Shown: positions 1 to 64,000 of the stretch, piece by piece
Layout of the letters: the number at the start of each line of letters is the position of its first letter
How positions within the stretch are numbered: position 1 is the first letter of the stretch
From: Fibrobacter sp.
GTDB lineage: Bacteria; Fibrobacterota; Fibrobacteria; Fibrobacterales; Fibrobacteraceae
Direction: 5' to 3'
NCBI GenBank assembly: GCA_024399015.1
Contig: JAKSIC010000002.1
Coordinates: 68,732-132,731, forward strand
DNA length: 64,000 bases
Made by a program: the position numbers and the translations under genes
The notes under the pieces: generated by a model
Databases searched by the model: none
What the model saw: the letters and a program-made list of their open reading frames with translations, nothing else
Told to the model about the DNA's origin: nothing

Positions 1-1948
1 AACTGCCCGCGCGCAGATTTAGGGCTCTTTCATCATCAGAGGTGCCCACTGCAGCCAGGAGACTTCTAAACTCCGCCGTACTGGGCAAGCGCCAGCCTTC
101 GGGGCATGCCGCATCATCCCAGGTGTACAAGCGACCGTACTTTTCGCAATTTTCAGGTTTATCATCGTAGCATTTGCTTTCGCCAATCTGATAATTCAAG
201 TTCTCAGCCATCCAGGTCTGGGAACCAATTTTTATGGTCTTGTATGTTTGGCCATCTCGGGAATCTTTTAGTTCGCCATAAACAAATTCTACTTTATCAT
301 CTACACATTTATTGTTAGCAACATCATACCATACACCACCACATTTGTCAAAAACAATTCCACCCTCACAAAATTGTTTATTACTAAGATAGTAAGACGA
401 GCCACAAATTGAATATATTACGTTATCCACGCATTTTTCTTTGATGACATCGTACTCTTCACCACCGCACTTGTCATAAATCGTTTCTGCCACACAAAAC
501 TGCTTGTCTGTTGGGTAGTAAGATGTTCCGCACATTTTGTTCACTACATTCTTCACACATTTTTCTTCAGTGACATCATACTTTTCGCCATTGCACTTGT
601 CATAGACCGTTTCATCAACACAAAACTGTTTGTCTGTTGGATAGTAAGATGTTCCACACATTTTGTTCACCACATTCTTTACGCATTTATCCTCGGAAAC
701 ATCATACTCTTCCCCACCACACTTGTCATAGACAAATCCATCTACACAGAATTTATCCTCACCAATGGTGTCGCAAATAGCAACAATCTTATTTTGTCTA
801 CAGAACTCCCTTTTCACGTTGTACTCTTCACCACCGCACTTGTCGTAGACCTTGTCTGCAACACAGAACGTTCCGTCGGCAAGTTTTTTCCCGTTGCACA
901 AGGGAATGAGTTTACCATTTTCCTCAACATATTTCAAAGGATTATACGCAGTCAATCCTTTTTCATCTTTTAAGATATCATAAGTATGCCGGCAATCACA
1001 TTCCTCATCGTACTCTGATTCTATATCAAAATCAGATTTTGCCATATTATAAGCCTTTTCCTTGTAGCAGAATTGGTTGTCATCAAGCTCCTTACCGCCA
1101 CAAAGTTCATCGTCGGACACGCAGCGCAAATAGCGATCACCAGATTTTCGCCCGTAAACCAAGCCCCCCTCATCATCACTAAGCGTCTGATAAACAACAC
1201 TTATGGTCAAGGCAGATTCATCTTCTATCTCAAAGGCAGTCCAATACACCCCAGAACTGGGATGGTCATGTTTTTTCAGCTCACCGTTAAACTTATACAG
1301 ATTACAAAAGTCACTTTCATCGGGACCATGATTGTTTTTTAGATAAGAACGGCATTCTTCATAATCAAGAAACACAAGATCTTCAGCACTTATTAAAAAA
1401 TCAACTTTTCCGGACACGCCATCAATCAGAGGTTGGCTAAACAATTTTCTCACATCTTTCTTGCTTGGCACATGGAAACCGTCGGGGCATATACCCTTGT
1501 GTCTAGACTTGATTAGCAAAGCGGCAGAGCTTGTATTTGCGGCAACACCAAAGTCCATAGCATCCGCCCAATGATAGAGGCGACCATTTTTGCAATCACT
1601 ATCGTCCTTTTCGCACTTGCTGTCACCCACCTTGTAATTCAGATTCTCAGCCATCCAGGTCTGGGCACCGATTTTTACGGTCTTGTAAACCTTTCCGTCA
1701 CGGGAATCCTCGATAGTTCCTTTTTCAACTTTTATAGAAGGAGGTGCGGCAACAGAACTGGAGGATTTTTTATCATTTTTTGATTCAGATGATACTCCCG
1801 AGTCCTCATCGCATTCACACTCATCAGTGACGGAGGAACTACTGCTATCAACGTCCTTGGATCCACTAGGATTATCATCACCACAGGCTGCAAGTCCAAA
1901 GGCAAGCATAAATGCGAAAAGTATTCCTACATATTTTTTCTTGTTCAT
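1..1948 (-). CDS. Lipoprotein with two FISUMP (Fib_succ_major, TIGR02145) domains separated by Cys-rich repeats; runs off the left edge
   Basis: Absent from the ORF track (no stop in window). Manual spot translation from ATG 1948 stays in one frame: lipobox LAAC (MNKKKYVGILFAFMLAFGLAACGDD), domain 1 YKTVKIGAQTWMAENLNY...YLRCVSD, domain 2 YKTIKIGSQTWMAENLNY...YGRLYTW...ACPEGWRLPS. Confidence 0.9.
   Translation of the reverse strand, partial: MNKKKYVGILFAFMLAFGLAACGDDNPSGSKDVDSSSSSVTDECECDEDSGVSSESKNDKKSSSSVAAPPSIKVEKGTIEDSRDGKVYKTVKIGAQTWMAENLNYKVGDSKCEKDDSDCKNGRLYHWADAMDFGVAANTSSAALLIKSRHKGICPDGFHVPSKKDVRKLFSQPLIDGVSGKVDFLISAEDLVFLDYEECRSYLKNNHGPDESDFCNLYKFNGELKKHDHPSSGVYWTAFEIEDESALTISVVYQTLSDDEGGLVYGRKSGDRYLRCVSDDELCGGKELDDNQFCYKEKAYNMAKSDFDIESEYDEECDCRHTYDILKDEKGLTAYNPLKYVEENGKLIPLCNGKKLADGTFCVADKVYDKCGGEEYNVKREFCRQNKIVAICDTIGEDKFCVDGFVYDKCGGEEYDVSEDKCVKNVVNKMCGTSYYPTDKQFCVDETVYDKCNGEKYDVTEEKCVKNVVNKMCGTSYYPTDKQFCVAETIYDKCGGEEYDVIKEKCVDNVIYSICGSSYYLSNKQFCEGGIVFDKCGGVWYDVANNKCVDDKVEFVYGELKDSRDGQTYKTIKIGSQTWMAENLNYQIGESKCYDDKPENCEKYGRLYTWDDAACPEGWRLPSTAEFRSLLAAVGTSDDERALNLRAGS
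330..880 (-). repeat. About five in-frame ~126-bp (42-aa) Cys-rich tandem repeats (FCV..VYDKCGGEEYDV..KCV)
   Basis: Anchor CA(C/T)TTGTC starts at 342, 468, 594, 720 and 837 (spacings 126, 126, 126, 117). Confidence 0.85.
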
Positions 1949-1960
1949 CTATTTTCCCTT

Positions 1961-2770
1961 TTATTTCAATCTAAACATATTTGTTTTAGTATTAAGCCTA
2001 GACTGGTTCACTTTGACAGCTTTTCCAATATCAACTATAACCTTTTTCTTGGTTATTGCCAAATCCGGAGAATCCGGGGCAATCCTTATATTTTTCAACA
2101 TACGCGTTGCTTTACAACCAAGTGGAACTTTAAAATTTTTGTCACGATCAAGTTGCACCGCATTACCATAGATCATGATGCGAATTTCTCCCTCGAACAT
2201 AAAGGATTTTCGTTTCAAGAGCATCAGTTTCAAAAAATCCTCATCAGAGAACATTTCTGCACACACAGTTTTTGGCGAACAAATTTCTTCAACGGAAACG
2301 TAATTCACTCCTGCCACATAAACTTTGGCGTCAATATCGGCTACATAATCGTCAAGTAATTTTAGTAGTTCACCAAAATTGTATGTTAAGCGAACAAGAT
2401 CATTCTTTCGATCCTTATCATACATCGACCATGCAGCGGCCTCATTATCGGCCGCATTGACCGACACGCACATACAAGCCAAATTCTTCTTTATGAATTT
2501 TTTAGCCTTTGTGTAATCGCCCAAGGCAAATCGTTTTTCCATGGGATCATCCCATTTTTCGGGAGATACAAAAAACAACGCAGAATTTTTACCAACAAGC
2601 ATTTCCTTTACATGGGGGTAGTGCATATACCTATACACACGTAGTTTTTCTAAAGGACAGCTAGAACCATCCTTTTTGCGAATAGGTCCCAAGAACTCCA
2701 CTTTTTTCAAACCTAGTCTGTCATTGAAATATTTTTTCAATTCAGATGTACTAAACATTTCTTTTCCCAT
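1961..2770 (-). CDS. DUF2971-like protein, possible ADP-ribosyltransferase-fold toxin/defence protein
   Basis: Motifs VYRYM, WDDPME, CMCVS, AAWSMY, KRKSFMFEGEIR match the DUF2971 pattern; visibly AT-rich. Confidence 0.65.
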   Translation of the reverse strand: MGKEMFSTSELKKYFNDRLGLKKVEFLGPIRKKDGSSCPLEKLRVYRYMHYPHVKEMLVGKNSALFFVSPEKWDDPMEKRFALGDYTKAKKFIKKNLACMCVSVNAADNEAAAWSMYDKDRKNDLVRLTYNFGELLKLLDDYVADIDAKVYVAGVNYVSVEEICSPKTVCAEMFSDEDFLKLMLLKRKSFMFEGEIRIMIYGNAVQLDRDKNFKVPLGCKATRMLKNIRIAPDSPDLAITKKKVIVDIGKAVKVNQSRLNTKTNMFRLK

Positions 2771-2910
2771 ACATGCCTCATCTTTTTATTCGCTCACACC
2801 ACAAATGTAACCAAAAAAAAACAAAGTCAAGTATTTGGCAGAATTTCGCCAATTTTAGGCTCATTTAGTGAAAATCGTCACGAGAATCACGAAAAACACA
2901 AACAAATTGC

Positions 2911-2988
2911 GCAACATATTGCACATTCATTGACAAATTCATCGTTTTTTCGTATTTTAAATTAAAAACAAGCAATATATTGCACATT
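2911..2988 (+). promoter_or_regulatory. sigma70 promoter of the hip operon flanked by two palindromic operators
   Basis: TTGACA 2930-2935, 17-bp spacer, TATTTT 2953-2958; GCAACATATTGC 2911-2922 and perfect palindrome GCAATATATTGC 2972-2983, both followed by ACATT. Confidence 0.75.
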
Positions 2989-3195
2989 ATGGATGAAATT
3001 TTTGAGATTTTGCAAAAGCGACGGGAGTCCCTTGGGTTAAGCCAAAGGGATCTTTCGGAAATGTCCGGCGTTTCACTACGAACCATCAACGCCATCGAAA
3101 ACGGTAATGCGAACCCGTCCATCGAGGTTCTTTGCAAACTTTCTAATCAACTAGGGCTAAAGCTGTCTTTAACCGAGAGAGTCGTCAATGGCTAG
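2989..3195 (+). CDS. hipB: XRE/Cro HTH protein (HipB-like)
   Basis: LQKRRESLGLSQRDLSEMSGVSLRTINAIENGNANPSIEVL is a classic XRE HTH; start set at ATG 2989; overlaps next gene by 8 bp. Confidence 0.85.
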   Translation: MDEIFEILQKRRESLGLSQRDLSEMSGVSLRTINAIENGNANPSIEVLCKLSNQLGLKLSLTERVVNG

Positions 3196-3508
3196 GCAAG
3201 CATCGGTTTTCTACAACGGCATTTTGGCAGGTACCTTGACCAAGACTAAGGGTGGATTCATTTTCACCTACGACGAAATCTACCTTGCGTCCAGGCGCCC
3301 CGCCATCGCGTTAACATTGCCTAAGCGCCAGGAACCCTACAAGTCCAAGGAGCTGTTTCCGTTTTTTGAAGGCTTGCTGCCTGAAGGTGAAAACCGCAGG
3401 CTTTACTGCATGAGCCTGAAAATCGACCCCAAGGATTCCTACAGGCTGTTGCTGAAACTTGCGAGAAATGAAACCATCGGCGCCATCACCGTGATGGAGG
3501 ACGTATGA
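3188..3508 (+). CDS. hipS: Stand-alone HipA N-terminal domain protein (HipS-like)
   Basis: 106 aa; FIFTYDEIY, IALTLP, LFPFFEGLLPEG, ETIGAITV match the HipA N-terminal (couple_hipA) family. Confidence 0.85.
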   Translation: MARQASVFYNGILAGTLTKTKGGFIFTYDEIYLASRRPAIALTLPKRQEPYKSKELFPFFEGLLPEGENRRLYCMSLKIDPKDSYRLLLKLARNETIGAITVMEDV

Positions 3509-4545
3509 CAAGCACCACCTCCCCCACCATGCAGAACCGTTGCCATAGTTGCCTCAAGGAGACCCCTCGAGATTTTTGTCCCGCCTGTGCCAAGCGACTT
3601 TTTGGCGTAAAGAAGTTTAGCGCCACACTTGATTTTTCCTTACCCGAAATCAAGTCCAACAATGGTTCCATCCGTCGGATTTCAATTTCTGGGGCACAGC
3701 CCAAGTTTTCGCTAATAGTAAACGACGGGCGACTAGAACCTACTGAAAATGGCGGCACCTTCATCTTAAAGCCTGCGGTAGAAGGGCTGTTCGACAACAC
3801 AAAGGATATGCCCGCCAACGAGCACCTGACCATGCAAATGGCCAGACAGATTTTCAAGATCGAAGCAGCAGACAATGCGCTAGTTTATCTTAAAGACGGA
3901 ACACCGGCCTACATTACCAAGCGATTCGATGTTCTGCCCGACGGCAATAGAATCTGCCAGGAAGACTTTGCCCAGGTGGCTGGCCTCACCCCAGGCGAAA
4001 AAGGTTCCAACTACAAGTACGACTTCAGCTACCAGCAGATCGCCGACCTGATGAAGCAATATGTAAGCACTTACCCCACCGACGTTGAAAAATACTTCAA
4101 GTTGATTCTGTTCAACTACCTGGTCTGTAACGGCGACGCCCACGTCAAGAACTTTTCTGTCTACTCCCCGAATGCAGACGGGGTTTACAAGCTTGCCCCT
4201 GCCTACGATTTGCTGAATACATCCCTGCACGTTCAAGAACTTGGCCGAACCGCATTGGAACTTTTCAGCGAAAACTCAGCTGCAGACGATTCTCTCGATG
4301 ATTCCGGCGCGGACTTTGAAACGGAATTTTTCAAGGTCAACGGATTCTACGGCAAGCCGGACTTTATGGAACTAGCCCGCCGCATCGGCATCAAGGAAAT
4401 CCGAGCCCAGCGTTTTATTGCAGAAACCTGCAGCCATCTAATGGAAATGGACGCCATGATTGACCTAAGTTACTTAAGCGAGCCAAGCAAGGCGTTGTTC
4501 AAGGCGCAGGCGAGAGACCGGGCCAAGGCCCTGGAGATGGGGTGA
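3505..4545 (+). CDS. hipT: HipA C-terminal kinase toxin (HipT-like)
   Basis: SISGAQPK Gly-loop, ILKP, NEHLTM, catalytic NGDAHVKNFS, LAPAYDLL; ATGA overlap with upstream gene. Confidence 0.88.
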   Translation: MTSTTSPTMQNRCHSCLKETPRDFCPACAKRLFGVKKFSATLDFSLPEIKSNNGSIRRISISGAQPKFSLIVNDGRLEPTENGGTFILKPAVEGLFDNTKDMPANEHLTMQMARQIFKIEAADNALVYLKDGTPAYITKRFDVLPDGNRICQEDFAQVAGLTPGEKGSNYKYDFSYQQIADLMKQYVSTYPTDVEKYFKLILFNYLVCNGDAHVKNFSVYSPNADGVYKLAPAYDLLNTSLHVQELGRTALELFSENSAADDSLDDSGADFETEFFKVNGFYGKPDFMELARRIGIKEIRAQRFIAETCSHLMEMDAMIDLSYLSEPSKALFKAQARDRAKALEMG

Positions 4546-4656
4546 AAACGGGTCTGCAGAAGGTCAAAATGACCGTTCAAAATAAAATAGAGACTTTCTA
4601 TCAGAAATCCCGCATTTTGACACTCTTTTGACATAAAAACTTTATACATTGATGGT

Positions 4657-6309
4657 ATGAAGTTTGTAACTAAAATTCTTGTGTTTTTGGCAGTATTTGC
4701 CGCCTTTTCTTTCGCTGGAACAACTGGTCTGGATTCTTCGCCTGCGGCTCAGAATGACGCCCGTGAGAAGGCCGCTCAGAATGACACTAGGGTAACGTCC
4801 GCGACCATTGCAACCGACTCCGGTCTTTCTGGCCCGGTGGCTACAGATTCCGCCACCGGGAATGCCGCCGTCATCCCCGCCAAGAAGCATGCGGTCTGGA
4901 TCAAGCTGGAAGGCGACGTGGAACCTTCCATGTACGATTTCTGCGCCCGCGCCATTGGCGAGGCTCTGGAAGAAAATCCGGACTACATTGTTTTTGAAAT
5001 CAACACCTTCGGCGGCCGCCTGGATGCTGCCTTCAACATCGTTGACACAATCATGGCCATTCGAGGTCCCCAGACCATCGCCTTCGTTAAAAAGAAGGCC
5101 ATTAGTGCAGGAAGCCTTATCGCCTTGGCCTGCAGCAAGCTTTACATGATGGAATCCACTACCATCGGCGACTGCGCCCCCATTGTGCAGAACAGCGATG
5201 GCACCCCGCAAATCGTGGGCGAAAAGATTCAGTCTCCCCTCCGCGCCAAGTTCCGCAACCTGGCTCAAAAGAACGGCTACCCCGAATTGCTCAGTTCCGC
5301 CTTCGTCACCCCGGAACTTGAAATTCTCGAACTCCGTGCCAAGCTTGACGCAGGCAAAAAGACCGAACGCGACACCACCATGATTATTGAGTCCGCCAAG
5401 TACGAGGTCATGAGCAAGGACGAAAAGAAGTTCTGGGGCGCCCCCAAGATCCTCGTGAAGGAAGGCGAACTTCTCACCATGACCGACAAGGAAGCAAAGG
5501 ATCTGGGATTCTCCCAGGGTACCTTCAACGGACGCGACGATTTTGAGACCGCCCTCGCCATCGAAAGCAAGAGCGAAGTGGAAACCACCATGGGCGAAGA
5601 CGTAGCAAACGCCATCGCAGGAATCGCAGGCATTCTCTTGATTCTTGGTTTCGGCGCCCTGTACATCGAATTCAAGACTCCTGGATTCGGCGTATTCGGC
5701 ATAGTCGGCATCATCCTCATTGGAATCGTATTCCTGGGTCAGTTCGCTCCGCAGCTGGACGGCATGCTGCCGGCAGTTCTACTGATTGCAGGCATCGCCT
5801 TGTTCCTGGTGGAAATTTTCGTGATGCCGGGAACGTTCCTCTTTGGTATCGGCGGCATCATTTGTATGATTATCGCCCTCACCATGAGTTTCTCGCCGGC
5901 AGACATTCCGGAATATGTACCGGAAGCCGTTGAAGAATCCTTCGACGCCACGCCCTGGCTATTTGGGCTGTTCTATATGTTGTGTTGCGCGGCCATAGCC
6001 CTTGTGTTCCCCATTGCCGCCAGCAAGTACTTGATTCCGCTGCTTCCCGAAGGCTGGACTCCTATGCTGAAGACAGACCTTGAAACCGCAGCCTCCCCCA
6101 CCGAAGCCATAAGCGATGTTCGCCCTGGTGATATCGGTACAGCAAAGACTTTCCTTCGCCCCGTAGGCCAGGCACAATTTACCATGTCCGACGGCAGCGT
6201 AAAGCTTTTGGATGTTCAAACCCGTGGCGAAATCATTGAAGCCGGGCAATCCATCAAGGTGGATTACGTCCAGGAAGCGCATATATTCGTAAGCGCAAAT
6301 AACAGTTAG
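4657..6309 (+). CDS. nfeD: NfeD family membrane protein (ClpP-class protease domain, TM region, C-terminal OB domain)
   Basis: EINTFGGRLDAA, AISAGSLIA, TIGDCAPI, LYIEFKTPGFGVFG, GTAKTFLRPVG; directly upstream of floA. Confidence 0.9.
   Translation: MKFVTKILVFLAVFAAFSFAGTTGLDSSPAAQNDAREKAAQNDTRVTSATIATDSGLSGPVATDSATGNAAVIPAKKHAVWIKLEGDVEPSMYDFCARAIGEALEENPDYIVFEINTFGGRLDAAFNIVDTIMAIRGPQTIAFVKKKAISAGSLIALACSKLYMMESTTIGDCAPIVQNSDGTPQIVGEKIQSPLRAKFRNLAQKNGYPELLSSAFVTPELEILELRAKLDAGKKTERDTTMIIESAKYEVMSKDEKKFWGAPKILVKEGELLTMTDKEAKDLGFSQGTFNGRDDFETALAIESKSEVETTMGEDVANAIAGIAGILLILGFGALYIEFKTPGFGVFGIVGIILIGIVFLGQFAPQLDGMLPAVLLIAGIALFLVEIFVMPGTFLFGIGGIICMIIALTMSFSPADIPEYVPEAVEESFDATPWLFGLFYMLCCAAIALVFPIAASKYLIPLLPEGWTPMLKTDLETAASPTEAISDVRPGDIGTAKTFLRPVGQAQFTMSDGSVKLLDVQTRGEIIEAGQSIKVDYVQEAHIFVSANNS
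4731..4785. repeat. REP-like palindromic element inside the nfeD N-terminal linker (one full plus one partial copy)
   Basis: GGATTCTTCGCCTGCGGCTCAGAATGAC 4731-4758; GCTCAGAATGAC repeated at 4774-4785; related copy at 46156-46182. Confidence 0.65.
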
Positions 6310-6369
6310 TATTCTCAACAATTAGATTTTCAAAGAAAAACAAACACACTCTATACGGAGCAAAATAAA

Positions 6370-7341
6370 ATGGATACAATTTTCGCCATTGGCATTGTCA
6401 TTGCCGCCATCGTCGTCATCGTTCTTCTCGCCTTCGTAGGCAAGTTCTTTAGCCTCTGGCTTCAGGCATTGTTCTCCAAGGCAAACGTGAGCATCTTCCA
6501 GCTCATCGGTATGCGCCTTCGTAAGGTTCCGCCCCAGGTCATCGTCGAAGCACGAATCCTCAGCTGCAAGGCAGGCCTCCCGGTGGACACCAACCTCTTG
6601 GAAGCTCATTACCTTTCCCGCGGTAACGTGCTCCGCGTGATCCAGGCCCTCATTGCCGCCAACAAGGCAAACATCAAGCTGGACTTCAAGGAAGCTGCAG
6701 CTATCGACCTTGCTGGCCGTAACGTTCTGGAAGCAGTGCAAATGTCCGTGAACCCCAAGGTCATTACCACTCCTAAGGTTTCCGCAGTGGCTCTTGATGG
6801 TATTCAGCTTCACGCCGTGACCCGTATTACCGTGCGCGCAAGCATCCAGAAGTTGGTGGGTGGCGCAGGTGAAGAAACCGTTATTGCCCGCGTTGGCGAA
6901 GGCATTGTGTCTTCCATCGGTTCTGCACAGAGCCACAAGGAAGTTCTTGAAAACCCCAACATGATTTCCAAGAAGGTGCTGGCATCCGGCCTGGACGCAG
7001 GTACTGCATTCGAAATTCTTTCCATCGATATTGCCGACGTGGACGTTGGCCAGAACATCGGCGCCATCCTCGAAACCGACCGTGCAGAAGCAGACAAGAA
7101 GATTGCACAGGCCAAGGCAGAAGAACGCCGCGCCATGGCTTACGCTGCCGAACAGGAAATGAAGGCCAAGGTCATGGAAATGAAGGCTAAGCTTGTGGAA
7201 GCCGAAGCCCAGATTCCTATGGCTATGGCAACCGCCCTTCGCGACGGAAAGCTTGGCGTCATGGACTACTACAACATGAAGAACATCGAAGCCGACACCC
7301 AGATGCGAAAGGAAATCGGCAACGCACCGGAAGCTAAATAG
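6370..7341 (+). CDS. floA: Flotillin-like protein FloA (YqfA/UPF0365)
   Basis: [72 protein letters not shown]. Confidence 0.95.
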
Positions 7342-7370
7342 GTTTGAGGTACGAGGTTCCAGGTTCGAGG
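7340..7370 (+). repeat. Left heptamer array upstream of the four-helix-bundle gene
   Basis: AGGTTTG AGGTACG AGGTTCC AGGTTCG AGG. Confidence 0.8.
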
Positions 7371-7376
7371 GAAAGC

Positions 7377-7748
7377 ATGCGAAAATTCCAAGATCTTGAT
7401 ATTTGGAAACGAAGTCACGCATTAACTCTAGAGATTTATAGAGTTACGCAACAGTTCTTTCCTAAAGATGAATTATTCGCTTTGACATCTCAAATAAGAC
7501 GAGCCTCAGCCTCAATCCCGACAAACATTGCAGAAGGATGTGGTAGATCAACAAACCCCGATTTCAATCGATTTTTGCAAATTGCTTCAGGCTCAACAAC
7601 TGAAGTTGAATATCAATTGCTGTTAGCAAGAGACCTTAGTTACATCACTGAAGAGATCCATGCAAAACTCAGCACAGAAATCGTTGAAATACGGAAAATG
7701 ATTACCGCATTTTCAAAAAACATTCCAACCTTCAATGCTCGAACCTAA
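7377..7748 (+). CDS. Four helix bundle protein (TIGR02436 / 23S rRNA-IVP family)
   Basis: FQDLDIWKRS, FPKDELFALTSQIRRASASIPTNIAEGCGR, FLQIASGSTTEVEYQLLLARDLSY; start set at ATG 7377; AT-richer than floA. Confidence 0.93.
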   Translation: MRKFQDLDIWKRSHALTLEIYRVTQQFFPKDELFALTSQIRRASASIPTNIAEGCGRSTNPDFNRFLQIASGSTTEVEYQLLLARDLSYITEEIHAKLSTEIVEIRKMITAFSKNIPTFNART

Positions 7749-7767
7749 GACCTCGAGCCTGGAGCCT
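7740..7767 (-). repeat. Right heptamer array, inverted relative to the left array
   Basis: CGAACCT AAGACCT CGAGCCT GGAGCCT; reverse complement AGGCTCC AGGCTCG AGGTCTT AGGTTCG. Confidence 0.8.
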
Positions 7768-7772
7768 AGAAT

Positions 7773-8603
7773 ATGGAAGGTTTATTAATACTTATCGGCG
7801 TCTACGTTCTTGAGGTTATCATCAAGAAAGTTGCTGCTGGTAAAAAAGAAAAAGAAGCCTTGCCTCCCCAGCAACGACAGTCTCAATCCTCGCAGGAATC
7901 CTCGGGTCGCCCGGGCAATCTGCAAGATTTGATTCGACAGTTCGACGAGGCTCAGCGTCAGGCATCCCAAGGGACCCTTACGCCAGAGACGCCGCCTGTG
8001 GAAGATTTTGACGAAGACTACGAAGATGACGAGGAAGAAGTTGAATTACCTACGGTAACTCCAGCTAATCCCAACCGAATCACCTTCAAGGAAATCGCAG
8101 AATCAGTCATTCAGTGGGAAGAAGTCAGCGTCGATTATTTACAACAAGCTTTTGGTTTTTCCGAAAGCACAGCACAGCAAGTCCTTGCCGAGTTGCAAGC
8201 TCACCACATCGCGGGTCGCGACATGGGCGAAGGTTTCTGTGATCTGCTGGTACACGACAAGTCTGAACTTGACAACCTCTTCAAGCGTGAACAGCGAGAA
8301 GCTGAAGAACGCAGGGACGCCGAAGCTCAGGAAGAAGCGCTCCGCGCACGCCACGAAGCAGAACTCAAGCACCAGAAGGAACTGGCAGAACTTGAGGAAC
8401 GCGCAAGGCAGATCCGCGAACAAGCCGCACAAGGATCCCTCCCCGATGCAAGCGAAGGCATCGAAGGCCCTTGCCTAGCCTCCTCCGAGCACAAGACTCA
8501 CCGCAGGACCTTTGACAAGGCCGAAATCCGCCGCGGTTTCGTGTGGGCAAAAGTTCTGGACGAGCCCCGCTTCAAAAAGCGTTGGAGTTCCCGCGTAAGA
8601 TAA
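7773..8603 (+). CDS. YqfB-like membrane-anchored protein with an FtsK-gamma-like segment and coiled coil
   Basis: N-terminal hydrophobic helix; C-terminal EIRRGFVWAKVLDEPRFKKR resembles the tail of third genes in nfeD-floA operons; central VIQWEEVSVDYLQQAFGFSESTAQQVLAEL. Confidence 0.6.
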   Translation: MEGLLILIGVYVLEVIIKKVAAGKKEKEALPPQQRQSQSSQESSGRPGNLQDLIRQFDEAQRQASQGTLTPETPPVEDFDEDYEDDEEEVELPTVTPANPNRITFKEIAESVIQWEEVSVDYLQQAFGFSESTAQQVLAELQAHHIAGRDMGEGFCDLLVHDKSELDNLFKREQREAEERRDAEAQEEALRARHEAELKHQKELAELEERARQIREQAAQGSLPDASEGIEGPCLASSEHKTHRRTFDKAEIRRGFVWAKVLDEPRFKKRWSSRVR

Positions 8604-8651
8604 CTACGCGACAGACAACATCGCGGCGGAACCGTCCGCAACATTCAAAAG

Positions 8652-8681
8652 AAGCCTCGCAGGAAACTGCGGGGCTTTTTT
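8652..8681 (+). terminator. Intrinsic terminator of the nfeD-floA operon
   Basis: AAGCCTCGCAG-GAAA-CTGCGGGGCTT followed by TTTT. Confidence 0.8.
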
Positions 8682-8721
8682 GCATGGAACGACCTGCGCT
8701 ATTAAGTGCAAAGCATTTGAT

Positions 8722-8761
8722 AAAAAAGAACCCCGATCCCTGAAGGAACGAGGTTCTTTTT
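8722..8761 (-). terminator. Intrinsic terminator of the sdh operon (possibly bidirectional)
   Basis: AAAAAAGAACCCCGATCC-CTGAA-GGAACGAGGTTCTTTTT; pairs best on the minus strand. Confidence 0.75.
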
Positions 8762-8779
8762 AAACGATCGAGTTTACTA

Positions 8780-8875
8780 CAGGAGGTTAATCCTGGCGCT
8801 GTCACCTTTTCAAGGTTCCAGCGCGGATAACTGCGGTTCGGCAATGACAGCTCGTGCAAGCACGGCTGTCGCTGC
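8780..8875. other. Three-hairpin structured intergenic element (REP-like or small RNA)
   Basis: CAGGA-N6-TCCTG 8780-8795; GCGCTG..ACCTT-TTC-AAGGT..CAGCGC 8796-8824; GCAATGACAGCTCGTGC-AA-GCACGGCTGTCGCTGC 8841-8875. Confidence 0.5.
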
Positions 8876-8885
8876 ACTCACCTTG

Positions 8886-9668
8886 TTAGTCCTTACCATA
8901 AACCTTTTCAGCGTAGGTAGCGGTTGCCATGAGGTATTCGCGGTTCATCTTGGCGATGTAATCCACGGTGATACCCTTCGGGCAAGCAGCCTGGCATTCG
9001 TAAAGGTTGGTGCAGTTACCAAAGCCTTCCTTGTCCATCTGAGCGACCATTGCGAGCACGCGCTTCTTGGCTTCGACCTTGCCCTGGGGCAAGAAGCTGA
9101 GGTGAGAAACCTTGGCAGAGACGAAGAGCATAGCGGAAGCGTTCTTACATGCAGCAACGCAAGCACCGCAACCAACGCAAGCAGCAGCGTCGAATGCGCG
9201 GTCTGCATCAGCCTTGGGAACGGGGATCACGGAAGCTTCGGGAGCGGCACCGGTGTTGACGGAAACGTAGCCGCCAGCAGCGATGATGCGGTCGAATGCG
9301 GAACGGTCCACAGCGCAGTCACGGATAACCGGGAATGCAGCAGCGCGCCACGGTTCGATCACGATGGTATCGCCATCCTTGAACTTACGCATGTGCAGCT
9401 GGCAAGTGGTGATGCCGTGGTCGGGACCATGGGGCATACCGTTGATGACCAGAGAGCACATACCGCAAATGCCTTCGCGGCAGTCGTGGTCGAAAGCGAA
9501 GCCTTCCTTGCCCTGCTTCATCTGTTCTTCGTTGACAATGTCCAGCATTTCCAGGAAGGACATGTCCGGAGAGATACCGGTGGCCTTCACAGTTTCGAAC
9601 TGGCCCTTGGTCTTTGCGTCCTTCTGACGCCAAATCTTCAAAGTCAGATTCATCAAACCGTTGCTCAT
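8886..9668 (-). CDS. sdhB: Succinate dehydrogenase/fumarate reductase iron-sulfur subunit
   Basis: [37 protein letters not shown]. Confidence 0.97.
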
Positions 9669-11581
9669 TATTTGTAGCTCCTAGTAACGAGGTGGACGTT
9701 ATCAAATGTAAGAGGTTCCTTGTGGAGTTCGGGCTTAACATTGTCGCCCTTGAATTCCCAAGCACCGACGTAGCAGAAGTTTTCGTCGTCACGCTTTGCT
9801 TCGCCTTCTTCGGTCTGGCTTTCTTCACGGAAGTGACCGCCGCAAGATTCTTCACGGTGGAGGGCGTCGAGAGTGAGGACTTCTGCGAATTCGAGGAAGT
9901 CAGCCAAACGGCCGGCACGTTCCAGGTTCTGGTTGAAGGAACCTTCGGAGCCAACGACGTTGACGTTTTCGTAGAATTCTTCGCGGAGAGCCGGGATTTC
10001 CTGGAGAGCCTTTTCGAGGCCAGCCTTATTACGGGCCATGCCAACGTATTCCCACATGATGTTACCGAGCTGACGATGGATATCGTTAACAGTGCGGTGA
10101 CCCTTGATGGAAAGGAGCTTCTGGATCTTTTCTGCAGTCTGCTTCTTGCAGTCTTCGAAAGCAGGATCAGATTCGGAAACCTTTTCCAGCTTGGTGCCTG
10201 CGAAGTAGCCACCGATGGTGAACGGAATCACGAAGTAACCATCGGAGAGGCCCTGCATCAAAGCAGAAGCACCGAGACGGTTAGCACCGTGGTCAGAGAA
10301 GTTTGCTTCACCGAGAACGAAGCAGCCCGGGATGGTGGACATCAAATCGTAGTCAACCCACAGACCACCCATGGTGTAGTGGATTGCCGGGAAGATGCGC
10401 ATCGGAACCTTGTACGGGTCTTCGTCAACGATCTTTTCGTACATCTGGAAGAGGTTACCATACTTAGCAGAAACGCCTGCAACGCCCATACGCTTGATAG
10501 CGTCAGCGAAGTCCAGGTAAACTGCAAGGCCGGTGTTGCCTACGCCCATACCGGCGTCGCAAACCTGCTTAGCATTACGGGAAGCCACGTCACGGGGAAC
10601 GAGGTTACCGAAGCTGGGGTACTTTTCTTCGAGGTAGTAGTAACGTTCGTTTTCAGGAATCTGGTCCGGAGAACGCTTGTCGCCCGGCTTACGCGGAACC
10701 CAAATACGACCATCGTTACGCAGAGATTCAGACATCAAAGTCAGCTTGGACTGCAGGTCTCCATGACGGGGCAAGCAAGTCGGGTGAATCTGAGTGTAGC
10801 AGGGGTTAGCAAATGCAGCACCCTTCTTATAAGCGCGGAAAGCTGCAGTGACGTTGGAACCCTGAGCGTTGGTAGAGAGGTAGTAGACGTTACCGTAACC
10901 ACCGGTGCAAAGGCAGACTGCGTCGCCAACGTGGCTTTCGAGTTCGCCAGTAACGAGGTTACGAACGATGATACCGCGAGCCTTACCGTCGACAACGACG
11001 AGGTCCATCATTTCACGACGCGGAAGGAGAGTTACCTTGCCTGCTGCAACCTGGCGCATGAGAGCCTGGTATGCACCGAGGAGGAGCTGCTGACCGGTCT
11101 GACCGCGAGCGTAGAAGGTACGAGAAACCTGGGTACCACCGAAGGAACGGTTGTCCAGGAGGCCACCGTATTCACGGCCGAAGGGAACACCCTGAGCAAC
11201 GCACTGGTCGATGATCAAGTTGGAGTTTTCGGCGAGACGATGAACGTTGGCTTCACGAGCGCGGAAGTCACCGCCCTTAACGGTATCGTAGAAAAGACGA
11301 TAGACAGAGTCACCATCGTTCTTATAGCTCTTAGCAGCATTGATACCACCCTGGGCAGCAATGGAGTGAGCACGACGGGGAGAGTCCTGAATGCAGAAGG
11401 ACTTCACATTGTAGCCCAGTTCTGCAAGAGAAGCTGCAGCGGAAGCACCAGCAAGACCGGTACCCACCACGAGAACGGTGAACTTACGCTTGTTAGCCGG
11501 GTTCACGAGCTTCAATTCAAACTTATGCTTGGTCCACTTTTCGGAAATGGAACCACCAGGAATTTTAGAATCGAGAATCAT
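9668..11581 (-). CDS. sdhA: Succinate dehydrogenase/fumarate reductase flavoprotein subunit
   Basis: [22 protein letters not shown] (covalent-FAD His), [29 protein letters not shown]. Confidence 0.97.
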
Positions 11582-11596
11582 TAGTTATGGTCTCCA

Positions 11597-12433
11597 TTAA
11601 ACGTTGGTGGAAATGATGCCGACAGAGGGAACGACGAAAGAAGTCTTGGCTTCGGAAGCGGCCTTCTTCTGTTCCAGCTGCTGCTGGATTTCATGAGACT
11701 TGGCGCGGAGAGCTTCGGTTTCCGGCTGATGTGCGATGTAGCAGGAGAATGCCGCCTGAGCAGCAAAGCACAGAGCAACAATCACGCTATAGACGATACC
11801 GAACTTGTCAATGATCGGAGTCCACTTCTGGTGAGCGAGACCGAGGGTCTGGAAAGCAGAAGCGATAGCGTGGAAGAGGTGAGTACCAACAGAGAACAAG
11901 GCAACCAGGTAGAACACGGTCCAAACCGGGTTTGCAAACATGTCAATGGTGGTGAGCCACATGTCGCGGACGATTTCGCCAGCTTCGTTGACATAGAGGT
12001 AATGTTCACCGAACTTGAGAGTGGAGAGATGCTGGATGAGGAAGCCAACGATGATGAGGCCGGTCCAGATCATGGTGAAAGTTGCGAAAGTCTTGTTACC
12101 CTTGCGAGCGTTGACTTCGTAACCCACGTTACCACGAGCAGCCTTGTTTTCGAGCTTCAGCTTGATAGCAAGACCAATGTGGGTTGCAAAAGCTGCAATC
12201 AGAACCAATTCTACGAGGTAGATCAGCTTAATCGGGAAGTGCAGCGGATTGAAGCCGGTCAGGAATTCAGTATAGGCGTTGTAGGAAGCCTGTGCTGCAG
12301 CCTGGTCGAAGTTCAAAAGCTGGAAGTTACCACACATGTGGCCGGTGACGAACAGTACGAGGAACGCACCTGTACATCCCATGATCTGCTTCTTACCAAT
12401 GGAAGAAGTAAGATACTTGATGATCCATTTCAT
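11597..12433 (-). CDS. sdhC: Succinate dehydrogenase cytochrome b subunit (single anchor)
   Basis: SSIGKKQIMG, GHMCGN, HIGLA, QHL, HLFHAIASAFQTLG; several TM helices with four heme His. Confidence 0.93.
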   Translation of the reverse strand: MKWIIKYLTSSIGKKQIMGCTGAFLVLFVTGHMCGNFQLLNFDQAAAQASYNAYTEFLTGFNPLHFPIKLIYLVELVLIAAFATHIGLAIKLKLENKAARGNVGYEVNARKGNKTFATFTMIWTGLIIVGFLIQHLSTLKFGEHYLYVNEAGEIVRDMWLTTIDMFANPVWTVFYLVALFSVGTHLFHAIASAFQTLGLAHQKWTPIIDKFGIVYSVIVALCFAAQAAFSCYIAHQPETEALRAKSHEIQQQLEQKKAASEAKTSFVVPSVGIISTNV

Positions 12434-12492
12434 TGTTTTGTGTCTCCTTGAGGGGGGTCTTTTTTAGTTGATTTTAAAATCTTGAACTGCCA

Positions 12493-12945
12493 TTAGAGGA
12501 TGCAGCAAGCCTTCTTGCTTGCAGCTTCGTAGGCATAGCGTTCCTTCTTTTCGAACCAGAAGTCCAGTTCACGCTTTGCGCTCTTGGGGCTATCGGAGCT
12601 GTGGACAACATTTTCGGTCATGGAAGGAGCAAAATCGTAGCGGAGGGTACCCGGTTCTGCCTTAGCCGGATTGGTGGCACCGTTAATAGCGCGAACCTTG
12701 GCAATGGCATTTTCGCCACCCAGAGCGAGCATCACGGACGGGCCCTTAGTCATGTAGGCTTCCAGTTCCGGGAAGAAGGGCTTCTTCACGTGTTCTGCGT
12801 AGAAACCGCGAGCGTCCTTCTTGGACATCTGGTGCATCTTGATAGCGCAGACGGACAGGCCTGCAGCTTCATAGCGGGCAATAATCTGACCAACCAAGCC
12901 GGACTTAACGGCATTGGGCTTGATCATAGCGAACGTCATTTCCAT
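12493..12945 (-). CDS. ndk: Nucleoside diphosphate kinase
   Basis: TFAMIKPNAV, GATNPAKAEPGTLR, ENVVHSSDS. Confidence 0.97.
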   Translation of the reverse strand: MEMTFAMIKPNAVKSGLVGQIIARYEAAGLSVCAIKMHQMSKKDARGFYAEHVKKPFFPELEAYMTKGPSVMLALGGENAIAKVRAINGATNPAKAEPGTLRYDFAPSMTENVVHSSDSPKSAKRELDFWFEKKERYAYEAASKKACCIL

Positions 12946-13060
12946 GGTATACCACCTTTTATTGTGAGTGCGTTAAATATAAATAATCGGTTGCTCAGAA
13001 ACGCCTTTGCAAGCATTAAATAAGGGGCGAAAATCCCTTATTTTGAGCCATTTTTCAAAA

Positions 13061-15145
13061 TTACTGTTCTGTATTGATCTTCTGGAGGAGGTCCTCGGCC
13101 AACTTACCGTTGGATTCGATATTCTTCACCAACCAATCGGCGGATTCCTTCAGTTCGCTGTTCGGATACTTGGCCTGGAATTCACGGAAGACTTCCAAAG
13201 CAACGCTATCCATACCCAGGTTTTCAGTCAGGATGAAACCACGGCTGAACATGGCCTTTTCTGCATTTTCATTTTCAGGCCACATGCGGTAGAAGGCGTA
13301 GTATTCAGCTTCGGCATCCAAATATTCTTCGTTTTCATTCTGAATCTGGGCCATTTCGTAGGCCACCTTCTGGAACAAGGCGTCATCATCCGGGAAAGCG
13401 TACATCACGTCGCGATATACGTAATATGCCTTGCTGCGATTTCCTGCCTTGTACAAAGAATCTGCACGAGCCAACATTTTGTCGGCCACCGTGGGAACGT
13501 TATACTGGGGAACATCTTCACCATAGAAGTGAGCAGAAACCTTGTTGTAGACTTCTGCAGATACACGCTTGACCCTAGCAGATTCAACTTCCTCTTGTCT
13601 GTGGTAATAAATCTGAGGAACAGCGCTATCATAGGTCTGGCCTCTGTAAATCATACGATAGCCAAAGAAGTAGTCGTGCAGGTACATATTCTTCGGGAAG
13701 GAAGCCACCAGGCGAAGATCGTCCTTAGCTTGTTCGAAATCATATCCTTGATGAATGGGAGAACCCATACGGTCATACATGCTCTTGAGCGTATCTTCAG
13801 GAATGTTCTTCATTCCTCGAGTCAGTTCCATGTAACGATCGAAGATGTAGTTCCAGCGGGTGGTACGATAGACTGCCTTGTATTCCCAGCTAAGGTTCAA
13901 CTTATGTTCAAGAGCCAGATCCGCATAGGCAAAGGCTTCAGCAACCATTTTCACCATACGATCGTGGGTACGGCCATCCAAGCGACGATTGCCAAAATAC
14001 TGCTTGTTAAAGCGAGCCAAGTCTCCTTCAGAGAACAGCACCTTGCCATCCTTCATGATCAAGGCATAAGAAGAGTCAACATCAATTACGGCACCATTTT
14101 CGATATCGTTCTTGATGTTTTTTTCTACACGGTCATAGGGTTTGACTTGACTTGCAACATTTTCAGCAAGGAAGAATCTCTGGAAGCTAGAATCCTTTTC
14201 TGTACGGAACACGGGGGAAATAAAGCCTGTACTCTTTCCCTTCAAAGCTTCGTCAAGACCTTCAATCATGCCGATTCCGTACGGAAGGGCAAAGCCTTGC
14301 TTCACGTGACCCACAAGGCCGCTATCCTTTGCGGTGAACTTGTTCTGGTTCAAGGAATTTGCGAGCTTCTTGAATTCTTCAAGAGTTGCATTTTCATTCA
14401 CCTTGGAGGCCAAGGCAGCGGAGTCCTTCATCTGAATATGGTAAAGCACATAGCCCGGAGCGGTCTTGTACTCATCCTTGTGAGCTTCGTAGTAGGACTT
14501 CGGTTCCGGGGCAGGAAGGCTCTGCAAATTGATGTGGCGCTTTTCAATGATACCATTGGTGAATTCTTCACGCATTGCCTGACGCTTTACATCAACAAAT
14601 TGGCGCTGAACCGCAGCCGTATCAATTTTTCCATCCTGTTTTTTTGCAACTTCTGCAGCATAGGCGTTAAATTCATCCTGATGCTTGGAAAGGAAATATT
14701 GACCTGCCACATCACCACGAACGCTGTAGAAATCGCCTGTAGAATCATTGGGGAAAAGAGACTTATTTGCTTCGTAGAAGCGGCGCAGTTCAGAATCAGA
14801 ATACATCATGCATTCGGAAACGTAGTAGCGCTGGAACACCATCATCAGGATTCGAGAATCAATATCCTTGAAATACTCATTCCACTGTTCCTCGATTTCG
14901 GGGTATTCCTTGAAGGCAACAGAAGATACAGCAGCCTTGGAAAGCAAATCGGTATAAACGTTTTCATCCCAGAATCTATGGGAATTGACCGAAGTCATCT
15001 TCAGGAGGGTCAAGTCTTCCTTATAAACACTTTCATCATTGAAACGGGCAACAAGGTGTTCCTTACCACCAATTCCATTACAACCAGACAATGCGGCAGC
15101 AGATAATGCACACCATGCGGACAAGACTAAAGTACGAACTTTCAT
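13061..15145 (-). CDS. Lipoprotein with SurA/PpiC-like region and C-terminal TPR (BamD-like)
   Basis: Lipobox LSGC; LVARFNDESVYKEDL; SGLVGHV..GFISPVFRT; TPR pattern YYAFYRMWPENENAEKAMFSRGFIL..FQAKYPNSEL. Confidence 0.6.
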   Translation of the reverse strand: MKVRTLVLSAWCALSAAALSGCNGIGGKEHLVARFNDESVYKEDLTLLKMTSVNSHRFWDENVYTDLLSKAAVSSVAFKEYPEIEEQWNEYFKDIDSRILMMVFQRYYVSECMMYSDSELRRFYEANKSLFPNDSTGDFYSVRGDVAGQYFLSKHQDEFNAYAAEVAKKQDGKIDTAAVQRQFVDVKRQAMREEFTNGIIEKRHINLQSLPAPEPKSYYEAHKDEYKTAPGYVLYHIQMKDSAALASKVNENATLEEFKKLANSLNQNKFTAKDSGLVGHVKQGFALPYGIGMIEGLDEALKGKSTGFISPVFRTEKDSSFQRFFLAENVASQVKPYDRVEKNIKNDIENGAVIDVDSSYALIMKDGKVLFSEGDLARFNKQYFGNRRLDGRTHDRMVKMVAEAFAYADLALEHKLNLSWEYKAVYRTTRWNYIFDRYMELTRGMKNIPEDTLKSMYDRMGSPIHQGYDFEQAKDDLRLVASFPKNMYLHDYFFGYRMIYRGQTYDSAVPQIYYHRQEEVESARVKRVSAEVYNKVSAHFYGEDVPQYNVPTVADKMLARADSLYKAGNRSKAYYVYRDVMYAFPDDDALFQKVAYEMAQIQNENEEYLDAEAEYYAFYRMWPENENAEKAMFSRGFILTENLGMDSVALEVFREFQAKYPNSELKESADWLVKNIESNGKLAEDLLQKINTEQ

Positions 15146-15470
15146 CAGAATCCCTTAAAATTTCAGTTGAAACAAACCCATCCTCTGCTAGCGGATAGCA
15201 CTATAGATTCAGGAGTCTGCACTTTTCTAGGCTTTGCGAAAATAGAAAAAACTTTGATTTTTCATTTTGGATGATCCACAAAACACCCCTTTTTCAGCAA
15301 TATCCTACAAAAGAACATTCTGTTAAGCCAGCCGTTTGTATCCACATTTTTACACAACTGGGCTAGGCATATCTAAAAAAAATTTAGCCTCGAAAACGCC
15401 CCTTTTTCCAGCAAAACTTTGTTCTAAAAAAACTATATTTCCAGCGGTTGTTTAATTAGGATTTATCCAC

Positions 15471-17138
15471 ATGAAATTATCACGCGGAACATTACTCCTT
15501 TTATCTGGTTTGTCTTCTTTTGCTATGGCTGAGGAGGCATCCCACGCCGCCAATATTTTTGTGCAAGATCCCGCACTGTTCCACCGTCGCCAAGCGGAAT
15601 TGCAGAAAATCCAAAGCAACCTTGGTTCCAGCAACGAAGCCTTGGAAGCGTTGCTTGCCGACGCCGACAAAATCGCAAAGAAAAGTGATCAGTGTGCTAC
15701 CATCAGCATCAACGACGTGCTGGATGAAACTTGCTGGAACTTTTATGAAGTGGAATTGCCCGCCTTCGAAGAAAACTACATGAAGGTGACCGGTGAACTC
15801 CGCCTCGGCTACATGGAAACCGCACGAGGACTGGAAGATAGACGCACCCAGATCGATGCCTGCGCCGACGCATTTTTCAGTTTTATCAATTCCAAGGATG
15901 AAAGCGTAAATCTCGACGGTGCTGTTTTTCTGGAACCGTTGACCCAGGGCTTTGAAGCAAACTACAATTTCACATTGCAATACGAGCCTAGCCTACGCAA
16001 ACGCACCTTGGAAATAGCCCAGCAGTGGGGCGAGACTTGCCAGGACATGGTCATCCGTCGCAACGACGCCAGTTTCGCACCCTACTTCATTGAACGAATC
16101 AACAACATGAACAAGGAACTTCAGGATAAAGGTTCCTTGGCCGTCATCAAGATTGATTCTTCCTCCACCCCCACCATCTACCTCGACATCTCCAAGCCTG
16201 TACGCGGCGCCTACTACCTGAACGGAGTCAAGCTGTTTCACACCCGCATTGCTTCTAGCTCTGCAGATAAGAGCAACCTTCGAATTTCCTTCACAAAGGC
16301 TGGTGTTCTTGCCGGTGGCGAAACCGCTATTACAAAAAATGACGGAACTCCAATTCAATACAAGGGCGTAGTCAAGTTTGACAAGACCGCAGAAAAAGTG
16401 AATGGTCGCTTGTTCTGGGAAAACAACGCCCACACCGAAGGCATGGATTTTGGACCGGATTACGATGAAGACTCCCTAGCCGTAGCCAAGGCCGTCCAAG
16501 CGGAAGAAGAAAAGATTGTCGCCGAAAACAAGGCTGCAGAAAAGCATGCCGAAGCAGACAAACGTAAGGGTCTACATTTCTCGTTCTGGGCTGGACTCAC
16601 AAATGACATTGTCGCCTACACCGACGAATCCGTTTGCGGCCCCATGTTCATGAATCGTAAAACAAAGGAAGTCAACAAATTCGACAACGACGGACTTAGT
16701 TGCTACAACGTTGCAAATTCAGACAACAACCTGGCTTCTCCCAAATACTATTTCTACATGCCGGACATTGCCGCAGCAGCACGAATCCGTTATAACTTCG
16801 GCCAAGACGGAAACTTCTTTGCCACCGCAGGTGTTGGCGCAATGTTTGGCCTAGCCGTTGCTGAAACAGTAAAGACAGACGTTGTGACAAAAGGCAGTAA
16901 CGACAAGAACATCAAGCGAGTCTACGGAGGCCTTCTTGCACAGCTCGAGGCGGGCTACAATGACTTCGGGATCCGCGAAACAATCATTTTCCCGATTAAC
17001 ATAGACGAAGGTCCATACTGGACGCAGTTCCGTACAGGCGGTTTCTATGATTTCGGGCTGCTGAACATTGAACTTGGTTACACAATCATCATGAATGCAG
17101 GTTCCGGCTTCTATGCAGGACTCGGCAAAACATTCTAG
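15471..17138 (+). CDS. Secreted hypothetical protein with probable C-terminal outer-membrane beta-barrel
   Basis: Signal peptide, helical N-terminus, amphipathic strands at the C-terminus ending FYAGLGKTF. Confidence 0.6.
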   Translation: MKLSRGTLLLLSGLSSFAMAEEASHAANIFVQDPALFHRRQAELQKIQSNLGSSNEALEALLADADKIAKKSDQCATISINDVLDETCWNFYEVELPAFEENYMKVTGELRLGYMETARGLEDRRTQIDACADAFFSFINSKDESVNLDGAVFLEPLTQGFEANYNFTLQYEPSLRKRTLEIAQQWGETCQDMVIRRNDASFAPYFIERINNMNKELQDKGSLAVIKIDSSSTPTIYLDISKPVRGAYYLNGVKLFHTRIASSSADKSNLRISFTKAGVLAGGETAITKNDGTPIQYKGVVKFDKTAEKVNGRLFWENNAHTEGMDFGPDYDEDSLAVAKAVQAEEEKIVAENKAAEKHAEADKRKGLHFSFWAGLTNDIVAYTDESVCGPMFMNRKTKEVNKFDNDGLSCYNVANSDNNLASPKYYFYMPDIAAAARIRYNFGQDGNFFATAGVGAMFGLAVAETVKTDVVTKGSNDKNIKRVYGGLLAQLEAGYNDFGIRETIIFPINIDEGPYWTQFRTGGFYDFGLLNIELGYTIIMNAGSGFYAGLGKTF

Positions 17139-17150
17139 GAGAGAGAGATA

Positions 17151-17873
17151 ATGAATAAAATTTACTTCGCATTGGCCCTTGGAGCAGCACTCGCCGCCTG
17201 CACCACCGCAGAAGACAATCCCGCCAGCAGCGGCAACGGTGGTAACAGCGGCGAACAGACAACCAGCTTTGCCAAGATTGATGTCGTTGTCGGCACCTTG
17301 GAAGATGCCCGCGATGGCAAGACTTACAAGACCGTCAAGATCAATGACCAGAACTGGATGGCAGAAAACCTGAACTACGCCATCGACAGCAGCTTCTGCC
17401 CCATGGGTATTCCCGAAAACTGCGACAAGTTCGGCAGACTCTACACCTGGGCCGTTGCCATGGACTCCTCCGAAACTGTTCCCTGCGGCAACAAGACCCT
17501 TTGCGACTTGGCCGATTCCTTGACCCAACCCATCGTTCGCGGCATTTGCCCCGAAGGTTGGCACCTGCCCACCGACAACGATTGGGACACCCTGATTGAA
17601 GCCACCGGCGACGTAGCACATGCAGCCAAGGCTCTTAAGTCCAAGGAAGTCTGGACCGTGGATGCTGGCGTAGACCAGTATCAGTTCAACGTCATTCCCA
17701 CAGGCAACCGCAGCGCCGACGGAAATTTCTACGAATATGACGCTCATTTCTGGTCTTCTACAGAATCCACCAAGACCAGTGCATGCGGCCGTTTCATTGA
17801 CCGAGATTACGCTGTAAAGCACCGCTCCGGCGACAAGAAGCAGGCTCGTTCCGTTCGCTGCATCCAAGACTAA
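17151..17873 (+). CDS. FISUMP domain lipoprotein
   Basis: Lipobox LAAC; DARDGKTYKTVKINDQNWMAENLNY, FGRLYTW, GICPEGWHLP, FWSSTE, SVRCIQD. Confidence 0.93.
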   Translation: MNKIYFALALGAALAACTTAEDNPASSGNGGNSGEQTTSFAKIDVVVGTLEDARDGKTYKTVKINDQNWMAENLNYAIDSSFCPMGIPENCDKFGRLYTWAVAMDSSETVPCGNKTLCDLADSLTQPIVRGICPEGWHLPTDNDWDTLIEATGDVAHAAKALKSKEVWTVDAGVDQYQFNVIPTGNRSADGNFYEYDAHFWSSTESTKTSACGRFIDRDYAVKHRSGDKKQARSVRCIQD

Positions 17874-17969
17874 ATCTAAAGCATCTAAATACGCGAAATT
17901 TGCTAGAAAGTGTGGCGGCCGCTGCATTTTCTAGTGCACGTATTTTCACTAATTAGGGTTAGGCGTTCG

Positions 17970-17994
17970 TAACTCGTTGAGTATCAACGATTTA
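17970..17994. promoter_or_regulatory. 25-bp palindrome, copy 1
   Basis: TAACTCGTTGA-GTA-TCAACGATTTA; 22/25 identical to 26308-26332. Confidence 0.6.
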
Positions 17995-18057
17995 TGGGGT
18001 GTTTTAGGGTCTACTGAAATCGCTCCAGGCCTTATAAATTCTATAATATGGGCTAAG

Positions 18058-21000
18058 TTGAAAAAACTCACTTCAACATTTGCAGGAACAACCTTTATCG
18101 TAATGGTTGTGGTTGGCGCCATTGCCCTTGGCGTCTGGTTTTGTCGTGAGTTCATCGAAAGATTTCTAGCCACCCCACACACGGTCGCAGGGGTTACAAT
18201 TTCTCCCTATGGCCATAAAATGGACGGTCTCCTTACCCACTCTTTTGACTCTGTCAAAGTGGAAATGGACGGCACCACCATCCGCGTCACAAAGCCTGTT
18301 CTCGACGTGACCATTCTGGGCGAAACCAAGGGCGTCGCGCTGAACCTGGATACCGTCGACGCATACATCCAATTGCCCGAAGACGACCCCAAGAGCAAAA
18401 AGAAGGCCGACAAGAAGACTTCACAAGAGGCCGCAAGTACGCCTGCAGTTCCAGAAGACTTGAAGTTCCCTGTTCCTGTGAAAGTCGGTGTGGCACAAGC
18501 AAACGTTCAGTTGTCCAACAACATGAAATGGAACGTCTCCCAACTGGAGGTCCAGAGCAAGGGAAAAACAGCTGCGGGTGTTTCCATTAAGCAGGTCAGT
18601 GGCGACTACATTTCCAGTCCTGCATCTGTGAAACTTGACGCCGATTTCGGAAGCGACAAACTTAAAGCCAACGCCAGCGTAAAAACAGCCAAGGATTCTG
18701 TCATTGTCCAGGTTGATGCACCCAAGAACAACCTGACCAAGTTTAGCACCAACACGAACGTAACGGTAAACGATCCTACGAAATGGATCCCCTTCGATTT
18801 GCCTGATGGAATTCCAGGCATCGGCAAGCTAGATGTTTCTGTAAAAGCGGACCTGGACACAAAGAAGGAAACCGCCAAGTACAACGCAACGATCAAGACT
18901 CACATCGGCGAGTTCTGGCCACTGGAAGCGGAAGACGTGGTCATCAAGTTAAAAGGCGACCAGAACAACATCAACACAGACATTTCCATGAGCAACGGTG
19001 AAGGCGGTTCAATCCACTTCAGCGGCGACTTCGATAAGAATCTGGACGGAACTTTCGAAGCCCAAGTGCAGCACATGAGTGCCAAGTTCGGTCCGCAGAT
19101 TATGCCCTTGGATGTGGAAATCACGTCTGCCGAAAAACGGGGAAACGTCATTGATGCGAAACTTGAAACAAGGCAAGGTTCACGCATTGATGCTCACTTA
19201 GATTTCAACGATTCATTGATGATCACCTTTGTGGGCGACGTCGCAACGTACGAACCTTGGGCCCTAGACTGGACTCACGGAAACGTTGTTCTAAAGAAGC
19301 CAAAGATGTTCGGATCCTTTGATATGCACAAACTTCGCGTGCTGGCAAAGTTCGACACCATCCCTTTCGCCTACCATATGACAGCGGACTCCGCACAGGT
19401 GATGCTGGAACTCGACACAAAAGGAATCATATTCACCAATTGCATCCTGTACACACCGAAGGAAACATTCGATTTTGACGGAGACGTTATGTGGGGAACA
19501 GAAGACCCACACACCTCCTGGAACGTAACCCAGCGCCACGGTGGCAAGGCAAGCGTCTACATCGGCTTGGACGACACCTTATTCCTCGACGCCAAAGCAA
19601 ACCACGCAGTCATTGGAACAATTCCTTTCGCAGACATCAAGCTTAGCGAAAAAATCAACGGTAACATCACTGGCCACTGGCACCAAGACTTTGACAACAA
19701 CATCGGTGCGGCAGAACTTTCCGCCGAAGGCGAACTGGATGCATTCAAGGTCGCTGGCGACATTGTTGTCCGTCAAAACGGAGACACCATTTTCATCGAT
19801 GACGCAATCGCCACCCAGAGTAAGAACTCTGTACAAGGTAGCGCAGCCATCGTGTTACCCAACGATTCAAACCCCAATTTCAAGCCCACCAGTTTCTTGC
19901 CCATACAAGTTCTACACGCCTGGGTTTCTTCCAAGGAATTCAGTATTCCATTGTTGCTAGAACCTTTGAACGATAGCACCTTGGCCTCGGGTCTTATCAC
20001 CGGCGAATTGGCCTACAACGAAGGCGAAGGACTTATCGGCAATCTTGATTTCAAGGACATCGCGTTTACAAACATTTCCAAGAATTTCTTCAACATCAAG
20101 AAAATGAGCGCTTTTGCTGAAGGCGACAAGGTTGAGCTTAATTCCTACCTAGATATTGGTAACGGTGGTTGGGCAGGTAACACACAAATTATCCTAGACC
20201 ACATCTTTAGTGACAAGCACCATCTCAGTTTCTCTCATGGAAGCGATAACGGCGGTACACTATGGGCAGAAGGATACTTTGACAACAGTTTAATGTTCAA
20301 CGGAACGGTGGACGCCAATGGTTCATGGTATATTCCGAAGACCATTAGTGAAATTCAAAACACCGACCTGCATATTGATATTGCTGCTGACCTGACAAAG
20401 GGTCTAAAAGGAATCGTTGCAGACATTCGCTCTGATTCCACAAAGTATCAGCCGCCCAAGATGAACCTGAAGATTCCGCTTCATCTCCGCGGACATCTTG
20501 AAGATGGTCTTGTCAACATCAGCGAAGCCGGCACCATTAACGAAAAGGGCGAAGCTATCAACGCCACAATCCGATTCAACTTGGATAGCATGAAGTTGGA
20601 AGCAGTCGATGTCGTATCCGAGAAATATTCAATTGACTTAGGTAGCAGTTCTTTGACTTTACAGGGAATCAAGGGACATCTCGAAGATCGTGAAAACGAC
20701 CTCTACGTTTCCGCAAACATTCCTCAAATTTCATTTGTAATGAATGACGACTTGTACGGCAAGGCCGAAGCCCTGGCCCATGGTGATGTTGGTTTCAGCA
20801 TTCCCCACAGCGAAGAAGGCGTCATCATCAACAATACCATTACAGGCAACATTCTCATCGACAAGTTGGTTTACTACAAGGATTTCAGCATTGAAGTCAC
20901 GCCGACATCCTTGGACAAGTACCTTACCACGCTGAACAACTACATCACGAAACTTCGTAAGAAAGAAGTTCAGGAAGAAAAGCTTTCCACCGCAAGCCCC

Positions 21001-21975
21001 ATCAACCTCGCGGTTCACATTAGCGACACGCAGAACGACTCCATCGCCATCGTAACGCCAGTGGCCACATTCCCGCTGACCATCGACCTCTGGGCTCTGG
21101 GCAACACCACAAGACCGTTGCTCCGTGGTGACGTTGCAAACACGAACTCCGGCTTCATCGGCATTAAGGATATTTACGAATTCACCTTGAACGCATTCCA
21201 GATTTCCTGGAACGATGTTCCCTGGCAACACGGCGTCATCGATGTAAACAGCAGCCAGGATCTTCCCTACTGTACAGAAACTAGCGATAACGAAAAAGAA
21301 ACTTGCCCCATCAATCTTGATGTGCAGGGAACCATTACCAACCCGCAGCTTATACCGTCTTCAAACTGCGGTATGGAATCTTCTGCCGCAATTTACTACA
21401 ACATCTTCCTCGGTTGTATCGCAGACGATAGCGGTGAATCCACCGACTGGAACGAACTTGCTGGTAAAGCAATCGGTAAGGTTATTTCTACCACAGCAAA
21501 CAAGACTCTTGGCGGCGACTACATCGGTGATATCGAAATGAAGGTGATGTTGTTCGAAAACACCTCCATGAACGACAAGGACTCCAGTTTCGTGAAGGTG
21601 CCTATTTCCCTGGATCGCTGGGTCAAGAACTTGAGCCTTATCTTCGGTTACACCCAAGACCAGAGCGAAAACCCCACTTACGACCAGGCTCTTCAATTCG
21701 GTGTGAACTACACGCTGCCGTTCTTCCAGGAAGAAGAGTTCTCTCACAAGAACCATATCTCCCCCACCCTTTCCTTGAACGCATTGCTCATATCCAAGCA
21801 ATATCTGACCAACACAGGTACCGAAGGTAACGGCAACCGAGTAGAAAAGAACGTCGGTATTAACTACGTTTACCGTTACTGGAACCCTTGTCTGCTGGGA
21901 CTTGGTAAATGCGAAGACGCAGAAGAATCAGAAAAGACTCAAGAATCATCAAAAACTGAGGAGGAAAAGAAATGA
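18058..21975 (+). CDS. tamB: Translocation and assembly module TamB-like protein
   Basis: ~1300 aa, one N-terminal TM anchor, long beta-rich body, C-terminal LRGDV..FTL..ISW; 4-bp overlap with an Omp85 gene. Start moved to in-frame TTG 18058 (ORF track starts at 17977). Confidence 0.7.
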   Translation: MKKLTSTFAGTTFIVMVVVGAIALGVWFCREFIERFLATPHTVAGVTISPYGHKMDGLLTHSFDSVKVEMDGTTIRVTKPVLDVTILGETKGVALNLDTVDAYIQLPEDDPKSKKKADKKTSQEAASTPAVPEDLKFPVPVKVGVAQANVQLSNNMKWNVSQLEVQSKGKTAAGVSIKQVSGDYISSPASVKLDADFGSDKLKANASVKTAKDSVIVQVDAPKNNLTKFSTNTNVTVNDPTKWIPFDLPDGIPGIGKLDVSVKADLDTKKETAKYNATIKTHIGEFWPLEAEDVVIKLKGDQNNINTDISMSNGEGGSIHFSGDFDKNLDGTFEAQVQHMSAKFGPQIMPLDVEITSAEKRGNVIDAKLETRQGSRIDAHLDFNDSLMITFVGDVATYEPWALDWTHGNVVLKKPKMFGSFDMHKLRVLAKFDTIPFAYHMTADSAQVMLELDTKGIIFTNCILYTPKETFDFDGDVMWGTEDPHTSWNVTQRHGGKASVYIGLDDTLFLDAKANHAVIGTIPFADIKLSEKINGNITGHWHQDFDNNIGAAELSAEGELDAFKVAGDIVVRQNGDTIFIDDAIATQSKNSVQGSAAIVLPNDSNPNFKPTSFLPIQVLHAWVSSKEFSIPLLLEPLNDSTLASGLITGELAYNEGEGLIGNLDFKDIAFTNISKNFFNIKKMSAFAEGDKVELNSYLDIGNGGWAGNTQIILDHIFSDKHHLSFSHGSDNGGTLWAEGYFDNSLMFNGTVDANGSWYIPKTISEIQNTDLHIDIAADLTKGLKGIVADIRSDSTKYQPPKMNLKIPLHLRGHLEDGLVNISEAGTINEKGEAINATIRFNLDSMKLEAVDVVSEKYSIDLGSSSLTLQGIKGHLEDRENDLYVSANIPQISFVMNDDLYGKAEALAHGDVGFSIPHSEEGVIINNTITGNILIDKLVYYKDFSIEVTPTSLDKYLTTLNNYITKLRKKEVQEEKLSTASPINLAVHISDTQNDSIAIVTPVATFPLTIDLWALGNTTRPLLRGDVANTNSGFIGIKDIYEFTLNAFQISWNDVPWQHGVIDVNSSQDLPYCTETSDNEKETCPINLDVQGTITNPQLIPSSNCGMESSAAIYYNIFLGCIADDSGESTDWNELAGKAIGKVISTTANKTLGGDYIGDIEMKVMLFENTSMNDKDSSFVKVPISLDRWVKNLSLIFGYTQDQSENPTYDQALQFGVNYTLPFFQEEEFSHKNHISPTLSLNALLISKQYLTNTGTEGNGNRVEKNVGINYVYRYWNPCLLGLGKCEDAEESEKTQESSKTEEEKK

Positions 21976-23855
21976 AGCGACTCCTAGTTTTACTTATGGT
22001 TTTTGTGGCGTTACTGTTCGCAGATGAAACAGGCAAGCATCCTTGGCGCATTGAAATTAACGGTAATAAGGCGTTCTCTAGTTTCCAGCTGGAAGAACAG
22101 TTGGATGTTCCCGATGGTTTCAGTCAGATGGACACCACCAAGCAGGATTTCTTGATGCGTCTTTCTATGGAAAACATCAAGGCTCTGTACTTCTCTCGTG
22201 GCTACTACAGTCTTGACATCGTTCTTGACATTAAGCGCGAATACGTTGGTCAGGACACCATCCGCACAAACTACGTCTTTGACATCCGTGACGGCAAGCG
22301 TTATCGTTTCAGCGGAGTAAAGTTGAACATGCCGGAAAACAGCAAGGTCGACATTGAAAATTCCGACCTTAACGTTTCCAAAAAGCGTTTCTACAATCAC
22401 GAGGACATTTCCGAGGACTTGCAAGCTGTACAACAGGCTTTCCGCAAGGAAGGATTCCTCCATGCATACGTTTCCTCTGTTGAAAAAATCGATACCACCA
22501 AGAAAAAGATTTTCGTTGAAATCAATGTTACTCCCGGCGCCAAGGTGATGATGGGCAGCATGGTTAGCCAAACCATGCGAACCCCCAGCAGCAATCTTTC
22601 TACGGAACAAAACAACGAAGCCGGCCTTACAGACACCGCATGGCTTTCTTCTCTCTGGAAAATTCCAAAGGGAGAAACAATCGACGGTGACCAGTACAAT
22701 TCTTTCAAGTCGAAACTTTTCTCCACCCAGCTGTTTACGCAAATCAAACTGACAGACTCTCTTCGTGAAGATGGTCTCTCCGACGTCCATATGACCGTGA
22801 GAGAACGTATTCCTGGAGAACTGCACTATGGTTTCTTCTTTGAAGAAATCTACGGATTCGGAGCTCAAGCTAGCGTTAAGCACAAGAACTTCTTCGGCAA
22901 GTTCAACGAATTCTACGGCAACTTCATGCTGGCACAACACAAGCAGGAAATGTCCATCGGTTACGCCAACCCGTTGCTTTTCGGGACATCATTCAGTTTC
23001 ATTCCTACAGCTATTCGTTTTGAAGACCGATTGACTTTAAACCACGAAAAGATTACTCCCCCCGCCTACCCCGACAGCATCGAAGAACGATACGAAATCA
23101 TTAACCGTGCGGACTTGACCTTCGGCCTTTCAAAACACATACGATTCCGCGGAACTCTTGACACCCGTTACGTGAACAAGATGATTGACAAGATGTTCAA
23201 GCTGAAGGGCGAAATTGCATTGACCTTTGACTACACCAACGACTACTTCAACCCCACAAAGGGAATCCGACTTGCACCGACCTTTGGCGCGGGCACCAAC
23301 TGGGATGGAGACAACTGGAAGGAACTAGCCATGTTTGGTGACCCGTACACTTACGGCGAAGTCACCACGAATTTATACTTTCCTCTTTTCTCGACATTCA
23401 ACGGAGCTGTTAGCGGCAGCGCTGGTAGATTCTTTGCTAAAGCAAGTGATGACGATGCCCGAGTATTTTACCAAGGCGGATCAAGATCCGTGAGAGGTTA
23501 CCGTTTCCGCAGTATCTACGCAAGTTATACATCAACAGACGAAGATGGCAAAGAAGTCATCAACACCGGTCTCACCCCCACATACGTGCGATTCAACCAG
23601 GAAATTCGTTGGAGTCTCCCCTGGAAGTCCGTACAGCAATGGCAAATCGTCCAGTTCTATGACTGGACAAAAATCATGGATGAAGATCCGGCATACAAGA
23701 CCGCCACAAACGAAAGCTTCGGTTTAGGCATTCGTTACCGTTGGCAGTTCCTGACGTTCCGTCTGGACTATGCTTTCAAGAAGAATTTGACCGACTGGAG
23801 TCCAGAAGGATTCGACTGGGGACGATTCGCATTCGACCTTTCCCAGACCTTCTAA
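21972..23855 (+). CDS. tamA: Omp85 family (TamA/BamA-like) outer membrane protein
   Basis: POTRA repeats (IEINGNKAFS, YFSRGYY, FRKEGFL), loop-6 FYQGGSRSVRGY, FRLDYA, terminal LSQTF. Confidence 0.85.
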   Translation: MKRLLVLLMVFVALLFADETGKHPWRIEINGNKAFSSFQLEEQLDVPDGFSQMDTTKQDFLMRLSMENIKALYFSRGYYSLDIVLDIKREYVGQDTIRTNYVFDIRDGKRYRFSGVKLNMPENSKVDIENSDLNVSKKRFYNHEDISEDLQAVQQAFRKEGFLHAYVSSVEKIDTTKKKIFVEINVTPGAKVMMGSMVSQTMRTPSSNLSTEQNNEAGLTDTAWLSSLWKIPKGETIDGDQYNSFKSKLFSTQLFTQIKLTDSLREDGLSDVHMTVRERIPGELHYGFFFEEIYGFGAQASVKHKNFFGKFNEFYGNFMLAQHKQEMSIGYANPLLFGTSFSFIPTAIRFEDRLTLNHEKITPPAYPDSIEERYEIINRADLTFGLSKHIRFRGTLDTRYVNKMIDKMFKLKGEIALTFDYTNDYFNPTKGIRLAPTFGAGTNWDGDNWKELAMFGDPYTYGEVTTNLYFPLFSTFNGAVSGSAGRFFAKASDDDARVFYQGGSRSVRGYRFRSIYASYTSTDEDGKEVINTGLTPTYVRFNQEIRWSLPWKSVQQWQIVQFYDWTKIMDEDPAYKTATNESFGLGIRYRWQFLTFRLDYAFKKNLTDWSPEGFDWGRFAFDLSQTF

Positions 23856-23873
23856 AGTCTAGGCTTTGCAAAC

Positions 23874-24728
23874 TCAGGTGTTGCGAACCATTTTCTGATA
23901 CAGTTCAGACAAACCACTCTTAGCCACATCAATAGAGCTAAGCGGCAGCCCTGCCGCAGCTAGAGCAGACTTCACCTGTTCAATGGAAACAGAGCCATCA
24001 AACTTCAGGTTCATAGCTCCTGCGCATTCCGTTTCATCCTGTTTAGGTTTTACAGAACCAGAATCCAAAACCTTACCATTATTGATAATGGCGTAATCAG
24101 TAGCCTCAGCTTCCATTTCAGCAAGAATGTGGGAGCAGACAATGGCTGTACCGCCTTCTTCCCTACGCCAATCAGAAATCATGGACCAGACCACTTCTCG
24201 GGAAAGAGGATCAAGGTTTGCCACCGGTTCATCCAAAATCAAAAGCTTCGGATTGGGCAGCATTGCCCGCAAAACTTGAACCTTCTGGCGATTGCCCAGA
24301 GAAAGAGAGGAAATCTTTACGGACAAGGAAGGTAATTCCAACTTTTTGGCCAAAGTTTCCATTCGATCACGAATCATTTTCTGCTTGCTAGATCCAGATT
24401 CACCAAAGCCGTAAAAGCCTGCGAAATAGTCCAGGTATTCCGCCACAGAAAGCTTCGGATAAATGCCGGGATTTTCAAGAAGAACTCCGTAATTTTCCGG
24501 ATTCAGAAAACCATTTTTTGCGACGTAGGATTCCGCAATTTCAATCTTGCCGGTAAAGCCACAGAAACGACCGCACAACAAACGAAGCAAAGTAGTCTTA
24601 CCTGCACCATTAGGGCCAAGCAACGCAAAAAAGCTTCCTTGAGGAATTTCTAGGGACATATCCGAAAGAGCCCACTTACTGGAACCCGGATAGCGGTAGG
24701 AAACCTTGTCTAGCTTGATTACGTTCAT
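23874..24728 (-). CDS. ABC transporter ATP-binding protein (CcmA-like)
   Basis: GPNGAGKTT, LSLGNRQKV, LILDEPVANLD, CSHIL. Confidence 0.92.
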   Translation of the reverse strand: MNVIKLDKVSYRYPGSSKWALSDMSLEIPQGSFFALLGPNGAGKTTLLRLLCGRFCGFTGKIEIAESYVAKNGFLNPENYGVLLENPGIYPKLSVAEYLDYFAGFYGFGESGSSKQKMIRDRMETLAKKLELPSLSVKISSLSLGNRQKVQVLRAMLPNPKLLILDEPVANLDPLSREVVWSMISDWRREEGGTAIVCSHILAEMEAEATDYAIINNGKVLDSGSVKPKQDETECAGAMNLKFDGSVSIEQVKSALAAAGLPLSSIDVAKSGLSELYQKMVRNT

Positions 24729-24769
24729 ATCTCCGAATATAGAAATTGCGGTAAGGAAGAAACAAGAGA

Positions 24770-24808
24770 AAAAAAACGCCTTGCAGTTTTACTGCTAGGC
24801 GTTTTTTT
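24770..24808 (-). terminator. Intrinsic terminator downstream of glyA
   Basis: A-run, ACGCCTTGCAG-TTTTA-CTGCTAGGCGT, T-run. Confidence 0.75.
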
Positions 24809-24902
24809 AATTATGAATTATGAATTACGAATTACTAGACTAAACCAGGCGGCTCCGCCGCGTTTATCTTATCTCGTAAATCGTACTTCGTAATCGGTAA
24901 TT
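24809..24902. repeat. Inverted heptamer arrays around a GGCGG-CT-CCGCC core, no gene inside
   Basis: Left AATTATG AATTATG AATTACG AATTACT (24809-24836); core 24848-24859; right CGTAAAT CGTACTT CGTAATC GGTAATT (24875-24902). Confidence 0.75.
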
Positions 24903-24925
24903 ACAAGTAATTTCTCTTCGAGAAA

Positions 24926-26209
24926 TTACTTGTAAAGCGGGTGCTTCTTGCAGAGGTCGATGATTTCCTGACGGATAGCCTTCAGGCCTTCTTCGTTGTC
25001 CTTGTTCTGGATGCAACGGTCGATGATCTGAGCCACCAGGCGGGAATCGTTTTCGTCGAAGCCGCGGGTAGTGATGGCTGCGGTGCCAAGACGTACGCCG
25101 GACGGATCCATGGGCTTACGAGTGTCGAACGGAATGGTAGAACGGCTGCAGGAGATGCCAACCTTTTCCATAGCAACTTCGGCATCCTTACCACCGATGC
25201 CCTTGGAAGTCATGTCCACAACCATGAGGTGGTTGTCAGTACCGTCGGAAATGATCTTGTAGCCAAGCTTCATCAGTTCGTCGGCCATGGCCTTTGCGTT
25301 CTTGATGATGTTCTGGGCATAAGCCTGGAATTCCGGCTGGAGAGCTTCGAGGAATGCAACAGCCTTACCAGCGTTGATGTGGTCATGGGGACCACCCTGC
25401 ATACCCGGGAACAGACCTGCGTCGATTGCCTTGGGCAGGGAGACTTCCTTTTCTTCGCCCTTGACAATCTTCTTGATCATCTTGTCCTTGCACATAATGA
25501 TTGCAGAACGGGGACCGCGGAGAGTCTTATGGGTGGTGGTGGTGACGATATCGAAGTAGGGAACCGGAGATTCGATTGCCTTACCAGCGATGAGGCCAGC
25601 AACGTGAGAAATGTCTGCCATGGTGAGAGCGCCAACTTCGTCGGCGATTTCCTTGAACTTCTTCCAATCGAGGTTGCGGCTGTAAGCGGAGAAGCCAGCG
25701 AGGATCATGCGGGGCTTTTCGCGGAGAGCGATTTCACGGACCTTGTCCATGTCGATGCGGCCAGTTTCCTTATCCACTTCGTACTGGACGAAGTTGTAGA
25801 GCATGCCGGAGAAGTTCACCGGATGGCCGTGAGAAAGATGTCCACCGTGATCGAGCTTGAGGCCAAGGACCTTGTCACCCGGCTTGAGGACGCCCATGTA
25901 AACAGCAGCGTTTGCCGGAGAACCGGAAAGGGGCTGGATGTTTGCGTGGTCGCAACCAAAGAGCTGCTTGCAGCGTTCGATGGCGAGAGCTTCCATCTTG
26001 TCGATCACTTCGTTACCACCGTAGTAGCGCTTGCCAACGTAGCCTTCGCTGTACTTGTTGGTCAGCACGGAGCCCATAGCTTCCATGACGGCCTTGGAGG
26101 TGTAATTTTCGGAGGCGATCAATTCGATGCCATATTCCTGACGTTCGGCTTCTTCCTTAATGATGTCAAAGATAGCCGGATCGGTCTGCTGCAGAGTAGA
26201 TTTAAGCAT
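24926..26209 (-). CDS. glyA: Serine hydroxymethyltransferase
   Basis: LIASENY, NKYSEGY, GGHLSHG, TTTTHKTLRGPR, SGVRLGT. Confidence 0.98.
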   Translation of the reverse strand: MLKSTLQQTDPAIFDIIKEEAERQEYGIELIASENYTSKAVMEAMGSVLTNKYSEGYVGKRYYGGNEVIDKMEALAIERCKQLFGCDHANIQPLSGSPANAAVYMGVLKPGDKVLGLKLDHGGHLSHGHPVNFSGMLYNFVQYEVDKETGRIDMDKVREIALREKPRMILAGFSAYSRNLDWKKFKEIADEVGALTMADISHVAGLIAGKAIESPVPYFDIVTTTTHKTLRGPRSAIIMCKDKMIKKIVKGEEKEVSLPKAIDAGLFPGMQGGPHDHINAGKAVAFLEALQPEFQAYAQNIIKNAKAMADELMKLGYKIISDGTDNHLMVVDMTSKGIGGKDAEVAMEKVGISCSRSTIPFDTRKPMDPSGVRLGTAAITTRGFDENDSRLVAQIIDRCIQNKDNEEGLKAIRQEIIDLCKKHPLYK

Positions 26210-26307
26210 TATTAGCTCCTTGAAGTTTACGAGCGTAAAGATAGCATTTTAAGGCCGTTTTTTAAAGATTTTTGGCGAATTTAGCCCATTTTCGCCAATT
26301 CATTTTA

Positions 26308-26332
26308 TAACTCATTGATTATCAACGAGTTA
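26308..26332. promoter_or_regulatory. 25-bp palindrome, copy 2
   Basis: TAACTCATTGA-TTA-TCAACGAGTTA. Confidence 0.6.
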
Positions 26333-26367
26333 CAAAATCAGCAGTTCTTAAACTTTTTCAATAAACC

Positions 26368-27942
26368 TTACAGTTCGTAGATTTCAGAATACTTAGCTTC
26401 CAGATAATCCAGGAAATCGTCAGGAGTGAAATCGCGGCCGGTAATCTGGCGGATCCAATCCTTGGGAGCTTCACGATCAGCTCGGGCCCAGACATTTTCC
26501 TTCATCCAGCCATTAATCTTGGCAAAGTCTCCTTTGAGCACCGCGGCGGACAAATCAAATTCGGAATTCATCTTGTTATAATACATGGCGTTGTACATGT
26601 TGCCCAGGGCATAGGTGGGGAAATAGCCGAATCCGCTGGTCCAATGGACATCCTGGAGAACGCCTTCTGCATCATTGGAAGGTTCAATACCCAGATATTC
26701 CTTGTACTTTGCGTTCCAGATTTTCGGCAGGTCCGCAATGTTCACCGGTTCGCCATTTTCTGCGCCGTTCACAATCATCTTCTCGATTTCATAACGGATA
26801 ATCACGTGGAAGGTATAGGTGAATTCGTCAGCCTCGGTTCGGATAAGGCTGGGCGTTACCGTATTCATGGCCTCGTAGAATTCCTGTTCCGTCACATCGC
26901 AGAACACGTTGGGGAACAGTTCCTTGCACTTGGGGAAAATCAAGCGGATGAATTCCTTGCTGCGGCCAATGCGATTCTCATAGAAACGGCTGGTAGACTC
27001 GTGCATGCCCATGGTCTTGTTGTATTCAATAAAGTGGCTGAAGTTTTCCGCCGGCTGGTTCTGTTCGAACAAGGCGTGACCACCTTCGTGAATAATGCTG
27101 AACATGCTAGAATAGAAAGCAGTAGGATAATAATGGGTCGTTACGCGAACGTCATTCTTACCCGGTTCCGTGGTAAAGGGATGTTCCGCCGTAGAGAAAG
27201 CTCCGCGATTAAAATCAAAGCCCATCACATCAAGCAAATACTTGGCCATTTCCTTCTGGGCCTCATCGGTAACAGGGCGGCTCAGGAAATCGGTACGAAT
27301 CTTTTTCTTGCTGGCCATGATGCGCTTAAGCAGCGGAACCAAGCGTTCCTTGCAGCGATTGAAAGCCATATCAAGATCAGCACAAGTGAGCCCGCGTTCA
27401 TAGCCACCGAAAATGGTATCATACGGAGTGGCTTCACGATTTCCGTGCAGGGATTCAGCCTGAAGCTGTGCGGTACGCACCTCCCCCAGGGACTTTTCAA
27501 AAAGACCGAAGTCCTTTGCCTTTTTGGCGTTAATCCAGTTCACAAAGGCGCGGTTATAAATCTGGGAATGTTCCAACTGCATTTCTGCAGAAATGTTCTT
27601 TTCACGGGCAAAATCACGCTGAAGACTTTCCGCAAGGGCTCGGTCAAATTCTGCGGCAACCTCGGGCGATTCGCCAGAAGCAGCATCGCCGCAAACGTCT
27701 GCAGTCAATCCATCACGATGGTCATAAATATACTGGCAAGCATCAATATAAGCCTGATCCTTCTGCAAAGCAAAGGCCTTGTTGCCAAGGAAAGCCGCCA
27801 CATCACCTTCCTCTTCCATACCTGCGGAAGGGCAAATGGTTTGTTGGTCAAAACCTAAAACGGTAGAAGCCTGATTATAAATACGGACTTCCTTGAGAAC
27901 CTTTTTAACCAAGGACAAAGCTGATTTCAATTCTTCACTCAT
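26368..27942 (-). CDS. Carboxypeptidase, peptidase family M32
   Basis: HPFT, DVRVTT, IIHEGGHAL, HESTSRFYEN, LIRTEADE, GVLQDVHW, YFPTYALGN; start set at ATG 27942. Confidence 0.95.
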   Translation of the reverse strand: MSEELKSALSLVKKVLKEVRIYNQASTVLGFDQQTICPSAGMEEEGDVAAFLGNKAFALQKDQAYIDACQYIYDHRDGLTADVCGDAASGESPEVAAEFDRALAESLQRDFAREKNISAEMQLEHSQIYNRAFVNWINAKKAKDFGLFEKSLGEVRTAQLQAESLHGNREATPYDTIFGGYERGLTCADLDMAFNRCKERLVPLLKRIMASKKKIRTDFLSRPVTDEAQKEMAKYLLDVMGFDFNRGAFSTAEHPFTTEPGKNDVRVTTHYYPTAFYSSMFSIIHEGGHALFEQNQPAENFSHFIEYNKTMGMHESTSRFYENRIGRSKEFIRLIFPKCKELFPNVFCDVTEQEFYEAMNTVTPSLIRTEADEFTYTFHVIIRYEIEKMIVNGAENGEPVNIADLPKIWNAKYKEYLGIEPSNDAEGVLQDVHWTSGFGYFPTYALGNMYNAMYYNKMNSEFDLSAAVLKGDFAKINGWMKENVWARADREAPKDWIRQITGRDFTPDDFLDYLEAKYSEIYEL

Positions 27943-28006
27943 AATTTCACTCTTTTTATTTTCGTGGAACGCGCTATTTCTTGAAACGCGCCAAACCATT
28001 TATGTC

Positions 28007-28034
28007 AAAAAGAAAGGCACGCAAAGAGCATGCC
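28007..28034 (-). terminator. Intrinsic terminator after the small membrane protein gene
   Basis: Minus strand GGCATGC-TCTTT-GCGTGCC-TTTCTTTTT. Confidence 0.65.
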
Positions 28035-28042
28035 AACTTTCG

Positions 28043-28348
28043 CTATTTCTTTTGAGAAGTTTCTGCCTTCTTTTGCTTTTCGGCTTCGTCAGCAACTTTT
28101 CCCAGCTGGGCAGCCAATTTTCTGGTTTCTTCCAGTTCATCAAAGGCACTCACCGCAGGGCCCTGGCCTTCGGCATCACTACGAGAATTGAAAAACATAG
28201 CCAGCAGGAAGAACACCAAAATGTAAAGGCCCATGGCCGCCACAACACCAAGCAATTCGGAACCGCTAATAGCAGCGGTTTTAACGTAAGCCACAATGGA
28301 CAGGGGAACTGCCAGCATCAACAAAAAAGCAGGGAGTTTTTTCTTCAT
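28043..28348 (-). CDS. Small hypothetical membrane protein (two TM helices, charged tail)
   Basis: 101 aa with two hydrophobic segments; fills the gap before a terminator. Confidence 0.7.
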   Translation of the reverse strand: MKKKLPAFLLMLAVPLSIVAYVKTAAISGSELLGVVAAMGLYILVFFLLAMFFNSRSDAEGQGPAVSAFDELEETRKLAAQLGKVADEAEKQKKAETSQKK

Positions 28349-28369
28349 GGCTCAAAAATACAAAAAATC

Positions 28370-30535
28370 CTAGCGGGGTCCGGCCTGCTGCTTGATTTTC
28401 CATGCAAGGGAAGCATCGGCAGCCTCAGCCTTATATTCATACTCAGGCTTGTAGCCTCTGGCTTCGCCTACAGCATCCTTGCCACCACCGGCATACCAGT
28501 TGTCTACCATCTTCACAAAGCCAACTGTGGTATCAATGGGAGCGTCGCCATCCCAAAGGCGATAGAGGGAAACAGCGTTGTCCTTATTGAAAACATTCTT
28601 CTCAATGTAGCAACGGGCTGAGTCTGTGCATTCCACACCATAATGGTCAACATCCATAAAGAAGTTGTTGTAGGCATGAAGCTTTCCTCCGCGAGCAAAC
28701 ACTCCAGATACGCTCATATTGGCAAAGTAGTTGTGATGCATTGTCAAGGTCTGATCGGTTTCCTTGAACAAATCCGGTTCAAGACCAAACAGAACACCTG
28801 TATTAGCATTTTCAAAACGAGACCAGGAAATGGTAACGTCAAAAGAGTTGCGCTTCATGTCCACTTGATAAATGGGATATTCATCAAAGGTGCAATGATC
28901 AATCCAAATTTTGTTTGTAATATTATGCAAGGAAACGGCCCTGTGCATGCTAGAATCCTTTTCATAAACAGAGGGTGCATTGAAAGTGATGTTTTCGAAA
29001 ATCACTTCTGTAGTTCCATCCGTCATGATTCCCGTTCCAGTAATCTGGACATCGCGACCGCGGCCATCAAAAGTCTTGTAAGATGTAATGCGGAGAGGAG
29101 AGCCCAAATGGTACACACCGCTCTTTTCAAACAGGATCCATGCGGCAGTATCACGCATAGCGCAGTCACGCAAGGAGCCCGGGGCAATGATTACCTTAGT
29201 GCCAATGTTACCCAAGGAATCTACAGCAGTAGAATCATCAACAACAATGTAATCTTCCATCGTTGTTACGCGGCAAATAATGCCATCTGCGCCACCGCGA
29301 ATTCCAGCAACGTAGCCTTCTGCTGAAGCAATCAAGGCGTCGTGAGCAGACCAGTCTTCGGAATAAACAGTATAGTTCTGATTCTTGGAAGCAACATTCT
29401 TCAAAGTGGATTCGTCGATGCCACCCAAAGTCACATCATCAAGGAACAATGTGTCGCCATCCACCATCTGGAAATCAATTCGACTAATCTTAATATTCTT
29501 ACCGTCGGCCTTGCCATAGGGTTTCATATCGTCTACTGCAATAGAGAAACCCTTCCACACTTTCTTCAATTCAACTTCAGTTTCGTAGCCACCTTCGGTA
29601 GAATCGCCGAAGCCGCCAAAGGATACGGCAACTCGCAAAGTTCCGTTACCGCGGGCAGAGAACATGAGTGAATCAAGTCCCGGCAGAACGTAGGCAGAAT
29701 CAGCATTACCCAAAAGGAAACCAAGACGCTTCTCAGTACGGGCGCAGCCACCAGAAGCACAGCCGTCGCTACCGGAGTACTTGCGAGTAAGAGACTTGTC
29801 CCAAAGGGGCAAAACGTTTTCGCCATCAGCATCCAGTGAGTACCACCAGCCGTCGCCAAGGAATTCGCCAGTAGAGGAAATGCCGGTGAAGCGTTCAAAG
29901 TCTTCCACCACAAAGCCGCGGACCTTGCCCAAGCTTACTTCGGGAACTTCGTCGCCAGCAGTGGCGGACAACTTAATGGTTCCGCGATTAGAAAGGCTTG
30001 CAATCTGCAAGTCGAAACTACCTGCAGGGAGCGAGTCAATCACAAAGTAGCCAGCACTATCCGGAACCACATAACGATCCAAACCAGCAATACGAATTAC
30101 AGAGGGGCCCTGACCTGCAGCAACACGGCCCTGAATCGTAGTCAGTTCACCAAGTTTCACTTCATTGGACAAATCAGTCTTGGAGTCCAGCGTTACGTAG
30201 GTAACGGCACCTTCCGCATTTTCGCCCGTCGTGTTGCGAGCTTCAATGGTATAGGATCCGTTGGAAACCTTTTCAAACTTGACTTTGCCCTTGTCATCGG
30301 AAACAGTCCATTCTGCGTCAGTCAGACCATCAGCCAAGAAGTCTTCGGACAGCATACGAACACGAGTCTTTGCTGCGGGAGAACCATCTGCCAAACGAAT
30401 CTGCAAGGCGATGGTAGATTCAGCTTCGGTACCGCCGGCAGTCTGCGGATCAGGGCTACAGCCCGTCAACCAAGCGCTAGACAGCATCCCTACGGACAAA
30501 GTCGTCAAAAGCTTAGATGAAAATTTAAACATCAT
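28370..30535 (-). CDS. Lipoprotein: carboxypeptidase-regulatory-like Ig domains + CBM11-like domain + PL1 pectate-lyase fold, apparently inactive
   Basis: Lipobox LTGC then AGGTEAES; VVEDFE...FLDDVTL jelly-roll; GSLRDC, KTFDGRG, IWIDHCTF, HAYNNFF are PL1 motifs, but RxPxxR reads SGVFAR. Confidence 0.8.
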   Translation of the reverse strand: MMFKFSSKLLTTLSVGMLSSAWLTGCSPDPQTAGGTEAESTIALQIRLADGSPAAKTRVRMLSEDFLADGLTDAEWTVSDDKGKVKFEKVSNGSYTIEARNTTGENAEGAVTYVTLDSKTDLSNEVKLGELTTIQGRVAAGQGPSVIRIAGLDRYVVPDSAGYFVIDSLPAGSFDLQIASLSNRGTIKLSATAGDEVPEVSLGKVRGFVVEDFERFTGISSTGEFLGDGWWYSLDADGENVLPLWDKSLTRKYSGSDGCASGGCARTEKRLGFLLGNADSAYVLPGLDSLMFSARGNGTLRVAVSFGGFGDSTEGGYETEVELKKVWKGFSIAVDDMKPYGKADGKNIKISRIDFQMVDGDTLFLDDVTLGGIDESTLKNVASKNQNYTVYSEDWSAHDALIASAEGYVAGIRGGADGIICRVTTMEDYIVVDDSTAVDSLGNIGTKVIIAPGSLRDCAMRDTAAWILFEKSGVYHLGSPLRITSYKTFDGRGRDVQITGTGIMTDGTTEVIFENITFNAPSVYEKDSSMHRAVSLHNITNKIWIDHCTFDEYPIYQVDMKRNSFDVTISWSRFENANTGVLFGLEPDLFKETDQTLTMHHNYFANMSVSGVFARGGKLHAYNNFFMDVDHYGVECTDSARCYIEKNVFNKDNAVSLYRLWDGDAPIDTTVGFVKMVDNWYAGGGKDAVGEARGYKPEYEYKAEAADASLAWKIKQQAGPR

Positions 30536-31445
30536 CGTCCCCTTCTACATCACCATTTTCACTAGAGGCATTCTCGATTGTTTCCATTCCGCGGATACGG
30601 CGTTTGCGGCCGCGTCGCTGCGGAGGAGGATAAGGATCAGACAGAGGGAACAACTGCATTCCCAGCTGGAAAACTCGATTGGGTTTCTGGCACTGTCCTA
30701 CCTTAGCCAAAATTTCACGACGGAAACGGCGGACCATTTCCACCAATTCCTTATATGTATCTTCGTCACAGCCAAATGCAAGCGTAGACAAGTTGCGTTC
30801 TTCACGACTGAAACGGTCCATGGCATCTTGAGCCACGGTCAAATTCTGCTGGATGTAAGAATTCACAGCGGTGCTGTAGGATTCACTTCCGCTGGAAATC
30901 AAGCCCTGAGTCTGTTCGTAAAAACCGGTCTGCTCATTCTTCTTGATCATAGAAAGACGTTCAAGAAGTGCGATAGAGGATTTCACCTGGCTTGCAGAAA
31001 TAGGCGGACGCACCATCAAACCGAGGGCAGCATCGTCACCCACATAAGGATAAAAAGTGACCAGTTCACGAATGACCGCATGGTACCAGTTGTCGAAATA
31101 TTCAAACTGGTCCTTGGCCACATCTTCAACCTTGCATTCCTTGGTAGCAACAAGCTTTTCAAGGAACTGACGGCTTTCAGAATGGTTCTTTGCCTGGTTG
31201 AAAGCAACCATGTCGGCAAAGTATTTCTTTTCACGTTCATCCTTACAGAAAATATCAGCAAAAACAGAAACCAGACGAGAAGTCAGGTTACGCTTACCCT
31301 GCAAGATTTTATTGAACATGGAAGCATCGAAGCCAGCCTTTTCAGCAATAAAGCGGTGGCTAAAACGCCAGTCACCGGCATGACGTTCTTCGTATGCGTC
31401 CTTCAAAAAATCGCGGTAATTCAAATATTCAAAAAGATTGATCAT
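30525..31445 (-). CDS. TIGR02147 family protein (N-terminal HTH, DUF4423-like C-terminus)
   Basis: NLFEYLNYRDFLKD, FSHRFIAEKAG, ILQGKRNL, YFDNWYHAVIREL, VFQLGMQLFPLS; 11-bp overlap with the lipoprotein gene. Confidence 0.92.
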   Translation of the reverse strand: MINLFEYLNYRDFLKDAYEERHAGDWRFSHRFIAEKAGFDASMFNKILQGKRNLTSRLVSVFADIFCKDEREKKYFADMVAFNQAKNHSESRQFLEKLVATKECKVEDVAKDQFEYFDNWYHAVIRELVTFYPYVGDDAALGLMVRPPISASQVKSSIALLERLSMIKKNEQTGFYEQTQGLISSGSESYSTAVNSYIQQNLTVAQDAMDRFSREERNLSTLAFGCDEDTYKELVEMVRRFRREILAKVGQCQKPNRVFQLGMQLFPLSDPYPPPQRRGRKRRIRGMETIENASSENGDVEGDDDV

Positions 31446-31451
31446 GGAAAC

Positions 31452-31528
31452 GTAGACTTTTTATTTTGTTTTTCCATCATTTAATATAACAAAAAGTCTA
31501 CACTTTGAGCAAATTTTTGTCCACACTC
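31452..31528 (-). promoter_or_regulatory. Promoter/operator region of the TIGR02147 gene
   Basis: -10 TATATT (31483-31488, minus) bracketed by a perfect 11-bp inverted repeat GTAGACTTTTT (31452-31462) / AAAAAGTCTAC (31491-31501); extra GTCCACACTC 31519-31528. Confidence 0.65.
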
Positions 31529-31559
31529 TGTGTAAGATGTGTGTTTAGTCATACAACAG

Positions 31560-31584
31560 AAAAAGGCCCGGCAAAAGCCGGACC
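31560..31584 (-). terminator. Intrinsic terminator after the CE12 gene
   Basis: Minus strand GGTCCGGC-TTTT-GCCGGGCC-TTTTT. Confidence 0.7.
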
Positions 31585-31606
31585 CTCTTCGATGGAAAAA
31601 GTTGTT

Positions 31607-33364
31607 TTACTTTGTTTTGAAATACTTGCCGGGAGCCATCTTGCGACCAGAAACGGTACGGCCCAGAAGGTTCACGGTACGGTTCTGATTCAAGAGCACC
31701 GAACGAGAATCCATTCTCTTTCCGATAGATTCCGTGGAGGAACTGGAACTAGCCGGTTCCACCACAGGTTCCGCGCCGATACGGTAAACGTCCTTGATGT
31801 CAAAGCCAACCACGTCAATATTGGGGCCACCGTCAGAAGTCAACGAGGTAAACTTCAAGTCAAAATCACAGGCATCCAGCCAGACATCATCCACATAAAC
31901 GGTATCCCATGTATCCCAGGAACCGCTAGGCTTAAATTCCACTTCGTAGGTCTTGGCATCCACCTGCACGCTCATCTTGCTTGTCGTTGTCTTACCGTTG
32001 CAGTAGCGAATGAACATACGCGCATTAGATGCGGACTGGTAGGATGTCATCTTGTAAGTACCATAGGAGCTTACGGAATTATCAAAATTGAAGAAACCCT
32101 TTCCTACAAAACCCAAATGGTTGGATTCAGTCCATCCCGCAGGACCAAACTCATCAGGATAGGACATATCGCTTACGCTGGGCCAAGCGTCCGTTCCCTT
32201 AAGAATTTCAAACTTGACGACTTCGCTGATGCTGGAAGAAGATGCGGGAGTTTCGCTGGAACTGGAACCTGCAACGGGAACGTTTTCGCTTCCGTGATTT
32301 GTAGTCACGCACTGGGCACCACCTTCAAACATCGCAGTATAGGTAATATCGCGGTAAGGCATTTTCACCTTGTAGTAGTTGGAATCCGCAGTCACCTTCT
32401 TGCAGTCATCATCGGCCCAATACTGGAAACGCTTACCAAAACTACCCGGAGAAACATGAAGATTCAAAGCAGCGCCACCCGGCAAATTCTGATTGTGGGT
32501 AATAAGGCCACTTCCAGCAACATTGGCCTTTACCGTCAGTTTATACGTGGGAGCAATAGCGCCAACCAATGTGGTCAAGGCAGCCTTTTCAGAAGAATTC
32601 ACGCTGGAATTATTCAGATTTTCACGAAGGCCTTCCGTAATCAACTGGGCATGAACCACAGAACCAGATTCCTGGAAATGGGTTGTACCGTCGTTTGTTA
32701 CACCACCTGCATAGTTGGGATATTCACCCGGCAGGAACATCTTGAAAATGTAGCGGGAAATATAGGCAGAGCTGATCTGCTTATACAAGTTATAGGTCTT
32801 GGTAGTCAAGTCAATAAACGGGACACCGTTCTTCTTTGCAACACTTGCAATCACATCCTTCACAGGGTATTCCTTGCCCTTATGGGATGCATCGGTCATG
32901 TTGTTATCAAACACGTTACGAGGATAAGTGTTCAACATCAACGGGCTCATCAAAACAATGTGAGCATTCTTTCTCTTGGCTCCATCCACATATTTCTGGA
33001 ACCAATATTCACTAGAATCAATGGGAACATAGCGATCAGCCTTGGAATAGTCTCGGTCATTGGTTCCCAACTGAACAAAGATGTAATCCCCCGGCTGGGT
33101 AGCATTCAGAACTGCATCCAAGCGGCCATCATTCACAAAGGACTTGGAGCTACGGCCACCAATGGCGTAGTTAATCACCTTCACTCGAGACTGATCAAAG
33201 AAAGGTGCAATCACCTGGCCCCAACCAGTTTGAGGATAAGCACTTTCCTTGTAATCGCAAACGGTGGAGTCACCAATCACATGGATCGTGAAAGAAGTAG
33301 TATCGCTAACGGCAACGCTGGTGAACAAGGCAGCGACAGCAAAATATTTCAGAATAGTTTTCAT
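31607..33364 (-). CDS. Rhamnogalacturonan acetylesterase (CE12, SGNH) + linker + CBM35 + short basic tail
   Basis: VIGDSTV, GWGQV, NYAIGGRSSKSF, QLGTND, THF; CBM35 GFVGKGFFNFDN..GGPNIDVV; start set at ATG 33364 after GGAG. Confidence 0.88.
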   Translation of the reverse strand: MKTILKYFAVAALFTSVAVSDTTSFTIHVIGDSTVCDYKESAYPQTGWGQVIAPFFDQSRVKVINYAIGGRSSKSFVNDGRLDAVLNATQPGDYIFVQLGTNDRDYSKADRYVPIDSSEYWFQKYVDGAKRKNAHIVLMSPLMLNTYPRNVFDNNMTDASHKGKEYPVKDVIASVAKKNGVPFIDLTTKTYNLYKQISSAYISRYIFKMFLPGEYPNYAGGVTNDGTTHFQESGSVVHAQLITEGLRENLNNSSVNSSEKAALTTLVGAIAPTYKLTVKANVAGSGLITHNQNLPGGAALNLHVSPGSFGKRFQYWADDDCKKVTADSNYYKVKMPYRDITYTAMFEGGAQCVTTNHGSENVPVAGSSSSETPASSSSISEVVKFEILKGTDAWPSVSDMSYPDEFGPAGWTESNHLGFVGKGFFNFDNSVSSYGTYKMTSYQSASNARMFIRYCNGKTTTSKMSVQVDAKTYEVEFKPSGSWDTWDTVYVDDVWLDACDFDLKFTSLTSDGGPNIDVVGFDIKDVYRIGAEPVVEPASSSSSTESIGKRMDSRSVLLNQNRTVNLLGRTVSGRKMAPGKYFKTK

Positions 33365-33374
33365 TACTCCTACC

Positions 33375-35261
33375 CTACTTTGTCTTTGCAATCTTCTGAT
33401 GCATCACCTTGGAACCCTTGCGGATTACAACATGATAAAGTCCAGAAGTCTTCACCATTTCATTCAATTCTACAGAAGAAATACGATCACCCACAACCAT
33501 TTCACGTTTTGCCACAAGCTTACCGCGCATATCAAACACGCTCACGGAAGCATTGCTCAAAGTATTCAAATAAAGATTTCTGTTGTGAATGGCCTGAAGA
33601 TTAGCGATAGAATCCAAAGAATCCTTTTCTGCCTTTTCTTTTGCGATAACGGCATTAACGCAGGCGGTATCGCTTGCTCGGCAAACATCATCAATGCTGA
33701 AGCCGAAGACGTCAATATTGGGAGCACCGTCACTGGTGAGAGACATAAACTTCAAATCAGCTTCACCAAGAGGAGCATCCATAACAACGTAAGCGGTGTC
33801 CCACTTGTCCCAGCCACCGGTGGGAGGAGCGCTTACATAGTAATCGTGATCCAAGTAGGCATTGAACATACGGTCGGTAGTTCCGCCATTTGCATAGCGA
33901 ACTGCCAAAGTGGTATAGCCCGCACCAGGGAAGTTCACCTTATACGTTGCAAAAGACTTATTCGAATTGTCAAAATTATAGAAACCTTCACCTGTAAATC
34001 CAGCGTTATTGCTTTCGGTCCAACCAACGCCCTGATCATCGGGTTTAGCAGCATCAAAGAATTTCTTGATATCCTTGTCAACGGCAACAGAAGTTTCCGT
34101 TGTGCCGCCAATGGGGGTAAAGGGTTCAAAGGTAACATCGGCGAGGCTCTTAGGAGTGGTAGTAGGGAAAGCAGTTAATGCCTTGCCATCACCAGTGTAC
34201 TTTTGAGCGGTACCACCTTCATAAACAGCGGTATACTGCGTAGACTTATTACCCATCTTAAAGGTGTAAATGTACGGAGACTTCACCGTAGAAATTGCGT
34301 TGCCGGAAACCTTATTTCCGTTACCGTCATACCAGCCCAGGAATTTCTTTCCACTCTTGGGAATGGTCTTCAGCATTACGGTCATGCCTTCGGGATAGTA
34401 GGCTCCGATAGAAGTTGCTTCTGCAGCACCTTCGGGAGAAACCTTTACATCCACCTGGTACATGGGAGCCATGTAGTCACCCAATTTCTTGACCATGGGG
34501 TCCTTATGGGCACGCATCTGTTCCGTAATGATTCGGCCAAAGGCGTTTGCACCATTCATCTGCAGATGAACCTGGTCAGCCTGGTCACTGCCCAGGTTAC
34601 TGTATTCATCCCTGGTGGCATAGTTAAAGATAAACTGAGCGGCATACCGTTCACCCACAGAAATCATGTAGTTAGCCACCATTTCACTCATGTCAATAAA
34701 CGGAACATTCAATTCTTCGGACAACTTTTGGTTCAAGGCAGGATAACCACGATAACTATTATGGATTGCGGTCGGAGAATCGTAGTAGAGACGGCGAATA
34801 GGGCTCATAATGATGGGATAGGCGCCCTTAGCCTTGGCTTCTGCCACCAGCTTTCTCATGTTGGAAGCAAAGAAATCCTCGGTACTGTAGCTAACGTCGT
34901 TAATACCAAATTGGATCACCACATAGTCGCCAGCCTGAACCTTATCAGCAATACAATTGCTGCCGGAAGTACAGCCATGTTTCCAGAACATGTCGTAGTA
35001 ACCCACAGCAGTATTTCCCTTCTTGTCGAGGCCACCACCACCAAGGGACATACCGCCCTGACCGCGATTTACAACGACAGCCTTATTGAACCAGAAATGG
35101 AAATCCTGGCCCTGGCCCTGCTTAGGGTAATAACCGGAGGCCCAGTCCTGCATGGTGGAATCACCAAGCATGTAGATGGTTACTCCTGCGTAGGTAGCCG
35201 GAGCCACAAGCAAAGATCCTGCGACAACGCCCTGCCAAATTTTGCTAAACAATTTGTTCAT
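33375..35261 (-). CDS. CE12-like SGNH esterase + CBM35 + C-terminal sorting domain
   Basis: MLGDSTM, QFGIND, DQVHL; CBM35 GFTGEGFYNFDN..VRYANGG..DGAPNIDVF; start set at ATG 35261. Confidence 0.88.
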   Translation of the reverse strand: MNKLFSKIWQGVVAGSLLVAPATYAGVTIYMLGDSTMQDWASGYYPKQGQGQDFHFWFNKAVVVNRGQGGMSLGGGGLDKKGNTAVGYYDMFWKHGCTSGSNCIADKVQAGDYVVIQFGINDVSYSTEDFFASNMRKLVAEAKAKGAYPIIMSPIRRLYYDSPTAIHNSYRGYPALNQKLSEELNVPFIDMSEMVANYMISVGERYAAQFIFNYATRDEYSNLGSDQADQVHLQMNGANAFGRIITEQMRAHKDPMVKKLGDYMAPMYQVDVKVSPEGAAEATSIGAYYPEGMTVMLKTIPKSGKKFLGWYDGNGNKVSGNAISTVKSPYIYTFKMGNKSTQYTAVYEGGTAQKYTGDGKALTAFPTTTPKSLADVTFEPFTPIGGTTETSVAVDKDIKKFFDAAKPDDQGVGWTESNNAGFTGEGFYNFDNSNKSFATYKVNFPGAGYTTLAVRYANGGTTDRMFNAYLDHDYYVSAPPTGGWDKWDTAYVVMDAPLGEADLKFMSLTSDGAPNIDVFGFSIDDVCRASDTACVNAVIAKEKAEKDSLDSIANLQAIHNRNLYLNTLSNASVSVFDMRGKLVAKREMVVGDRISSVELNEMVKTSGLYHVVIRKGSKVMHQKIAKTK

Positions 35262-35283
35262 ACCCAAAGACTCCAACCCTTTT

Positions 35284-37908
35284 TTACTTTACAGCAAACA
35301 CACTCTTCGCAACTGCCAAACCGTTGACCTTAACAACCACAATGTACTGGCCCTTAGTAAGCATTTCGCGATCAATACGAACGTCGTTCAAGCCTGCAGC
35401 CACATTCTTGTAAATACTACCCACAATATGGCCACGCACGTCATAAACCAAAACTTCAGCATCGCCACTCATGTTCGTGCGAAGAACACCAGTCACCGGA
35501 TTGTAAGAGTTCGTTCCGAGAACAACCGGAGCAAGAATTGCCTGGGTAGGAACCTTCTGGTCAGCAAAGATTTCAACACCGTCCATGGCGAAAGTAAAAT
35601 GGTCCACATTGGGGCCGCCATCGGAAGTCATGGAAGTAAGTTTGATTGTATTCTTGCCAGCCTTCAAGGCAATATCCACAGTAACTTCCTTATAAGTGGT
35701 CCAGCCAGTTGCAGCAAATTCAACAACACCCGCAGACTTTCCGTTCACAGAGAGAGCCATATTACGGTTTGCCGTACCACCGTTAGCAAAGCGGATAGTC
35801 AAAGTTGTCTTTGCATCGCTGGGAGAGAAGATTTCCCATACACCGTAACTGGAAATAGAATTTGCAAAATTGAAGAAACCATCCTGTTCGAAGCCCGCAT
35901 TATCGGTCTGGCATACAAAGCCATCAAATTCTACAGGCTTACAAATTTCCAAGGAAGACTTACCGTCCTTAACGACAGGATAATCTTCTGTTTCATCAGG
36001 AACAGACACGATAGGCTCGCCCACCACCTGAATTTCAGGTTGCTTCAAGTTCTTGACCATATCTGGCAGGTAGTAACCGAGGTGCGGCGGCTGGTTGTAG
36101 GCAGTGTTCTGCCAGGCGATTGCAGTGCGGTAAACCGGATCGTGCATCAGGGTGTATACGCGATGAGGAGAGGTCACCGGAGTAGACACAATGAACAAGG
36201 TGGTAGGATCGCCATCCTTACGGAGCACCATTTCTTCGCGCCAGTCGCCGAAGAGGTCAGCCACCAGGGACGGGGTATTCTTGGTGCCGTTGCAGCCGGC
36301 AGCCTTCAAAGCGACAGGACCATCGAAATAGACATTCGACTGCTTTGCTGCGGGATCGTACTTGGACACATAACCGCCATCCAGCAGTTCGTCGTATGCA
36401 TCGCCATCGAAGTAGATACGGAAATTCATGGCCAAGGCGGGAGTTCCAAGGAATTCACCCTTGATGGAGTGAAGTCCACCACCCTTGGAAGACCAGAATT
36501 CATAGCCGCGGTGAGTGGAGTCGATATCGGCAGCAATACCACGGCCGTTATCCTTACCACCCTGAGGGCTACAGTAAAGAATCTTTCCGTCCTTATCACG
36601 AAGATCATCGGTACATTCTGCGTTAGTATGTTCCTGAACTCCGAAGAATTCAAGGCCCGGACGATCCGGATCCAGGTCGCCCAAGTGGCCAGCGTCACCA
36701 TGGCCAAGGCCAGTGCGGTAGCGCAAGGTACCATCGTGATTCAGGGATGCAGCACCAAAGACAATTTCATCGTAGCCGTCGCCATCGATATCGCCGGTAG
36801 TAATGTTGTGGTTACCTTCTTCGTAAAGGCCCTGGCCCGGATTTTCAGACTTATGGAACCAACGCTGCTTTAGAGTGGTTCCGTCAAAGTCGTAGGCCAC
36901 AACGTATGAGGAAGAGTAATAACCGCGGATAAAGATTGCACTGGGATGCACACCATCAAGATAAGCGGTTGCAGCAATGTAACGTTCAGAACGGTTACCG
37001 TAGTTATCGCCCCAGTAGCCAGCTCCATTCTTGCCCTTTTCGGACTTCAGGATATTACGGGGAGGAACAAAGTCGATTGTCGTAATGGCAGAACCGTCTA
37101 CACCGCGGAAAACAGTCAGGAATTCGTTTCCGGTAAGAACTAAGCCGTTGCCATCGCGATAAACCTTGGACTTGTCGCCAATGGCCTTGCCCTTGCCGTC
37201 GATAGAACCATCGGAAGTCTTCACAATCATTTCAGCCTTGCCGTCGCCATCGTAGTCAAAGACCTGGAACTGGGTGTAATGAGCGCCCGCACGGATGTTC
37301 GGGCCAAGGTCAATGCGCCACAGACGGGTACCATCCAGCTTATAGGCGTCAATAAACACGGTGCCCGTATAGCCGGTCTGGGAGTTATCGTGGGCGTTGG
37401 AAGGATCCCACTTCAGGATAATTTCGTATTCGCCGTCACCATCCAGGTCGGCAGCGCTTGCGTCGTTAGGAGTGTAAGTGCAAACTTCGCCATCGGGCAT
37501 GGTCTGATTTGCAGGAGGCTGCAGCTTGATAGTCTTGAAAGGAACTGAACGACCCGTATTTTCGACAGTCTGGTCCAAAACCACGGAAACACCTGATTTT
37601 GAGCCTTCCTTACCGTCTACAACGGCGGCAATTTCATACTTGGAGGACACCTTGCCAGACTTGTCCAAGAAATTTGTACCTTCAGAACCCTTGATAGATG
37701 CAACTTTGGAACCGTCGCGATAAAGATTGAATTCGGTAGCGGGGTCATCTGTACCCAGCAGACGCCAGCTTACCAAAACACCAGAACCCACGTTGGACGC
37801 CACCAGACCGCGAGTCAAGTTTTCCATCTGTTTCGGAGCAGCATTCGCTGCGGAGCTCACACCCAAAATTGTTGCACCAGCCAAAAGAATCTTAAGATAC
37901 TGTTTCAT
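35284..37908 (-). CDS. Rhamnogalacturonan lyase (PL11, YesW-like) + CBM35 + C-terminal sorting domain
   Basis: QMENLTRGLVA, VSWRLLGTD, YTPNDASAADLDGDGEYE, NIRAGAHYTQF, HGDAGH, ADLFGDWREE, YNQPPH. Confidence 0.93.
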   Translation of the reverse strand: MKQYLKILLAGATILGVSSAANAAPKQMENLTRGLVASNVGSGVLVSWRLLGTDDPATEFNLYRDGSKVASIKGSEGTNFLDKSGKVSSKYEIAAVVDGKEGSKSGVSVVLDQTVENTGRSVPFKTIKLQPPANQTMPDGEVCTYTPNDASAADLDGDGEYEIILKWDPSNAHDNSQTGYTGTVFIDAYKLDGTRLWRIDLGPNIRAGAHYTQFQVFDYDGDGKAEMIVKTSDGSIDGKGKAIGDKSKVYRDGNGLVLTGNEFLTVFRGVDGSAITTIDFVPPRNILKSEKGKNGAGYWGDNYGNRSERYIAATAYLDGVHPSAIFIRGYYSSSYVVAYDFDGTTLKQRWFHKSENPGQGLYEEGNHNITTGDIDGDGYDEIVFGAASLNHDGTLRYRTGLGHGDAGHLGDLDPDRPGLEFFGVQEHTNAECTDDLRDKDGKILYCSPQGGKDNGRGIAADIDSTHRGYEFWSSKGGGLHSIKGEFLGTPALAMNFRIYFDGDAYDELLDGGYVSKYDPAAKQSNVYFDGPVALKAAGCNGTKNTPSLVADLFGDWREEMVLRKDGDPTTLFIVSTPVTSPHRVYTLMHDPVYRTAIAWQNTAYNQPPHLGYYLPDMVKNLKQPEIQVVGEPIVSVPDETEDYPVVKDGKSSLEICKPVEFDGFVCQTDNAGFEQDGFFNFANSISSYGVWEIFSPSDAKTTLTIRFANGGTANRNMALSVNGKSAGVVEFAATGWTTYKEVTVDIALKAGKNTIKLTSMTSDGGPNVDHFTFAMDGVEIFADQKVPTQAILAPVVLGTNSYNPVTGVLRTNMSGDAEVLVYDVRGHIVGSIYKNVAAGLNDVRIDREMLTKGQYIVVVKVNGLAVAKSVFAVK

Positions 37909-37929
37909 AAGAACACTCCTACATCAACT

Positions 37930-37962
37930 GTAGACAAATATATCCAAATAATGTCCACACTT
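37930..37962 (-). promoter_or_regulatory. Promoter/operator of the PL11-CE12-CE12 operon
   Basis: -10 TATATT (37937-37942, minus) between GTAGAC (37930-37935) and GTCCACACTT (37953-37962). Confidence 0.55.
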
Positions 37963-38027
37963 CTCGTAAAAAAAGGAGACCTTATGGATAAAAAGTCCAT
38001 GAAGAATCCACCCCCGTTTATTATCCC

Positions 38028-38072
38028 AAAAAAGCCTTTCCCGCTAAAAAGTTCTGTTCTTAGGGGAAAGGC
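38028..38072 (-). terminator. Intrinsic terminator after the upstream PL11 gene
   Basis: GCCTTTCCC (38034-38042) / GGGAAAGGC (38064-38072) stem, U-run on the minus strand. Confidence 0.6.
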
Positions 38073-38080
38073 ATCAAGTT

Positions 38081-41062
38081 TTATCGGTTGGACACCTTTG
38101 CTTTGGAAATCATGCGTCCGTTGAACTTAACTTTCACGAAATAAACGCCCTTGGGAAGCATTTCGCCATCAGCCTTCAGCAAGGTTTCGCCCGCGGGAAC
38201 ATCAGCACTCATGCCATATTTCATGGTGCCGCTCATATCGTAGTAGTAAACTTCTGCGAAGCCACTTTCTGAGGTTCGAATCACGCCAGAGACTGGGTTA
38301 TAGCCGACGATTCCGCGGACATTCACTACATTCTGCACAGCAGCAGGATTTTCAGGATTTTCGTCCTCGAACTTCACCTTGCCAGATTCATAATCGCGAT
38401 AGAGGCAGATGTCCGCCTGATCGAAATAGAACAAGTCGACATTCGGGCCACCCAAGGCAGAAACCGCAGTAAGCTTCAAGGTATTCTTACCTTCTACAAG
38501 TTTCACCTTCACCTCAGTTTCCATCCAGTTGGTCCAGCCATCGGTAGAAGCAAATTCCACTTCACGGACATCAACCCCATTAATGGACAGCATCATGTTA
38601 CGAGGATCTGCGCCACCGTTTGCAAAGCGGACGGTCACAGTCACTTCGCCAGCCTTCTTGGAATAAAGTTCCCAAACGCCATAGCTGCCAACTGCATTAT
38701 CAGAATTGAAGTAACCGCTATCCAGCCAGCCGGCATTGTATTCTTCATAAACGCCCAGCATTTCATCAGGAATGGCGGCGTTCACTTCGGAAGGATAGTT
38801 GGTAGAAATCGTGGGCTTACCGCCTTCGCTGCTAGAAGATTCTTCCGGCACAAAGCTGCTAGAGGATTGGGGAATCGAGGGGTCGGTCACCACGATCTGG
38901 CCAGAAAGGGAGGCAGCATCACCGGTGCCGCCAACGGTTGTTGCGGTAAAGGCAAAAGTACCGATTTCAGTAGGAGTACCGGAGATGTAAATCTTCTTGT
39001 CAGAGGTATTCAAAGTTGCAGTCACACCCTTGGGAAGGCCTTCCACCTTCACGCCGGTGCAGTTGGCATATGCGTACGCGAAGTCCAAAATGGCGGTACC
39101 CAAAGCAACGGTCTGACGGCTGGAACCGGCACCATTCTTGGTAATAGTTGCAGCAGGCATCACCACTTCGCCAGAACTTGCAACAGTATAAATTTCCGGC
39201 TGCTTCAAGCTTTTCACCATATCCGGCAAGTAGTAGCTCACGTGAGGCGGCTGGTTGTAAGCCACATTCTGCCAAGCCACGCTAACACGGTACTGAGAAT
39301 CGTGAAGCAAAGTATACAGGCGGAAGTTGGTCTTTACGGGAGTAGAGAAAATGGTCAGCAGAGAAGGGTCTGTGCTGGAACGGGCAATGAATTCTTCGCG
39401 CCAGTCGCCGAACAGATCCGCAGAAATGCAGGGATTAGCCTTGGTGGAATTGTTCAAGGTAGAACTATTCACGTTGTAGAAGCTGAAATAGCGATCGATG
39501 GTCTTGGCGGAAGAGTTCCACTTTTCGATCTTACCACCGCTGCCGTTAGAGCCCGTGTTGTCCAAAAGTTCATCCTGCAGGTCGCCGTCAAAGTAAATGC
39601 GGAAGTTCACGGAAGGCTTCTTGTCGGAAAGCAGAGCACCCTTTACAGTGCGGATTCCACCGCTGGTTCCAGACCACATTTCAAAACCGCGGTTGGTGGA
39701 ATCGATATCCGCCGCAAGGCCACGGCCATTATCTACACCGTCGCCCACCTGTTCAGTTCCCCAGATGACCTTACCATCGGGGCCGCGGAATTCTTCGGAA
39801 TACTTGTTCTTCTTTTCTTCGTGAACATCGTAAACTTCAAGACCAGCACGGTCCGGATCCATGTCGGAAAGATGCATGGCGTCGCCGTGACCAAATCCGG
39901 TGCGGTACAGCAAAGTGCCGTCGGACTTGAGGGCTGCAGAACCAAAGACAATTTCATCCTTGCCATCACCGTTAATGTCACCAACAGACAGGTTATGGTT
40001 ACCTTCGCCATAAAGGCCCTGGCCAGAGGTGGTTGCAGAATACTGCCAACGGTTCACCAATTTTCCATCCTTAAAGTCGTAGGCGGCCACAAAAGCCTGG
40101 GTGTAATAACCGCGGCACATAATCAAACTGGGGTGTTCGCCATCCAGGTAAGCAATGGCTGCCAGCATACGGTTATCGCGGTTACCGTAATTGTCGCCGG
40201 TAATCTTACCACGGGCAGGCCAATAGTTAATAGTGTTAATTTCTGCACCGGTAGTGCCATTGAAAACGGTCAGGTATTCGTTACCGCTCATGATGGTACC
40301 GGTGGAAGTGCGATAGTCCTTGGAAGCGTCGCCGATGACCTTACCCTTGCCATCTACAGTGCCGTCGCTAGTCTTTACTGCGATTTCTGCAATGCCGTCG
40401 CCATCAAGGTCGTAGACCATGAACTGGGTGTAATGGGCACCAGCGCGAATGTTTCGACCCAAGTCAATACGCCACATCTTGCGACCATCGAACTTATAGG
40501 CGTCCAAGTAAACGTTGCCGGTGTAACCGGACTGAGAGTTATCCTTGGAATTGTTAGGATCCCACTTCAGTACAAATTCCAGTTCGCCGTCACCATCCAG
40601 ATCACCCACGCTCATGTCGTTAGGGGTGTAACTGCAAGTGGTGCCGTCGGGTGTTTTCACGCCCTTAGGAACATCTACAGAAATGGTTGCATAGGGGAAG
40701 CTGAGACTGCCGGACTTGTAAGTCTTGTCATAAACAAAAGAAAGACCCTGGGCCTCGCCTTCTGCACCAGCCACAACAGGAGCCACAGTGTACTTAGAAG
40801 TTGTCTTGCCGGTAGCGTCCAGATAGTTGGTTGCCTGCGTTCCACTGATGGTGGCGATTTTTGCACCATCGCGATAAAGATTGAATTCCGTATTAGGCTT
40901 TTCTGTACCCAGAAGGCGCCAGCTGACAAGCATTCCGCCGCCAACGTTTGCAGCGACAAGGCCTCGGCTCAAATTTTCCATTTGACGAGCCGCATTTGCC
41001 TGAACGGTCAAACCAAGGCCCAAACCAAAAGCCACAACGGCTTTCACTAATCCATATCCCAT
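38081..41062 (-). CDS. Rhamnogalacturonan lyase (PL11) + Ig-like domain + CBM35 + C-terminal sorting domain
   Basis: RQMENLSRG, YTPNDMSVGDLDGDG, GHGDAMH, ADLFGDWREE, YNQPPH; insert GLPKGVTA..ISGTPT; start set at ATG 41062 after GGAG. Confidence 0.93.
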   Translation of the reverse strand: MGYGLVKAVVAFGLGLGLTVQANAARQMENLSRGLVAANVGGGMLVSWRLLGTEKPNTEFNLYRDGAKIATISGTQATNYLDATGKTTSKYTVAPVVAGAEGEAQGLSFVYDKTYKSGSLSFPYATISVDVPKGVKTPDGTTCSYTPNDMSVGDLDGDGELEFVLKWDPNNSKDNSQSGYTGNVYLDAYKFDGRKMWRIDLGRNIRAGAHYTQFMVYDLDGDGIAEIAVKTSDGTVDGKGKVIGDASKDYRTSTGTIMSGNEYLTVFNGTTGAEINTINYWPARGKITGDNYGNRDNRMLAAIAYLDGEHPSLIMCRGYYTQAFVAAYDFKDGKLVNRWQYSATTSGQGLYGEGNHNLSVGDINGDGKDEIVFGSAALKSDGTLLYRTGFGHGDAMHLSDMDPDRAGLEVYDVHEEKKNKYSEEFRGPDGKVIWGTEQVGDGVDNGRGLAADIDSTNRGFEMWSGTSGGIRTVKGALLSDKKPSVNFRIYFDGDLQDELLDNTGSNGSGGKIEKWNSSAKTIDRYFSFYNVNSSTLNNSTKANPCISADLFGDWREEFIARSSTDPSLLTIFSTPVKTNFRLYTLLHDSQYRVSVAWQNVAYNQPPHVSYYLPDMVKSLKQPEIYTVASSGEVVMPAATITKNGAGSSRQTVALGTAILDFAYAYANCTGVKVEGLPKGVTATLNTSDKKIYISGTPTEIGTFAFTATTVGGTGDAASLSGQIVVTDPSIPQSSSSFVPEESSSSEGGKPTISTNYPSEVNAAIPDEMLGVYEEYNAGWLDSGYFNSDNAVGSYGVWELYSKKAGEVTVTVRFANGGADPRNMMLSINGVDVREVEFASTDGWTNWMETEVKVKLVEGKNTLKLTAVSALGGPNVDLFYFDQADICLYRDYESGKVKFEDENPENPAAVQNVVNVRGIVGYNPVSGVIRTSESGFAEVYYYDMSGTMKYGMSADVPAGETLLKADGEMLPKGVYFVKVKFNGRMISKAKVSNR

Positions 41063-41197
41063 AACACACTCCATTCGGGCATAGCCCTTATGTTTTACAC
41101 CAAGAAGAAAACTAATCTAAAAAGGTTCCTACATCCACACCCTTCCCGATTTTACCGTAGTCCAGGGACTACGGACACCCATTTTCTTCTAATTTGG

Positions 41198-41236
41198 AAT
41201 ATACATACTTTTTATATAAAAGTCAACACTTTTGAG
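41198..41236 (-). promoter_or_regulatory. sigma70 promoter of the upstream PL11 gene with overlapping operator-like motif
   Basis: Minus strand TTGACT (41221-41226), 17 bp, TATATT (41198-41203); AAAAGTCAACACTTTTGAG 41218-41236 nearly equals AAAAAGTCTACACTTTGAG 31491-31509. Confidence 0.7.
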
Positions 41237-41385
41237 TTATTTTACAAAATTTTTAATTTTCAATTACAATTCACAAAATAAAAAGTCCACATTTCAAATA
41301 AAAATCCTCATTTTTTCATTTTTTAAGATACCAGGTTCACTCACCCGTCGTAGAACCACGCTTTTTTACTACATTTTGGCCCGTT

Positions 41386-42378
41386 ATGGCAAAATGGTGG
41401 AGTAAGTTTTCTTGGGAGTGGCTGTTCGATGGTATCGCAGCCCGCTCTCCGACTTTTGTAAAAGTCATTATCGTCACCGGCAAGTCATTCTTTTACTACC
41501 ACGGCATGACCCGTGCAGCTTCCCTGACCTACACCACCCTGGTGGCAGTGGTTCCCCTCCTGATTTTGCTTACATCCATATCCCTTGCCGTGGGCCTCGG
41601 CCATTTCATGTCTGATTATTTGCCCATTTTGCTGGACATGCTCAACCTGGACTGGCCCACCGAAGGCCTTATCGAGATCGTCAAGAACGCAGAACACGTT
41701 CCCATCGGCAAACTGGGATTCGTCGGCGCACTCGGCCTTTTTGTCACATTCATCCTGGCTTTCGGCAGTCTGGAAACAAACTTCAACGTGGTTTGGGAAA
41801 ACAAGACCTCCAGAACCTTGCTCCGCCAGACCCAGATCTACACGCCGTTTTTGTTGATTGTGGCCGGCATCATCGGCATGTTTGCAGGATTTGTAAACCA
41901 CATTCAGCAGGTTTTGAACATGATTGTGGTAGAAGGTTTGCACTTCTCCCCCGAAACATTGACAACGATCATCAACGCCTTCTGGTACACCGCCTTCCAT
42001 TTTGCGGCCATCCTGTTGATTTTCCTGATGCTCCGAGCCCTGCCCGCTAGACCGAGGAAAAAGGCAAAGCTTTATACAAAGCAAAAATTGACCCTCGTAT
42101 CCTTGATGTCCGCCCTTATTTCCTGGTTCGCCATCAATATTTACGTGAAAATTTTGATGTTCATCCAGACCGCCATGGTCACCCGTATGTCCATCTTCTA
42201 CGGTTCTCTGGCCTTTATTCCCCTACTTTTGTTCTTGGTTTTTGGAATCTGGACAATTATATTATGTGGAAACAGCCTCGTGTGGACCATCTGTTGTTGG
42301 CCCGAGGCCAAGGAAAAGAAATGGAACTGGGAAGCAACCCTGGAGGACGTCCATGACAGCTCTATCGATGAAAAATAA
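41386..42378 (+). CDS. YihY/virulence factor BrkB family membrane protein
   Basis: RAASLTYTTLVAVVPLL, LETNFNVVW, IFYGSLAFIPLLLF; multiple TM helices. Confidence 0.9.
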   Translation: MAKWWSKFSWEWLFDGIAARSPTFVKVIIVTGKSFFYYHGMTRAASLTYTTLVAVVPLLILLTSISLAVGLGHFMSDYLPILLDMLNLDWPTEGLIEIVKNAEHVPIGKLGFVGALGLFVTFILAFGSLETNFNVVWENKTSRTLLRQTQIYTPFLLIVAGIIGMFAGFVNHIQQVLNMIVVEGLHFSPETLTTIINAFWYTAFHFAAILLIFLMLRALPARPRKKAKLYTKQKLTLVSLMSALISWFAINIYVKILMFIQTAMVTRMSIFYGSLAFIPLLLFLVFGIWTIILCGNSLVWTICCWPEAKEKKWNWEATLEDVHDSSIDEK

Positions 42379-42961
42379 GATTATCGCCGCGGCACTTCTC
42401 GTATTTGCCTGCGCAACCAGCAGCTTTGCGGAACTCCGTTCTGTACAGTTCACACCTGAGGAACAGGCCAACGAAGGTCTTAAGACCTACATCGGCTTTG
42501 GTGGTGGCAACTCCATGATTATCGACGACGGAACCATTTTCATGAACCTCCGTATCGGTATTGAATTCAACTCTTTCATTGCCGCTGGAGCCTGGTTCTC
42601 CACCATTCTCAGCGACGTTCGTAACTACTCTGCCCCGGTTCCCGAAATGATCGACTATAGCGCATTCGGTCTGCAGGCAGAAGTCACCCCCTATCGCCAC
42701 AATTTCTTCTCCATTTCCATTCCGGTGAATATCGGTGGTGGTGCAGTGAACATTCTCAGAAAGGGTGACGAAGCATTCTCTTCCGAAGACTACTTCTTTG
42801 TAGTTGATGCATCCGCCCAGTTCAATTTCAAGGTGACCAAGAGACTTGAACTGTCCGTGGGTGGTGGTTACCGCGTATTCGCAGGTGTTGAAGCAAGCAA
42901 CCTGGAAAGCGGCGACTTCTGCACTCCTTTCGGCGAACTGAGATTCACCTTTAAGGAATAA
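42353..42961 (+). CDS. Hypothetical outer-membrane beta-barrel protein
   Basis: GGAGG then ATG 42353 (or 42368); signal peptide, amphipathic strands, VGGGYRVF, ELRFTF. Confidence 0.7.
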   Translation: MTALSMKNKIIAAALLVFACATSSFAELRSVQFTPEEQANEGLKTYIGFGGGNSMIIDDGTIFMNLRIGIEFNSFIAAGAWFSTILSDVRNYSAPVPEMIDYSAFGLQAEVTPYRHNFFSISIPVNIGGGAVNILRKGDEAFSSEDYFFVVDASAQFNFKVTKRLELSVGGGYRVFAGVEASNLESGDFCTPFGELRFTFKE

Positions 42962-43047
42962 AGATGCAAGGGGCGCGCCCACTGCCACCCCTCAACCTCC
43001 CCCTGGATGCAAATTTCACAAGGGCGATGCCCCAAGGACGGCGGTTT

Positions 43048-45456
43048 ATGGCAGATTTCATTTCTCTTCGCGGATGTAGGCTTCACAACCTGAAGAATGT
43101 GGACGCCCAGTTCCCGTTGGGAAAGATTACCGTCGTATGCGGTCCGTCGGGTTGCGGAAAATCCACCCTGGTCTTGGACACTTTGCATGGGGAGTCGAAA
43201 CGACGTTACCTCGAAACGCTTTCTCCTTTTGCGTGCGAATTGCTGGGCGGCCGCAGAAATATTCCTCTGGATAGTGCCGAAGGTTTATCCGCTAGCTTGG
43301 CCATTGGGCCGAGCCACGGTGAAGCGCCTGCAAAAGCTTACGCCTTGAGCATTTCCGAATGCGATAGCGCATTGAGGACTCTGTTTGCAGCCTTTGCGAA
43401 GCCGGCCTGCCCTGTGTGCGGCAGTCCCATGGAATCTACCAGCAGAGAAGAAATTATCAGGCAGATCGCAAGCAGGCCGGAAGGGACGAAACTGCAGTTC
43501 TTCGCCCGAATGGACACCGGCAGCAAGGTTACAGCAAGCGGCAAGCATGTCGCAGGACAGTCTCTGGATAAGTTGTCCGCAGTCTTTCTGGCTCAAGGCT
43601 ACACCCGCGCCATGGCCGACGGCGTAGTTTATTCTCTCGCAGACCTGAGGGACAACGAACGAGAAATTTGTCCCGAAGAATTTTTCATTGTGGTAGACCG
43701 CGTTATCGTTCGCGAAAATACCCGCACCCGAATTGCAGAAGCCGTCGATGGCGTTTTGCGACTCACCCATTCCGAGCTGACCTTGGACGAAAACGGGACA
43801 CGAACCGTTTTCAGCACCGTGCCCTGCTGTAAGGAACATGGGGCTCCCGACATGGCCAAGGCTCTGGAAGCCGCAGACTTTTCACCCTATTCCAGAGCAG
43901 CCGCCTGTACATGCTGTGGCGGAAAGGGAATCGCCAGCGAGGATGTCGGCGATGACGAAGATTGCACCGAATGTCCGGAATGCGGCGGTCTGCGTTTGAA
44001 GAAAGAATTCCTGAACGCCACCATCGATGGAATTACTTGGGCAGAAGTTCTAAACACCCCCTTCTCCCTGCTGGACAAAAAGGTTCGCACCTTGTTCGAA
44101 AGACGCGTCAAGCAGAACCTGCTCCCCACCATGAACAGCCTGCTGGACCGCATCGAAGCCATTAACGAACTGGACATCGGTTACTTGACCGCAGGCCGTT
44201 CCGGCACTACATTGTCTGGCGGCGAAATGCAACGCCTGCGTTTGGCAAGCCTTTCTACCGGCCACCTGAACGGACTTTTGATTGCATTGGATGAACCAGC
44301 CAGCGGCCTCCACCATACGGATGTGGACGCCCTCTGGAAAGTGCTGAAAAAAGTCCAGTCACGAGGCAACACCCTAGTTTTGATCGAGCACAATCCCGGC
44401 ATTATTGCAAAGGCGGATTGGATTATTGAAATGGGTCCCGGCGCCGGCGAAAAAGGTGGCGAAGTGCTGTTCATGGGCCCCGCTGCAGAAGTCTTGAAGA
44501 ACCCCGCCTCCCCCACGGGAAATTGGATCAAGTATCTAAAGGGAACCCGCTCTGTCAAAAATTCGAAGGAAGAGAAGGTCGCCGGCGGACGTGGGAAAAC
44601 ATCTAAAACCGCACCGCAGGCAATTTCCGTCAAGGACTTCGCCCTTTTCGACATGAAATCTGTTTCCGCCGATTTCCCTCTGAAAAAGTTCAGTGTCATC
44701 ACCGGCCAAAGCGGCAGCGGAAAATCCACCCTCATGTTCAAGAATCTGGCTGTCCGCGCAAAGGCAGGTGAATTCTCCTCCCTCGGCATCGACGCCCTGT
44801 CCATCCTTTCCACAGGGGATTTCCACGGTAACCGCCGCAGCACCGTTTTAAGTGCCATCAACATGGGGAACCTGCTGCGAGACCTGTTCGCAAAGCTTCC
44901 CGAAAGTAAAGTCCGTGGTTACGCAGCCGGCAAATTCGCGACCCACGCTGCAGGCGGCCGCTGCGAAAACTGCAAGGGCGAAGGCGTCATCCTGGACCCC
45001 TCCGGCTACGAGGAAACGGAATGCCCTGTGTGCCTGGGCAAGCGCTTCCGCGACGAAGTTCTTGAAATTCGATTCAAGAGCCTTTCCATCGCCGACATTC
45101 TGGACATGGAAATTGGCAACGCCTACAAGCTTTTCGCCAACATGAAACCCTTCGCCGACAAGTTGAAACCTCTAGTGGATACAGGCCTGGACTACCTGCG
45201 TTTAGGACAATCCACCGCCCACATGTCCGGCGGCGAACGCGCCCGTTTGCGACTTTCCATCGCTCTTGCCCGAGCAAAGGCACCCAATACACTTTTCTTA
45301 TTTGACGAACCAGCCCGCGGCCTCCATCAGGTAGACATCCAGCACCTGCTAGAATTGATTAAGGGCCTAACCGAGGCCGAACACACCGTCATAGCCATTG
45401 AACACGCACAAGATTTCGTGAACGCAGCGGACTACGTGGTGGAATTGAGCAGATAG
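43048..45456 (+). CDS. uvrA: Divergent UvrA-family ABC ATPase (UvrA2-like paralog)
   Basis: RLHNLKNV, GPSGCGKST, LSGGEMQRL, LDEPASGLH; second NBD GQSGSGKST, GGRCENCKGEG, MSGGE, FDEPARGLH; start set at ATG 43048. Confidence 0.8.
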   Translation: MADFISLRGCRLHNLKNVDAQFPLGKITVVCGPSGCGKSTLVLDTLHGESKRRYLETLSPFACELLGGRRNIPLDSAEGLSASLAIGPSHGEAPAKAYALSISECDSALRTLFAAFAKPACPVCGSPMESTSREEIIRQIASRPEGTKLQFFARMDTGSKVTASGKHVAGQSLDKLSAVFLAQGYTRAMADGVVYSLADLRDNEREICPEEFFIVVDRVIVRENTRTRIAEAVDGVLRLTHSELTLDENGTRTVFSTVPCCKEHGAPDMAKALEAADFSPYSRAAACTCCGGKGIASEDVGDDEDCTECPECGGLRLKKEFLNATIDGITWAEVLNTPFSLLDKKVRTLFERRVKQNLLPTMNSLLDRIEAINELDIGYLTAGRSGTTLSGGEMQRLRLASLSTGHLNGLLIALDEPASGLHHTDVDALWKVLKKVQSRGNTLVLIEHNPGIIAKADWIIEMGPGAGEKGGEVLFMGPAAEVLKNPASPTGNWIKYLKGTRSVKNSKEEKVAGGRGKTSKTAPQAISVKDFALFDMKSVSADFPLKKFSVITGQSGSGKSTLMFKNLAVRAKAGEFSSLGIDALSILSTGDFHGNRRSTVLSAINMGNLLRDLFAKLPESKVRGYAAGKFATHAAGGRCENCKGEGVILDPSGYEETECPVCLGKRFRDEVLEIRFKSLSIADILDMEIGNAYKLFANMKPFADKLKPLVDTGLDYLRLGQSTAHMSGGERARLRLSIALARAKAPNTLFLFDEPARGLHQVDIQHLLELIKGLTEAEHTVIAIEHAQDFVNAADYVVELSR

Positions 45457-45459
45457 AAG

Positions 45460-46320
45460 TTAGTCCTTGAGGCAACGCAAACTTAGACCGTAGTCCTTGA
45501 AGTCGTTGTACAGGTAGGCGTCGTCGTCACTGTTGTAGAAGCTCTGGCGCCACGCGTAGTAGCTATTGAACTCAGAAGCAGACCTCAAGTAGGCGCAGCT
45601 GCCCTCAGTGTCGAAATTGCCATTGCGGCTCCTGTTACCGGCGGGGAGCACCGAGAAACCATACTTGTCGGTACCGTTACCGATCTTGCCGTTATAATCA
45701 TTCCAGCCGCTGGAGGATTTCAACAACGAACCAGCGGTGCTGGAACCACCGATGTAGGTGTACAGAGTGCTGTACTCCTCGTTCGTGGGCACATGCCAGC
45801 CCTCGGGGCAAATGCCGCGGTGGGGGCTATTAGGGGTACAGGTCTTACCGTAGCCGCATTTGGTTCCTGCGTTTACGCTGAACTGGGCTGCACTGTCCAT
45901 CACGGCGCTCCAGGTGTACAGGCGACCATACTTGTCGCAGTTGGAAGCCTTGTTTTCGTAGCACCAGCTGGTGGAATCGGAAGTGTAACTGCTGTAATTG
46001 TACTTCACGCCAGTGTATGCGTAGTTCAGGTTTTCCGCCATCCAGGTCTGGGTGCCAATGGTGACTGTCTTGTAAACTTGACCGTCGCGTTCATCAGTAA
46101 ACTCGCCGTAGTCAATGTCAGGGTTCAGGTAGGACCAATTCGCCTTGGAACTGCTAGATCCTTCGCTATCGTTCAGGATGACTCTAGAAGACGAAGAATC
46201 ATCATCATTTGACGGTCCGTTTGTAGAGCCTCCGTCACCACAGGCGGCAAGGCTCAAAGCCAGGGCAAAAGCACCAACTGCAATCGCACTAAATCCAAAA
46301 TTCAACTTCATATTTTTCAT
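45460..46320 (-). CDS. FISUMP domain lipoprotein
   Basis: Lipobox LAAC; DERDGQVYKTVTIGTQTWMAENLNY, YGRLYTW, GICPEGWHVP, LRCLKD; start set at ATG 46320. Confidence 0.93.
   Translation of the reverse strand: MKNMKLNFGFSAIAVGAFALALSLAACGDGGSTNGPSNDDDSSSSRVILNDSEGSSSSKANWSYLNPDIDYGEFTDERDGQVYKTVTIGTQTWMAENLNYAYTGVKYNYSSYTSDSTSWCYENKASNCDKYGRLYTWSAVMDSAAQFSVNAGTKCGYGKTCTPNSPHRGICPEGWHVPTNEEYSTLYTYIGGSSTAGSLLKSSSGWNDYNGKIGNGTDKYGFSVLPAGNRSRNGNFDTEGSCAYLRSASEFNSYYAWRQSFYNSDDDAYLYNDFKDYGLSLRCLKD
46156..46182. repeat. REP-like element in the FISUMP linker (encodes VILNDSEGS)
   Basis: AGATCCTTCGCTATCGTTCAGGATGAC, same family as 4731-4758. Confidence 0.6.
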
Positions 46321-46374
46321 AGGGTCCTCAAACCTCCCGTTTTTCAAGATTTGCTCTACGAACAAATTAAAAAA

Positions 46375-47550
46375 TCACTTTCTCAAATATCCTGCATATT
46401 GGAACAAACTAAGGCCAAATTCCGGAAGCACAGCAATCAGGTGGTCAAAGATATCCGCCTGGATTCCTTCGTAGGTAATCCATTCTGTCTTGTTGGTAAA
46501 GGCGTAAATTTCCAGAGGCAAGCCCTCGGGGGACGGCGGCAACTGGCGGGTCATCAAGGTCATGTTCTGAGCCACATCCTCTAAGGAACGCAGGTAGGCC
46601 GTACAGTAGGCACGGAAAGTTCCGATGTTTGTGAGATGACGGCTGTTCACCATATCCAATTCACTGGGCACGGCACCTTCCCCATACTTGGCGGTAAATT
46701 CCGATGCAAGCTCAGCACGTTTTTCATCCATATACGGCTTCAGGATTTCAATCTTGGAAAGGCGTTCGATTTCATCGGGAGTCAAGAAGCGAATGCTTTG
46801 CTGGTCAATGAGCAGAGAGCGCTTGATGCGGCGACCGCCGGATTCTTCCATGCCGCGCCAGTTCTTGAAACTGTTGGTAATGAGGTCATAGGCTGGAATT
46901 ACAGAAATGGTCTTGTCCCAGTTGCGGACCTTCACAGAAGTCAAAGTGATGTCGATAACCGTACCATCGGCATTGTGGCGTTCAATTTCAATCCAGTCGC
47001 CCTTGCGAAGCAAATCAGAAATATTGATCTGGATACCGGAAACCACGCCCAAAATAGAGTCGCGGAAAATCAACATCAGCACGGTAGCAGCGGCGCCCAA
47101 TGCAGACAAAATAAACACAGGGCTCTTGCCAGAAACCTGGGAAACGATAACAATTGCGCACACGCAGAAAATAGCCAGTTTGATGGCCTGGAAGATTCCA
47201 TGCAAAGGCTTATTCCTGGTCTTTTGGTTGTTATCGTTCAACGCCTCGATCACATCAAAAATGGAGCAGCCTACCGCAAAGCCAACCAGTGCAAACCACA
47301 CGTTGGAGACTCGGGTACACAAGTCCAGAAGGGTGGATCCCGCAGGCAAAATTTCGGCAATTCCGGTACTGAATACGGCAGCCGGCATGAACTGCAACCC
47401 CCTGGAGAAAAAGTTCTTTTCTACCAGGAGGTCGTCAAACTTATTGGGAGTCTTTTCGGCAATTTTCTTGGCAATGGGATTTACCACGAAAAAACACAGT
47501 GCCATAGCCAGCACAACGATAATAAGCAATATTGCAAACTTGTAATCCAT
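46375..47550 (-). CDS. Mechanosensitive ion channel, MscS family (YbdG/MscM-like)
   Basis: LGAAATVLMLIFRDSILG, GDWIEI, VKVRNWDKTI, NWRGMEESGGRRIKRS, LTNIGTFR, EGLPLEIY. Confidence 0.93.
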   Translation of the reverse strand: MDYKFAILLIIVVLAMALCFFVVNPIAKKIAEKTPNKFDDLLVEKNFFSRGLQFMPAAVFSTGIAEILPAGSTLLDLCTRVSNVWFALVGFAVGCSIFDVIEALNDNNQKTRNKPLHGIFQAIKLAIFCVCAIVIVSQVSGKSPVFILSALGAAATVLMLIFRDSILGVVSGIQINISDLLRKGDWIEIERHNADGTVIDITLTSVKVRNWDKTISVIPAYDLITNSFKNWRGMEESGGRRIKRSLLIDQQSIRFLTPDEIERLSKIEILKPYMDEKRAELASEFTAKYGEGAVPSELDMVNSRHLTNIGTFRAYCTAYLRSLEDVAQNMTLMTRQLPPSPEGLPLEIYAFTNKTEWITYEGIQADIFDHLIAVLPEFGLSLFQYAGYLRK

Positions 47551-47585
47551 AGCCTAAAAATAAAAAAATTGCTAGATTATCGACC

Positions 47586-48941
47586 ATGAAAAAATCAGTA
47601 CCTATTACAGTGCTCACCGGTTACTTAGGAGCCGGTAAAACTACTCTCCTCAACTACGTTCTTAACAATCAGGAAGGCTATCACGTAGCTGTTATCGTCA
47701 ACGACATTGGCGAAGTCAACATTGACCAGACCCTTATCGAAAAGGGTGGAAACATCACCAAGGAAGATTCCGGCAAGTTGGTTCCCCTTTCCAACGGTTG
47801 CATTTGCTGCTCCCTGAAGCAGGACATGCTGGAACAGATTGCCGAAATTCTTGAAACCGGCAAGTTCGACTACATTCTTATTGAAGCCAGCGGCATTTGC
47901 GAACCCGTACCTATCGCACAGACCATTTGCATGGCTGGATCCCAGCTCCAGAGTAAGAGCGGCGAACCTCTCCCCTGCCATCTGGACAGCGTAACCGCAG
48001 TGGTAGACGTTCTGCGTCTAGCCGACGAATTCGCTGGTGGCGAAAAGCTTCTCCAGAAGGACCTGGAAGAAACCGACATTGCAAATCTTTTGATCCAGCA
48101 GATCGAATTCTGCAACACCATCATCCTGAACAAGGTGGATAGCCTTTCCAAGAACGACTTGGAACATGTGAAGGCTGTTGTGAAGGCCCTGCAGCCCACC
48201 GCCAAGATGATCGAGACCAACTTCGGTAAGGTGGACATGAAGGAAATCCTGGACACCAAGCAGTTTGATTTCGAGAAGGTTGCTGAAGGCGCTGCCTGGG
48301 CCATCGAGCTGAACAAGATCGATGACGACCACGATGATGATGACGATGAAGACGAACATGAACATCATCATCACGACCATGACCACGAAGATCACAGCGA
48401 TTGCGACCATGAACATGGCGTTTGCCACCACCATCACGACGATGATGATGACGACGACCACGATCATGAACATCACCATCACGACCACGACGATGAAGAC
48501 CACAGCCACTGCGATCACGAACACGGTGTTTGCCACTGCGGTCATCATCACGACAAGGATCATCCCCATGGTGACGAATACGGCATTTCGACCTTCGTGT
48601 ACGAACGTCGCCGTCCCTTCGATCGCAAGAAGTTCGAAGCATTCCTGGATGACTATCCTAACGCAATCATCCGCACCAAGGGTCTCCTGTGGTTCTCAGA
48701 CGAACGTACTGAAAGCTACCTCTTCGAACAGGCTGGCAAGCAGGCAACCGCACAGAATTTCGGTCGCTGGTTTGCAGCAGAAGACAAGGCTACCCAGCAG
48801 ATGATCCTTTCCCAGAATCCGGACCTCATGAAGGTTTGGGACGAAGAATACGGTGACCGTATCATTCGCCTCGTCTTCATCGGCCAGCACATGGAAAAGA
48901 ATAAGATCATCGCAGTTCTCGACAGCTGCCTGGACAAGTAA
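47586..48941 (+). CDS. COG0523/CobW family metallochaperone GTPase with long His/Asp-rich insert
   Basis: GYLGAGKTT, VNDIGE, GCICC, IEASG, NKVD, CobW_C IIRTKGLLW..LVFIG. Confidence 0.93.
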   Translation: MKKSVPITVLTGYLGAGKTTLLNYVLNNQEGYHVAVIVNDIGEVNIDQTLIEKGGNITKEDSGKLVPLSNGCICCSLKQDMLEQIAEILETGKFDYILIEASGICEPVPIAQTICMAGSQLQSKSGEPLPCHLDSVTAVVDVLRLADEFAGGEKLLQKDLEETDIANLLIQQIEFCNTIILNKVDSLSKNDLEHVKAVVKALQPTAKMIETNFGKVDMKEILDTKQFDFEKVAEGAAWAIELNKIDDDHDDDDDEDEHEHHHHDHDHEDHSDCDHEHGVCHHHHDDDDDDDHDHEHHHHDHDDEDHSHCDHEHGVCHCGHHHDKDHPHGDEYGISTFVYERRRPFDRKKFEAFLDDYPNAIIRTKGLLWFSDERTESYLFEQAGKQATAQNFGRWFAAEDKATQQMILSQNPDLMKVWDEEYGDRIIRLVFIGQHMEKNKIIAVLDSCLDK

Positions 48942-48969
48942 AAAAAGGGCGGGGCAACCCGCCTTTTTT
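48942..48969 (+). terminator. Intrinsic terminator after the COG0523 gene
   Basis: AAAAAGGGCGGG-GCAA-CCCGCCTTTTTT. Confidence 0.8.
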
Positions 48970-48972
48970 ATT

Positions 48973-49049
48973 TATGAAGTATGATGTATGAAGTATGAGA
49001 TTCGACGAAGTACGAATTACGAGATTTTTATAATGAATGAAGTACGAGC
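48973..49049 (+). repeat. Single heptamer array (TAYGAAG-type)
   Basis: TATGAAG TATGATG TATGAAG TATGAGA, GACGAAG TACGAAT TACGAGA, AATGAAG TACGAGC. Confidence 0.7.
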
Positions 49050-49093
49050 GTCAATTTATTTTTTTATGAAAACGAATTAAACCTGGAATTTTT

Positions 49094-51808
49094 ATGACGA
49101 GAATCCTCTTTTTTTTGCTAGGCCTTATTTTCGTGGCCTGTTCGTCTGAAGACTCCACGACAATCACATCAATTGACATAAAAAGTAGTGACGACGAACA
49201 TTCAGGATTACTTCACATCATCCCCGGCAAGGCAGTCGCGTACCTTGGTACAAAGGATTCCGAGGCGAAAGCAAATGAACGTCCTCAAATGAAGGCGACT
49301 TTTTCCTACGACTTTTACTTTGGAAAAAGCGAAGTCTCTTGCAAGGAATTTCTAGACCTTATTGATTTTGAAAACGTCAAAGATGCCGTCAAGGAAAGCT
49401 GCAAAAACGATTCCATGCCGGTAGCCGACGTAACCTATTACGACGCAGTCCTTTTTGCAAACGCCCGAAGCAAAAAAGAAAAACAGGATACAGCCTATTC
49501 CTATTCGAAGGCTTCCTTCGACAGCAAGGGACATTGTTCCGGCCTGGAAGGCTTTGCATTCCATCCTGAGGCGGATGCATATAGACTCCCCACGGAAGCG
49601 GAATGGACCTTAGTCGCCCAGCAGAACTGGAAGAAGGCTAACGGATGGACGTCCGAAAATTCCGATTACGAAGTCCACAAGATTTGTACCCAGCAATCTG
49701 CAGATAACGAAATCTGCGATTTAAAGGGAAACCTTCTGGAATGGGTCAACGATTGGCTTGGCTTCTTTAAAGACACTACCGTCAGCAATTTTGCAGGAGC
49801 TCCTGATGGTGGCGGAATTGGCGAACGCGTTTTAAAAGGCGGAAGCTATCGCAATTCAGCAAGTTCCATTCAATTATACCATCGCGGCGATACCTACACC
49901 ATCACATCCGCAACAAGAAAGGAATATGTTGGATTCCGCCTTGCCTTTGGCGCTATTCCCGACCCCTCCTGGATGGATAGAAAAGGTTCTGCCAACCAAA
50001 GCCCCGTAACAACGCTGGTCAGTTCCTCTACGATGCGAAAACTAACTTCGTCATTGAAAACAAAAATCGCTTTTCGAAACGAAGAAACCGGTCGTCTCAA
50101 CTTTATCGACTATACAAGCGTCACCCCCTCTGTCAAGGAAATCGCAGACAGCATCGATGCCTACCACCCAGATTTTTCGCCCAATGGTAACTACATTGCA
50201 TTTTGTGATGTATTTGAAGGTTTATCCTCAAAAGCTTCTTTATACGTCTATGATTTAAGTTCAGACGAGATCATAAAATTAAATGTGGAAAGCGCTGCAA
50301 TCCCCCGCTGGCTTGTGACCGACGAAGGCGATACCAGTATTGTATATGTATCCAGCGCAGAAGACAACAAGGACGAACAAACGTTCTACGAAAACGAGAC
50401 CTGGATGGTTCCATTTTCAAATGGAAAATTTGGCACTCCGAAAAAACTCTTCAACGGAAACTTCCACGGCGGAATCAGCAAGGATTTAAAATTTGCCGTT
50501 ACCGGTTCCCAGTACCTTCGTGCAAAAATTGGAGACAGGGACACCACCTGGTACAACGAGGAATTGGCCTGTAACGCAAGTCTTTCTAAGGATGAAAAAA
50601 AGAGAACCTTGTTCCTCGATTTTGGAGGAACATTGGATTCCGACTCCTCCAAGGCAAGTTACACCGTTCACGAAGTTCTCTTCATCTCCGACAGCACCGG
50701 CAAAGTCATTCAAAAAATTTGGGCTCCGGCAGGTTACACCTTTGACCATTCAGAATGGGCCGTTGGCGGAAACAGTGATGAATCAAACCTTATCATCGCA
50801 ACTTTAGCCAACGCTGGCGGCGCACATAAGAAAATCGTTCTTATCAACCGAACTTCAGAAGAAATCACAGAAATCGTCGAAGGCAACGATCTTTGGCATC
50901 CCGCCTTGTGGTCAAAAACAAGCTCCACTCCTTCCGGAGATTTCGTTCTGAATTTAGACAGCGCAGGCATTTATTATTCTGAAAACGCACGTTTCCCTTC
51001 CTACGAACTCCGCACAAAAATGGAAACCTTCTGGAACGCCCCCGACTCCTTCAATATTGTTGCATTCGGTAGCTCCAGAACTCTTATGGGAATTGACGCC
51101 AAGGAAATGAAGCATTTCAATCTCCTCAACCTCGGCTATTCCGGAGGAGACATGTTTGGTATTCAGTACTTGTTTGAAAACTATGTACTGAACCACATGC
51201 ACAACGTCAAATATCTTCTTCTGGAATCTGTTCCCGTCTTATTCTGGCGAGTCCGCGACATGGATTGGGAGGAAATCTATAGTCTAAATCCGGGATACCA
51301 GTACGACGAAAATCATAACTTCTGGAAAGATGAAGTTCCTGAAGATTTCCTTGAAGCTGTAAAAAACGGCCCCACATTCCTCTACAAGGAAAATCTTCCT
51401 TACAATGAAGATTTTCTTGGGGATTCAAAATCCTGGAGCAAGGCTGAAACCTATGCAAACATTGAAACCATGGTCTTTGCAGGAAATATCGTAGAAGAAA
51501 ATTACGCCATCTACAAAGAAATTGTACAAGAAGCAAAGGCAGCAAACATAAAAGTCATCGCACTCAACTTCCCCGTCAATCCCCAATACCCCAGCACCGG
51601 AAGCTACGGTCCTTTCGGTCCGTCAACCAAGGTCGCAGAAGAAATCATTGACAGCATAAAGACACTGGACGTTACATTCATCGACGAATACAATTGGGGA
51701 AAAAACGACTACACCAACGAAATGGCTTTTGACGCCGACCACCTGAGCTACAAGGGAGCCAAGCATATGGCCAACAGGTTGGATTCCATTTTACAAACTT
51801 TGGAATAA
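49094..51808 (+). CDS. TIGR02171 family lipoprotein (FGE-sulfatase domain, TolB-like region, C-terminal SGNH-like domain)
   Basis: Lipobox FVAC; YRLPTEAEW, DLKGNLLEWVND, RVLKGGSY, GFRL; YHPDFSPNG; AFGSSR and DADHL. Confidence 0.85.
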   Translation: MTRILFFLLGLIFVACSSEDSTTITSIDIKSSDDEHSGLLHIIPGKAVAYLGTKDSEAKANERPQMKATFSYDFYFGKSEVSCKEFLDLIDFENVKDAVKESCKNDSMPVADVTYYDAVLFANARSKKEKQDTAYSYSKASFDSKGHCSGLEGFAFHPEADAYRLPTEAEWTLVAQQNWKKANGWTSENSDYEVHKICTQQSADNEICDLKGNLLEWVNDWLGFFKDTTVSNFAGAPDGGGIGERVLKGGSYRNSASSIQLYHRGDTYTITSATRKEYVGFRLAFGAIPDPSWMDRKGSANQSPVTTLVSSSTMRKLTSSLKTKIAFRNEETGRLNFIDYTSVTPSVKEIADSIDAYHPDFSPNGNYIAFCDVFEGLSSKASLYVYDLSSDEIIKLNVESAAIPRWLVTDEGDTSIVYVSSAEDNKDEQTFYENETWMVPFSNGKFGTPKKLFNGNFHGGISKDLKFAVTGSQYLRAKIGDRDTTWYNEELACNASLSKDEKKRTLFLDFGGTLDSDSSKASYTVHEVLFISDSTGKVIQKIWAPAGYTFDHSEWAVGGNSDESNLIIATLANAGGAHKKIVLINRTSEEITEIVEGNDLWHPALWSKTSSTPSGDFVLNLDSAGIYYSENARFPSYELRTKMETFWNAPDSFNIVAFGSSRTLMGIDAKEMKHFNLLNLGYSGGDMFGIQYLFENYVLNHMHNVKYLLLESVPVLFWRVRDMDWEEIYSLNPGYQYDENHNFWKDEVPEDFLEAVKNGPTFLYKENLPYNEDFLGDSKSWSKAETYANIETMVFAGNIVEENYAIYKEIVQEAKAANIKVIALNFPVNPQYPSTGSYGPFGPSTKVAEEIIDSIKTLDVTFIDEYNWGKNDYTNEMAFDADHLSYKGAKHMANRLDSILQTLE

Positions 51809-51877
51809 AAATAATCTTGGCACATATTTTGCGAGATTTTTTCTAACTTTAAACCGTTAAAATTTAACGAGGTAACT

Positions 51878-54151
51878 ATGCTTTTCAATTTCGACATGAT
51901 CCAGAAGGTCTATGCCAAGATGCCGGCCCGCGTTGACGGTGCACGCAAGCTCCTTGGCCGCCCCCTCACCCTTGCAGAAAAGATTCTCTACACCCATTTG
52001 ATCGACGGTGCAGAATCCAAGCAGTATGTTCGTGGTACTGATTTTGCCGAATTCCATCCGGACCGCGTGGCAATGCAGGACGCTACCGCCCAGATGGCAC
52101 TTCTCCAGTTTACAACTGCTGGAAAATCCAAGGTCGCTGTTCCAAGTTCTGTACATTGCGACCACTTGATTATCGCCAAGGAAGGTGTAGAAATTGACCT
52201 TCCCAAAGCAAAGTCCGACAGTAAGGAAGTGTACGACTTCCTCCAGTCCGTTTCCGCAAAGTACGGCATTGACTGCTGGCTTCCGGGCGCAGGCATCATC
52301 CACCAGGTGGTTCTCGAAAACTACGCCTTCCCGGGTGGTATGATGATCGGTACCGACTCCCACACAGTGAACGCAGGCGGTCTCGGCATGCTGGCTATCG
52401 GTGTTGGCGGTGCAGACGCTGTGGACGCCATGGTTGGCCTCCCCTGGGAACTGAAGTACCCGAAGATGATCGGTGTGAAGCTCACCGGTAAGCTCCAGGG
52501 CTTTGCAACCGCTAAGGACATCATCCTGAAGCTGGCTGGCATCCTCACCGTTAAGGGCGGCACCAACGCTATTATTGAATACTTCGGCGAAGGCGCACGT
52601 AGCCTCTCCGCTACCGGCAAGGCAACCATCGCCAACATGGGTGCAGAAGTGGGCGCAACCTGCTCCACCTTCAGCTACGATGATTCCATGAGCCGTTACC
52701 TCAAGGTCACCGGCCGTGCAGAAGTTGCCGAAGCCGCCGACAAGATCGCTTCTTACCTCCAGGCTGACCCGGAAGTTGAAGCCGAACCGGAAAAGTACTT
52801 CGACCGCGTTGTGGAAATTGATCTTTCCACTCTCGTTCCCCACTACAATGGCCCCTTCAGCCCGGACCGCGCTTTCGCAATCACCGACATGGCAGAATCC
52901 ATCAAGGCCACCGAAACAAAGCCGGAATCCAAGGACGAAGTTAGCGCAGCCCTCATCGGTTCCTGCACCAACTCCAGCTACGAAGACCTCTACATGGCAG
53001 CCAGCATGATCAAGCAGGCTCTCGCCAAGGGTCTCGGCCCGAAGTGCCCGCTGATCATCAACCCGGGTTCCGAACAGGTTCGCTACACCGCTGAACGCGA
53101 TGGCCTCATCGACATCTTCAAACAGTTCGGCGCTGTGATCATGACCAACGCTTGCGGTCCTTGCATTGGCCGTTGGGACCGTGCTGGTGCCGACAAGAAG
53201 GAATTGAACACCATCGTTCACTCCTTCAACCGTAACTTTGCAAAGCGCGCTGACGGTAACCCGAACACTCACGCTTTCGTTGCATCCCCGCTGATGGCTG
53301 TGATTGCAGCTCTCTCCGGCAAGCTCACTTTCAATCCGGCTACCGACACCCTCGTCAATGGCGAAGGCAAGGCTGTGAAGTTGGATCCTCCTGAAAAGTG
53401 CGAACTTCCGGTCAACGGCTTCGAAGTGAAGGACGCCGGTTTCCAGGCTCCGGCAGAAGACGGTTCCTCCATCACCGTGACCATCAATCCGGAAAGCAAG
53501 CGCCTCCAGGCTCTGGCACCGTTCGCGGCATGGGACGGCAAGGACATCATGGGCGCTCCGATCCTCATCAAGGCCAAGGGCAAGTGCACCACCGACCATA
53601 TTTCTATGGCTGGTCCGTGGCTCAACTACCGCGGTCACTTGGAAAACATTTCCAACAACATGCTCATCGGCGCTGTGAACGCTTTCAATGGCGAAACCAA
53701 CAAGGTTCTCTGCCAGTGCGGCGAATACAAGGAAGTTCCGGAACTCGCTAAGGTTTACAAGAACAAGGGCATCGGCTCCATCGTTATCGGTGACGAAAAC
53801 TATGGTGAAGGCTCCAGCCGCGAACACGCAGCTATGGAACCGCGATTCCTGGGCGTTAAGGCTGTGATCGTGAAGAGTTTCGCTCGTATTCACGAAACCA
53901 ACCTGAAGAAGCAGGGCATGCTGGCCCTCACCTTCGCTAACCCGGCAGACTACGACAAGATTCAGGAACAGGACGTGTTCGACATTCTCGGTCTCACCGA
54001 GTTTGCTCCGGGCAAGCCGTTGACTCTCGCTATCCACCACAAGGATGGCTCTGAAGAAAAGATCCAGCTCAACCACACCTACAACGAACAGCAGTGGGCA
54101 TGGTTCAAGGCCGGTTCCGCTCTGAACTTGATCAAGCTCAATAACAAGTAA
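51878..54151 (+). CDS. acnA: Aconitate hydratase (757 aa, mitochondrial-like type)
   Basis: [61 protein letters not shown]. Confidence 0.96.
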
Positions 54152-54190
54152 TTAGGAATTCGCGCGGAATCCTCCGCGCAGTTCTTGAAG

Positions 54191-54227
54191 AAAAAAAGTC
54201 CTGGGTCAAAACCCAGGATTTTTTTTT
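54191..54227. terminator. Bidirectional intrinsic terminator
   Basis: A7-G-TCCTGGGT-CAAA-ACCCAGGA-T9 between convergent genes. Confidence 0.8.
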
Positions 54228-55413
54228 ACTTCTTGCAGCCTTTTCCGAAGGCGTCCAATACTTTATTCACGGAAAGTTTTGAAACAGCCTTTACGTGAGC
54301 GGCTTCAGCATCGCTTCCTACACCTTGGGGCTGTTCCACAAGTTCTGTAGAGCCCGCTTTCATCGCAATGGTTCCGCGTGAAGTATAAAGGGTTCTTCCT
54401 GAATTAGGTTTGTCGGTAAAACTCAAGGTCGCAGAAAGCATCGGCAAACTAGAATCATCAGAAATTGCGATACCAGCATCCATCAAGAACACCTGCAGTG
54501 CGCCGCATTCAGCCACATCGCCAGAGCAAGTCAACTGATAAGCACAACCCGTCTTTTTCGCCTGGTAGGCAACGGTCTTGGTAAGCAAGGAAGACTGACG
54601 TACAAACTTGAAGTTCATATCCGCATGGACAATCACTTCACCGCTGGGCTTCTTCTTCATCACATCTTTCAATGAGAAAACAGCCTTACCCTTATTATTT
54701 GTTTTTGCTGTAGCCAGGTTTTTGTGGTCCTGTGTGATGGCAATGGGGAAATCCGCTATGGGGCCAACGAAATCGACAACAGTCACCACCAGGGTTTCCT
54801 TAGTCAAATTCGTTTCCATTTTCACAGAAGACAAATTGGCTGTCATGAATTCCGTAAGTTCAGCCAGGGTTGATTCCAAACGAAGGTTCTTGGGAACAGC
54901 CTGGACAAAGGACAAGTTTTCCAACAGGTCGTTATAATCACCAGCCATCTTTTCCAAAAGGACCATATCCTTTGCCACTTTGCGGTAATCACGGTCCAAC
55001 ATATCCAAGCGAATCACGGAATCCTTGGAATTCATCTGGATACGCATTTGTTCAATATCCACAAGAATCTTGGAAGCCAGCTGATCCAAATCCACGGTAA
55101 TCGTAGACTGATACACCCCATCCTTCACAGGAGCGGCAACGATTTTTGCGCCCTTCAGCAGAACATTACTGAACACAGACTTTCTGCTTTCAAAAGTAGA
55201 CTGGACATTGCCTGCAGCGTCTTCTGTGGTATGAGTTTCCATAGATGATTTCACAGCGGAACTGACCTGCATGGCAACGCCTTCCATAGCCTTCTTGTCA
55301 GCGTCTTTCTGAGAAATTTTGGACGTAGCAGTATAGGTCACCATGTTTGCAGCCACGGCCAAGGCGGGGACAAAAGCAACCAAAGCAGAAATAAATCGGG
55401 TCATCTTTTTCAT
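54226..55413 (-). CDS. Secreted protein with LPP20-like N-terminal domain
   Basis: Signal peptide; SQKDADKKAMEGVAMQVSSAVKS..LKGAKIV..YQSTITVD. Confidence 0.6.
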   Translation of the reverse strand: MKKMTRFISALVAFVPALAVAANMVTYTATSKISQKDADKKAMEGVAMQVSSAVKSSMETHTTEDAAGNVQSTFESRKSVFSNVLLKGAKIVAAPVKDGVYQSTITVDLDQLASKILVDIEQMRIQMNSKDSVIRLDMLDRDYRKVAKDMVLLEKMAGDYNDLLENLSFVQAVPKNLRLESTLAELTEFMTANLSSVKMETNLTKETLVVTVVDFVGPIADFPIAITQDHKNLATAKTNNKGKAVFSLKDVMKKKPSGEVIVHADMNFKFVRQSSLLTKTVAYQAKKTGCAYQLTCSGDVAECGALQVFLMDAGIAISDDSSLPMLSATLSFTDKPNSGRTLYTSRGTIAMKAGSTELVEQPQGVGSDAEAAHVKAVSKLSVNKVLDAFGKGCKK

Positions 55414-56327
55414 TACTGAATTTCCAGGATAATCAGTTTCTTGGTAATGTTCTGCTTTCTAACCTTAGCAAGGCCATTCAGGGATTCAAAGAATTCACCA
55501 TAAACCATCTGGGCGTCTTCATACTTATCCGGATCAGCGTAAATCATCAAGTCGTAAGTGTTGCGGCTCATAGAAAGAACCTGCATTTTATTAAACTTCT
55601 TACGAATCTGCGTAGAGACCATATTGGAAATTTCTTCAGCCTGGTCATCCGTGAATTCTCCAGTCAAATGGGCAACCACTTTATACTGAACACCCAATTC
55701 TAATTGTGCAGCAAGCTTGGTGCGGATCTTATTTTCCAAGCCAACGATTGCCTTCTGCATAGCCTTTTGAACAAAGGCACGCTGAGATTCGCCATCGGCC
55801 TTTGTCATTCGAACAGATTCACTTCCCAAAAGTTGGGCGGTAGAAGCTTCACTTGCATTCAAGTCAATCACGATTTCATTTTCATGAATCGTTCCGGCAT
55901 AAGTAATATTGATATCAGCACCAACAGAGAGGCCTGCAGCATATGCCAAGTCTTCGTCGTTGCCAGCAATGGCGGATTGCAGTTCCACAACTTCATCAAG
56001 TTGAGCCTGGCTTTCCAAGCTGACAACATTATAATCTCTGCTGGTCAGGTAGGCGTTAATCACTTCCATAGCGGTCTTTGCCAAAGGATTAGAACGAACA
56101 ACTTCGATATTGGCGTTCATCTTTCCTGTCAAAGCGGGTGCCACCAAAACTGTAGGCGCAATCTTGAAGGGAATGCGAACCAGTTCCACTGGAGTTTCTT
56201 CTTCAGATTCTGCAGGAACGGTCTTCACCGTTTCTTGTGCAGGCTGATTTCCTGCGCAGCCCACAAAGCACAAAATACCAAGTGCAACCAAGAAATTCAA
56301 AAGTTTCATTTTCTTATCCATTTTCAA
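55413..56327 (-). CDS. Lipoprotein (DUF6175/CsgG-like fold suspected)
   Basis: Lipobox FVGC; PTVLVAP, INAYLTSRDYNVV, GADINI, EASTAQLLGS; 1-bp overlap with the next gene. Confidence 0.55.
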   Translation of the reverse strand: MKMDKKMKLLNFLVALGILCFVGCAGNQPAQETVKTVPAESEEETPVELVRIPFKIAPTVLVAPALTGKMNANIEVVRSNPLAKTAMEVINAYLTSRDYNVVSLESQAQLDEVVELQSAIAGNDEDLAYAAGLSVGADINITYAGTIHENEIVIDLNASEASTAQLLGSESVRMTKADGESQRAFVQKAMQKAIVGLENKIRTKLAAQLELGVQYKVVAHLTGEFTDDQAEEISNMVSTQIRKKFNKMQVLSMSRNTYDLMIYADPDKYEDAQMVYGEFFESLNGLAKVRKQNITKKLIILEIQ

Positions 56328-56344
56328 AACTATAACAAATCCCG

Positions 56345-57805
56345 CTATTCCCTAGACAAACCATTAGACTGAACCAAACGTTGGTATTCCTGACGTTCAG
56401 AAACAATTCTGTTGCGAGCCTTTCCACCGGGGTGATTGGTAATCAAGCAGAACGCTTCATAAGTTTTTCTAGCAGAGTAATTCTTTCCATTCTTGGCAGC
56501 AACCACCACTTCGAAATCCACAATCTTGTTGCGATTGAGCTCAATGGGAAGTTCATATTCCAAGGAAGTCAAATCTCTTTCACGAATAGTCTTCACTACC
56601 CTTTTGCCACGACGGATGACAATAGAATCAATTTCCTTCAGGTTGGACTTTGCAATTCCAGCAAGATTAATCTTCATGTTGGTATTGTACTTTGTTGCCG
56701 GCGGATCAACATGGATGCGTTCATCACGTTCACCCAAATCAACGACCAAGTCATCAATGGTAGGAGGTTCTTCATAGCCTTCAGGAGGCACGTACTGGGC
56801 CACCCATCTGTAACATTCCACTTCAACATTTCCATCACTACAAGTTGCAATGAAGCGTTTCTTTCCGTAGGCGTTTATACCCCAAGAGAATTCCTTGCGG
56901 TAGAAACCATCGTCGCCAACCTTTACGCGTTCGCCCCACACGGTAACAATTGTCCCCGGAGTCACACGGGCCTGCAATGTAACGGAGGGAACATAAAGAG
57001 AATCCAAGGGACTAGACTTAAATTCAAGAGACTTCTTATAAGCTTTTTGACGTTCAGCGTAGCTATCATCAAAAGTCTTCAAGTCCATTTCAAGAGACTG
57101 AGAGGTAAGTTCTGCGATTACCGCAGTCAAAGAGTCAATCACCTTCACCAAGTATTCCGTACCAGAGGAAGCAAGATCTAACATTCTTGCATCACCGTTT
57201 TCATCCACAAGAACAGTCTGATTTTCCAACAGCATTTTCTTCTGGCCCGTTTTGCTGGAAACATCCACCTGGCCTTCCTTCAGAGAAACCACAGTCTTGT
57301 TCTTCGCAATACCTACGAAGCCTGCAGTACCACGGATAGCAGCGTTTGCGTTACCCGTCTTCATTTTATAGTAGGCATTTCTCTGCTTTTGAACATCGAA
57401 ATAAACCTTACCATTTCCAATAGCGACCAGGACAATTTTAGACCCGATGGAATCCTGTTCAGATTTCAAGGTCACGTCAGAATTTTCAGAAATAACGAAA
57501 ATGGAGCCTTCGTTAGCCACAAGCTTTGCTTCTGATTCAATTCTCGTTTGAACGCGGTCGTCTTCAATGACTTTTTGACCAATACGAATTTGTTTCCAAA
57601 TATCGCCCTGGCCACCCGGCTGTTTCAACACGTCGCCAATAATGCTGCTGGCCGTTGTCACAAACTTGGAATCATCTACAGATTCTTCTTCACCATTTTT
57701 TTTTGCTTCGTCAGAACCGGAACCACTTTTCCCCTGGTCCTTATTTCCGTTACAGCCCGCAAGGACTAACAACAAAGTAAAAAAAACTGTAAAAATTCTC
57801 TTCAT
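56345..57805 (-). CDS. FecR-domain lipoprotein
   Basis: Lipobox LAGC; VIEDDRVQT..SIFVISENSDV, TGNANAAIRGT, VSLKEGQVDV. Confidence 0.75.
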   Translation of the reverse strand: MKRIFTVFFTLLLVLAGCNGNKDQGKSGSGSDEAKKNGEEESVDDSKFVTTASSIIGDVLKQPGGQGDIWKQIRIGQKVIEDDRVQTRIESEAKLVANEGSIFVISENSDVTLKSEQDSIGSKIVLVAIGNGKVYFDVQKQRNAYYKMKTGNANAAIRGTAGFVGIAKNKTVVSLKEGQVDVSSKTGQKKMLLENQTVLVDENGDARMLDLASSGTEYLVKVIDSLTAVIAELTSQSLEMDLKTFDDSYAERQKAYKKSLEFKSSPLDSLYVPSVTLQARVTPGTIVTVWGERVKVGDDGFYRKEFSWGINAYGKKRFIATCSDGNVEVECYRWVAQYVPPEGYEEPPTIDDLVVDLGERDERIHVDPPATKYNTNMKINLAGIAKSNLKEIDSIVIRRGKRVVKTIRERDLTSLEYELPIELNRNKIVDFEVVVAAKNGKNYSARKTYEAFCLITNHPGGKARNRIVSERQEYQRLVQSNGLSRE

Positions 57806-57892
57806 AGGTTCTCTTTTAACTCCACCCCTAAAATTTAATTAAATTTTAAGCAGACAAATGAATTTTAGGGTTTCCCTACAAGGAGAACAGGA

Positions 57893-58462
57893 ATGAAAAA
57901 GTTGATGGCAGCACTTGCTATGGTCGCCATGATGGTCGGTTGTGCAAGCACTCCCCAAGAAAAGGCGGCAGATGCTCTCAGCGAATTGATCACCGCTAAG
58001 AACAAGTTAATTCACGAAGGTCAGCTGGCTGGTATTGGTGTAGGCATTTCTTCCGACGAAACTGTCGCTTACGACAAGGCCGATGTGAATGCTCGTGCTG
58101 ACTTAGCCAAGCTCATTGATGCTGAAGTTCAGTCCTTTACCAAGAGTTTCAAGGAACAGATTACCGTCGACGGCATGGAATCTGTAGCAGAACATTTCCA
58201 GAGCACAGTCAAGACCACTGTCGACGTTCAGTTGAACGGAGCAACCATGACCAACGTCAAGGTTGAAACTGTAGAAGGCAAGTTCAAGGTTTACGGCATC
58301 GTAACCCTTAACACCACCCTCATTGAAGAATACATCAAGTCCGTTGAAGATACCGAAAATAAGCTGACCGAAGAACAGAAGCAAACCGTTCGCGAATTAG
58401 CGGTAAAGGCTTACAGCGAACTGAACTTTGAATATTCAGAAGAAACTAGCGATGTTCATTAG
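57893..58462 (+). CDS. LPP20-like lipoprotein
   Basis: Lipobox MVGC; AGIGVG..AYDKADVNARADLAKLIDAEVQS; 3' end overlaps folC. Confidence 0.65.
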   Translation: MKKLMAALAMVAMMVGCASTPQEKAADALSELITAKNKLIHEGQLAGIGVGISSDETVAYDKADVNARADLAKLIDAEVQSFTKSFKEQITVDGMESVAEHFQSTVKTTVDVQLNGATMTNVKVETVEGKFKVYGIVTLNTTLIEEYIKSVEDTENKLTEEQKQTVRELAVKAYSELNFEYSEETSDVH

Positions 58463-59798
58463 TGGTCGGTTCTAATCCGCGGAAGAAGGCCAAACCTTCA
58501 TAATCGGATTTAAGAGCCTGAACACACTCGCCAATCATGTAAAGACTTCCCGTAATCAAAACGGGGAGTTTTTTGTTTTCGGAACTTTCGCCGTCAGCGG
58601 CAGCGCGAACGCCATCCAAGAATTCTCGGCTAAGCAAACCTTCGCTGGCCACGGACAAGTTCAAATCCCCCAGCAAGCCACGCAAATCATCCAATTCACG
58701 GAATCGCGGATAAGGCGTTTTGGTAATATGCCAGAGGCTTACGTGAGAAGCCATCAGCTTCAGCATTTCATCTACATCCTTGTCCTTGAGGGCTCCAAAG
58801 ACGCAGTGGAACTTCTGACCTGGATAGTACTTGTCCAAGGATTCCACAAGGCGGCGTACCGCATGGGAATTATGGGCTCCATCCAAAATAAAATCGACTT
58901 GACCTTGGGCATTTTCCAGCTTTTGCATACGGCCCGCCCAAGAACGTTTTTCCAATGTTTTCAAAGCAAGAGCATCGTCGTAGCCAGCACCATTAGCGCA
59001 GCTACCAGCAGCAACGCTCAAGAACATCTGCGCTGCGGCCAAGGACAAGCTTGCATTTTCCACATAATGCTGACCCAAGTTAGGCAACTGAATATCGGAA
59101 CGAATTTCCGGAACCACAACATTTGCATTCAAGGACTTTGCATATTCACAAGCATCTGCCAAAAGCGATTCCGACAAGCCGCCAAGAACAAAGGTCTTAC
59201 CAGAAACCTTGTCCGCGGACGTACCCAGTACGCCCATTTTTTCTTTCAAAATTGCAACTTCGGTAGCACCCAAAACTTCTGTATGTTCCAAGCCAATGCT
59301 TGTCACCACGGCCACATCGCCATCAGCAACAGCAGTGCTATCCAGACGACCACCCATTCCTGCTTCAAGAACGGCAACCTGTACGCCAGAATTTGCGTAA
59401 TGCAAGAACGCGACCAAAGTCAAAACTTCAAAGAAGGTGGGCTCAATTTTTGCAGCTTCCGCGCGATCCTTATTCACCAGGTCTGCAGCGTCCTTGACCT
59501 GAAGCAGATAGCGGTTCAAATCCTCTTCGCTGATGGGTTCGTCATTGACTCGAATACGTTCGCGGAGATTCACCAGATGAGGGCTGGTGTAAAGAGCGGT
59601 CTTCAAGCCATGAGCTTGCAGAACACCTGATAAATAATAGCTGGTTGAGCCCTTTCCGTTCGTGCCAACAACGTGAATTGTCTTGAACTTTTTCTGAGGA
59701 TTTCCAAGGGCTTCGCAAAGAGTGCGAGTAGATTCCAAACCAGGCATCATCCCGAACATCAATCGGGAATTCAGATATTCTATACCATCATAGAGCAT
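58446..59798 (-). CDS. folC: Folylpolyglutamate synthase / dihydrofolate synthase
   Basis: HVVGTNGKGST, YTSPHL, TFFEVLT, EAGMGGRLDST, LDGAHN, ITGSLY. Confidence 0.95.
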   Translation of the reverse strand: MLYDGIEYLNSRLMFGMMPGLESTRTLCEALGNPQKKFKTIHVVGTNGKGSTSYYLSGVLQAHGLKTALYTSPHLVNLRERIRVNDEPISEEDLNRYLLQVKDAADLVNKDRAEAAKIEPTFFEVLTLVAFLHYANSGVQVAVLEAGMGGRLDSTAVADGDVAVVTSIGLEHTEVLGATEVAILKEKMGVLGTSADKVSGKTFVLGGLSESLLADACEYAKSLNANVVVPEIRSDIQLPNLGQHYVENASLSLAAAQMFLSVAAGSCANGAGYDDALALKTLEKRSWAGRMQKLENAQGQVDFILDGAHNSHAVRRLVESLDKYYPGQKFHCVFGALKDKDVDEMLKLMASHVSLWHITKTPYPRFRELDDLRGLLGDLNLSVASEGLLSREFLDGVRAAADGESSENKKLPVLITGSLYMIGECVQALKSDYEGLAFFRGLEPTTNEHR

Positions 59799-59917
59799 GT
59801 CCTATAATATAGAACATTCCTTTTCCTCAAAAATGAAGTATCTTTATTTTGAACTCGGTTTAATTTGTAAGATTAGCCGGTTAGGTTTTCTATATCATTT
59901 TTTAGATAGGTTTCTAT

Positions 59918-60685
59918 ATGCGTCGCAAGATTACGGGAGCAAAGCCCCTTTCTCTTTTTGTCCTTTTGGCAATCGCCCTTGTGGCCTTGATTGCCGAGGT
60001 CCAGGCCAAGGTAGATCCCGAAGCAAGGGCCCAGCATTACGACTACCGCGGTGCAGGCCAACAAATGCGCCGCATCTATTACGGAGACCTACAGGAAACT
60101 TTGTACTGCGGTTGCAAATACATGGACAAAAAGCATGTGGATTTTTCCACCTGCGATTACGAGCCCCGCTATAATCCCAAGCGCAAAAGTATGAAGCGAG
60201 CCGAATCCATCGAATGGGAACACATCGTCACCGCCCACAACATGGGTCACTTCCTTCCCTGCTGGAAAGAAGGCGGTCGTAAAAACTGCAGCGCCAACGA
60301 TGACACGTTCAAAATTATGGAAGGGGACTTGCATAACCTCTACCCCGCCATCGGCGAAGTCAACGGAGACCGAAACAATTTTATGTACAGCCAGTGGACC
60401 AATGATCCCGAGCCCATGTACGGCAAATGCAAAACCATCGTGGACTTCAAACTGAAAAAAGCACAGCCCCGAGAAGAAGCCCGCGGAATCATCGCCAGAG
60501 TCAGTTTCTACATGGAAAAGACCTACGGCGTAAAGCTTTCCAACCAAGACCGAAAGCTATTTGAGGCTTGGGACCGCCAGTTCCCCGTCACCCCCAGAGA
60601 ATGTGAACGCGACAGGCGAATTTTCAAGGTTCAGGGAGACCATAATCCCTTTGTATACGAGAAATGCAAAGAAAAGGGCTTTTAG
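59918..60685 (+). CDS. endA: Endonuclease I (EndA/Dns family), secreted
   Basis: Signal peptide; LYCGC, IEWEHIV, EGDLHNLYPAIGEVNGDRNN, RGIIAR, YMEKTYG, GDHNPFV. Confidence 0.93.
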   Translation: MRRKITGAKPLSLFVLLAIALVALIAEVQAKVDPEARAQHYDYRGAGQQMRRIYYGDLQETLYCGCKYMDKKHVDFSTCDYEPRYNPKRKSMKRAESIEWEHIVTAHNMGHFLPCWKEGGRKNCSANDDTFKIMEGDLHNLYPAIGEVNGDRNNFMYSQWTNDPEPMYGKCKTIVDFKLKKAQPREEARGIIARVSFYMEKTYGVKLSNQDRKLFEAWDRQFPVTPRECERDRRIFKVQGDHNPFVYEKCKEKGF

Positions 60686-60762
60686 GCCGCAACAAAGCCT
60701 GACTTCCTTAAACGTATAGATTTTTTTACTAACTTCTTAAAGTATTTGGTCAGAGGATTATT

Positions 60763-63700
60763 ATGCGTCGTTTAACAGTATTATTAGCACTTTTTGCTTG
60801 TAGCGCTTTCGCTCAGGTGGAATTCCCCATCGGTTCTAAAGTCGTAAACGTCACTAAGGACCCTTACTTTGCAAAAGCCGATGGCAAGCATGATGACACC
60901 CAAGCCATCCAACAGGCTTTGAACGACCATCCGGATGGTGACTACATCATCTACCTTCCCCATGGTATCTACAAGATTACAGAACAGCTGACTTGGCCAC
61001 AGACTGAAAAGGACGAAACCGCCACCCGTCGCACCATTTTGCAGGGTCAGAGCATCGGTGGAACCATCATCCAGCTGGCCGACAGCACCTACGGCTTCGA
61101 TAACGAAGACTTCCCCAAGGCTGTACTTTACACTGGTACCGGTCCGGAACCCCGTATCCGTAATGCCATTCGCGACTTGACCCTCAGAACCGGCAAGGGC
61201 AACCCCGGTGCTATTGGTGTGCAGTTCAACGCATCCAACCAGGGTACCATCAGCAATGTCAAGATTTATTCCAACGACACCACCGGCGTCTACGGCATCG
61301 ACATCAGCTTTACCGACAAGATTGGTCCTCTCCTGTTGAAGAATGTGGAAGTCCGCGGATTCAAAACTGGTATTTACACCAAGGGTGAAACCGGCTCCGT
61401 CACCATGGAACACGTGACCTTGGGTGGCCAGACCAAATACGGTCTTGAAAACGAAGATATGAACCTGGCAGTCCGCGCCCTTCGTTTCAAGGGTTCTGTA
61501 CCTGCAGTCTACAACCACGGTGAATACGCCATTATGAGCCTTGTGGACGGAACTCTGGAATACGACCCGGGTAAAAAGAAGCCCTCCAAGGTTACAGCCA
61601 TTATCAACGAAGGTCATTTGTTCGCCCGCTCCATGAAGATCAGCAAGTTCAATACCATGCTGAAGTCCAACAAAAAAGGCGTCATGGAAGAGCTGGTCAA
61701 CAGCGAAATTATTGAATACACCACCGAAGCAAGTAAGCAGCTTTGCCATAGCCCCAAGCAGTCTATGCGCGTACCTGTGGCAGAAACCCCGAACTTCGCA
61801 GAACAGAAGGCCGGTGACTGGATTACCATCGCCGGCGACTACGGCGGAAAGGCAAACACTGGTTCCGACGACTCCAAGGCCATCCAGGAAGCCATCGATG
61901 ATGGTGCAGAAACCATTTACTTCCCGCCGGGAGGCCGCTGGACCATCAACCGAGATATTTATGTCCGCAACCGTGTCCGCCGCATTCTCGGTACTGAAGC
62001 TCGAATCGACGGTAAGGGCAAGTTCATTATTGAAAAGGGTGCATTCAACGAACTCACCATCGAACGTTTCTCTGAATTCGGAAACGGCATCATCCAGAAA
62101 TCTACCCGCACCATCTTGATGAAGAACATGATGGTGAAGTCTCTTGAAACCGACGAATTCGGCAAGGGCGACATCTTTATGGAAGACGTTTCTGTCGGTA
62201 CCATCCAGATAAACAACCAGCGACTCTGGGGCCGTCAGGTCACCATGATCGGCGACACCAAGGGTCCGAAGATTACCAACAACGGTGGCACCATCTGGAT
62301 TCTCGGTCTTACCGCTAAAAAGGGCAACACAGTCCTCCAGAACTTCAACAAGGGTTCTGCAGAACTCATCGGCGTTGAAATCGAAGCCAGCGAAAAGGCT
62401 AAGGAACGCCCCATGTTCATTAATGACAACGCAGGCATGAGCATTATGGGTCTTCGCGAAACCTTGACCCGTGGTAACCCGTTCCTGAAGGTTGTTGAAG
62501 ATTCTCGTCAGGCATCTGCCATCAAGGCTCTTTTCGGAAAGCAACTTCTTCATACAGAAAACGGTGGATCCATATTGCCGCTGTTTGTGGGCTACGCCCC
62601 GAAGCAAGGCGCAAACGAAAAGCCCAACGTTTCCATCCCCAAGGAAATGATCCTTGTGCAGCCTAACCGCCTCCGTATTTCTGGCATTGTGGAAGACGAC
62701 GGCCGCGGCGACGGTCTTTGCGAAGTTCCCGTCCGTTGGAAGAAGGCGCTGGGTCCGGGTAAGGCCATCTTCTCCGACACCACAGCTTACGAAACCGACG
62801 TTTCCTTTACCGCAAGCGGCCGCTATAACGTGATTCTCACCGGCGATGACGGCTACCAGACCGGAGCCGACACTGGTAAGGTCTACGTGTTCGACAAGCG
62901 TTACACCACCATGGATAACAGCGGCAACAACATCCCCAGTGGCCGTGGCGCAGCAACCTGGATTTCTGAATTTGACAACTACAGCCCCCACAGCAGCGAT
63001 CCTGAATTGCATGTAGCAAACGTTCCTGAACAGGCTGGCAAAATTTATCTGAAGTTTGACCTGTCTGCTTTGCCGGGTCCGTTGTTCGACGTCGCTTTGC
63101 AGTTGAACATGCCGGATTCTATCAAGAAGCCCGTTCAGCTCAACATCTTCGGCCTCAAGGAAACTTCGAAGGATATGTTCTTCGGAGACCAGAAGCTGGG
63201 CATTGACTGGTCCGAAAATGAACTTACCTGGGAAAACGCTCCGGCAAATCTTCCTCAGGCCGGCGGTCAGTTTAACATCCGTAAGAATTCCGGTGGCGGC
63301 GTGGACACCAAGTACGCAGACTACCTGGGTATCATCACCATTAATCCCAAGTCTCCTCTCGGAGCATTCCTCCGTTCCCCCTCCCTTACTGAATTCTTTA
63401 AGCGCAAGCACGCTTCCAACCTTTACACTTTGATCCTGACCTCCGTGGACCAGGGCGAAACAATCTTGCCGTCTCCCAGCACTGGCAAGCAGTTCGCACC
63501 GTCCCTGTATGTCGGTTACTTCGACAACACCCGTTCCGTAGGCGGTGACGCCATGGACGGTGGCTACACCTTGACTAAGGTCAACGTGGACAAGTATTCC
63601 CTCGACTGCAACTTCGACTTGACCGTTGGTTACCCGCAATTCATTCAAATCGAAATTGTCAATGAATTCGGCAAGCGCATGCTCACCGTTGCAGCACGAG

Positions 63701-63825
63701 ACCTGGACGGCGAAAAGAAGACCAACTTCAAGTTCAAGGCCAAGGCCTTCCCCACCGGAAAGTACACATTGAAGGTTATCGGCGAAGCATTCACCGCAGA
63801 ACAGAAATTCTACATCCTGAACTAG
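60763..63825 (+). CDS. Secreted double beta-helix (Pectate_lyase_3/GH55-like) enzyme + PKD-like + DNRLRE/CBM96-like + C-terminal sorting domain
   Basis: Two motifs ADGKHDDTQAIQQAL..IYLPHGIY and GSDDSKAIQEAI..IYFPPG; YLKFDLS..WSENELTWENAP; FPTGKYTLKV. Confidence 0.7.
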   Translation: MRRLTVLLALFACSAFAQVEFPIGSKVVNVTKDPYFAKADGKHDDTQAIQQALNDHPDGDYIIYLPHGIYKITEQLTWPQTEKDETATRRTILQGQSIGGTIIQLADSTYGFDNEDFPKAVLYTGTGPEPRIRNAIRDLTLRTGKGNPGAIGVQFNASNQGTISNVKIYSNDTTGVYGIDISFTDKIGPLLLKNVEVRGFKTGIYTKGETGSVTMEHVTLGGQTKYGLENEDMNLAVRALRFKGSVPAVYNHGEYAIMSLVDGTLEYDPGKKKPSKVTAIINEGHLFARSMKISKFNTMLKSNKKGVMEELVNSEIIEYTTEASKQLCHSPKQSMRVPVAETPNFAEQKAGDWITIAGDYGGKANTGSDDSKAIQEAIDDGAETIYFPPGGRWTINRDIYVRNRVRRILGTEARIDGKGKFIIEKGAFNELTIERFSEFGNGIIQKSTRTILMKNMMVKSLETDEFGKGDIFMEDVSVGTIQINNQRLWGRQVTMIGDTKGPKITNNGGTIWILGLTAKKGNTVLQNFNKGSAELIGVEIEASEKAKERPMFINDNAGMSIMGLRETLTRGNPFLKVVEDSRQASAIKALFGKQLLHTENGGSILPLFVGYAPKQGANEKPNVSIPKEMILVQPNRLRISGIVEDDGRGDGLCEVPVRWKKALGPGKAIFSDTTAYETDVSFTASGRYNVILTGDDGYQTGADTGKVYVFDKRYTTMDNSGNNIPSGRGAATWISEFDNYSPHSSDPELHVANVPEQAGKIYLKFDLSALPGPLFDVALQLNMPDSIKKPVQLNIFGLKETSKDMFFGDQKLGIDWSENELTWENAPANLPQAGGQFNIRKNSGGGVDTKYADYLGIITINPKSPLGAFLRSPSLTEFFKRKHASNLYTLILTSVDQGETILPSPSTGKQFAPSLYVGYFDNTRSVGGDAMDGGYTLTKVNVDKYSLDCNFDLTVGYPQFIQIEIVNEFGKRMLTVAARDLDGEKKTNFKFKAKAFPTGKYTLKVIGEAFTAEQKFYILN

Positions 63826-63835
63826 GAATACAAAG

Positions 63836-64000
63836 ATGAGCATCAAGAAACTTTTCACATTAGGTTTGTTTACGCTTAGCTTCGCAGGCCTCACCGCTTG
63901 CGACAAGGGTTCCACCAATCCTGACGATGAGGATAGCAGTTCTTCTGTAGCTTCCTTCAAGTCCAGTAGTTCCTTTAACAGCGACCGCGCTGACATTGAC
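63836..64000 (+). CDS. Lipoprotein, truncated by the window edge
   Basis: Manual translation MSIKKLFTLGLFTLSFAGLTACDKGSTNPDDEDSSSS; lipobox LTAC and Ser-rich linker. Confidence 0.75.
   Translation, partial: MSIKKLFTLGLFTLSFAGLTACDKGSTNPDDEDSSSSVASFKSSSSFNSDRADID

Follow-up and report, generated by a model that had tools for sequence, protein, structure and literature searches.

The floA operon and the cassette that interrupts it

What kind of element is the small gene, framed by short tandem repeats, that separates floA from the following gene of its operon in Fibrobacter sp., and how did it come to lie there? The features concerned, located in a stretch of DNA of 64,000 nucleotides (the window), are the following.

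4657..6309, + strand: nfeD, first gene of the operon, NfeD1b-type membrane protease (PF25145 NfeD1b_N, PF24961 NfeD_membrane)
6370..7341, + strand: floA, flotillin-like (PF12127, 507 bits; NF010186, 518 bits)
7339..7768, + strand: whole cassette, i.e., left arm, four-helix-bundle (4HB) gene and right arm, 430 bp
7340..7374, + strand: 5' heptamer array, AGGTTTG AGGTACG AGGTTCC AGGTTCG AGGGAAA
7377..7748, + strand: 4HB gene, 123 aa, PF05635/TIGR02436 (S23p, '23S rRNA intervening sequence protein')
7740..7767, + strand: 3' heptamer array, CGAACCT AAGACCT CGAGCCT GGAGCCT, reverse complement of the 5' units
7773..8603, + strand: gene following the cassette in the operon, 276 aa, hydrophobic segment at the N-terminus

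An earlier note on this DNA had described a unit of ~430 bp dividing floA from the third gene, AT-richer than its flanks, with heptamers that begin at the floA stop and, as reverse complements, overlap the stop of the enclosed gene. This description is borne out. The cassette is placed exactly between the stop of floA and the start of the next gene, and its GC content is 0.38, vs. 0.54 for floA and 0.53 for the downstream gene. The TAG stop of floA (7339-7341) represents the outermost bases of the left arm, and the first heptamer starts at 7340; four full units occupy positions 7340-7367, and the fifth one (AGGGAAA, to 7374) is degenerate and hosts the Shine-Dalgarno sequence GAGGG (7366-7370) of the 4HB gene, six nucleotides from the ATG at 7377. 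At the other end, the TAA stop of the 4HB gene (7746-7748) falls inside the second unit of the 3' array, and the last unit provides a GGAG about 10 nt upstream of the ATG of the downstream gene. The stop codon of floA, the Shine-Dalgarno sequence of the 4HB gene and the GGAG serving the downstream gene are, hence, all carried by the cassette.

Tandem Repeats Finder retrieved the 5' array at 7340-7370 (period 7, 4.4 copies, score 41), and a repeat finder disclosed two inverted arms of 31 nt (7339-7369 and 7738-7768) that are 74% complementary, as well as a slipped register (7354-7370 and 7751-7767) with 88% complementarity. When the whole element was folded as RNA, a terminal stem of ~29 bp was obtained (MFE -125.3 kcal/mol, z = -5.15), which is common to the MFE and centroid folds; according to these predictions, the two arrays can pair as an imperfect stem of ~30 bp enclosing the whole gene. 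No Rfam family was assigned to the arrays or to the stem (E-value mode, positions 6000-9000), the sub-threshold chance matches being located downstream only. A search for at least four consecutive AGGNNNN units on both strands of the 64 kb retrieved just the two arrays of the cassette, and no such array was found in any of 200 shuffles (0/200), which argues that the arrays are not the outcome of chance.

The genes located within ~4 kb of the cassette encode a HipA_C kinase, NfeD1b, FloA, the 276-aa protein, and the Fe-S and flavoprotein subunits of a fumarate reductase/succinate dehydrogenase; neither a transposase nor an integrase was found over this distance, in agreement with what the earlier note had stated. 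The 276-aa gene, previously labelled YqfB-like, has no match in Pfam, NCBIfam, PADLOC or PHROG and is a conserved partner of floA in Fibrobacter. No terminator-like or promoter-like site was detected on the + strand from the start of floA to the end of the 276-aa gene, and an assembled metatranscriptome contig spans floA and the 5' array and enters the 4HB gene (7270-7730); the cassette appears to be co-transcribed with its host operon.

The 4HB protein

The product of the enclosed gene scores 139 bits against PF05635 (cutoff 33.8; residues 5-110 aligned with positions 1-105 of the 106-position profile) and 135.4 bits against TIGR02436 (cutoff 24). Since its homologues start with MRxF, the real start is the ATG at 7377 rather than the TTG at 7344 proposed by the ORF lister. 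Overextension of this type is produced by the heptamer arrays, and gene callers predict 130-144 aa for proteins of 116-123 aa; the same arrays may also pass for CRISPR-like ones.

In 20 diverse sequences the residues W10, P29, Q39, S46, N50-I-A-E-G54, F66, S73 and E76 are invariant. The dN/dS ratio of the gene (0.07-0.11) denotes a strong purifying selection, and the protein shares 52-60% identity with metagenomic relatives embedded in unrelated gene contexts and 35-54% with plasmid copies. Judging from the dN/dS values, the identity across contexts and the invariant NIAEG motif, the 4HB protein is functional. It matches the crystallised family members 2GSC (XCC0516; E = 2.8e-21) and 2RLD (E = 4.4e-07), each consisting of five chains arranged in a pentameric ring; rings of this kind have been described for the S23p family (PMC4990558). 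No catalytic family was matched in Pfam, NCBIfam, PADLOC or PHROGs, and no defence family in PADLOC. Scores below the cutoffs were obtained with the Avd profiles PF22296 (25.5 bits, cutoff 40) and NF033474 (24.3 bits, cutoff 80), together with a weak match to PHROG 3206 (Avd; E = 3.8e-08), suggesting that the 4HB protein is a distant relative of Avd, the accessory protein of diversity-generating retroelements (DGRs).

This kinship raises the possibility, in our opinion a very improbable one, that the cassette spreads through RNA: a cassette RNA released by RNase III would be copied by a reverse transcriptase (RT) encoded elsewhere and the cDNA integrated, with the 4HB pentamer acting as an Avd-like cofactor and the repeated copying of a short template generating the heptamers. 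The Avd homology, the role of Avd as a partner binding both RT and RNA, and the insertion of the cassettes in transcribed, sense-oriented positions would fit such a scheme. However, the Avd scores lie far under the family cutoffs, no RT is encoded among the genes within ~4 kb of the cassette, neither a poly-A nor a priming signature was found, and none of the observations requires an RNA intermediate.

Heptamer arrays in other members of the family

The earlier note had proposed that other genes of the family be inspected for inverted flanks with period 7, and the result was positive. In a sample of 72 non-redundant metagenomic relatives, a period-7 array was found on one or both flanks of 60 loci, 41 of which have it on both. 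For the two flanks, the mean of the best period-7 score is 15.4 and 15.7 (of 21), compared with 8.7 for the controls; the enrichment is confined to period 7, with periods 3-6 and 8-11 remaining at background. Using an ungapped pairing score, a complementarity of at least 21 of 24 positions between the two arms of the same locus was observed in 49% of the loci, vs. 13.5% of cross-locus pairs and 0.5% of shuffles. The units share a core, T-S-A-G-C-N-N, with five conserved positions and two variable ones, and the two arrays are inverted; in the type to which this Fibrobacter cassette belongs, the unit reads Y-G-A-G-G-T-N. Arrays on both flanks are also harbored by plasmid copies of Nostoc punctiforme (TCAGGAG/CTCCTGA), Riemerella (TTYAAGG/AACCTTR) and Azospirillum (GACAGAG-type), and TAACTGA-like units flank the 4HB genes of the loci L109, L118 and L133. 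In Xanthomonas, four GGGAATC units lie over the start of XCC0516, the crystallised member mentioned above (supplement of PMC4692102).

Even cassettes encoding proteins with 99-100% identity have different arrays, which, on the basis of such sequence comparisons, gain and lose units quickly. Some have no gene at all: an array hairpin devoid of a gene is located at positions 24808-24903 of the window, and others were found on contigs of the same communities. A second slot, upstream of a gene named by eye as GMC-type oxidoreductase-like, is filled in many metagenomic loci. A search for 23S rRNA context had a negative outcome, a conserved 23S motif being missing from all 173 loci examined. Just one relative was retrieved from a scan of viral contigs, suggesting that phages do not commonly carry close relatives. 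At the arm positions that do not form Watson-Crick pairs, no excess of G·U over A·C was observed (82 vs. 83; in the best stems, 20 vs. 16), a result that speaks neither for nor against an RNA stem, nothing marking the sense RNA, as opposed to the DNA, as the level at which complementarity counts.

These data bear on the idea that the arrays might be accidental simple-sequence repeats, born by slippage and devoid of any function or link with the gene. According to the summary of Mrazek (2007) given in PMC4679880, heptanucleotides are the commonest simple repeats with units of 5-11 nt in the bacterial genomes surveyed, and the number of units does vary among near-identical cassettes. Even so, the probability of this idea is practically negligible: it is contradicted by the specific enrichment of period 7 on both flanks of a single gene family, by arm complementarity, and by a core that is conserved across phyla in arrays of fixed, inverted orientation, as well as by the shuffles reported above.

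Occupation of the slot downstream of floA in Fibrobacter

A comparison of empty and filled alleles across Fibrobacter, also proposed in the earlier note, revealed that both exist. The spacer downstream of floA may be empty, may host one of three divergent 4HB cassettes (with units AGGYTCG in type I, CAGGTTA in type II and NNNTGAG in type III), or may contain an unrelated small ORF, as in L001 and L011. In at least 11 Fibrobacter genomes the spacer is only 3-20 nt long, the cassette being missing as a block. The stop codon of floA is TAG in all the filled alleles and TAA in 8 of 10 close empty ones, and the spacers to the downstream ATG differ between filled and empty alleles. Nucleotide identity falls between the last ~25 nt of floA and the downstream ATG, and every cassette maintains a GC content of 0.34-0.40 vs. 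0.51-0.62 in the flanks. In 7/7 filled Fibrobacter alleles each outer end bears the dinucleotide TA, which may represent a duplicated target or, instead, belong to a TAG...CTA inverted repeat; apart from this TA, shared by both ends, no clear target-site duplication was detected. Elsewhere, related cassettes follow a lysS-like gene (L096) and precede a map-like gene (L108), these neighbours being named by eye; the nearest homologues (72%, 68% and 62% identity) share the slot of floA.

The divergence of cassettes and flanks is discordant in both directions. Between L084 and L097 the cassette is saturated and the flank dS is 0.22-0.25; between L003 and L100 the values are 2.03 and 0.21-0.26, respectively; between L097 and L100 the relationship is reversed, with a cassette dS of 0.96 and a flank dS of 1.5-1.8. 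The cassette, thus, turns over independently of its flanks. Vertical inheritance accompanied by losses was rejected as the whole story on the basis of this discordance, and in a rough NJ tree the cassette types found at the slot are not monophyletic. Independent insertion is not required as the sole explanation either: homologous recombination acting on floA and on the 5' end of the downstream gene, which is conserved, could account for the turnover of the slot, and the 5' array of L003 is a chimera of type I and type III units. In four DNA metagenomes of the same species neither an empty allele nor a circle junction was found, the filled allele being the only one; since contigs lose rare variants, this absence represents weak evidence.

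This pattern, i.e., a block that is present or absent with clean empty sites and that recurs in unrelated slots, might be that of a DNA transposon-like cassette, a possible but doubtful interpretation. The arrays would represent multi-site terminal inverted repeats, to which a recombinase, either encoded at another locus or assembled by the 4HB protein, would bind in duplex or hairpin DNA; the element would move by cut-and-paste to TA sites or to sites close to stop codons. As in transposons and MITEs, terminal inverted repeats exist, in the form of arrays of a 7-nt unit whose conserved core is the same at both ends in duplex DNA, copies occur at several loci, and empty and filled sites are found between species, only filled ones being seen within the species. 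The MITE-like hairpins without a gene, in the window and on the other contigs, the lack of a G·U bias, the TA at both ends and the low GC content kept in every cassette point in the same direction. This interpretation is weakened by the lack of a transposase or integrase within ~4 kb and of a catalytic match for the 4HB protein, by the lack of an unambiguous target-site duplication and, in the four metagenomes, of an empty allele or joint within the species, and by the nearest relatives sharing one slot; moreover, the sole relative that has been studied, in Coxiella, is an RNA-processed element.

The fact that one slot has long been occupied throughout the genus, together with the GMC-type slot filled in many metagenomic loci, might instead point to a resident regulatory module that does not move, which we regard as unlikely. 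By analogy with TRAP, the 4HB ring would bind to the repeated units of the mRNA that encodes it and control the translation or stability of itself and of the downstream gene, while the arrays would grow by slippage and the cassette types would be old alleles shuffled by homologous recombination. The position of the arrays next to the start codon, their Shine-Dalgarno sequences, the alternation of a conserved 5-nt core with a variable 2-nt spacer, the pentameric rings of 2GSC and 2RLD, the purifying selection on the gene and the chimeric array of L003 would all be in agreement with it. On the other hand, it does not account for the mirror symmetry of the 5' and 3' arrays, for the existence of hairpins without a gene, or for the presence of the same block in tiny spacers of unrelated operons and in helices of 23S rRNA; the persistently low GC content, in turn, argues for repeated introduction.

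A probable IVS-type cassette in an operon spacer

The closest parallel to the cassette is the intervening sequence (IVS) of the 23S rRNA of Coxiella burnetii, which is 428-444 nt long, contains an S23p ORF preceded immediately before its ATG by two to three GACAGAT units plus GACAGAA, and is closed by a 28-bp terminal stem that RNase III cuts in vitro; the number of heptamers differs among strains (PMC4990558). ORF-bearing IVSs are also present in Leptospira and Brucella, as cited in the same paper. The Fibrobacter cassette shares with the Coxiella IVS its size (430 bp), an S23p ORF of the same family (PF05635), a terminal inverted-repeat stem of ~28 bp, tandem heptamers of variable number before the start of the ORF, and the lack of a mobility gene of its own; the Coxiella IVS is considered to be selfish and of unknown origin, and the cassette is viewed here in the same manner. 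In terms of the features that define IVSs, the terminal inverted repeats close a long stem (31-nt arms, z = -5.15), and an internal S23p ORF is present within the overall length of ~430-760 nt that is typical of long IVSs, with the heptamers preceding the ORF as in Coxiella; the location is a different one, since the cassette does not lie in helix 9, 25 or 45 of 23S rRNA. Indeed, the Coxiella IVS is inserted in helix 45, whereas the Fibrobacter cassette lies between protein-coding genes; the ORF of the former is decaying and apparently not translated, whereas the 4HB gene of the latter shows a dN/dS of ~0.1; and RNase III cleavage has been demonstrated for the former and would be expected by analogy for the latter. 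In addition, PMC4990558 treats the heptamers as a strain polymorphism, rather than as a feature of the family or as the substance of both arms.

On the basis of this match in size and layout, the Fibrobacter cassette is probably, although by no means certainly, a selfish gene cassette of the IVS type inserted in an operon spacer. Given that the Coxiella element has the same architecture, a role of the arrays at the RNA level is at least as likely as one as transposon ends. The stem formed in the transcript would be cut by RNase III, as in the 23S rRNA of Coxiella, and the cut would free the cassette RNA, so that the insertion might be tolerated by the host. As long as it stays closed, the stem would mask both ribosome-binding sites; it might be opened by, e.g., ribosomes that terminate at the floA stop, located at its base. 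The conserved core of the units might be read by a protein, for which the encoded pentameric 4HB ring would be the most likely, if purely conjectural, candidate, and the cassette would spread as a block.

Some observations run against the IVS-type reading. With 74% complementarity over 31 nt the stem is far from perfect, the arms show no G·U excess, and a stem as such needs no conserved core; RNase III cutting is established only in rRNA copies. As for movement, the closest homologues share the slot, the same-species contigs carry the filled allele only, no clear target duplication is present, and homologous recombination in the flanks can explain the turnover of the slot.

The suggestion of the earlier note that a non-autonomous mobile cassette is involved can now be evaluated. 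Mobility gains from the empty alleles, the inverted period-7 flanks of the relatives, the discordant divergence and the hairpins without a gene, and loses from the slot shared by the nearest relatives and from the missing target duplication; the architecture, moreover, was already known from the Coxiella IVS. The term 'non-autonomous' fits less well, the 4HB gene being under strong purifying selection and no other factor accompanying the arrays in every case.

Implications

Tens of thousands of genes are annotated as 'four helix bundle protein' and have no known function, and we are aware of no explanation, since the early 1990s, for the origin of the ORF-bearing IVSs that fragment 23S rRNA. 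Among heptanucleotide tandem repeats, the STRR of cyanobacteria were the earliest to be described, in 1990, with TAACTGA and GGGAATC arrays following later. The heptamer flanks that the cassette shares with its relatives across bacteria, and its match with the IVSs, point to a widespread and poorly understood selfish element. It is conceivable, even though we would not yet bet on it, that PF05635 4HB genes and inverted T-S-A-G-C-N-N arrays form one widespread class of selfish cassettes, of which the IVSs of 23S rRNA are a special case residing in rRNA. An equally tentative extension is that the STRR, TAACTGA and GGGAATC repeats derive from forms devoid of the gene, i.e., hairpins and arrays standing alone; that the pentameric ring reads one unit per subunit and helps to move or copy the element, possibly with an RT as Avd does, is likewise speculative. 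If these proposals are true, the function of 4HB proteins, the origin of IVSs and the abundant but patchy heptanucleotide repeats would be tied together.

If the gene and its arrays constitute a single unit, the 4HB protein gains a testable ligand, the 7-nt core, and the repeats gain a candidate vehicle. Copies located inside operons, unlike those in rRNA, offer a tractable and non-essential setting in which RNase III processing, translational coupling and mobility can be studied. In the literature searched, no link between PF05635/S23p genes in general and heptamer arrays was found; heptamers are noted in the Coxiella paper alone, for one species.

Comparison with other known systems

MITEs, REP/BIME elements and integron cassettes resemble the Fibrobacter cassette in being small, located in intergenic regions of operons, equipped with inverted-repeat or hairpin ends, devoid of their own recombinase, and present or absent as blocks. 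The ends of the cassette consist of repeated 7-nt units instead of one inverted repeat, a REP or an attC site, and, unlike those elements, it shows no clear target duplication and carries a strongly conserved gene of its own. A partner integrase, RAYT or transposase was not found within ~4 kb; the tandem heptamers at both ends and the location in a housekeeping operon without an integrase set the cassette apart from those of integrons, which have one attC site, at the 3' end, and an integrase/attI platform.

It is known that in DGRs the Avd protein binds nucleic acid and its reverse transcriptase. Avd (PF22296, NF033474) and the 4HB protein have a homologous four-helix-bundle fold and form pentamers; however, the 4HB gene is not adjacent to an RT, a template repeat or a variable repeat, and heptamer arrays are not a described feature of DGRs. 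With scores below the Avd cutoffs and no RT within ~4 kb, the 4HB protein is placed outside the Avd family proper.

TRAP (trp RNA-binding attenuation protein) is an 11-mer ring whose RNA site consists of spaced GAG/UAG triplets (xAG cores) with a period of ~5. Like the arrangement proposed for the 4HB protein, it combines a ring-shaped oligomer with tandem short cores and variable spacers before a start codon; the fold is unrelated, and 11-mer and pentamer, like period ~5 and period 7, differ, so that the likeness is a functional analogy and not a homology.

Lastly, the cassette arrays, made of head-to-tail 7-nt units in intergenic position and variable in number, have the characteristics of the STRR/LSSR class. 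Orphan heptanucleotide repeats are represented by the STRR of cyanobacteria, by TAACTGA in Beggiatoaceae, cyanobacteria and Bacteroidetes (PMC4679880) and by GGGAATC in Xanthomonas and GGGGATT in Nostoc (PMC4692102). Both papers deal with them as free-standing repeats (G-quadruplexes, translational operators), and the 4HB/S23p gene is mentioned in neither. Like the cassette arrays, these repeats have period 7, are intergenic, and often end a few nucleotides before a start codon; they often form convergent, hairpin-capable pairs (70-75 of them in Xanthomonas), and their phylogenetic spread is patchy, with an unknown vehicle. Most of them, unlike the cassette arrays, have no adjoining 4HB gene, and the family-wide association of this gene with heptamer arrays may explain where such orphan repeats come from.

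Organization of the Cassette

The cassette that separates floA from the downstream gene in the nfeD-floA operon is 430 bp long (7339–7768) and is organized as reported below.

Features of the cassette and of its borders (window coordinates)
7339–7341, + strand: TAG stop codon of floA (PF12127, 507 bits)
From 7340, + strand: 5′ array, AGGTTTG AGGTACG AGGTTCC AGGTTCG AGGGAAA
7377 (ATG) to 7746–7748 (TAA), + strand: four-helix-bundle (4HB) gene
7740–7767: 3′ array, CGAACCT AAGACCT CGAGCCT GGAGCCT, reverse complement of the 5′ units, with the 4HB stop codon within it
7773 (ATG): downstream gene, 276 aa, starting five bases past the 3′ array

The sequence matches the description in the earlier note, i.e., heptamers starting at the floA stop codon and a mirrored array over the 4HB stop codon. 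Tandem Repeats Finder assigned the 5′ array a period of 7 (4.4 copies, score 41), and a repeat finder returned inverted arms of 31 nt (7339–7369/7738–7768) that are 74% complementary, or 88% in a slipped register. Tandem AGGNNNN runs of at least four units, on either strand, are confined to these two arrays in the 64-kb window and were found in none of 200 shuffles. The arms also hold the floA stop codon, the 4HB Shine-Dalgarno sequence, and the GGAG ahead of the downstream gene.

The 4HB gene is a clear member of PF05635 (139 bits)/TIGR02436 (135 bits), and the closest solved structure to its product is XCC0516 (2GSC, E = 2.8e-21, five chains). Two further points of the earlier note hold: the insert is AT-richer than its flanks (GC of 0.38, vs. 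0.54 in floA and 0.53 in the downstream gene), and no transposase or integrase lies within about 4 kb, where the genes encode a HipA_C kinase, NfeD1b, FloA, the 276-aa protein without family assignment, and two Frd/Sdh subunits. The HipA_C-domain toxin-type kinase (3505–4545, PF07804, E = 3.8e-45) is located just 5′ of nfeD.

The Slot Downstream of floA in Fibrobacter

A FloA scan of species-representative genomes retrieved 80 loci, onto which four window proteins were mapped; the closest locus belongs to a horse-faeces Fibrobacter MAG (FloA identity 99%). The comparison across Fibrobacter that had been proposed for this locus disclosed both empty and filled alleles. In at least 11 genomes, the slot is empty, with a spacer of 3–20 nt between floA and the downstream gene (e.g., ‘aagTAA AGC ATGGAAGG’), while a 4HB gene with heptamer arrays occupies it in L003, L006, L013, and L015 (L numbers denote loci fetched from other genomes or metagenomes); in L013, the gene is 5′-truncated and the arrays are retained. 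In L001, the closest relative of the window (FloA 99% identical), and in L011, the slot harbors an unrelated small, highly charged ORF without heptamers (L001 4970–5394, L011 4967–5257; MIEGLVELAVEAVKD...KRKLAKQKRKEP...), which makes it a general variable site.

Contig look-ups revealed that the nearest homologues of the 4HB protein (72%, 68%, and 62% identity) all occupy the same floA slot. The array sequence varies between cassettes, falling into three types, yet within each cassette the 3′ array is the mirror image of the 5′ array. The floA stop codon is TAG, and part of the outermost unit, in all the filled alleles, and TAA in 8/10 close empty alleles.

Cassette types in the floA slot (5′ unit/3′ unit; loci)
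Type I: AGGYTCG/CGARCCT; window, L081, L006, L084/L093
Type II: CAGGTTA/TRACCTG-like; L015, L088–L092
Type III: NNNTGAG/CTCANNN; L003, L013, L094–L097, L100, L102

A second variable slot exists between nfeD and floA, where some Fibrobacter carry an extra ORF of 291–433 aa or more (619–1920 in L084–L086; in L002, L005, and L024, the two genes lie at least ~2.3 kb apart); the window spacer measures 60 nt.

Turnover of the Cassette

On rough NJ trees, filled and empty states are interleaved (floA nucleotide tree), and the three cassette types are scattered (4HB protein tree) among metagenomic relatives from other slots, such as L096 (following a lysS-like gene) and L108 (ahead of a map-like gene; both gene names assigned by eye), plus L101, L106, and L115. 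Synonymous divergence was judged a sharper test than these trees.

Synonymous divergence (dS) of flanks and cassettes
L084/L097: flanks 0.22–0.25 (nfeD, floA); cassette saturated (type I vs. type III)
L003/L100: flanks 0.21–0.26 (all three flanking genes); cassette 2.03
L097/L100: flanks 1.5–1.8; cassette 0.96
Window/L081: cassette and flanks concordant
L006/L084: cassette and flanks concordant

The discordant pairs, together with an identity break that covers the final ~25 nt of floA and extends up to the downstream gene's ATG, and with the chimeric 5′ array of L003, in which units of types I and III are combined, indicate that the cassette has been replaced independently of its flanks. Insertion and recombination in the highly conserved flanks are both compatible with the data as the route. 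In four metagenomes holding the species, only the filled allele was assembled and no joint was seen. Every cassette has a GC content of 0.34–0.40 vs. 0.51–0.62 in the flanks, and the 4HB ORF is under strong purifying selection (dN/dS 0.07–0.11).

The long residence in one slot would agree with a regulatory module that is purely resident and is shuffled through homologous recombination, a reading that we consider unlikely. It leaves unexplained why the 3′ array is mirrored, why gene-less hairpins (described below) exist, and how such units arrived repeatedly in rRNA loops and tiny spacers.

Heptamer Arrays Across the Family

A metagenome scan yielded 80 further 4HB loci and a viral scan one; counts refer to 72 non-redundant loci. 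The search for period-7 inverted flanks in other family members, also proposed earlier, gave a clear outcome. Most metagenomic loci have heptamers in tandem on either side of the ORF, ahead of the start codon and past the stop codon (e.g., GAGCTAT.../...GCTCAAA, GGTCAGC.../...GCTGACC, GTTAGCC.../...GCTAACA), with arrays on at least one flank in 60/72 and on both in 41/72, a score reached by 1.4% of the control windows. For period 7, the best score over 21 comparisons has a mean of 15.4 upstream and 15.7 downstream vs. 8.7 in same-contig control windows, while periods 3–6 and 8–11 stay at background level. The arms of a locus are complementary to each other (at least 21/24 pairs) in 49% of the cases vs. 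13.5% for cross-locus arms and 0.5% for shuffles.

In a common register, the 5′ unit consensus is A-G-C-n-n-T-S, i.e., T-S-A-G-C-N-N, with five positions conserved within arrays (0.94–0.99) and two variable (~0.7); the 3′ units are its reverse complement, and Y-G-A-G-G-T-N, the type I unit of Fibrobacter, represents a variant of this consensus. As judged by a crude test of ORFs, at least 28/72 loci have an upstream co-directional ORF whose stop codon falls in or at the array (TAG in half of them), and in 25 loci, a co-directional ORF begins no more than 40 nt past the 3′ array. Unit number and order vary even between cassettes with 99–100% identical proteins. Copies were also found on Nostoc punctiforme pNPUN02 (TCAGGAG x5/CTCCTGA-type), a Riemerella plasmid (TTYAAGG/AACCTTR), and an Azospirillum plasmid (GACAGAG/CTGTCNT-type); two more cyanobacterial copies have mostly one-sided arrays. 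The heptamer-array observation is real and far beyond chance. A conserved heptamer in inverted arrays characterizes the family as a whole, a finding that adds to the earlier description. Chance or slippage as their origin is virtually excluded.

A second long-lived slot was observed in soil/freshwater contigs (L131–L136, L139, L146, L153, L155, and L164), where the cassette lies directly upstream of one common gene, a GMC-type oxidoreductase by eye (...DYVIIGSGFGGSV...), and a complete array hairpin (TCAGC-type, then GCTGA-type) precedes the 4HB gene. Gene callers often run 4HB ORFs through the arrays, giving 130–172-aa calls for ~116–123-aa proteins (P0004–P0008, P0031, P0037, and P0046); reading through the 3′ array is genuine for the ORFs of L006 and L084 (tails ...PEAWSL and ...SSLEP, respectively).

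Gene-Less Arrays and Other Repeats

Directly 3′ of an intrinsic-terminator-like hairpin, positions 24808–24903 hold a gene-less heptamer hairpin, (ATTAYGA)x4, ~35 nt, (TCGTAAN)x4, with a predicted stem of ~27 bp (-31.3 kcal/mol, z = -3.7); its appearance is that of a solo, MITE-like derivative of an element of the cassette's kind. At 48973–49040, just past a hairpin resembling a terminator, related heptamers form a direct array (TATGAAG/TATGATG..., then GATTCGA, AGTACGA, ATTACGA), with no mirrored partner seen in the vicinity. In sequencing runs X2, X4, X25, and X27, loose ends at 7337 and 7750 lead to another contig of the same communities with type I units, reading ...GCTAAGTAATGAATAGGTTTGAGGTACGAGG-4 nt-CTAGGCTCCAGGCTCGAG, then ACGAAATGTCATTG, then CGAGCCTCGAAGAGGC, apparently a solo hairpin built of type I heptamers past the stop codon of a different gene. 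Tandem Repeats Finder also reported a 126-bp tandem repeat at 428–730 (2.4 copies, 83% matches) and a CAC/GAC/GAT-rich 108/51-bp periodicity at 48320–48536 (His/Asp-rich if coding).

Proposed Mechanism

No promoter-like or terminator-like site was found on the + strand from floA to the end of the downstream gene, and a metatranscriptome contig, which might derive from contaminating DNA, spans floA and the 5′ array into the 4HB gene. The predicted fold of the whole element has a terminal stem of ~29 bp in both MFE and centroid structures (z = -5.15). By analogy with Coxiella, this stem would mask both ribosome-binding sites until RNase III cuts it and releases the cassette RNA, and termination of a ribosome at the stem base, where the floA stop codon lies, would open it. 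The unit core is conserved across phyla and unneeded for pairing, which implies a sequence-reading factor; since the encoded 4HB protein is the only conserved partner of the arrays, its ring, pentameric in solved relatives, is proposed as the putative binder of the tandem units. Its invariant polar residues are Q39, S46, N50, E53, S73, and E76.

G·U-compatible arm mismatches are no more frequent than A·C ones (82 vs. 83), a result that is neutral as an RNA test. It also suits a DNA-level transposon with multi-site arrays as its ends, the reading of the earlier note, as do the presence or absence of the cassette as a block, its dispersal into other slots, the duplex-symmetric unit core, the TA at both outer ends, and the gene-less hairpins. 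The cassette reading is partly borne out, as to independent turnover and the empty or filled slot, but neither a recombinase within about 4 kb, nor a clear duplication, nor movement was seen, and the transposon seems possible but rather doubtful. RNA-mediated spread with a reverse transcriptase and an Avd-like ring is conceivable; nothing in the data requires such a route, and we regard it as very improbable.

Comparison with Known Systems

According to PMC4679880, heptanucleotides are the commonest longer-unit (5–11 nt) simple repeats in bacteria, with slippage as the sole explanation so far. TAACTGA orphan arrays occur in Beggiatoaceae, cyanobacteria, and Bacteroidetes (PMC4679880), and GGGAATC/GGGGATT arrays, with 70–75 convergent pairs, in Xanthomonas and Nostoc (PMC4692102). 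Neither of these papers on orphan arrays mentions the 4HB/S23p family. A supplementary table of the latter lists, without comment, a four-unit Xanthomonas GGGAATC array over the start codon of XCC0516, which is the crystallised PF05635 member. No statement of a general 4HB-heptamer link was found in an incomplete literature search, so that earlier publication is possible. A figure legend of a large CRISPR discovery study names ‘23S rRNA IVP’ among novel CRISPR-associated proteins (PMC10910872); tandem arrays beside 4HB genes could be what the CRISPR-array finder picked up. The family-wide arrays may link the 4HB family with the orphan heptanucleotide repeats found in bacteria.

The closest described element is Coxiella burnetii's 23S rRNA intervening sequence (IVS), a ‘selfish’ element of 428–444 nt in helix 45 that encodes S23p (= PF05635) and carries GACAGAT x2–3 + GACAGAA directly 5′ of the ORF start, in strain-variable unit number; older ideas cited there hold IVSs to be transposition remnants or mobile elements with a mobility ORF (PMC4990558). 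The two share size, ORF family, stem, and kind of repeat, whereas the Coxiella IVS is embedded in rRNA and the window cassette in an operon spacer; the latter is best filed as an IVS-type S23p element outside rRNA.

Follow-up and report, generated by a model that had tools for sequence, protein, structure and literature searches.

In rumen and hindgut Fibrobacter ranks among the chief degraders of fibre, and how it regulates its many CAZyme genes is the question here; few recognisable regulators were found near such genes in the F. succinogenes S85 genome (PMC3079729). A 64,000 nt stretch of Fibrobacter sp. DNA (GCA_024399015.1, contig JAKSIC010000002.1, positions 68,732 to 132,731, forward strand; the whole of it is called the window here) poses this question in a compact form: a gene of the TIGR02147 family overlaps the gene of a lipoprotein with a PL1 domain, and the pair adjoins a cluster of PL11 and CE12-like genes. 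Does the pair control the cluster, and what does the lipoprotein do? In the reading that we prefer, to which we give a probability of about one half, the TIGR02147 protein is a transcription factor that regulates both its own gene and the RG-I (PL11/CE12) cluster, and it is made together with a non-catalytic, pectin-binding lipoprotein.

The gene pair and its surroundings

Both ORFs of the pair are present on the reverse strand (Table 1), and they overlap by the 11 bp that a preliminary description of this DNA had given. Two consecutive ATGs open the lipoprotein gene, and a start at the second makes the overlap 8 bp, as in most orthologues. The small ORF that follows may be a third gene of the transcription unit, and at 11 of 37 orthologous loci a homologue of it comes next after the lipoprotein gene. 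The PL11 and CE12-like genes are upstream of the pair on the same strand, and the order PL11-CE12-CE12-TIGR02147-lipoprotein is kept in 30 of 32 species-level loci. A hairpin between the CE12-like genes and the pair sets the CE12 operon apart from the TIGR02147-lipoprotein unit, and metatranscriptome depth drops there; a metatranscriptome contig covers the gene junction.

Table 1. Features of the locus, in window coordinates
Feature	Coordinates	Strand	Remarks
Terminator-like hairpin after the 101-aa ORF	28016-28034	-	together with the ORF, 28016..28348
Small ORF, 101 aa, two TM	28043-28348	-	perhaps the third gene of the unit; lineage-specific
Lipoprotein gene	28370..30535	-	721 aa
PL1-like right-handed beta-helix	28373..29290	-	residues ~416-721; canonical catalytic residues absent
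Former catalytic loop N606-G616 (NMSVSGVFARG)	28688..28720	-	S610 for catalytic Arg
CBM11-like beta-sandwich	29420..29950	-	residues ~196-372; accessory domain
Two Ig-like (CarboxypepD_reg-type) domains	29960..30412	-	residues ~42-192
Peptide A33-GGTEAEST-I-A43	30407..30439	-	signature of lipoproteins encoded 3' of TIGR02147 genes
Signal peptide and lipobox LTGC (Cys26)	30458..30535	-	read from sequence
TIGR02147/DUF4423 gene	30525..31445	-	306 aa
Inverted half-box GTCTAC	31452..31457	-	7 nt before ATG; also in L006, L007, L011
TTATATT, -10-like element	31483..31489	-	fixed distance from box 2; conserved in orthologue alignment
Two direct TGT(G/A)GAC boxes (31519-31525, 31496-31502), 23 nt apart	31496..31525	-	candidate operator, TIGR02147 gene
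Terminator-like hairpin, 14-bp stem then T run	31559..31590	-	3' of CE12 gene
Two CE12-like GDSL esterases (31607-33391, 33375-35276)	31607..35276	-	Pfam Lipase_GDSL_2, CBM6-like, PaeY-like
Two PL11 rhamnogalacturonan lyases (35284-37908, 38081-41074)	35284..41074	-	RGL11_C E 4e-191, 2e-209
TGTGGAC (37953-37959) and inverted GTCTACA (37929-37935)	37929..37959	-	upstream of PL11a
TGTGGAC (41285-41291) and variant TGTTGAC (41222-41228)	41222..41291	-	upstream of PL11b

The lipoprotein and its former active centre

The only membrane-directed segment of the lipoprotein is its cleavable signal peptide; the lipobox Cys26 is invariant among 74 homologues, the mature protein has no cytoplasmic domain, and its surface location is an assumption. 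The Ig-like domains are seen as weak Pfam CarboxypepD_reg matches and as beta-sandwich strands in the AF2 model (pLDDT 88.5), and the next domain is CBM11-like by Foldseek (matches 6r31, 1v0a and 2c26) and is missing from the ~560-aa orthologues (occupancy 0 over residues 201–360 in 19 short homologues). The C-terminal part matches PF00544 (residues 483–649, E 7.6e-20, 71.9 bits vs a cutoff of 24). Structure prediction and alignment to PL1 had been proposed as checks, and they agree on a PL1 beta-helix: VexL and PL1 lyases head the Foldseek matches of the model, which include 26 PL1 entries, and VexL is the closest of them (E 1.7e-25 by sequence, E 8e-15 by fold).

The preliminary description, which used B. 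subtilis Pel strings for comparison, had the catalytic Arg of this domain replaced by Ser, the nearby Pro by Val, the conserved Lys by Thr and two of the three Ca-binding Asp by other residues, with the WIDH motif kept. Each of these points stands in alignments to five solved PL1 proteins other than BsPel (VexL 6fi2, 3vmv, 7xks, 3zsc and Jun a 1). The HHNYFANMSVSGVFARGG strand aligns with all five without gaps, and puts S610 at the catalytic Arg position; V612 takes the place of the Pro, and R615 that of the second Arg (R284 in BsPel). The catalytic Arg, the Bronsted base of PL1, is R279 in BsPel, R218 in PelC and R232 in VexL; the conserved Lys beside the active centre is K247 in BsPel and K195 in VexL, and the three acidic Ca2+ ligands are D184, D223 and D227 of BsPel. 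T579 stands where all five solved proteins have Lys, and homologues have Thr, Ser or His there, never Lys. R532, invariant in homologues, stands where the DAI motif has its Ca-ligand Asp in the Jun a 1 and 7xks alignments, and I555 is at the first Asp of DGxxD in the gap-free alignments with VexL and Jun a 1; the gapped 3vmv alignment instead puts Q557 there, a position that is Glu in 81% of homologues and Gln in this lipoprotein. D559, the last Ca-ligand Asp, is the only one of the three retained, a full set being dispensable in the metal-independent VexL, and WIDH is intact. Judged from the homologue alignment, loss of the canonical PL1 catalytic residues is family-wide, because the Arg position holds 10 residue types in 121 homologues (S46, D29, R20, V8, K5 and others), and the loop N606-G616 is the least constrained part of the conserved block (entropy 1.77 bits vs a domain mean of 1.10).

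These replacements bear on a different reading, that the lipoprotein is an active, non-canonical, metal-independent lyase like VexL that cuts a uronate polymer, pectic or not, at the envelope, with R532 standing in for Ca2+, another residue (e.g. R/H615) acting as the base, and TIGR02147 being merely a local regulator. VexL (the Achromobacter Vi-antigen lyase) is a precedent for PL1 activity without metal (PMC6003464), and it and the lipoprotein are both beta-helices that lack the DAI-motif Ca-ligand Asp and depart from the Ca-dependent PL1 type; in architecture they differ, VexL being a periplasmic enzyme of one domain and this protein a lipoprotein of several. Such an activity would also agree with the basic surface that is strictly kept where the active centre used to be (R532, D559, K561, R562 and H537), with position 615 being Arg or His in 118 of the 121 homologues, with the Arg that 20 of them have at 610, and with the public annotation of the lipoprotein's relatives as PL1 proteins. 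Four VexL residues, R232, K195, R235 and R172, are however replaced here by S610, T579, F613 and Y556, respectively, and mutation of any one of the four inactivates VexL (PMC6003464). Moreover, variability within the block is highest, in this family, in the very loop on which all characterised PL1 enzymes have their base, and the partners in paralogous modules (see below) are overwhelmingly of non-enzymatic folds. We regard lyase activity as unlikely. The conserved groove fits binding and, no less well, an active site that has been rewired; we infer that the lipoprotein binds glycan and does not cut it, a PL1 lyase fold apparently now serving as a binding module. PL-like right-handed beta-helices serve binding and not catalysis in the Candida glabrata Awp adhesins (PMC8746771) and in allergens, the adhesins differing in organism and anchoring and in having no regulator partner.

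In the preferred reading the lipoprotein would be translated coupled to TIGR02147 and lipid-anchored in the envelope, where the two Ig-like spacers and the extra CBM11-like domain would hold out the PL1-derived beta-helix, and the latter would bind a pectic polysaccharide much as the surface glycan-binding lipoproteins of Bacteroidota do. The SusE/SusF-type SGBPs of Bacteroidota PULs resemble it in domain architecture, not by homology: both have a lipid anchor, Ig-like spacers and distal non-catalytic glycan-binding domains (here a CBM11-like and a degenerate PL1-like domain) and are encoded in an enzyme cluster for one polysaccharide, here the syntenic PL11/CE12 genes. They differ in that SusC/SusD-like genes were not found at the cluster in the window, and in that this protein has a binding domain derived from a lyase fold, is coupled to a regulator and carries the GGTE peptide.

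TIGR02147 and the TGT(G/A)GAC boxes

The regulator candidate is a full-length TIGR02147 family member, matching NCBIfam TIGR02147 over model positions 1–270 of 272 (353 bits vs a cutoff of 50, E 1e-105) and Pfam DUF4423 (96 bits vs a cutoff of 30, E 2e-27). It is predicted to be cytoplasmic, has no membrane segment, and its predicted layout is an XRE-type HTH (~25–85), a winged helix (~140–185) and long C-terminal helices. Foldseek with its AF2 model (pLDDT 79) matched single domains only, to folds of the HigA/XRE and MarR/CapW/BrxR types (E 0.1–1), and found nothing significant for the whole protein. The family is large, with 12,695 clusters at E <= 1e-10, and a literature search found no functional work on it. 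No other regulator gene is present at the cluster within the window.

The two direct boxes upstream of the TIGR02147 gene are the only aligned blocks in the orthologous intergenic regions, and related boxes precede both PL11 genes. The PL11a arrangement is matched upstream of PL11 genes in loci L088 and L001, and in L086 a pair similar to that of PL11b precedes the first PL11 gene. The window holds 22 boxes vs 10.8 expected, a number that 0 of 100 shuffles reach, and in six loci 18 of 53 boxes lie within the 1.6% of sequence that makes up the cluster promoters, with independence overstated since the loci are related. TIGR02147 is predicted to bind the boxes before its own gene and before both PL11 genes, and it would thus autoregulate and control three units, namely PL11b, PL11a-CE12-CE12 and TIGR02147-lipoprotein. 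The regulatory link to the cluster drawn in the preliminary description is supported by boxes common to all three promoters and by the conserved gene order. In F. succinogenes S85 the expression of the genes is co-directional, all five being higher on cellulose vs glucose (PMC4668043 S1 Table), a response that came without pectin (PMC4668043); Fisuc_2480 was taken as the S85 TIGR02147 orthologue by gene order only.

The boxes could nevertheless serve another factor or belong to the promoter, as the TGTTGAC variant upstream of PL11b overlaps a TTGACT-17-TATATT promoter-like site and so a -35-like TTGAC. If so, nothing beyond co-transcription might tie the pair together, and the role of TIGR02147 might be unrelated to the cluster; the heterogeneous neighbours of paralogous modules and the best E of 0.1 in the TIGR02147 fold search would suit this. 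The distribution of the boxes speaks otherwise: they persist with the module in L009 and L012, where PL11/CE12 neighbours are absent, they are found at the operon promoter in the L086/L002 lineage, in which gene pair and CE12 operon are fused, and they were not found at other promoters of the 64-kb window. Paralogous modules, in addition, have their own, different palindromes at the same place, together with group-specific recognition helices. We consider the absence of any functional tie very improbable.

The module across Fibrobacterota

The pair is no local accident and is a conserved two-gene module across Fibrobacterota. In 85 further loci a TIGR02147 gene is almost always followed by a lipoprotein gene, usually with an overlap of 4 or 8 bp, and a motif-bearing lipoprotein is encoded directly 3' of the TIGR02147 gene in all 36 evaluable orthologous loci and at ~43 of 50 evaluable paralogous TIGR02147 genes (four more have variant motifs). 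The motif, GG(T/S)E(T/A) in its module-wide form, stands at the mature N-terminus and is followed by Ig-like domains and then by a variable C-terminus. The peptide A33-A43 is 100% conserved, vs 56–72% elsewhere in the lipoprotein, while third codon positions vary freely within it, and in ~0.9 Mb of fetched DNA the GGTE motif is exclusive to lipoproteins downstream of TIGR02147 genes. The partners in paralogous modules have a CarboxypepD_reg-type Ig-like domain in 25 of 41 cases, and Laminin_G_3/DUF2341 (18 of 41), PKD, Kelch, Reg_prop and similar domains at their C-termini, mostly lectin-like binding folds and not enzymes. The module recurrence, the GGTE signature, the TGT(G/A)GAC boxes and the palindromes of the paralogous modules are new.

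The preliminary description had gone further and made the lipoprotein a pectin sensor, which alters the activity of the co-translated TIGR02147 and so switches on PL11/CE12, the two forming an envelope-to-DNA signalling pair. The regulator-first order and translational coupling do resemble sigma/anti-sigma and other sensor-regulator pairs, and the near-obligate association across ~85 loci, the invariant, module-specific peptide at the lipoprotein N-terminus and the far stronger conservation of the regulator (82–95% identity among orthologues) than of its partner (45–91%) point the same way. In S85, moreover, both transcripts are present under non-inducing conditions (PMC4668043), and the proteome table lists the enzymes and neither the TIGR02147 protein nor the lipoprotein. 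Set against this, the two mature proteins are in separate compartments, because TIGR02147 is soluble and the lipoprotein has a cleavable signal peptide only; no conserved third gene able to bridge the membrane lies beside the modules, no histidine kinase or anti-sigma gene was found at the cluster in the window, and duplication of a regulator and its target gene as a unit would equally yield obligate pairing. Signalling between the two is unlikely in our estimate.

Known systems offer partial parallels to such signalling. SigI/RsgI of Clostridia likewise pair a non-catalytic, CAZyme- or CBM-like extracytoplasmic domain with a regulator of cognate CAZymes, in multiple paralogous pairs per genome, but RsgI is a membrane-spanning protein that binds a sigma factor directly, whereas here the partner is a lipoprotein with no part in the cytoplasm and the regulator is of the HTH kind and not a sigma factor. 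In enterobacteria the outer-membrane lipoproteins RcsF and NlpE inform cytoplasmic regulators of events at the envelope or surface, RcsF requiring its N-terminal linker; they signal through known proteins of the inner membrane and through phosphorelays, all encoded elsewhere, and no counterpart of these was identified for this lipoprotein, so that the parallel is an analogy only. The broadest version, that TIGR02147 proteins and GGTE-lipoproteins are an unrecognised, widespread class of envelope-to-DNA signalling pairs (~12,700 clusters at 50% identity) and the missing CAZyme substrate sensors of Fibrobacterota, is speculative and we think it improbable; the lectin-like lipoproteins would then each be specific for another polymer or surface outside the cell, and each would act on the soluble transcription factor of its own pair by way of the invariant N-terminal peptide and some route across the inner membrane.

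The survey of TIGR02147 neighbours thus confirms one expectation of the preliminary description, partner lipoproteins with an AGGTE-type N-terminus and mostly non-catalytic, lectin-like domains, and does not support another, that partner domains match the substrates of nearby CAZymes in general, since only ~10 of 65 neighbours of paralogous modules are CAZymes. Of that description as a whole, the degenerate PL1 domain, the coupling within the module and the link to the cluster are supported, and the substrate-matched partners and the signalling from lipoprotein to regulator are not. The preferred reading, a TIGR02147 factor controlling the PL11/CE12 cluster, offers this family a function that can be put to the test: an operator and a regulon are predicted for it, and its obligate lipoprotein partner bears a defined peptide signature. 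TIGR02147 proteins may be the local regulators that have been missing for fibre degradation in Fibrobacterota. We note that (C)TATATT, like the -10-like element of the TIGR02147 gene, also recurs upstream of paralogous modules.

The gene pair and its locus

Six genes are read on the minus strand in the order PL11, PL11, CE12, CE12, TIGR02147 and lipoprotein (see table). Of 32 loci, each representing a species, 30 keep the succession PL11-CE12-CE12-TIGR02147-lipoprotein. TIGR02147/DUF4423 membership of the 306-aa protein extends over its full length (DUF4423 E 2e-27), and the 721-aa protein carries a lipoprotein signal (Cys26 of LTGC), weak CarboxypepD_reg matches and a PL1 domain (E 7.6e-20). 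The 11-bp overlap of these two genes in the preliminary description agrees with the ORF coordinates; the lipoprotein ORF has two adjacent ATGs, and the second gives an overlap of 8 bp, as is typical in orthologues. The relatives all belong to Fibrobacter, the nearest named one being from Fibrobacter sp. UWEL (70% identity).

Features of the rhamnogalacturonan-I (RG-I) locus, in window coordinates
Feature	Position	Strand	Details
PL11 rhamnogalacturonan lyase (PL11b)	38081-41074	-	
PL11 rhamnogalacturonan lyase (PL11a)	35284-37908	-	
CE12-like GDSL esterase	33375-35276	-	
CE12-like GDSL esterase	31607-33391	-	
TIGR02147/DUF4423 protein, 306 aa	30525-31445	-	353 bits, cutoff 50
PL1-like lipoprotein, 721 aa	28370-30535	-	LTGC lipobox, PF00544
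Terminator-like hairpin	31559-31590		14-bp stem, 3' of CE12 gene
Two TGT(G/A)GAC boxes upstream of TIGR02147	31519-31525, 31496-31502		conserved blocks
TGTGGAC upstream of PL11a	37953-37959		inverted copy 37929-37935
Box upstream of PL11b	41285-41291		variant TGTTGAC 41222-41228

The cluster flanks encode BrkB-like, UvrA-like, M32 peptidase and SHMT proteins but no other regulator, and the window has no second TIGR02147 paralogue; among the fetched loci (numbered L001 to L088) a hybrid kinase adjoins the cluster only in L001 and L005. Long plus-strand ORFs at 24941-26215, 26644-27858, 31505-33604, 35242-36873 and 38867-41050 have no family matches and were discarded as shadow ORFs antisense to real genes. 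Directly 3' of the lipoprotein gene is a 101-aa ORF for a protein with two predicted transmembrane helices and charged residues in its C-terminal tail, and after the ORF comes a terminator-like hairpin (both within 28016-28348, minus strand). Of 37 orthologous loci only 11 have a homologue of the ORF at this place, which makes it a lineage-specific gene and not part of the core. The PL11 and CE12 proteins (31607-41074, minus strand) give weak to passing matches to the type IX C-terminal sorting domain TIGR04183 (26.8 bits for CE12b, cutoff 23), which suggests that these enzymes are secreted by a type IX-like route, in contrast to the lipid-anchored PL1-like protein. About 4 kb beyond the cluster lies a gene (45460-46365, minus strand) for a Fib_succ_major protein (PF09603), another Fibrobacter-expanded lipoprotein family.

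The PL1-like lipoprotein

The AF2 model of the lipoprotein is confident (pLDDT 88.5, pTM 0.78) and comprises, after disordered residues 1-37, two beta-sandwich domains (~42-192), a third sandwich (~196-372) and a beta-helix. The third sandwich matches CBM11 and related CBMs in Foldseek, and is considered an accessory domain because orthologues of ~560 aa are without exactly that part. The peptide A33-GGTEAEST-I-A43 (30407-30439, minus strand), shortly past the lipobox Cys, is 100% conserved in the window's family, compared with 56-72% for the rest of the protein. Third codon positions are free to vary in 35 orthologues, which rules out a conserved DNA or RNA element and indicates that selection acts on the peptide.

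HMMER alignment to five solved PL1 proteins, gapless across HHNYFANMSVSGVFARGG, upholds three substitutions proposed earlier: S610 replaces the catalytic Arg, V612 the Pro, and T579 the Lys present in all five; R615 is at the second Arg position of PL1. Two of the three Ca-binding Asp residues had also been described as replaced, and this stands in that R532 takes the place of the DAI-motif Asp that binds Ca (alignments to Jun a 1 and 7xks) and, where alignments are gapless, I555 that of the first DGxxD Asp, D559 being the last Asp, which is kept; the detail of the second site does not, since the gapped 3vmv alignment places at the DGxxD Asp position 557, two residues past I555, which is Glu in 81% of homologues and Gln in the window protein.

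Sequence (E 1.7e-25) and fold (E 8e-15) both point to VexL as the nearest solved relative. This PL1 lyase works without metal, and its K195A, R232A/K, R235A and R172A variants are inactive (PMC6003464); the window lipoprotein differs at all four corresponding positions, with T579, S610, F613 and Y556, respectively. Among 121 homologues position 610 is variable (S46, D29, R20, V8, K5, A4, N4, H3, others) and entropy averages 1.77 bits over the 606-616 loop versus 1.10 for the domain; selection therefore does not maintain the canonical base. R532, H537, D559, K561, R562 and H600 are invariant in the same set, and the predicted surface round the former Ca site is strictly conserved and basic.

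The beta-helix is thus a PL1 member by fold and signature that fails in three defining catalytic features; on sequence grounds the canonical PL1 machinery is almost certainly lost, and a pectate lyase annotation would be justified only by an enzyme assay. We give a probability of about 65% to the reading that the PL1-like domain is truly non-catalytic and would serve as a pectin-binding module. Its serious, if unlikely, rival is an active, rewired, metal-independent lyase: this would have to work with none of the four VexL residues, and it is taken seriously because conservation of the groove fits binding or catalysis alike.

Candidate operators and proposed control of the cluster

The TIGR02147 protein has no membrane segment, and its AF2 model (pLDDT 79) begins with a helical domain, continues with a unit like a winged helix and ends in long helices. 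The whole protein had no significant Foldseek match and no match in a PDB sequence search; its N-terminus is like XRE/HigA HTH domains and its middle like MarR/CapW/BrxR winged helices (Foldseek, all E 0.1-1), and DNA binding is plausible from the model. No functional study of TIGR02147, DUF4423 or Fisuc_2480/2481 turned up in the literature searched.

The few conserved blocks in the orthologous intergenic alignment are two TGT(G/A)GAC boxes 23-24 nt apart, then TTTTTG and TTATATT, with an inverted GTCTAC immediately 5' of the ATG in some species. Sigma-70 and terminator scans gave overall counts at chance level, and only individual sites from them are used. The window contains 22 boxes versus 10.8 expected, a count reached in 0 of 100 shuffles, and 18 of the 53 boxes in six loci lie within cluster promoters that make up 1.6% of the sequence (binomial P 1e-19, a value exaggerated by the relatedness of the loci). 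L088 and L001 share the PL11 promoter layout TGTGGAC-N20-GTCTACA, and L086 the layout with two direct boxes, while L009 and L012 have lost the PL11/CE12 neighbours of the module and kept the boxes. In the L086/L002/L017/L034 lineage the pair begins 7-10 nt after CE12 with no boxes in the gap; in L086, where the upstream operon end was retrieved, boxes are present at the first promoter. The pair is without its own promoter, and the lipoprotein is the short form without the CBM11-like domain, in L086, L002-L004, L017 and L034, in which cluster and pair look like a single operon. We note that in six other loci (L020, L021, L025, L028, L029 and L033), though not in the window, the TIGR02147 leader between boxes and start codon is filled with heptamer-like units in tandem, such as CTAACCA and CTAATCA.

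Paralogous modules have differing inverted repeats at a similar place, among them TGGACA-N4-TGTCCA in eight loci, GTGTTCA..TGAACAC, GGTGAA..TTCACC, GTGTTGCAT..ATGCAACAC and CCGTTTAC..GTAAACGG; perfect arms of at least 7 occur in 42% of their upstream regions versus 12% of shuffles. Their HTH recognition helices are group-specific, and this apparent co-variation is consistent with binding by TIGR02147, but is not decisive because the groups are also clades. TIGR02147 probably binds the TGT(G/A)GAC boxes, and the balance tips slightly towards its controlling the PL11/CE12 units; the earlier proposal that it regulates the adjacent cluster is supported by shared promoter boxes and synteny, its binding step being a prediction.

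Metatranscriptome contigs, too coarse to delimit transcription units, indicate that the pair is transcribed; one spans the TIGR02147/lipoprotein junction, and depth dips at the hairpin 3' of CE12. In F. succinogenes S85, RPKM values on cellulose versus glucose are 101 vs 13 for Fisuc_2477 (PL11), 31 vs 12 for Fisuc_2478 (CE12), 23 vs 6 for Fisuc_2479 (CE12) and 106 vs 45 for Fisuc_2480, a hypothetical protein identified as TIGR02147 by gene order only (PMC4668043, S1 Table). All RPKM being higher on cellulose, the five S85 genes move together, in response to cellulose and with pectin absent. The three cluster enzymes were detected in the extracellular medium, but the proteome table lists neither Fisuc_2480 nor the lipoprotein Fisuc_2481 (PMC4668043).

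The two-gene module in other genomes

The TIGR02147 family comprises 12,695 clusters at E <= 1e-10, and the survey covered 80 genome loci fetched with its profile and eight from encoding-contig look-ups. All 36 evaluable orthologous loci (one more is incomplete) have the TIGR02147 gene and then a PL1-like lipoprotein gene, the regulators being 82-95% and the lipoproteins 45-91% identical. Of the 50 paralogous TIGR02147 genes that could be evaluated, ~43 are directly followed by a gene for a lipoprotein with the mature N-terminus C-x(2-10)-GG(T/S)E(T/A) (for example AGATTETTNG, GGGSEAVA, GGGIETV or GGTETGS; GG[TS]E[TA]x[NS] in L038-L085), and of the rest four have variant motifs and three none; the AGGTE-type N-terminus expected of partners at other TIGR02147 loci is thus present in most of them. 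The two genes overlap by 4 or 8 bp in most cases, and the paralogous genes come from Fibrobacteria, Chitinivibrionales and Chitinispirillaceae, and from a small number of MAGs that bear the labels of other phyla. Three additional motif lipoproteins each lie behind a second TIGR02147 gene, and none was found away from such genes in the ~0.9 Mb fetched; this absence, in a small sample, speaks against a general lipoprotein sorting signal.

Paralogous partners carry CarboxypepD_reg (25/41) and C-terminal Laminin_G_3 plus DUF2341 (18/41), or PKD, Reg_prop, Kelch and one beta-helix, all predicted to be binding folds rather than enzymes. The idea that partner domains in general match nearby CAZyme clusters is not supported: the neighbours are mixed, with ~10 of 65 being CAZymes.

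The pair would consist of a transcription factor and a co-made envelope partner. Signalling from lipoprotein to regulator, the key step of the preliminary description, is doubtful: once mature, the two proteins occupy separate compartments, and no conserved third gene that might bridge the membrane emerged when the 65 paralogous-module neighbours were scanned with Pfam and compared all against all by BLAST. The tight coupling, the invariant module-specific peptide and the low apparent abundance of both proteins keep the idea alive. By analogy, the lipoprotein may resemble Bacteroidota SGBPs in function, although the SusC/D pair is absent here, and the pairing recalls SigI/RsgI, although the membrane-spanning anti-sigma factor and sigma factor are absent. 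A local regulator with a glycan-binding lipoprotein within a degradation locus is known in kind. The literature searched seems to contain no description of the obligatory coupling of a soluble HTH protein to a lipoprotein with such a motif, of the GGTE signature or of the predicted operators. That the pair forms a new signalling class is improbable.

Some Fibrobacterota genomes have two modules in tandem or close by, with differing palindromes upstream (L069 6001-11272; L077 527-2964 and 6001-8489; L038, on both strands). Four distant paralogous modules adjoin PL11 or CE12 genes (L058 1084-3195, L063 1828-4050 and L064 4341-5621, minus strand; L074 8633-11533, plus strand); their partner lipoproteins are non-PL1, three with Laminin_G_3/DUF2341, and this hints at independent recruitment of TIGR02147 modules to RG-I loci.

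Follow-up and report, generated by a model that had tools for sequence, protein, structure and literature searches.

Pectin regulons are controlled by KdgR, a member of the IclR family, in Dickeya and Bacillus, and the rhamnogalacturonan cluster of Bacillus subtilis (with the PL11 enzymes YesW/YesX) by the AraC-type RhgR/YesS. In the Bacteroidota, which share the FCB superphylum with Fibrobacter, the regulators of polysaccharide utilisation are hybrid two-component systems, SusR and ECF-sigma/anti-sigma pairs, while Clostridium thermocellum has sigmaI/RsgI, alternative sigma factors with membrane anti-sigma sensors bearing CBMs. The Fibrobacter pectin cluster described here, located within a 64-kb stretch of DNA that we analysed as a whole (the window), resembles each of these systems in part. 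Akin to the KdgR and RhgR regulons, it appears to combine a dedicated regulator with an operator common to the pectinolytic units, including PL11 lyases and rhamnogalacturonan (RG) acetylesterases, but the candidate regulator belongs to a different family and the DNA element is an asymmetric GTGGAC followed by a T-tract, whereas the KdgR box is a longer palindrome. As with the local regulators of the Bacteroidota, a large set of paralogues is found beside the CAZyme genes that they would control, each with its own presumed DNA target, although the family is unrelated and probably of a cytoplasmic one-component type, and the locus has no SusC/SusD pair. The likeness to sigmaI/RsgI is that of a cellulolytic specialist in which one regulator family has expanded, with paralogues each tied to a different polysaccharide and apparently autoregulated from their own promoters; here, by contrast, the partner gene encodes a lipoprotein without cytoplasmic part, and the boxes behave unlike promoter hexamers.

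The cluster consists of three units, all on the minus strand. The first, behind promoter P1, begins with the gene of the candidate regulator (30525..31445), a protein of 306 aa assigned to TIGR02147 by NCBIfam and to DUF4423 by Pfam. The start of the next gene (28370..30535), which encodes a PL1 pectate-lyase lipoprotein with CarboxypepD_reg and Pectate_lyase_4 domains and the lipobox LTGC, overlaps its stop by 11 bp, and we therefore place PL1 in the P1 operon. The P2 operon (31607..37908) comprises the rhamnogalacturonan lyase PL11a (35284-37908), the CE12-like GDSL esterase b (33375-35276) and the CE12-like esterase a (31607-33391), and the P3 transcription unit is a second rhamnogalacturonan lyase, PL11b (38081..41074). 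A terminator-like hairpin after PL11b (GCCTTTCCC / GGGAAAGGC plus a T run, 38034..38072, minus strand) splits the P3 from the P2 unit, and since an intrinsic terminator with a 14-pair stem and T run follows CE12a (31559..31590, minus strand), P1 is an independent promoter in this genome. Rfam covariance models run over 28000-43000 gave a single match, BSnc120, with E = 0.84, whose 21 bits fall far below the gathering score of 114.

An earlier note on this DNA had proposed that the motif GTCHACACTT is common to all three promoter regions in the same orientation, and every coordinate it quoted proved correct: the motif has three exact matches in the window, all on the plus strand and one per promoter region (GTCTACACTT at 31496-31505 in P1, GTCCACACTT at 37953-37962 in P2, GTCAACACTT at 41222-41231 in P3), and no others. 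This count compares with 0.39 expected, and at least three matches occurred in 2 of 100 shuffled sequences; the relaxed form GTCHACAYTY gave seven matches against 1.47 expected, a number reached in none of 100 shuffles. As the pattern was set after the sites had been seen, these statistics are modest on their own, and it is the conservation and specificity of the motif in other genomes that lead us to regard it as beyond chance. Read on the coding (minus) strand, the motif becomes an asymmetric box of about 15 bp with the consensus 5'-AAaTGTGGACTTTTT-3', made up of a GT(G/A/T)GAC core, an A at -3, a T at -1 and a T-tract. The matrix used to score it was built from the P1-P3 sites of syntenic loci, with the core set by the regular expression GT[AGT]GAC; the core columns are thus invariant by construction, and the independent evidence in the matrix lies in flanks, spacing and location only. 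Two of the variants that the note had listed, GTCCACACTC at 31519 and GTCCACATTT at 41285, are present as described. The third, AAAAAGTCCAT at 37990, is there too, but its status as a box is doubtful: it reads ATGGAC on the gene strand, scores under the matrix threshold, is ATGGAT in the closest relative (locus L001), and seems to belong to a short palindrome, ATGGAC-TTTTT-ATCCAT. Likewise, the 19-bp match between 31491-31509 and 41218-41236 is real only if a 1-nt indel (TTT vs TTTT) is allowed, and its outer part, CTCAAA, shows no conservation in orthologues.

At P1 three boxes surround the -10 hexamer TATATT (31483..31488, minus strand), which is invariant in 7/7 P1 orthologues. The proximal box, AAGTGTAGACTTTTT (31491..31505, minus strand; 20.0 bits), ends 7 nt before TATATT and lies inside the spacer between the -10 and a -35-like hexamer, a position that is kept (7-8 nt from the -10) in seven species. 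The distal box, GAGTGTGGACAAAAA (gene strand; 31514..31528, minus strand), scores 12.1 bits, and 30 nt separate the end of its GTGGAC core from the -10 downstream; at this position A-TGTGGAC is invariant across the seven species (alignment A3). Between the two boxes and 18 nt upstream of the -10 stands the -35-like hexamer TTGCTC (31507..31512, minus strand), which would serve as the -35; a TTGC/TTGA hexamer occurs at 17-18 nt in 5/7 P1 orthologues. Across species, P1 keeps its two direct boxes 23-24 bp from each other, at 7-8 and 30-32 nt from TATATT. A third, inverted box, AAACGTAGACTTTTT (31448..31462, plus strand; 17.0 bits), follows the -10 and precedes the ATG at 31445. It provides the downstream arm of a perfect 11-bp inverted repeat (31452-31462 / 31491-31501), which is indeed present as the note had it, flanking the -10 (AATATA at 31483-31488, gene-strand TATATT), and which reaches 19 nt if complementarity of 84% is allowed. 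L001 and L007 likewise have an inverted copy downstream of the P1 -10; the orthologous P1 regions of L002, L004, L008 and L009 have none.

P2 and P3 carry the box at other distances. In P2 the box AAGTGTGGACATTAT (37948..37962, minus strand; 19.3 bits) has its GTGGAC core ending 10 nt before TATATT (37937..37942, minus strand), and is kept in L001, the sole other locus with a separate PL11a promoter. A weak inverted box, AACTGTAGACAAATA (37926..37940, plus strand; 12.2 bits), abuts the downstream side of the -10 with its GTAGAC core, 1 nt lying between them, and recurs at the same site in L001 (10884, 12.2 bits). In P3 the proximal box, AAGTGTTGACTTTTA (41217..41231, minus strand; 18.8 bits), is followed at 18 nt by TATATT (41198..41203, minus strand), and stands 18-19 nt before the -10 in 12/12 aligned orthologues as well as in L117. 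The distances of 7, 10 and 18 nt at P1, P2 and P3 are those given in the note, which had concluded that the motif is no mere -35 element. For P1 and P2 this holds; at P3, by contrast, the PL11b promoter has as its -35 hexamer the very TTGACT contained in the proximal box (TTGACT-17-TATATT, 10/12). The distal P3 box, AAATGTGGACTTTTT (41280..41294, minus strand), has the full consensus and with 22.7 bits the maximum score of the matrix. It is placed 63 bp upstream of the proximal box in the window and 63-67 bp in most orthologues, the exceptions being L004, L007 and L009 (53-54 bp, with a third box 24 bp further up), L003 (46 bp) and L115 (76 bp).

Comparison of 15 syntenic loci from Fibrobacter and Fibrobacteraceae, including alignments of seven P1 (A3) and 12 P3 (A4) orthologues, showed the boxes to be conserved, specific for these promoters and held at fixed distances from the TATATT -10. 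Nearly all invariant columns (20/22 in P1, 18/20 in P3) belong to the boxes, to a single neighbouring T or to the -10, the flanking sequence having a mean column identity of 47-58%. The motif is kept in all 15 loci, where identity of the regulator protein goes down to 66%, and the boxes are still present where that protein is only 66-75% identical.

Scans with the matrix, which covered loci and contigs, addressed specificity. Over the syntenic loci (311 kb) there were 41 matches of at least 14 bits within the 8 kb of P1-P3 regions and none in the other 303 kb. A further 104 kb of Fibrobacter genome sequence gave no match of at least 13 bits, and 1.23 Mb of non-Fibrobacter loci none of at least 14 bits (25 matches reached at least 11 bits, the strongest 13.7). 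In 197 kb of Fibrobacter-family contigs that had been retrieved for another purpose, 19 matches scored at least 14 bits, and 14 of these precede another PL11 gene or either of two different GH43 genes; of the five strays, three score 14.0-14.5 bits and two are one 15.5-bit site found in both L104 and L105. The validated sites in these contigs have the P3 architecture, with a distal box followed after about 65 bp by a proximal one of the TTGACT type, itself 18-19 nt upstream of TATATT, except that GH43 promoters have ATTGAC as their proximal element, so that only their distal box, near -98, is canonical. The concern that the motif might be equally common upstream of unrelated genes is thus not borne out: in about 0.6 Mb of Fibrobacter-family sequence, strong matches are confined mainly to pectin promoters, with these five strays. 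Because 14 of the 19 outside matches precede PL11 or GH43 genes and none is found elsewhere in the syntenic loci, the box is a predicted marker of a Fibrobacter RG-I/pectin regulon comprising PL11 lyases, CE12-type esterases, the TIGR02147-PL1 operon and, in other genomes, GH43 genes. Conserved at orthologues, specific, and recurring upstream of other GH43 and PL11 genes, it is very probably a regulator binding site, as the note had suggested on sequence grounds.

The candidate for its binder is the TIGR02147 protein itself, which matches the NCBIfam model over residues 1-270 with 353 bits (cut-off 50) and Pfam DUF4423 with 96 bits (cut-off 30). No hydrophobic N-terminal segment is seen in its sequence, so it is probably cytoplasmic, and Pfam recognised no sensor domain. 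An AF2 model (pTM 0.39; pLDDT 76-92 over the first 100 residues) places HTH helices at residues 30-37 and 41-48 and an H-H-H-beta-beta, winged-helix-like unit at 121-178. The best Foldseek neighbours are HigA, XRE, C.Esp1396I and MarR/winged-helix proteins; those of the HigA/XRE/C.Esp1396I type reach probabilities up to 0.99 and target TM scores of 0.5-0.64, but with E >= 0.2, and no match was obtained at E <= 0.001. The HTH_3 and HTH_31 models remained below their gathering scores (HTH_31: E = 0.085, 13.6 bits against a cut-off of 27, residues 28-67), HTH_31 reaching E = 0.0047 in a TIGR02147 paralogue. The model thus shows, with weak scores, an XRE-like HTH and, after it, a winged-helix-like unit. 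The N-terminal domain finds its best structural neighbours among XRE/Cro-type repressors, for example HigA antitoxins and the controller (C) proteins of restriction-modification systems such as C.Esp1396I, and the promoter layout is reminiscent of theirs: boxes lie over the -35 and the -35/-10 spacer of the own promoter, implying autoregulation, and are multiple, with apparently cooperative spacing. Unlike these small dimers with palindromic operators, however, the 306-aa TIGR02147 protein has a second winged-helix-like unit, a DUF4423 region and sub-threshold HTH_3/HTH_31 matches, and its presumed site is an asymmetric box with a T-tract, arranged in direct repeats 23-24 or about 53-67 bp apart.

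Gene arrangement and paralogues provided additional support for this assignment. The TIGR02147 gene always stands behind a box-bearing promoter, either its own P1 (seven species) or that of the P3 operon, in which case the intergenic gap is just 50-134 bp. The promoters of three other TIGR02147 orthogroups likewise bear conserved boxes particular to each group (GTACTAY direct repeats, the palindrome GAGAACGTTCTC, and TGTGTAAAAAT), the GTACTAY box also being present, inverted, in a neighbouring GH53 or GH43 promoter. Two further paralogues, seen in three closely related loci only, have an exact 10-mer (GTATCATTCC and GTATAATTCA, respectively) twice, 71-72 bp apart, in their own promoter only. 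The presumed recognition helix differs among the groups, and distinct boxes for each paralogue would follow most simply from binding of family members to their own promoters. The binder of the pectin box is accordingly most likely, as far as gene context and structural model suggest, the cluster's own TIGR02147 protein.

On balance we lean towards the interpretation that the box is a pectin/RG-I operator bound by the cluster's TIGR02147 protein acting as a repressor. One molecule would read one asymmetric box, and molecules on proximal and distal boxes would cooperate, which would account for the phased spacings (the distal P3 box is some five or six helical turns above the -35 box in most lineages). 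The bound protein would block RNA polymerase and thereby repress, its own promoter included; repression is suggested because a box always covers -36 to -15 of what is otherwise a good promoter of the sigma-70 type, these positions relative to +1 being set from the conserved TATATT. A pectin/RG-I-derived signal would then lift repression, and might come from basal amounts of the co-transcribed surface lipoprotein enzyme.

The regulator is not always adjacent to the boxes, since L005 and L006 have a boxed PL11 operon without a TIGR02147 gene inside the fetched locus and in L087-L096 the boxes adjoin a different TIGR02147 paralogue. These cases, and the weak support for a DNA-binding fold, would suit a genuine operator that is bound by a different, unlinked transcription factor, the TIGR02147-PL1 operon being just one of its targets. 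We regard this as unlikely: each lineage that was examined has the TIGR02147 gene behind a boxed promoter, the placing of two boxes on either side of the -35 where a regulator's gene is transcribed is typical of autoregulation, and the promoter of each of the other paralogues is marked by a different conserved or repeated box.

It also seems rather improbable that the TIGR02147 protein binds the boxes mainly to activate the CAZyme promoters, from a class II-like site at the -35 and an upstream site, and represses only itself, at P1. Many local regulators do activate their targets and repress themselves, P3-type promoters have the proximal box at the -35 with the best-conserved box far upstream, near -98, and a GH43 promoter in which that upstream box alone is canonical suits an activator as well as a looping repressor. 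Yet the P3-type -35/-10 hexamers are already near consensus at 17-18 nt, which is unusual for activator-dependent promoters, the register of the box to the -10 varies (7, 10 or 18 nt) where activators usually need a fixed one, and P1 and P2 have additional inverted boxes that cover the start region or follow it.

A core promoter element, be it the -35 of a housekeeping or alternative sigma factor or a UP-like element, is very improbable and largely refuted by geometry. TGGACT, TTGACT and TAGACT do resemble the -35 consensus TTGACA, and the spacing to TATATT at P3 is canonical in all orthologues, but the 16-18 nt spacing of a sigma-70 -35 hexamer is that of the P3 proximal box alone; the P1 and P2 boxes keep 7-8, 10 and 30-32 nt from the -10 across species, distal boxes lie 46-76 bp upstream, inverted copies exist, and the box is missing from other promoters in the sequence examined. 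The sigma-54-like GG-N10-GC spacing of a distal box and downstream TTGC, in turn, fits only the P1 distal box of the window and is shifted or absent in L002, L004 and L007. The notion that a short word recurs by chance where intergenic DNA is AT-rich, for which the post hoc pattern and the shuffle test (three matches in 2/100) could be invoked, is refuted, and its probability negligible, given the identical positions in 15 loci amid diverged flanks and the independent recovery at other pectin-related genes.

Taken together, these considerations favour the cluster's own TIGR02147 protein as the binder of the pectin box; if this is true, it would be the first function proposed for the large, uncharacterised TIGR02147 family.

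All genes of the pectin cluster lie on the minus strand: the PL1 pectate-lyase lipoprotein (28370-30535), the TIGR02147/DUF4423 protein (30525-31445), whose 3' end shares 11 bp with the start of PL1, a pair of CE12-like GDSL esterases (31607-33391 and 33375-35276), the PL11a rhamnogalacturonan lyase (35284-37908) and PL11b (38081-41074), with yihY (from 41386) divergent on the plus strand. Their promoter regions are P1 (31446-31606, TIGR02147-PL1 operon), P2 (37909-38080, PL11a/CE12 operon) and P3 (41075-41385, PL11b), and P1 and P2 are each preceded by a terminator hairpin. The closest public relative of this genome is the MAG JAZRWJ01 (locus L001), with cluster proteins 90-98% identical. Gut metatranscriptome contigs (X16, X25 and X26) span most of the cluster (window 28000-42500) with 90-100% identity, which means that close relatives express it in vivo in the gut; the three metatranscriptome contig sets covering the cluster provided no 5' ends that would mark transcription starts (one contig starts at window 41348), and three raw-read metatranscriptomes searched for the cluster yielded zero reads. 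We also note a hairpin with a perfect 9-bp stem in the predicted 5' leader of PL11b (window 41155-41174, CCGTAGTCC-ag-GGACTACGG on the plus strand), identical in L001. A comparison with Rfam found nothing.

An earlier note had proposed GTCHACACTT as a regulator site common to the three promoters; as the genes are on the minus strand, this is AAGTGTDGAC on the coding strand. All copies are located where that note placed them, and each promoter region contains one match to the motif, the only three in the 64 kb, against 0.39 expected. The relaxed form GTCHACAYTY has seven matches in the window (1.47 expected; no shuffle reaches seven), five of them within the P1-P3 regions. The perfect 11-bp inverted repeat flanking the P1 -10 is real, and the distances of 7, 10 and 18 nt to TATATT were confirmed. 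The '19-bp' match between the P1 and P3 copies is present, but needs a one-base indel. The variant AAAAAGTCCAT at 37990, in turn, was discarded as a box: on the gene strand it is ATGGAC, conservation is lacking, and its score falls short of the matrix threshold (see the position matrix below). It sits upstream of the P2 box in a small palindrome (ATGGAC-TTTTT-ATCCAT on the gene strand, window 37984-38000), kept in L001 as ATGGAT-TTTTT-ATCCAT and likewise not a box by the matrix.

Conservation of the boxes was assessed in ten syntenic Fibrobacter loci (L001-L010) from a PL11a scan of species-representative genomes, to which L081-L084, L115 and L117 were added via more distant TIGR02147 orthologues (66-75% identity). 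P1 orthologues with a real intergenic gap carry a pair of GTGGAC boxes in direct orientation at a spacing of 23-24 bp; TATATT follows the distal box after 30-32 nt and the proximal one after 7-8 nt. Five of the seven species also have a TTGC/TTGA hexamer between the boxes, 17-18 nt from the -10. The sole exception to the box pair is L003, where the gap of ~220 bp upstream of the TIGR02147 orthologue has no box; this intergenic region (L003 11560-11815) contains short tandem-like repeats (aattatgagttatgaattacgag; cttcatctttca twice). In all P3 orthologues the proximal box is 18-19 nt before the -10, such that TGGACT or TTGACT constitutes the -35 hexamer. The nearest upstream box is 63-67 bp away in nine loci (including the window, L081 and L117), 53-54 bp in L004, L007 and L009 (each with a third box 24 bp farther upstream), 46 bp in L003 and 76 bp in L115, most of these spacings being near whole numbers of helical turns. 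Mean column identity of the MAFFT promoter alignments is only 58% (P1) and 47% (P3), and 20 of the 22 invariant columns in P1 and 18 of the 20 in P3 fall in boxes or the -10, counting one box-adjoining T. The 44 aligned sites read A(-3, 39/44) R T(-1, 41/44) GT(G>A>T)GAC TTTT(T/A). In two metagenomic contigs the PL11 start as called (L081 3443, L082 3468) falls between the pair of boxes; translation probably begins beyond the second one and its TAGATT -10 (L081 3426-3505, L082 3451-3530). A good sigma-70-like promoter candidate for yihY (TTTACA-18-TACAAT, 10/12, window 41241-41270, plus strand) is sited between the two P3 boxes, which might thus also affect this gene.

The position matrix was built from the 44 sites collected with GT[AGT]GAC, and its core columns are therefore invariant by construction. 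At a threshold of 14 bits it returned 41 matches within the 8 kb of P1/P2/P3-type regions, whereas the remaining 303 kb of the syntenic loci, including ~25 other intergenic regions of the window, had none. No match of at least 13 bits was found in 104 kb around other TIGR02147 paralogues, and random sequence of promoter composition gives 0.22 matches per 10 kb. The strongest test of the matrix was an unplanned one, on contigs obtained for a different paralogue (L085-L109). Here the matrix gave 19 matches at or above 14 bits, and 14 of these are located upstream of a further PL11 gene (L087 and L088) or of two different GH43 genes (L087-L090, L092-L094, L096 and L109). The PL11 promoter and one GH43 promoter show the full P3 architecture (distal consensus box, ~65 bp, TTGACT-type element, 18-19 nt, TATATT), and in the second GH43 promoter both the distal box and a TTGACT-type element are present, with a less clear -10. 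The remaining five of the 19 are strays; noted as stray were two sites at 14.1 and 14.5 bits, one 15.5-bit site common to L104 and L105, and a near-box (GTTGGC) ~80 bp upstream of a PL11 paralogue in L016. Two outcomes that the earlier note had named as refuting therefore did not arise: in the sequence scanned, the proposed motif is conserved in orthologous promoters and not common upstream of unrelated genes. As the backbone of RG-I is cleaved by PL11 and deacetylated by CE12, while its arabinan side chains are trimmed by GH43 enzymes, the box marks a coherent RG-I/pectin regulon.

Which protein reads the box? We infer that it is the TIGR02147 protein of the cluster, which has no hydrophobic N-terminal segment and is thus probably cytoplasmic. 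Its AlphaFold model (mean pLDDT 71, pTM 0.39; first 100 residues at pLDDT 76-92) features a helix-turn-helix at residues 30-37/41-48, on which sub-threshold Pfam HTH_31/HTH_3 matches also fall, and, at 121-178, a unit of three helices and two strands with the look of a winged helix. Foldseek searches with this model gave no match at E <= 0.001, the best neighbours above that value being HTH domains of HigA, XRE and C-proteins and MarR/winged-helix proteins, and a family-profile search of PDB sequences gave nothing meaningful. The modelled structure and the sequence are consistent, if weakly, with a DNA-binding fold. The TIGR02147 gene is located behind its own box-bearing P1 in seven species, and in L081, L115 and L117, where the gap between CE12a and TIGR02147 is only 50-134 bp and boxless, it would be read from the P3 operon. 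With the exception of L003, the gene is under a box-bearing promoter throughout, a context that adds weight to the assignment. No TIGR02147 gene was found within the locus examined in L005 and L006, and in L087-L096 the boxes adjoin a different TIGR02147 paralogue. The pectin-type orthogroup has a conserved, strongly basic C-terminal tail (PPPQRRGRKRRIRG) followed by an acidic end (window 30525-30620); this tail is absent from most paralogues and could serve as an arm that contacts the minor groove at the box's T-tract.

DNA binding by TIGR02147 proteins would predict sites of their own for other paralogues, and such sites were indeed found. Nine orthologous promoters of the p3 paralogue (23% identical) carry invariant TTTACTAY-N5-GTACTAY direct repeats, with further GTACTAY pairs ~130 bp upstream and inverted copies in the promoter of the gene next to p3 (GH53 or GH43). 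In a subgroup with 46-48% identity to p3 a palindrome (GAGAACGTTCTC) is conserved, the p2 paralogue has up to three copies of TGTGTAAAAAT, and two further paralogues, known from three closely related loci only, have exact 10-mers (GTATCATTCC and GTATAATTCA), each present twice, 71-72 bp apart, in their own promoter only. These 10-mers contain -10-like words and may alternatively be read as tandem promoters. A leading TGT is common to several paralogue boxes, and the presumed recognition helix is unlike between paralogue groups (DASMFNKILQGKR, NTRSYFNDVVQGKR and KTRSYFADVLRGKR). Paralogues with boxes of their own, followed by a partner gene (see below), form the pattern expected of an expanded family of autoregulated local regulators, and it is mainly for this reason that we prefer the TIGR02147 protein over an unlinked factor. 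One GH43 gene (protein start MFGVMGLNSRG) has p3-type GTACTAY boxes in some genomes (L024 19900-19960, L085 6100-6165) versus pectin-type GTGGAC boxes in others (L088 5255-5400, L092-L094, L109), which looks like evolutionary rewiring between two TIGR02147 regulons.

Directly behind every TIGR02147/DUF4423 gene examined lies a partner gene that abuts its stop codon or overlaps it, by 0-17 bp among firm gene calls (window 28370-31445; L024 2782-7167 and 16771-19807; L110-L114). The partners are lipoproteins (lipobox L-x-x-C) with CarboxypepD_reg and/or Laminin_G_3 domains, or PL1 in the window, and TIGR02147 gene and partner form a conserved two-gene module. In L110-L112, three such pairs lie within 21 kb beside housekeeping genes, not CAZymes. 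A role of the partner as anti-factor or sensor was rejected in that form, since these proteins carry lipoprotein signal peptides and lack a cytoplasmic segment.

Each regulated promoter has a box within ~-36 to -15 and good hexamers already present. The box is in the spacer at P1, on the -35 at P3 and 10 nt from the -10 at P2, where the core of an inverted copy abuts the -10 on the downstream side; its register varies between promoters, and additional boxes are placed upstream at a distance of ~five or six helical turns. Because of this geometry, promoter occlusion fits and a register-dependent activator fits less well, the main point in favour of activation by TIGR02147 being that at the GH43 promoters no box other than the one far upstream is canonical. 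Two readings of the P1 boxes as promoter elements fail: the spacing of a sigma-54 promoter (TGGACA-N5-TTTGCT) is not conserved, and for the distal box as -35 and the proximal one as -10 (TGGACA-17-TAGACT), orthologues have TGGACT and lack the critical A2. Under occlusion, a cooperatively binding repressor would cover the promoter, possibly with DNA looping. With an asymmetric box arranged in direct repeats, each box may well be occupied by a single protein molecule that has two DNA-reading units; either the wing or the conserved basic tail RRGRKRRIRG might recognise the conserved T-tract. Speculatively, the inducer would be derived from RG-I or pectin, perhaps made by basal PL1 lipoprotein.

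By analogy, the element would work as a classical set of operators does for a local repressor that controls its own gene. In structure it comes closest to the XRE/HigA/C-protein systems; in function, its nearest counterparts are the PUL regulators of Bacteroidota and the pectin regulons of KdgR or RhgR. What sets it apart from all of these is the protein family, the asymmetry of a box that bears a T-tract, and the direct repeats. TIGR02147/DUF4423 is a large family of unknown function that is also present in Bdellovibrio; a full-text literature search found no paper that mentions TIGR02147 and a single mention of DUF4423, a proteomics table entry without functional data.

Fibrobacter are among the most effective fibre degraders of the herbivore gut, and to our knowledge their CAZyme regulation is essentially unknown, they are without SusC/D-type loci and few genetic tools exist at present. 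Several TIGR02147 paralogues occur within 20 kb, and presumably there are dozens per genome. We tentatively entertain, at somewhat below even chances, the idea that TIGR02147/DUF4423 proteins are Fibrobacter's main local one-component transcription factor family for polysaccharide degradation, each paralogue with its own asymmetric box, autoregulation and a translationally coupled surface lipoprotein, the pectin box being the first decoded operator of a family-wide code whose boxes can be swapped between promoters in evolution (one example seen, GTACTAY versus GTGGAC at the GH43 gene). The paralogue boxes would often be of a TGT-plus-variable-core type, and the coupled lipoprotein, with its CarboxypepD_reg/Laminin_G_3 or enzyme domain, might supply or sense the inducing glycan. 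The decoded operator provides a testable regulon for rhamnogalacturonan/pectin breakdown (PL11, CE12, PL1 and GH43) and a first functional hypothesis for the TIGR02147/DUF4423 family; the targets of other paralogues become predictable by finding the own box and scanning the genome, and the box promoters offer promoter/operator parts for Fibrobacter engineering.
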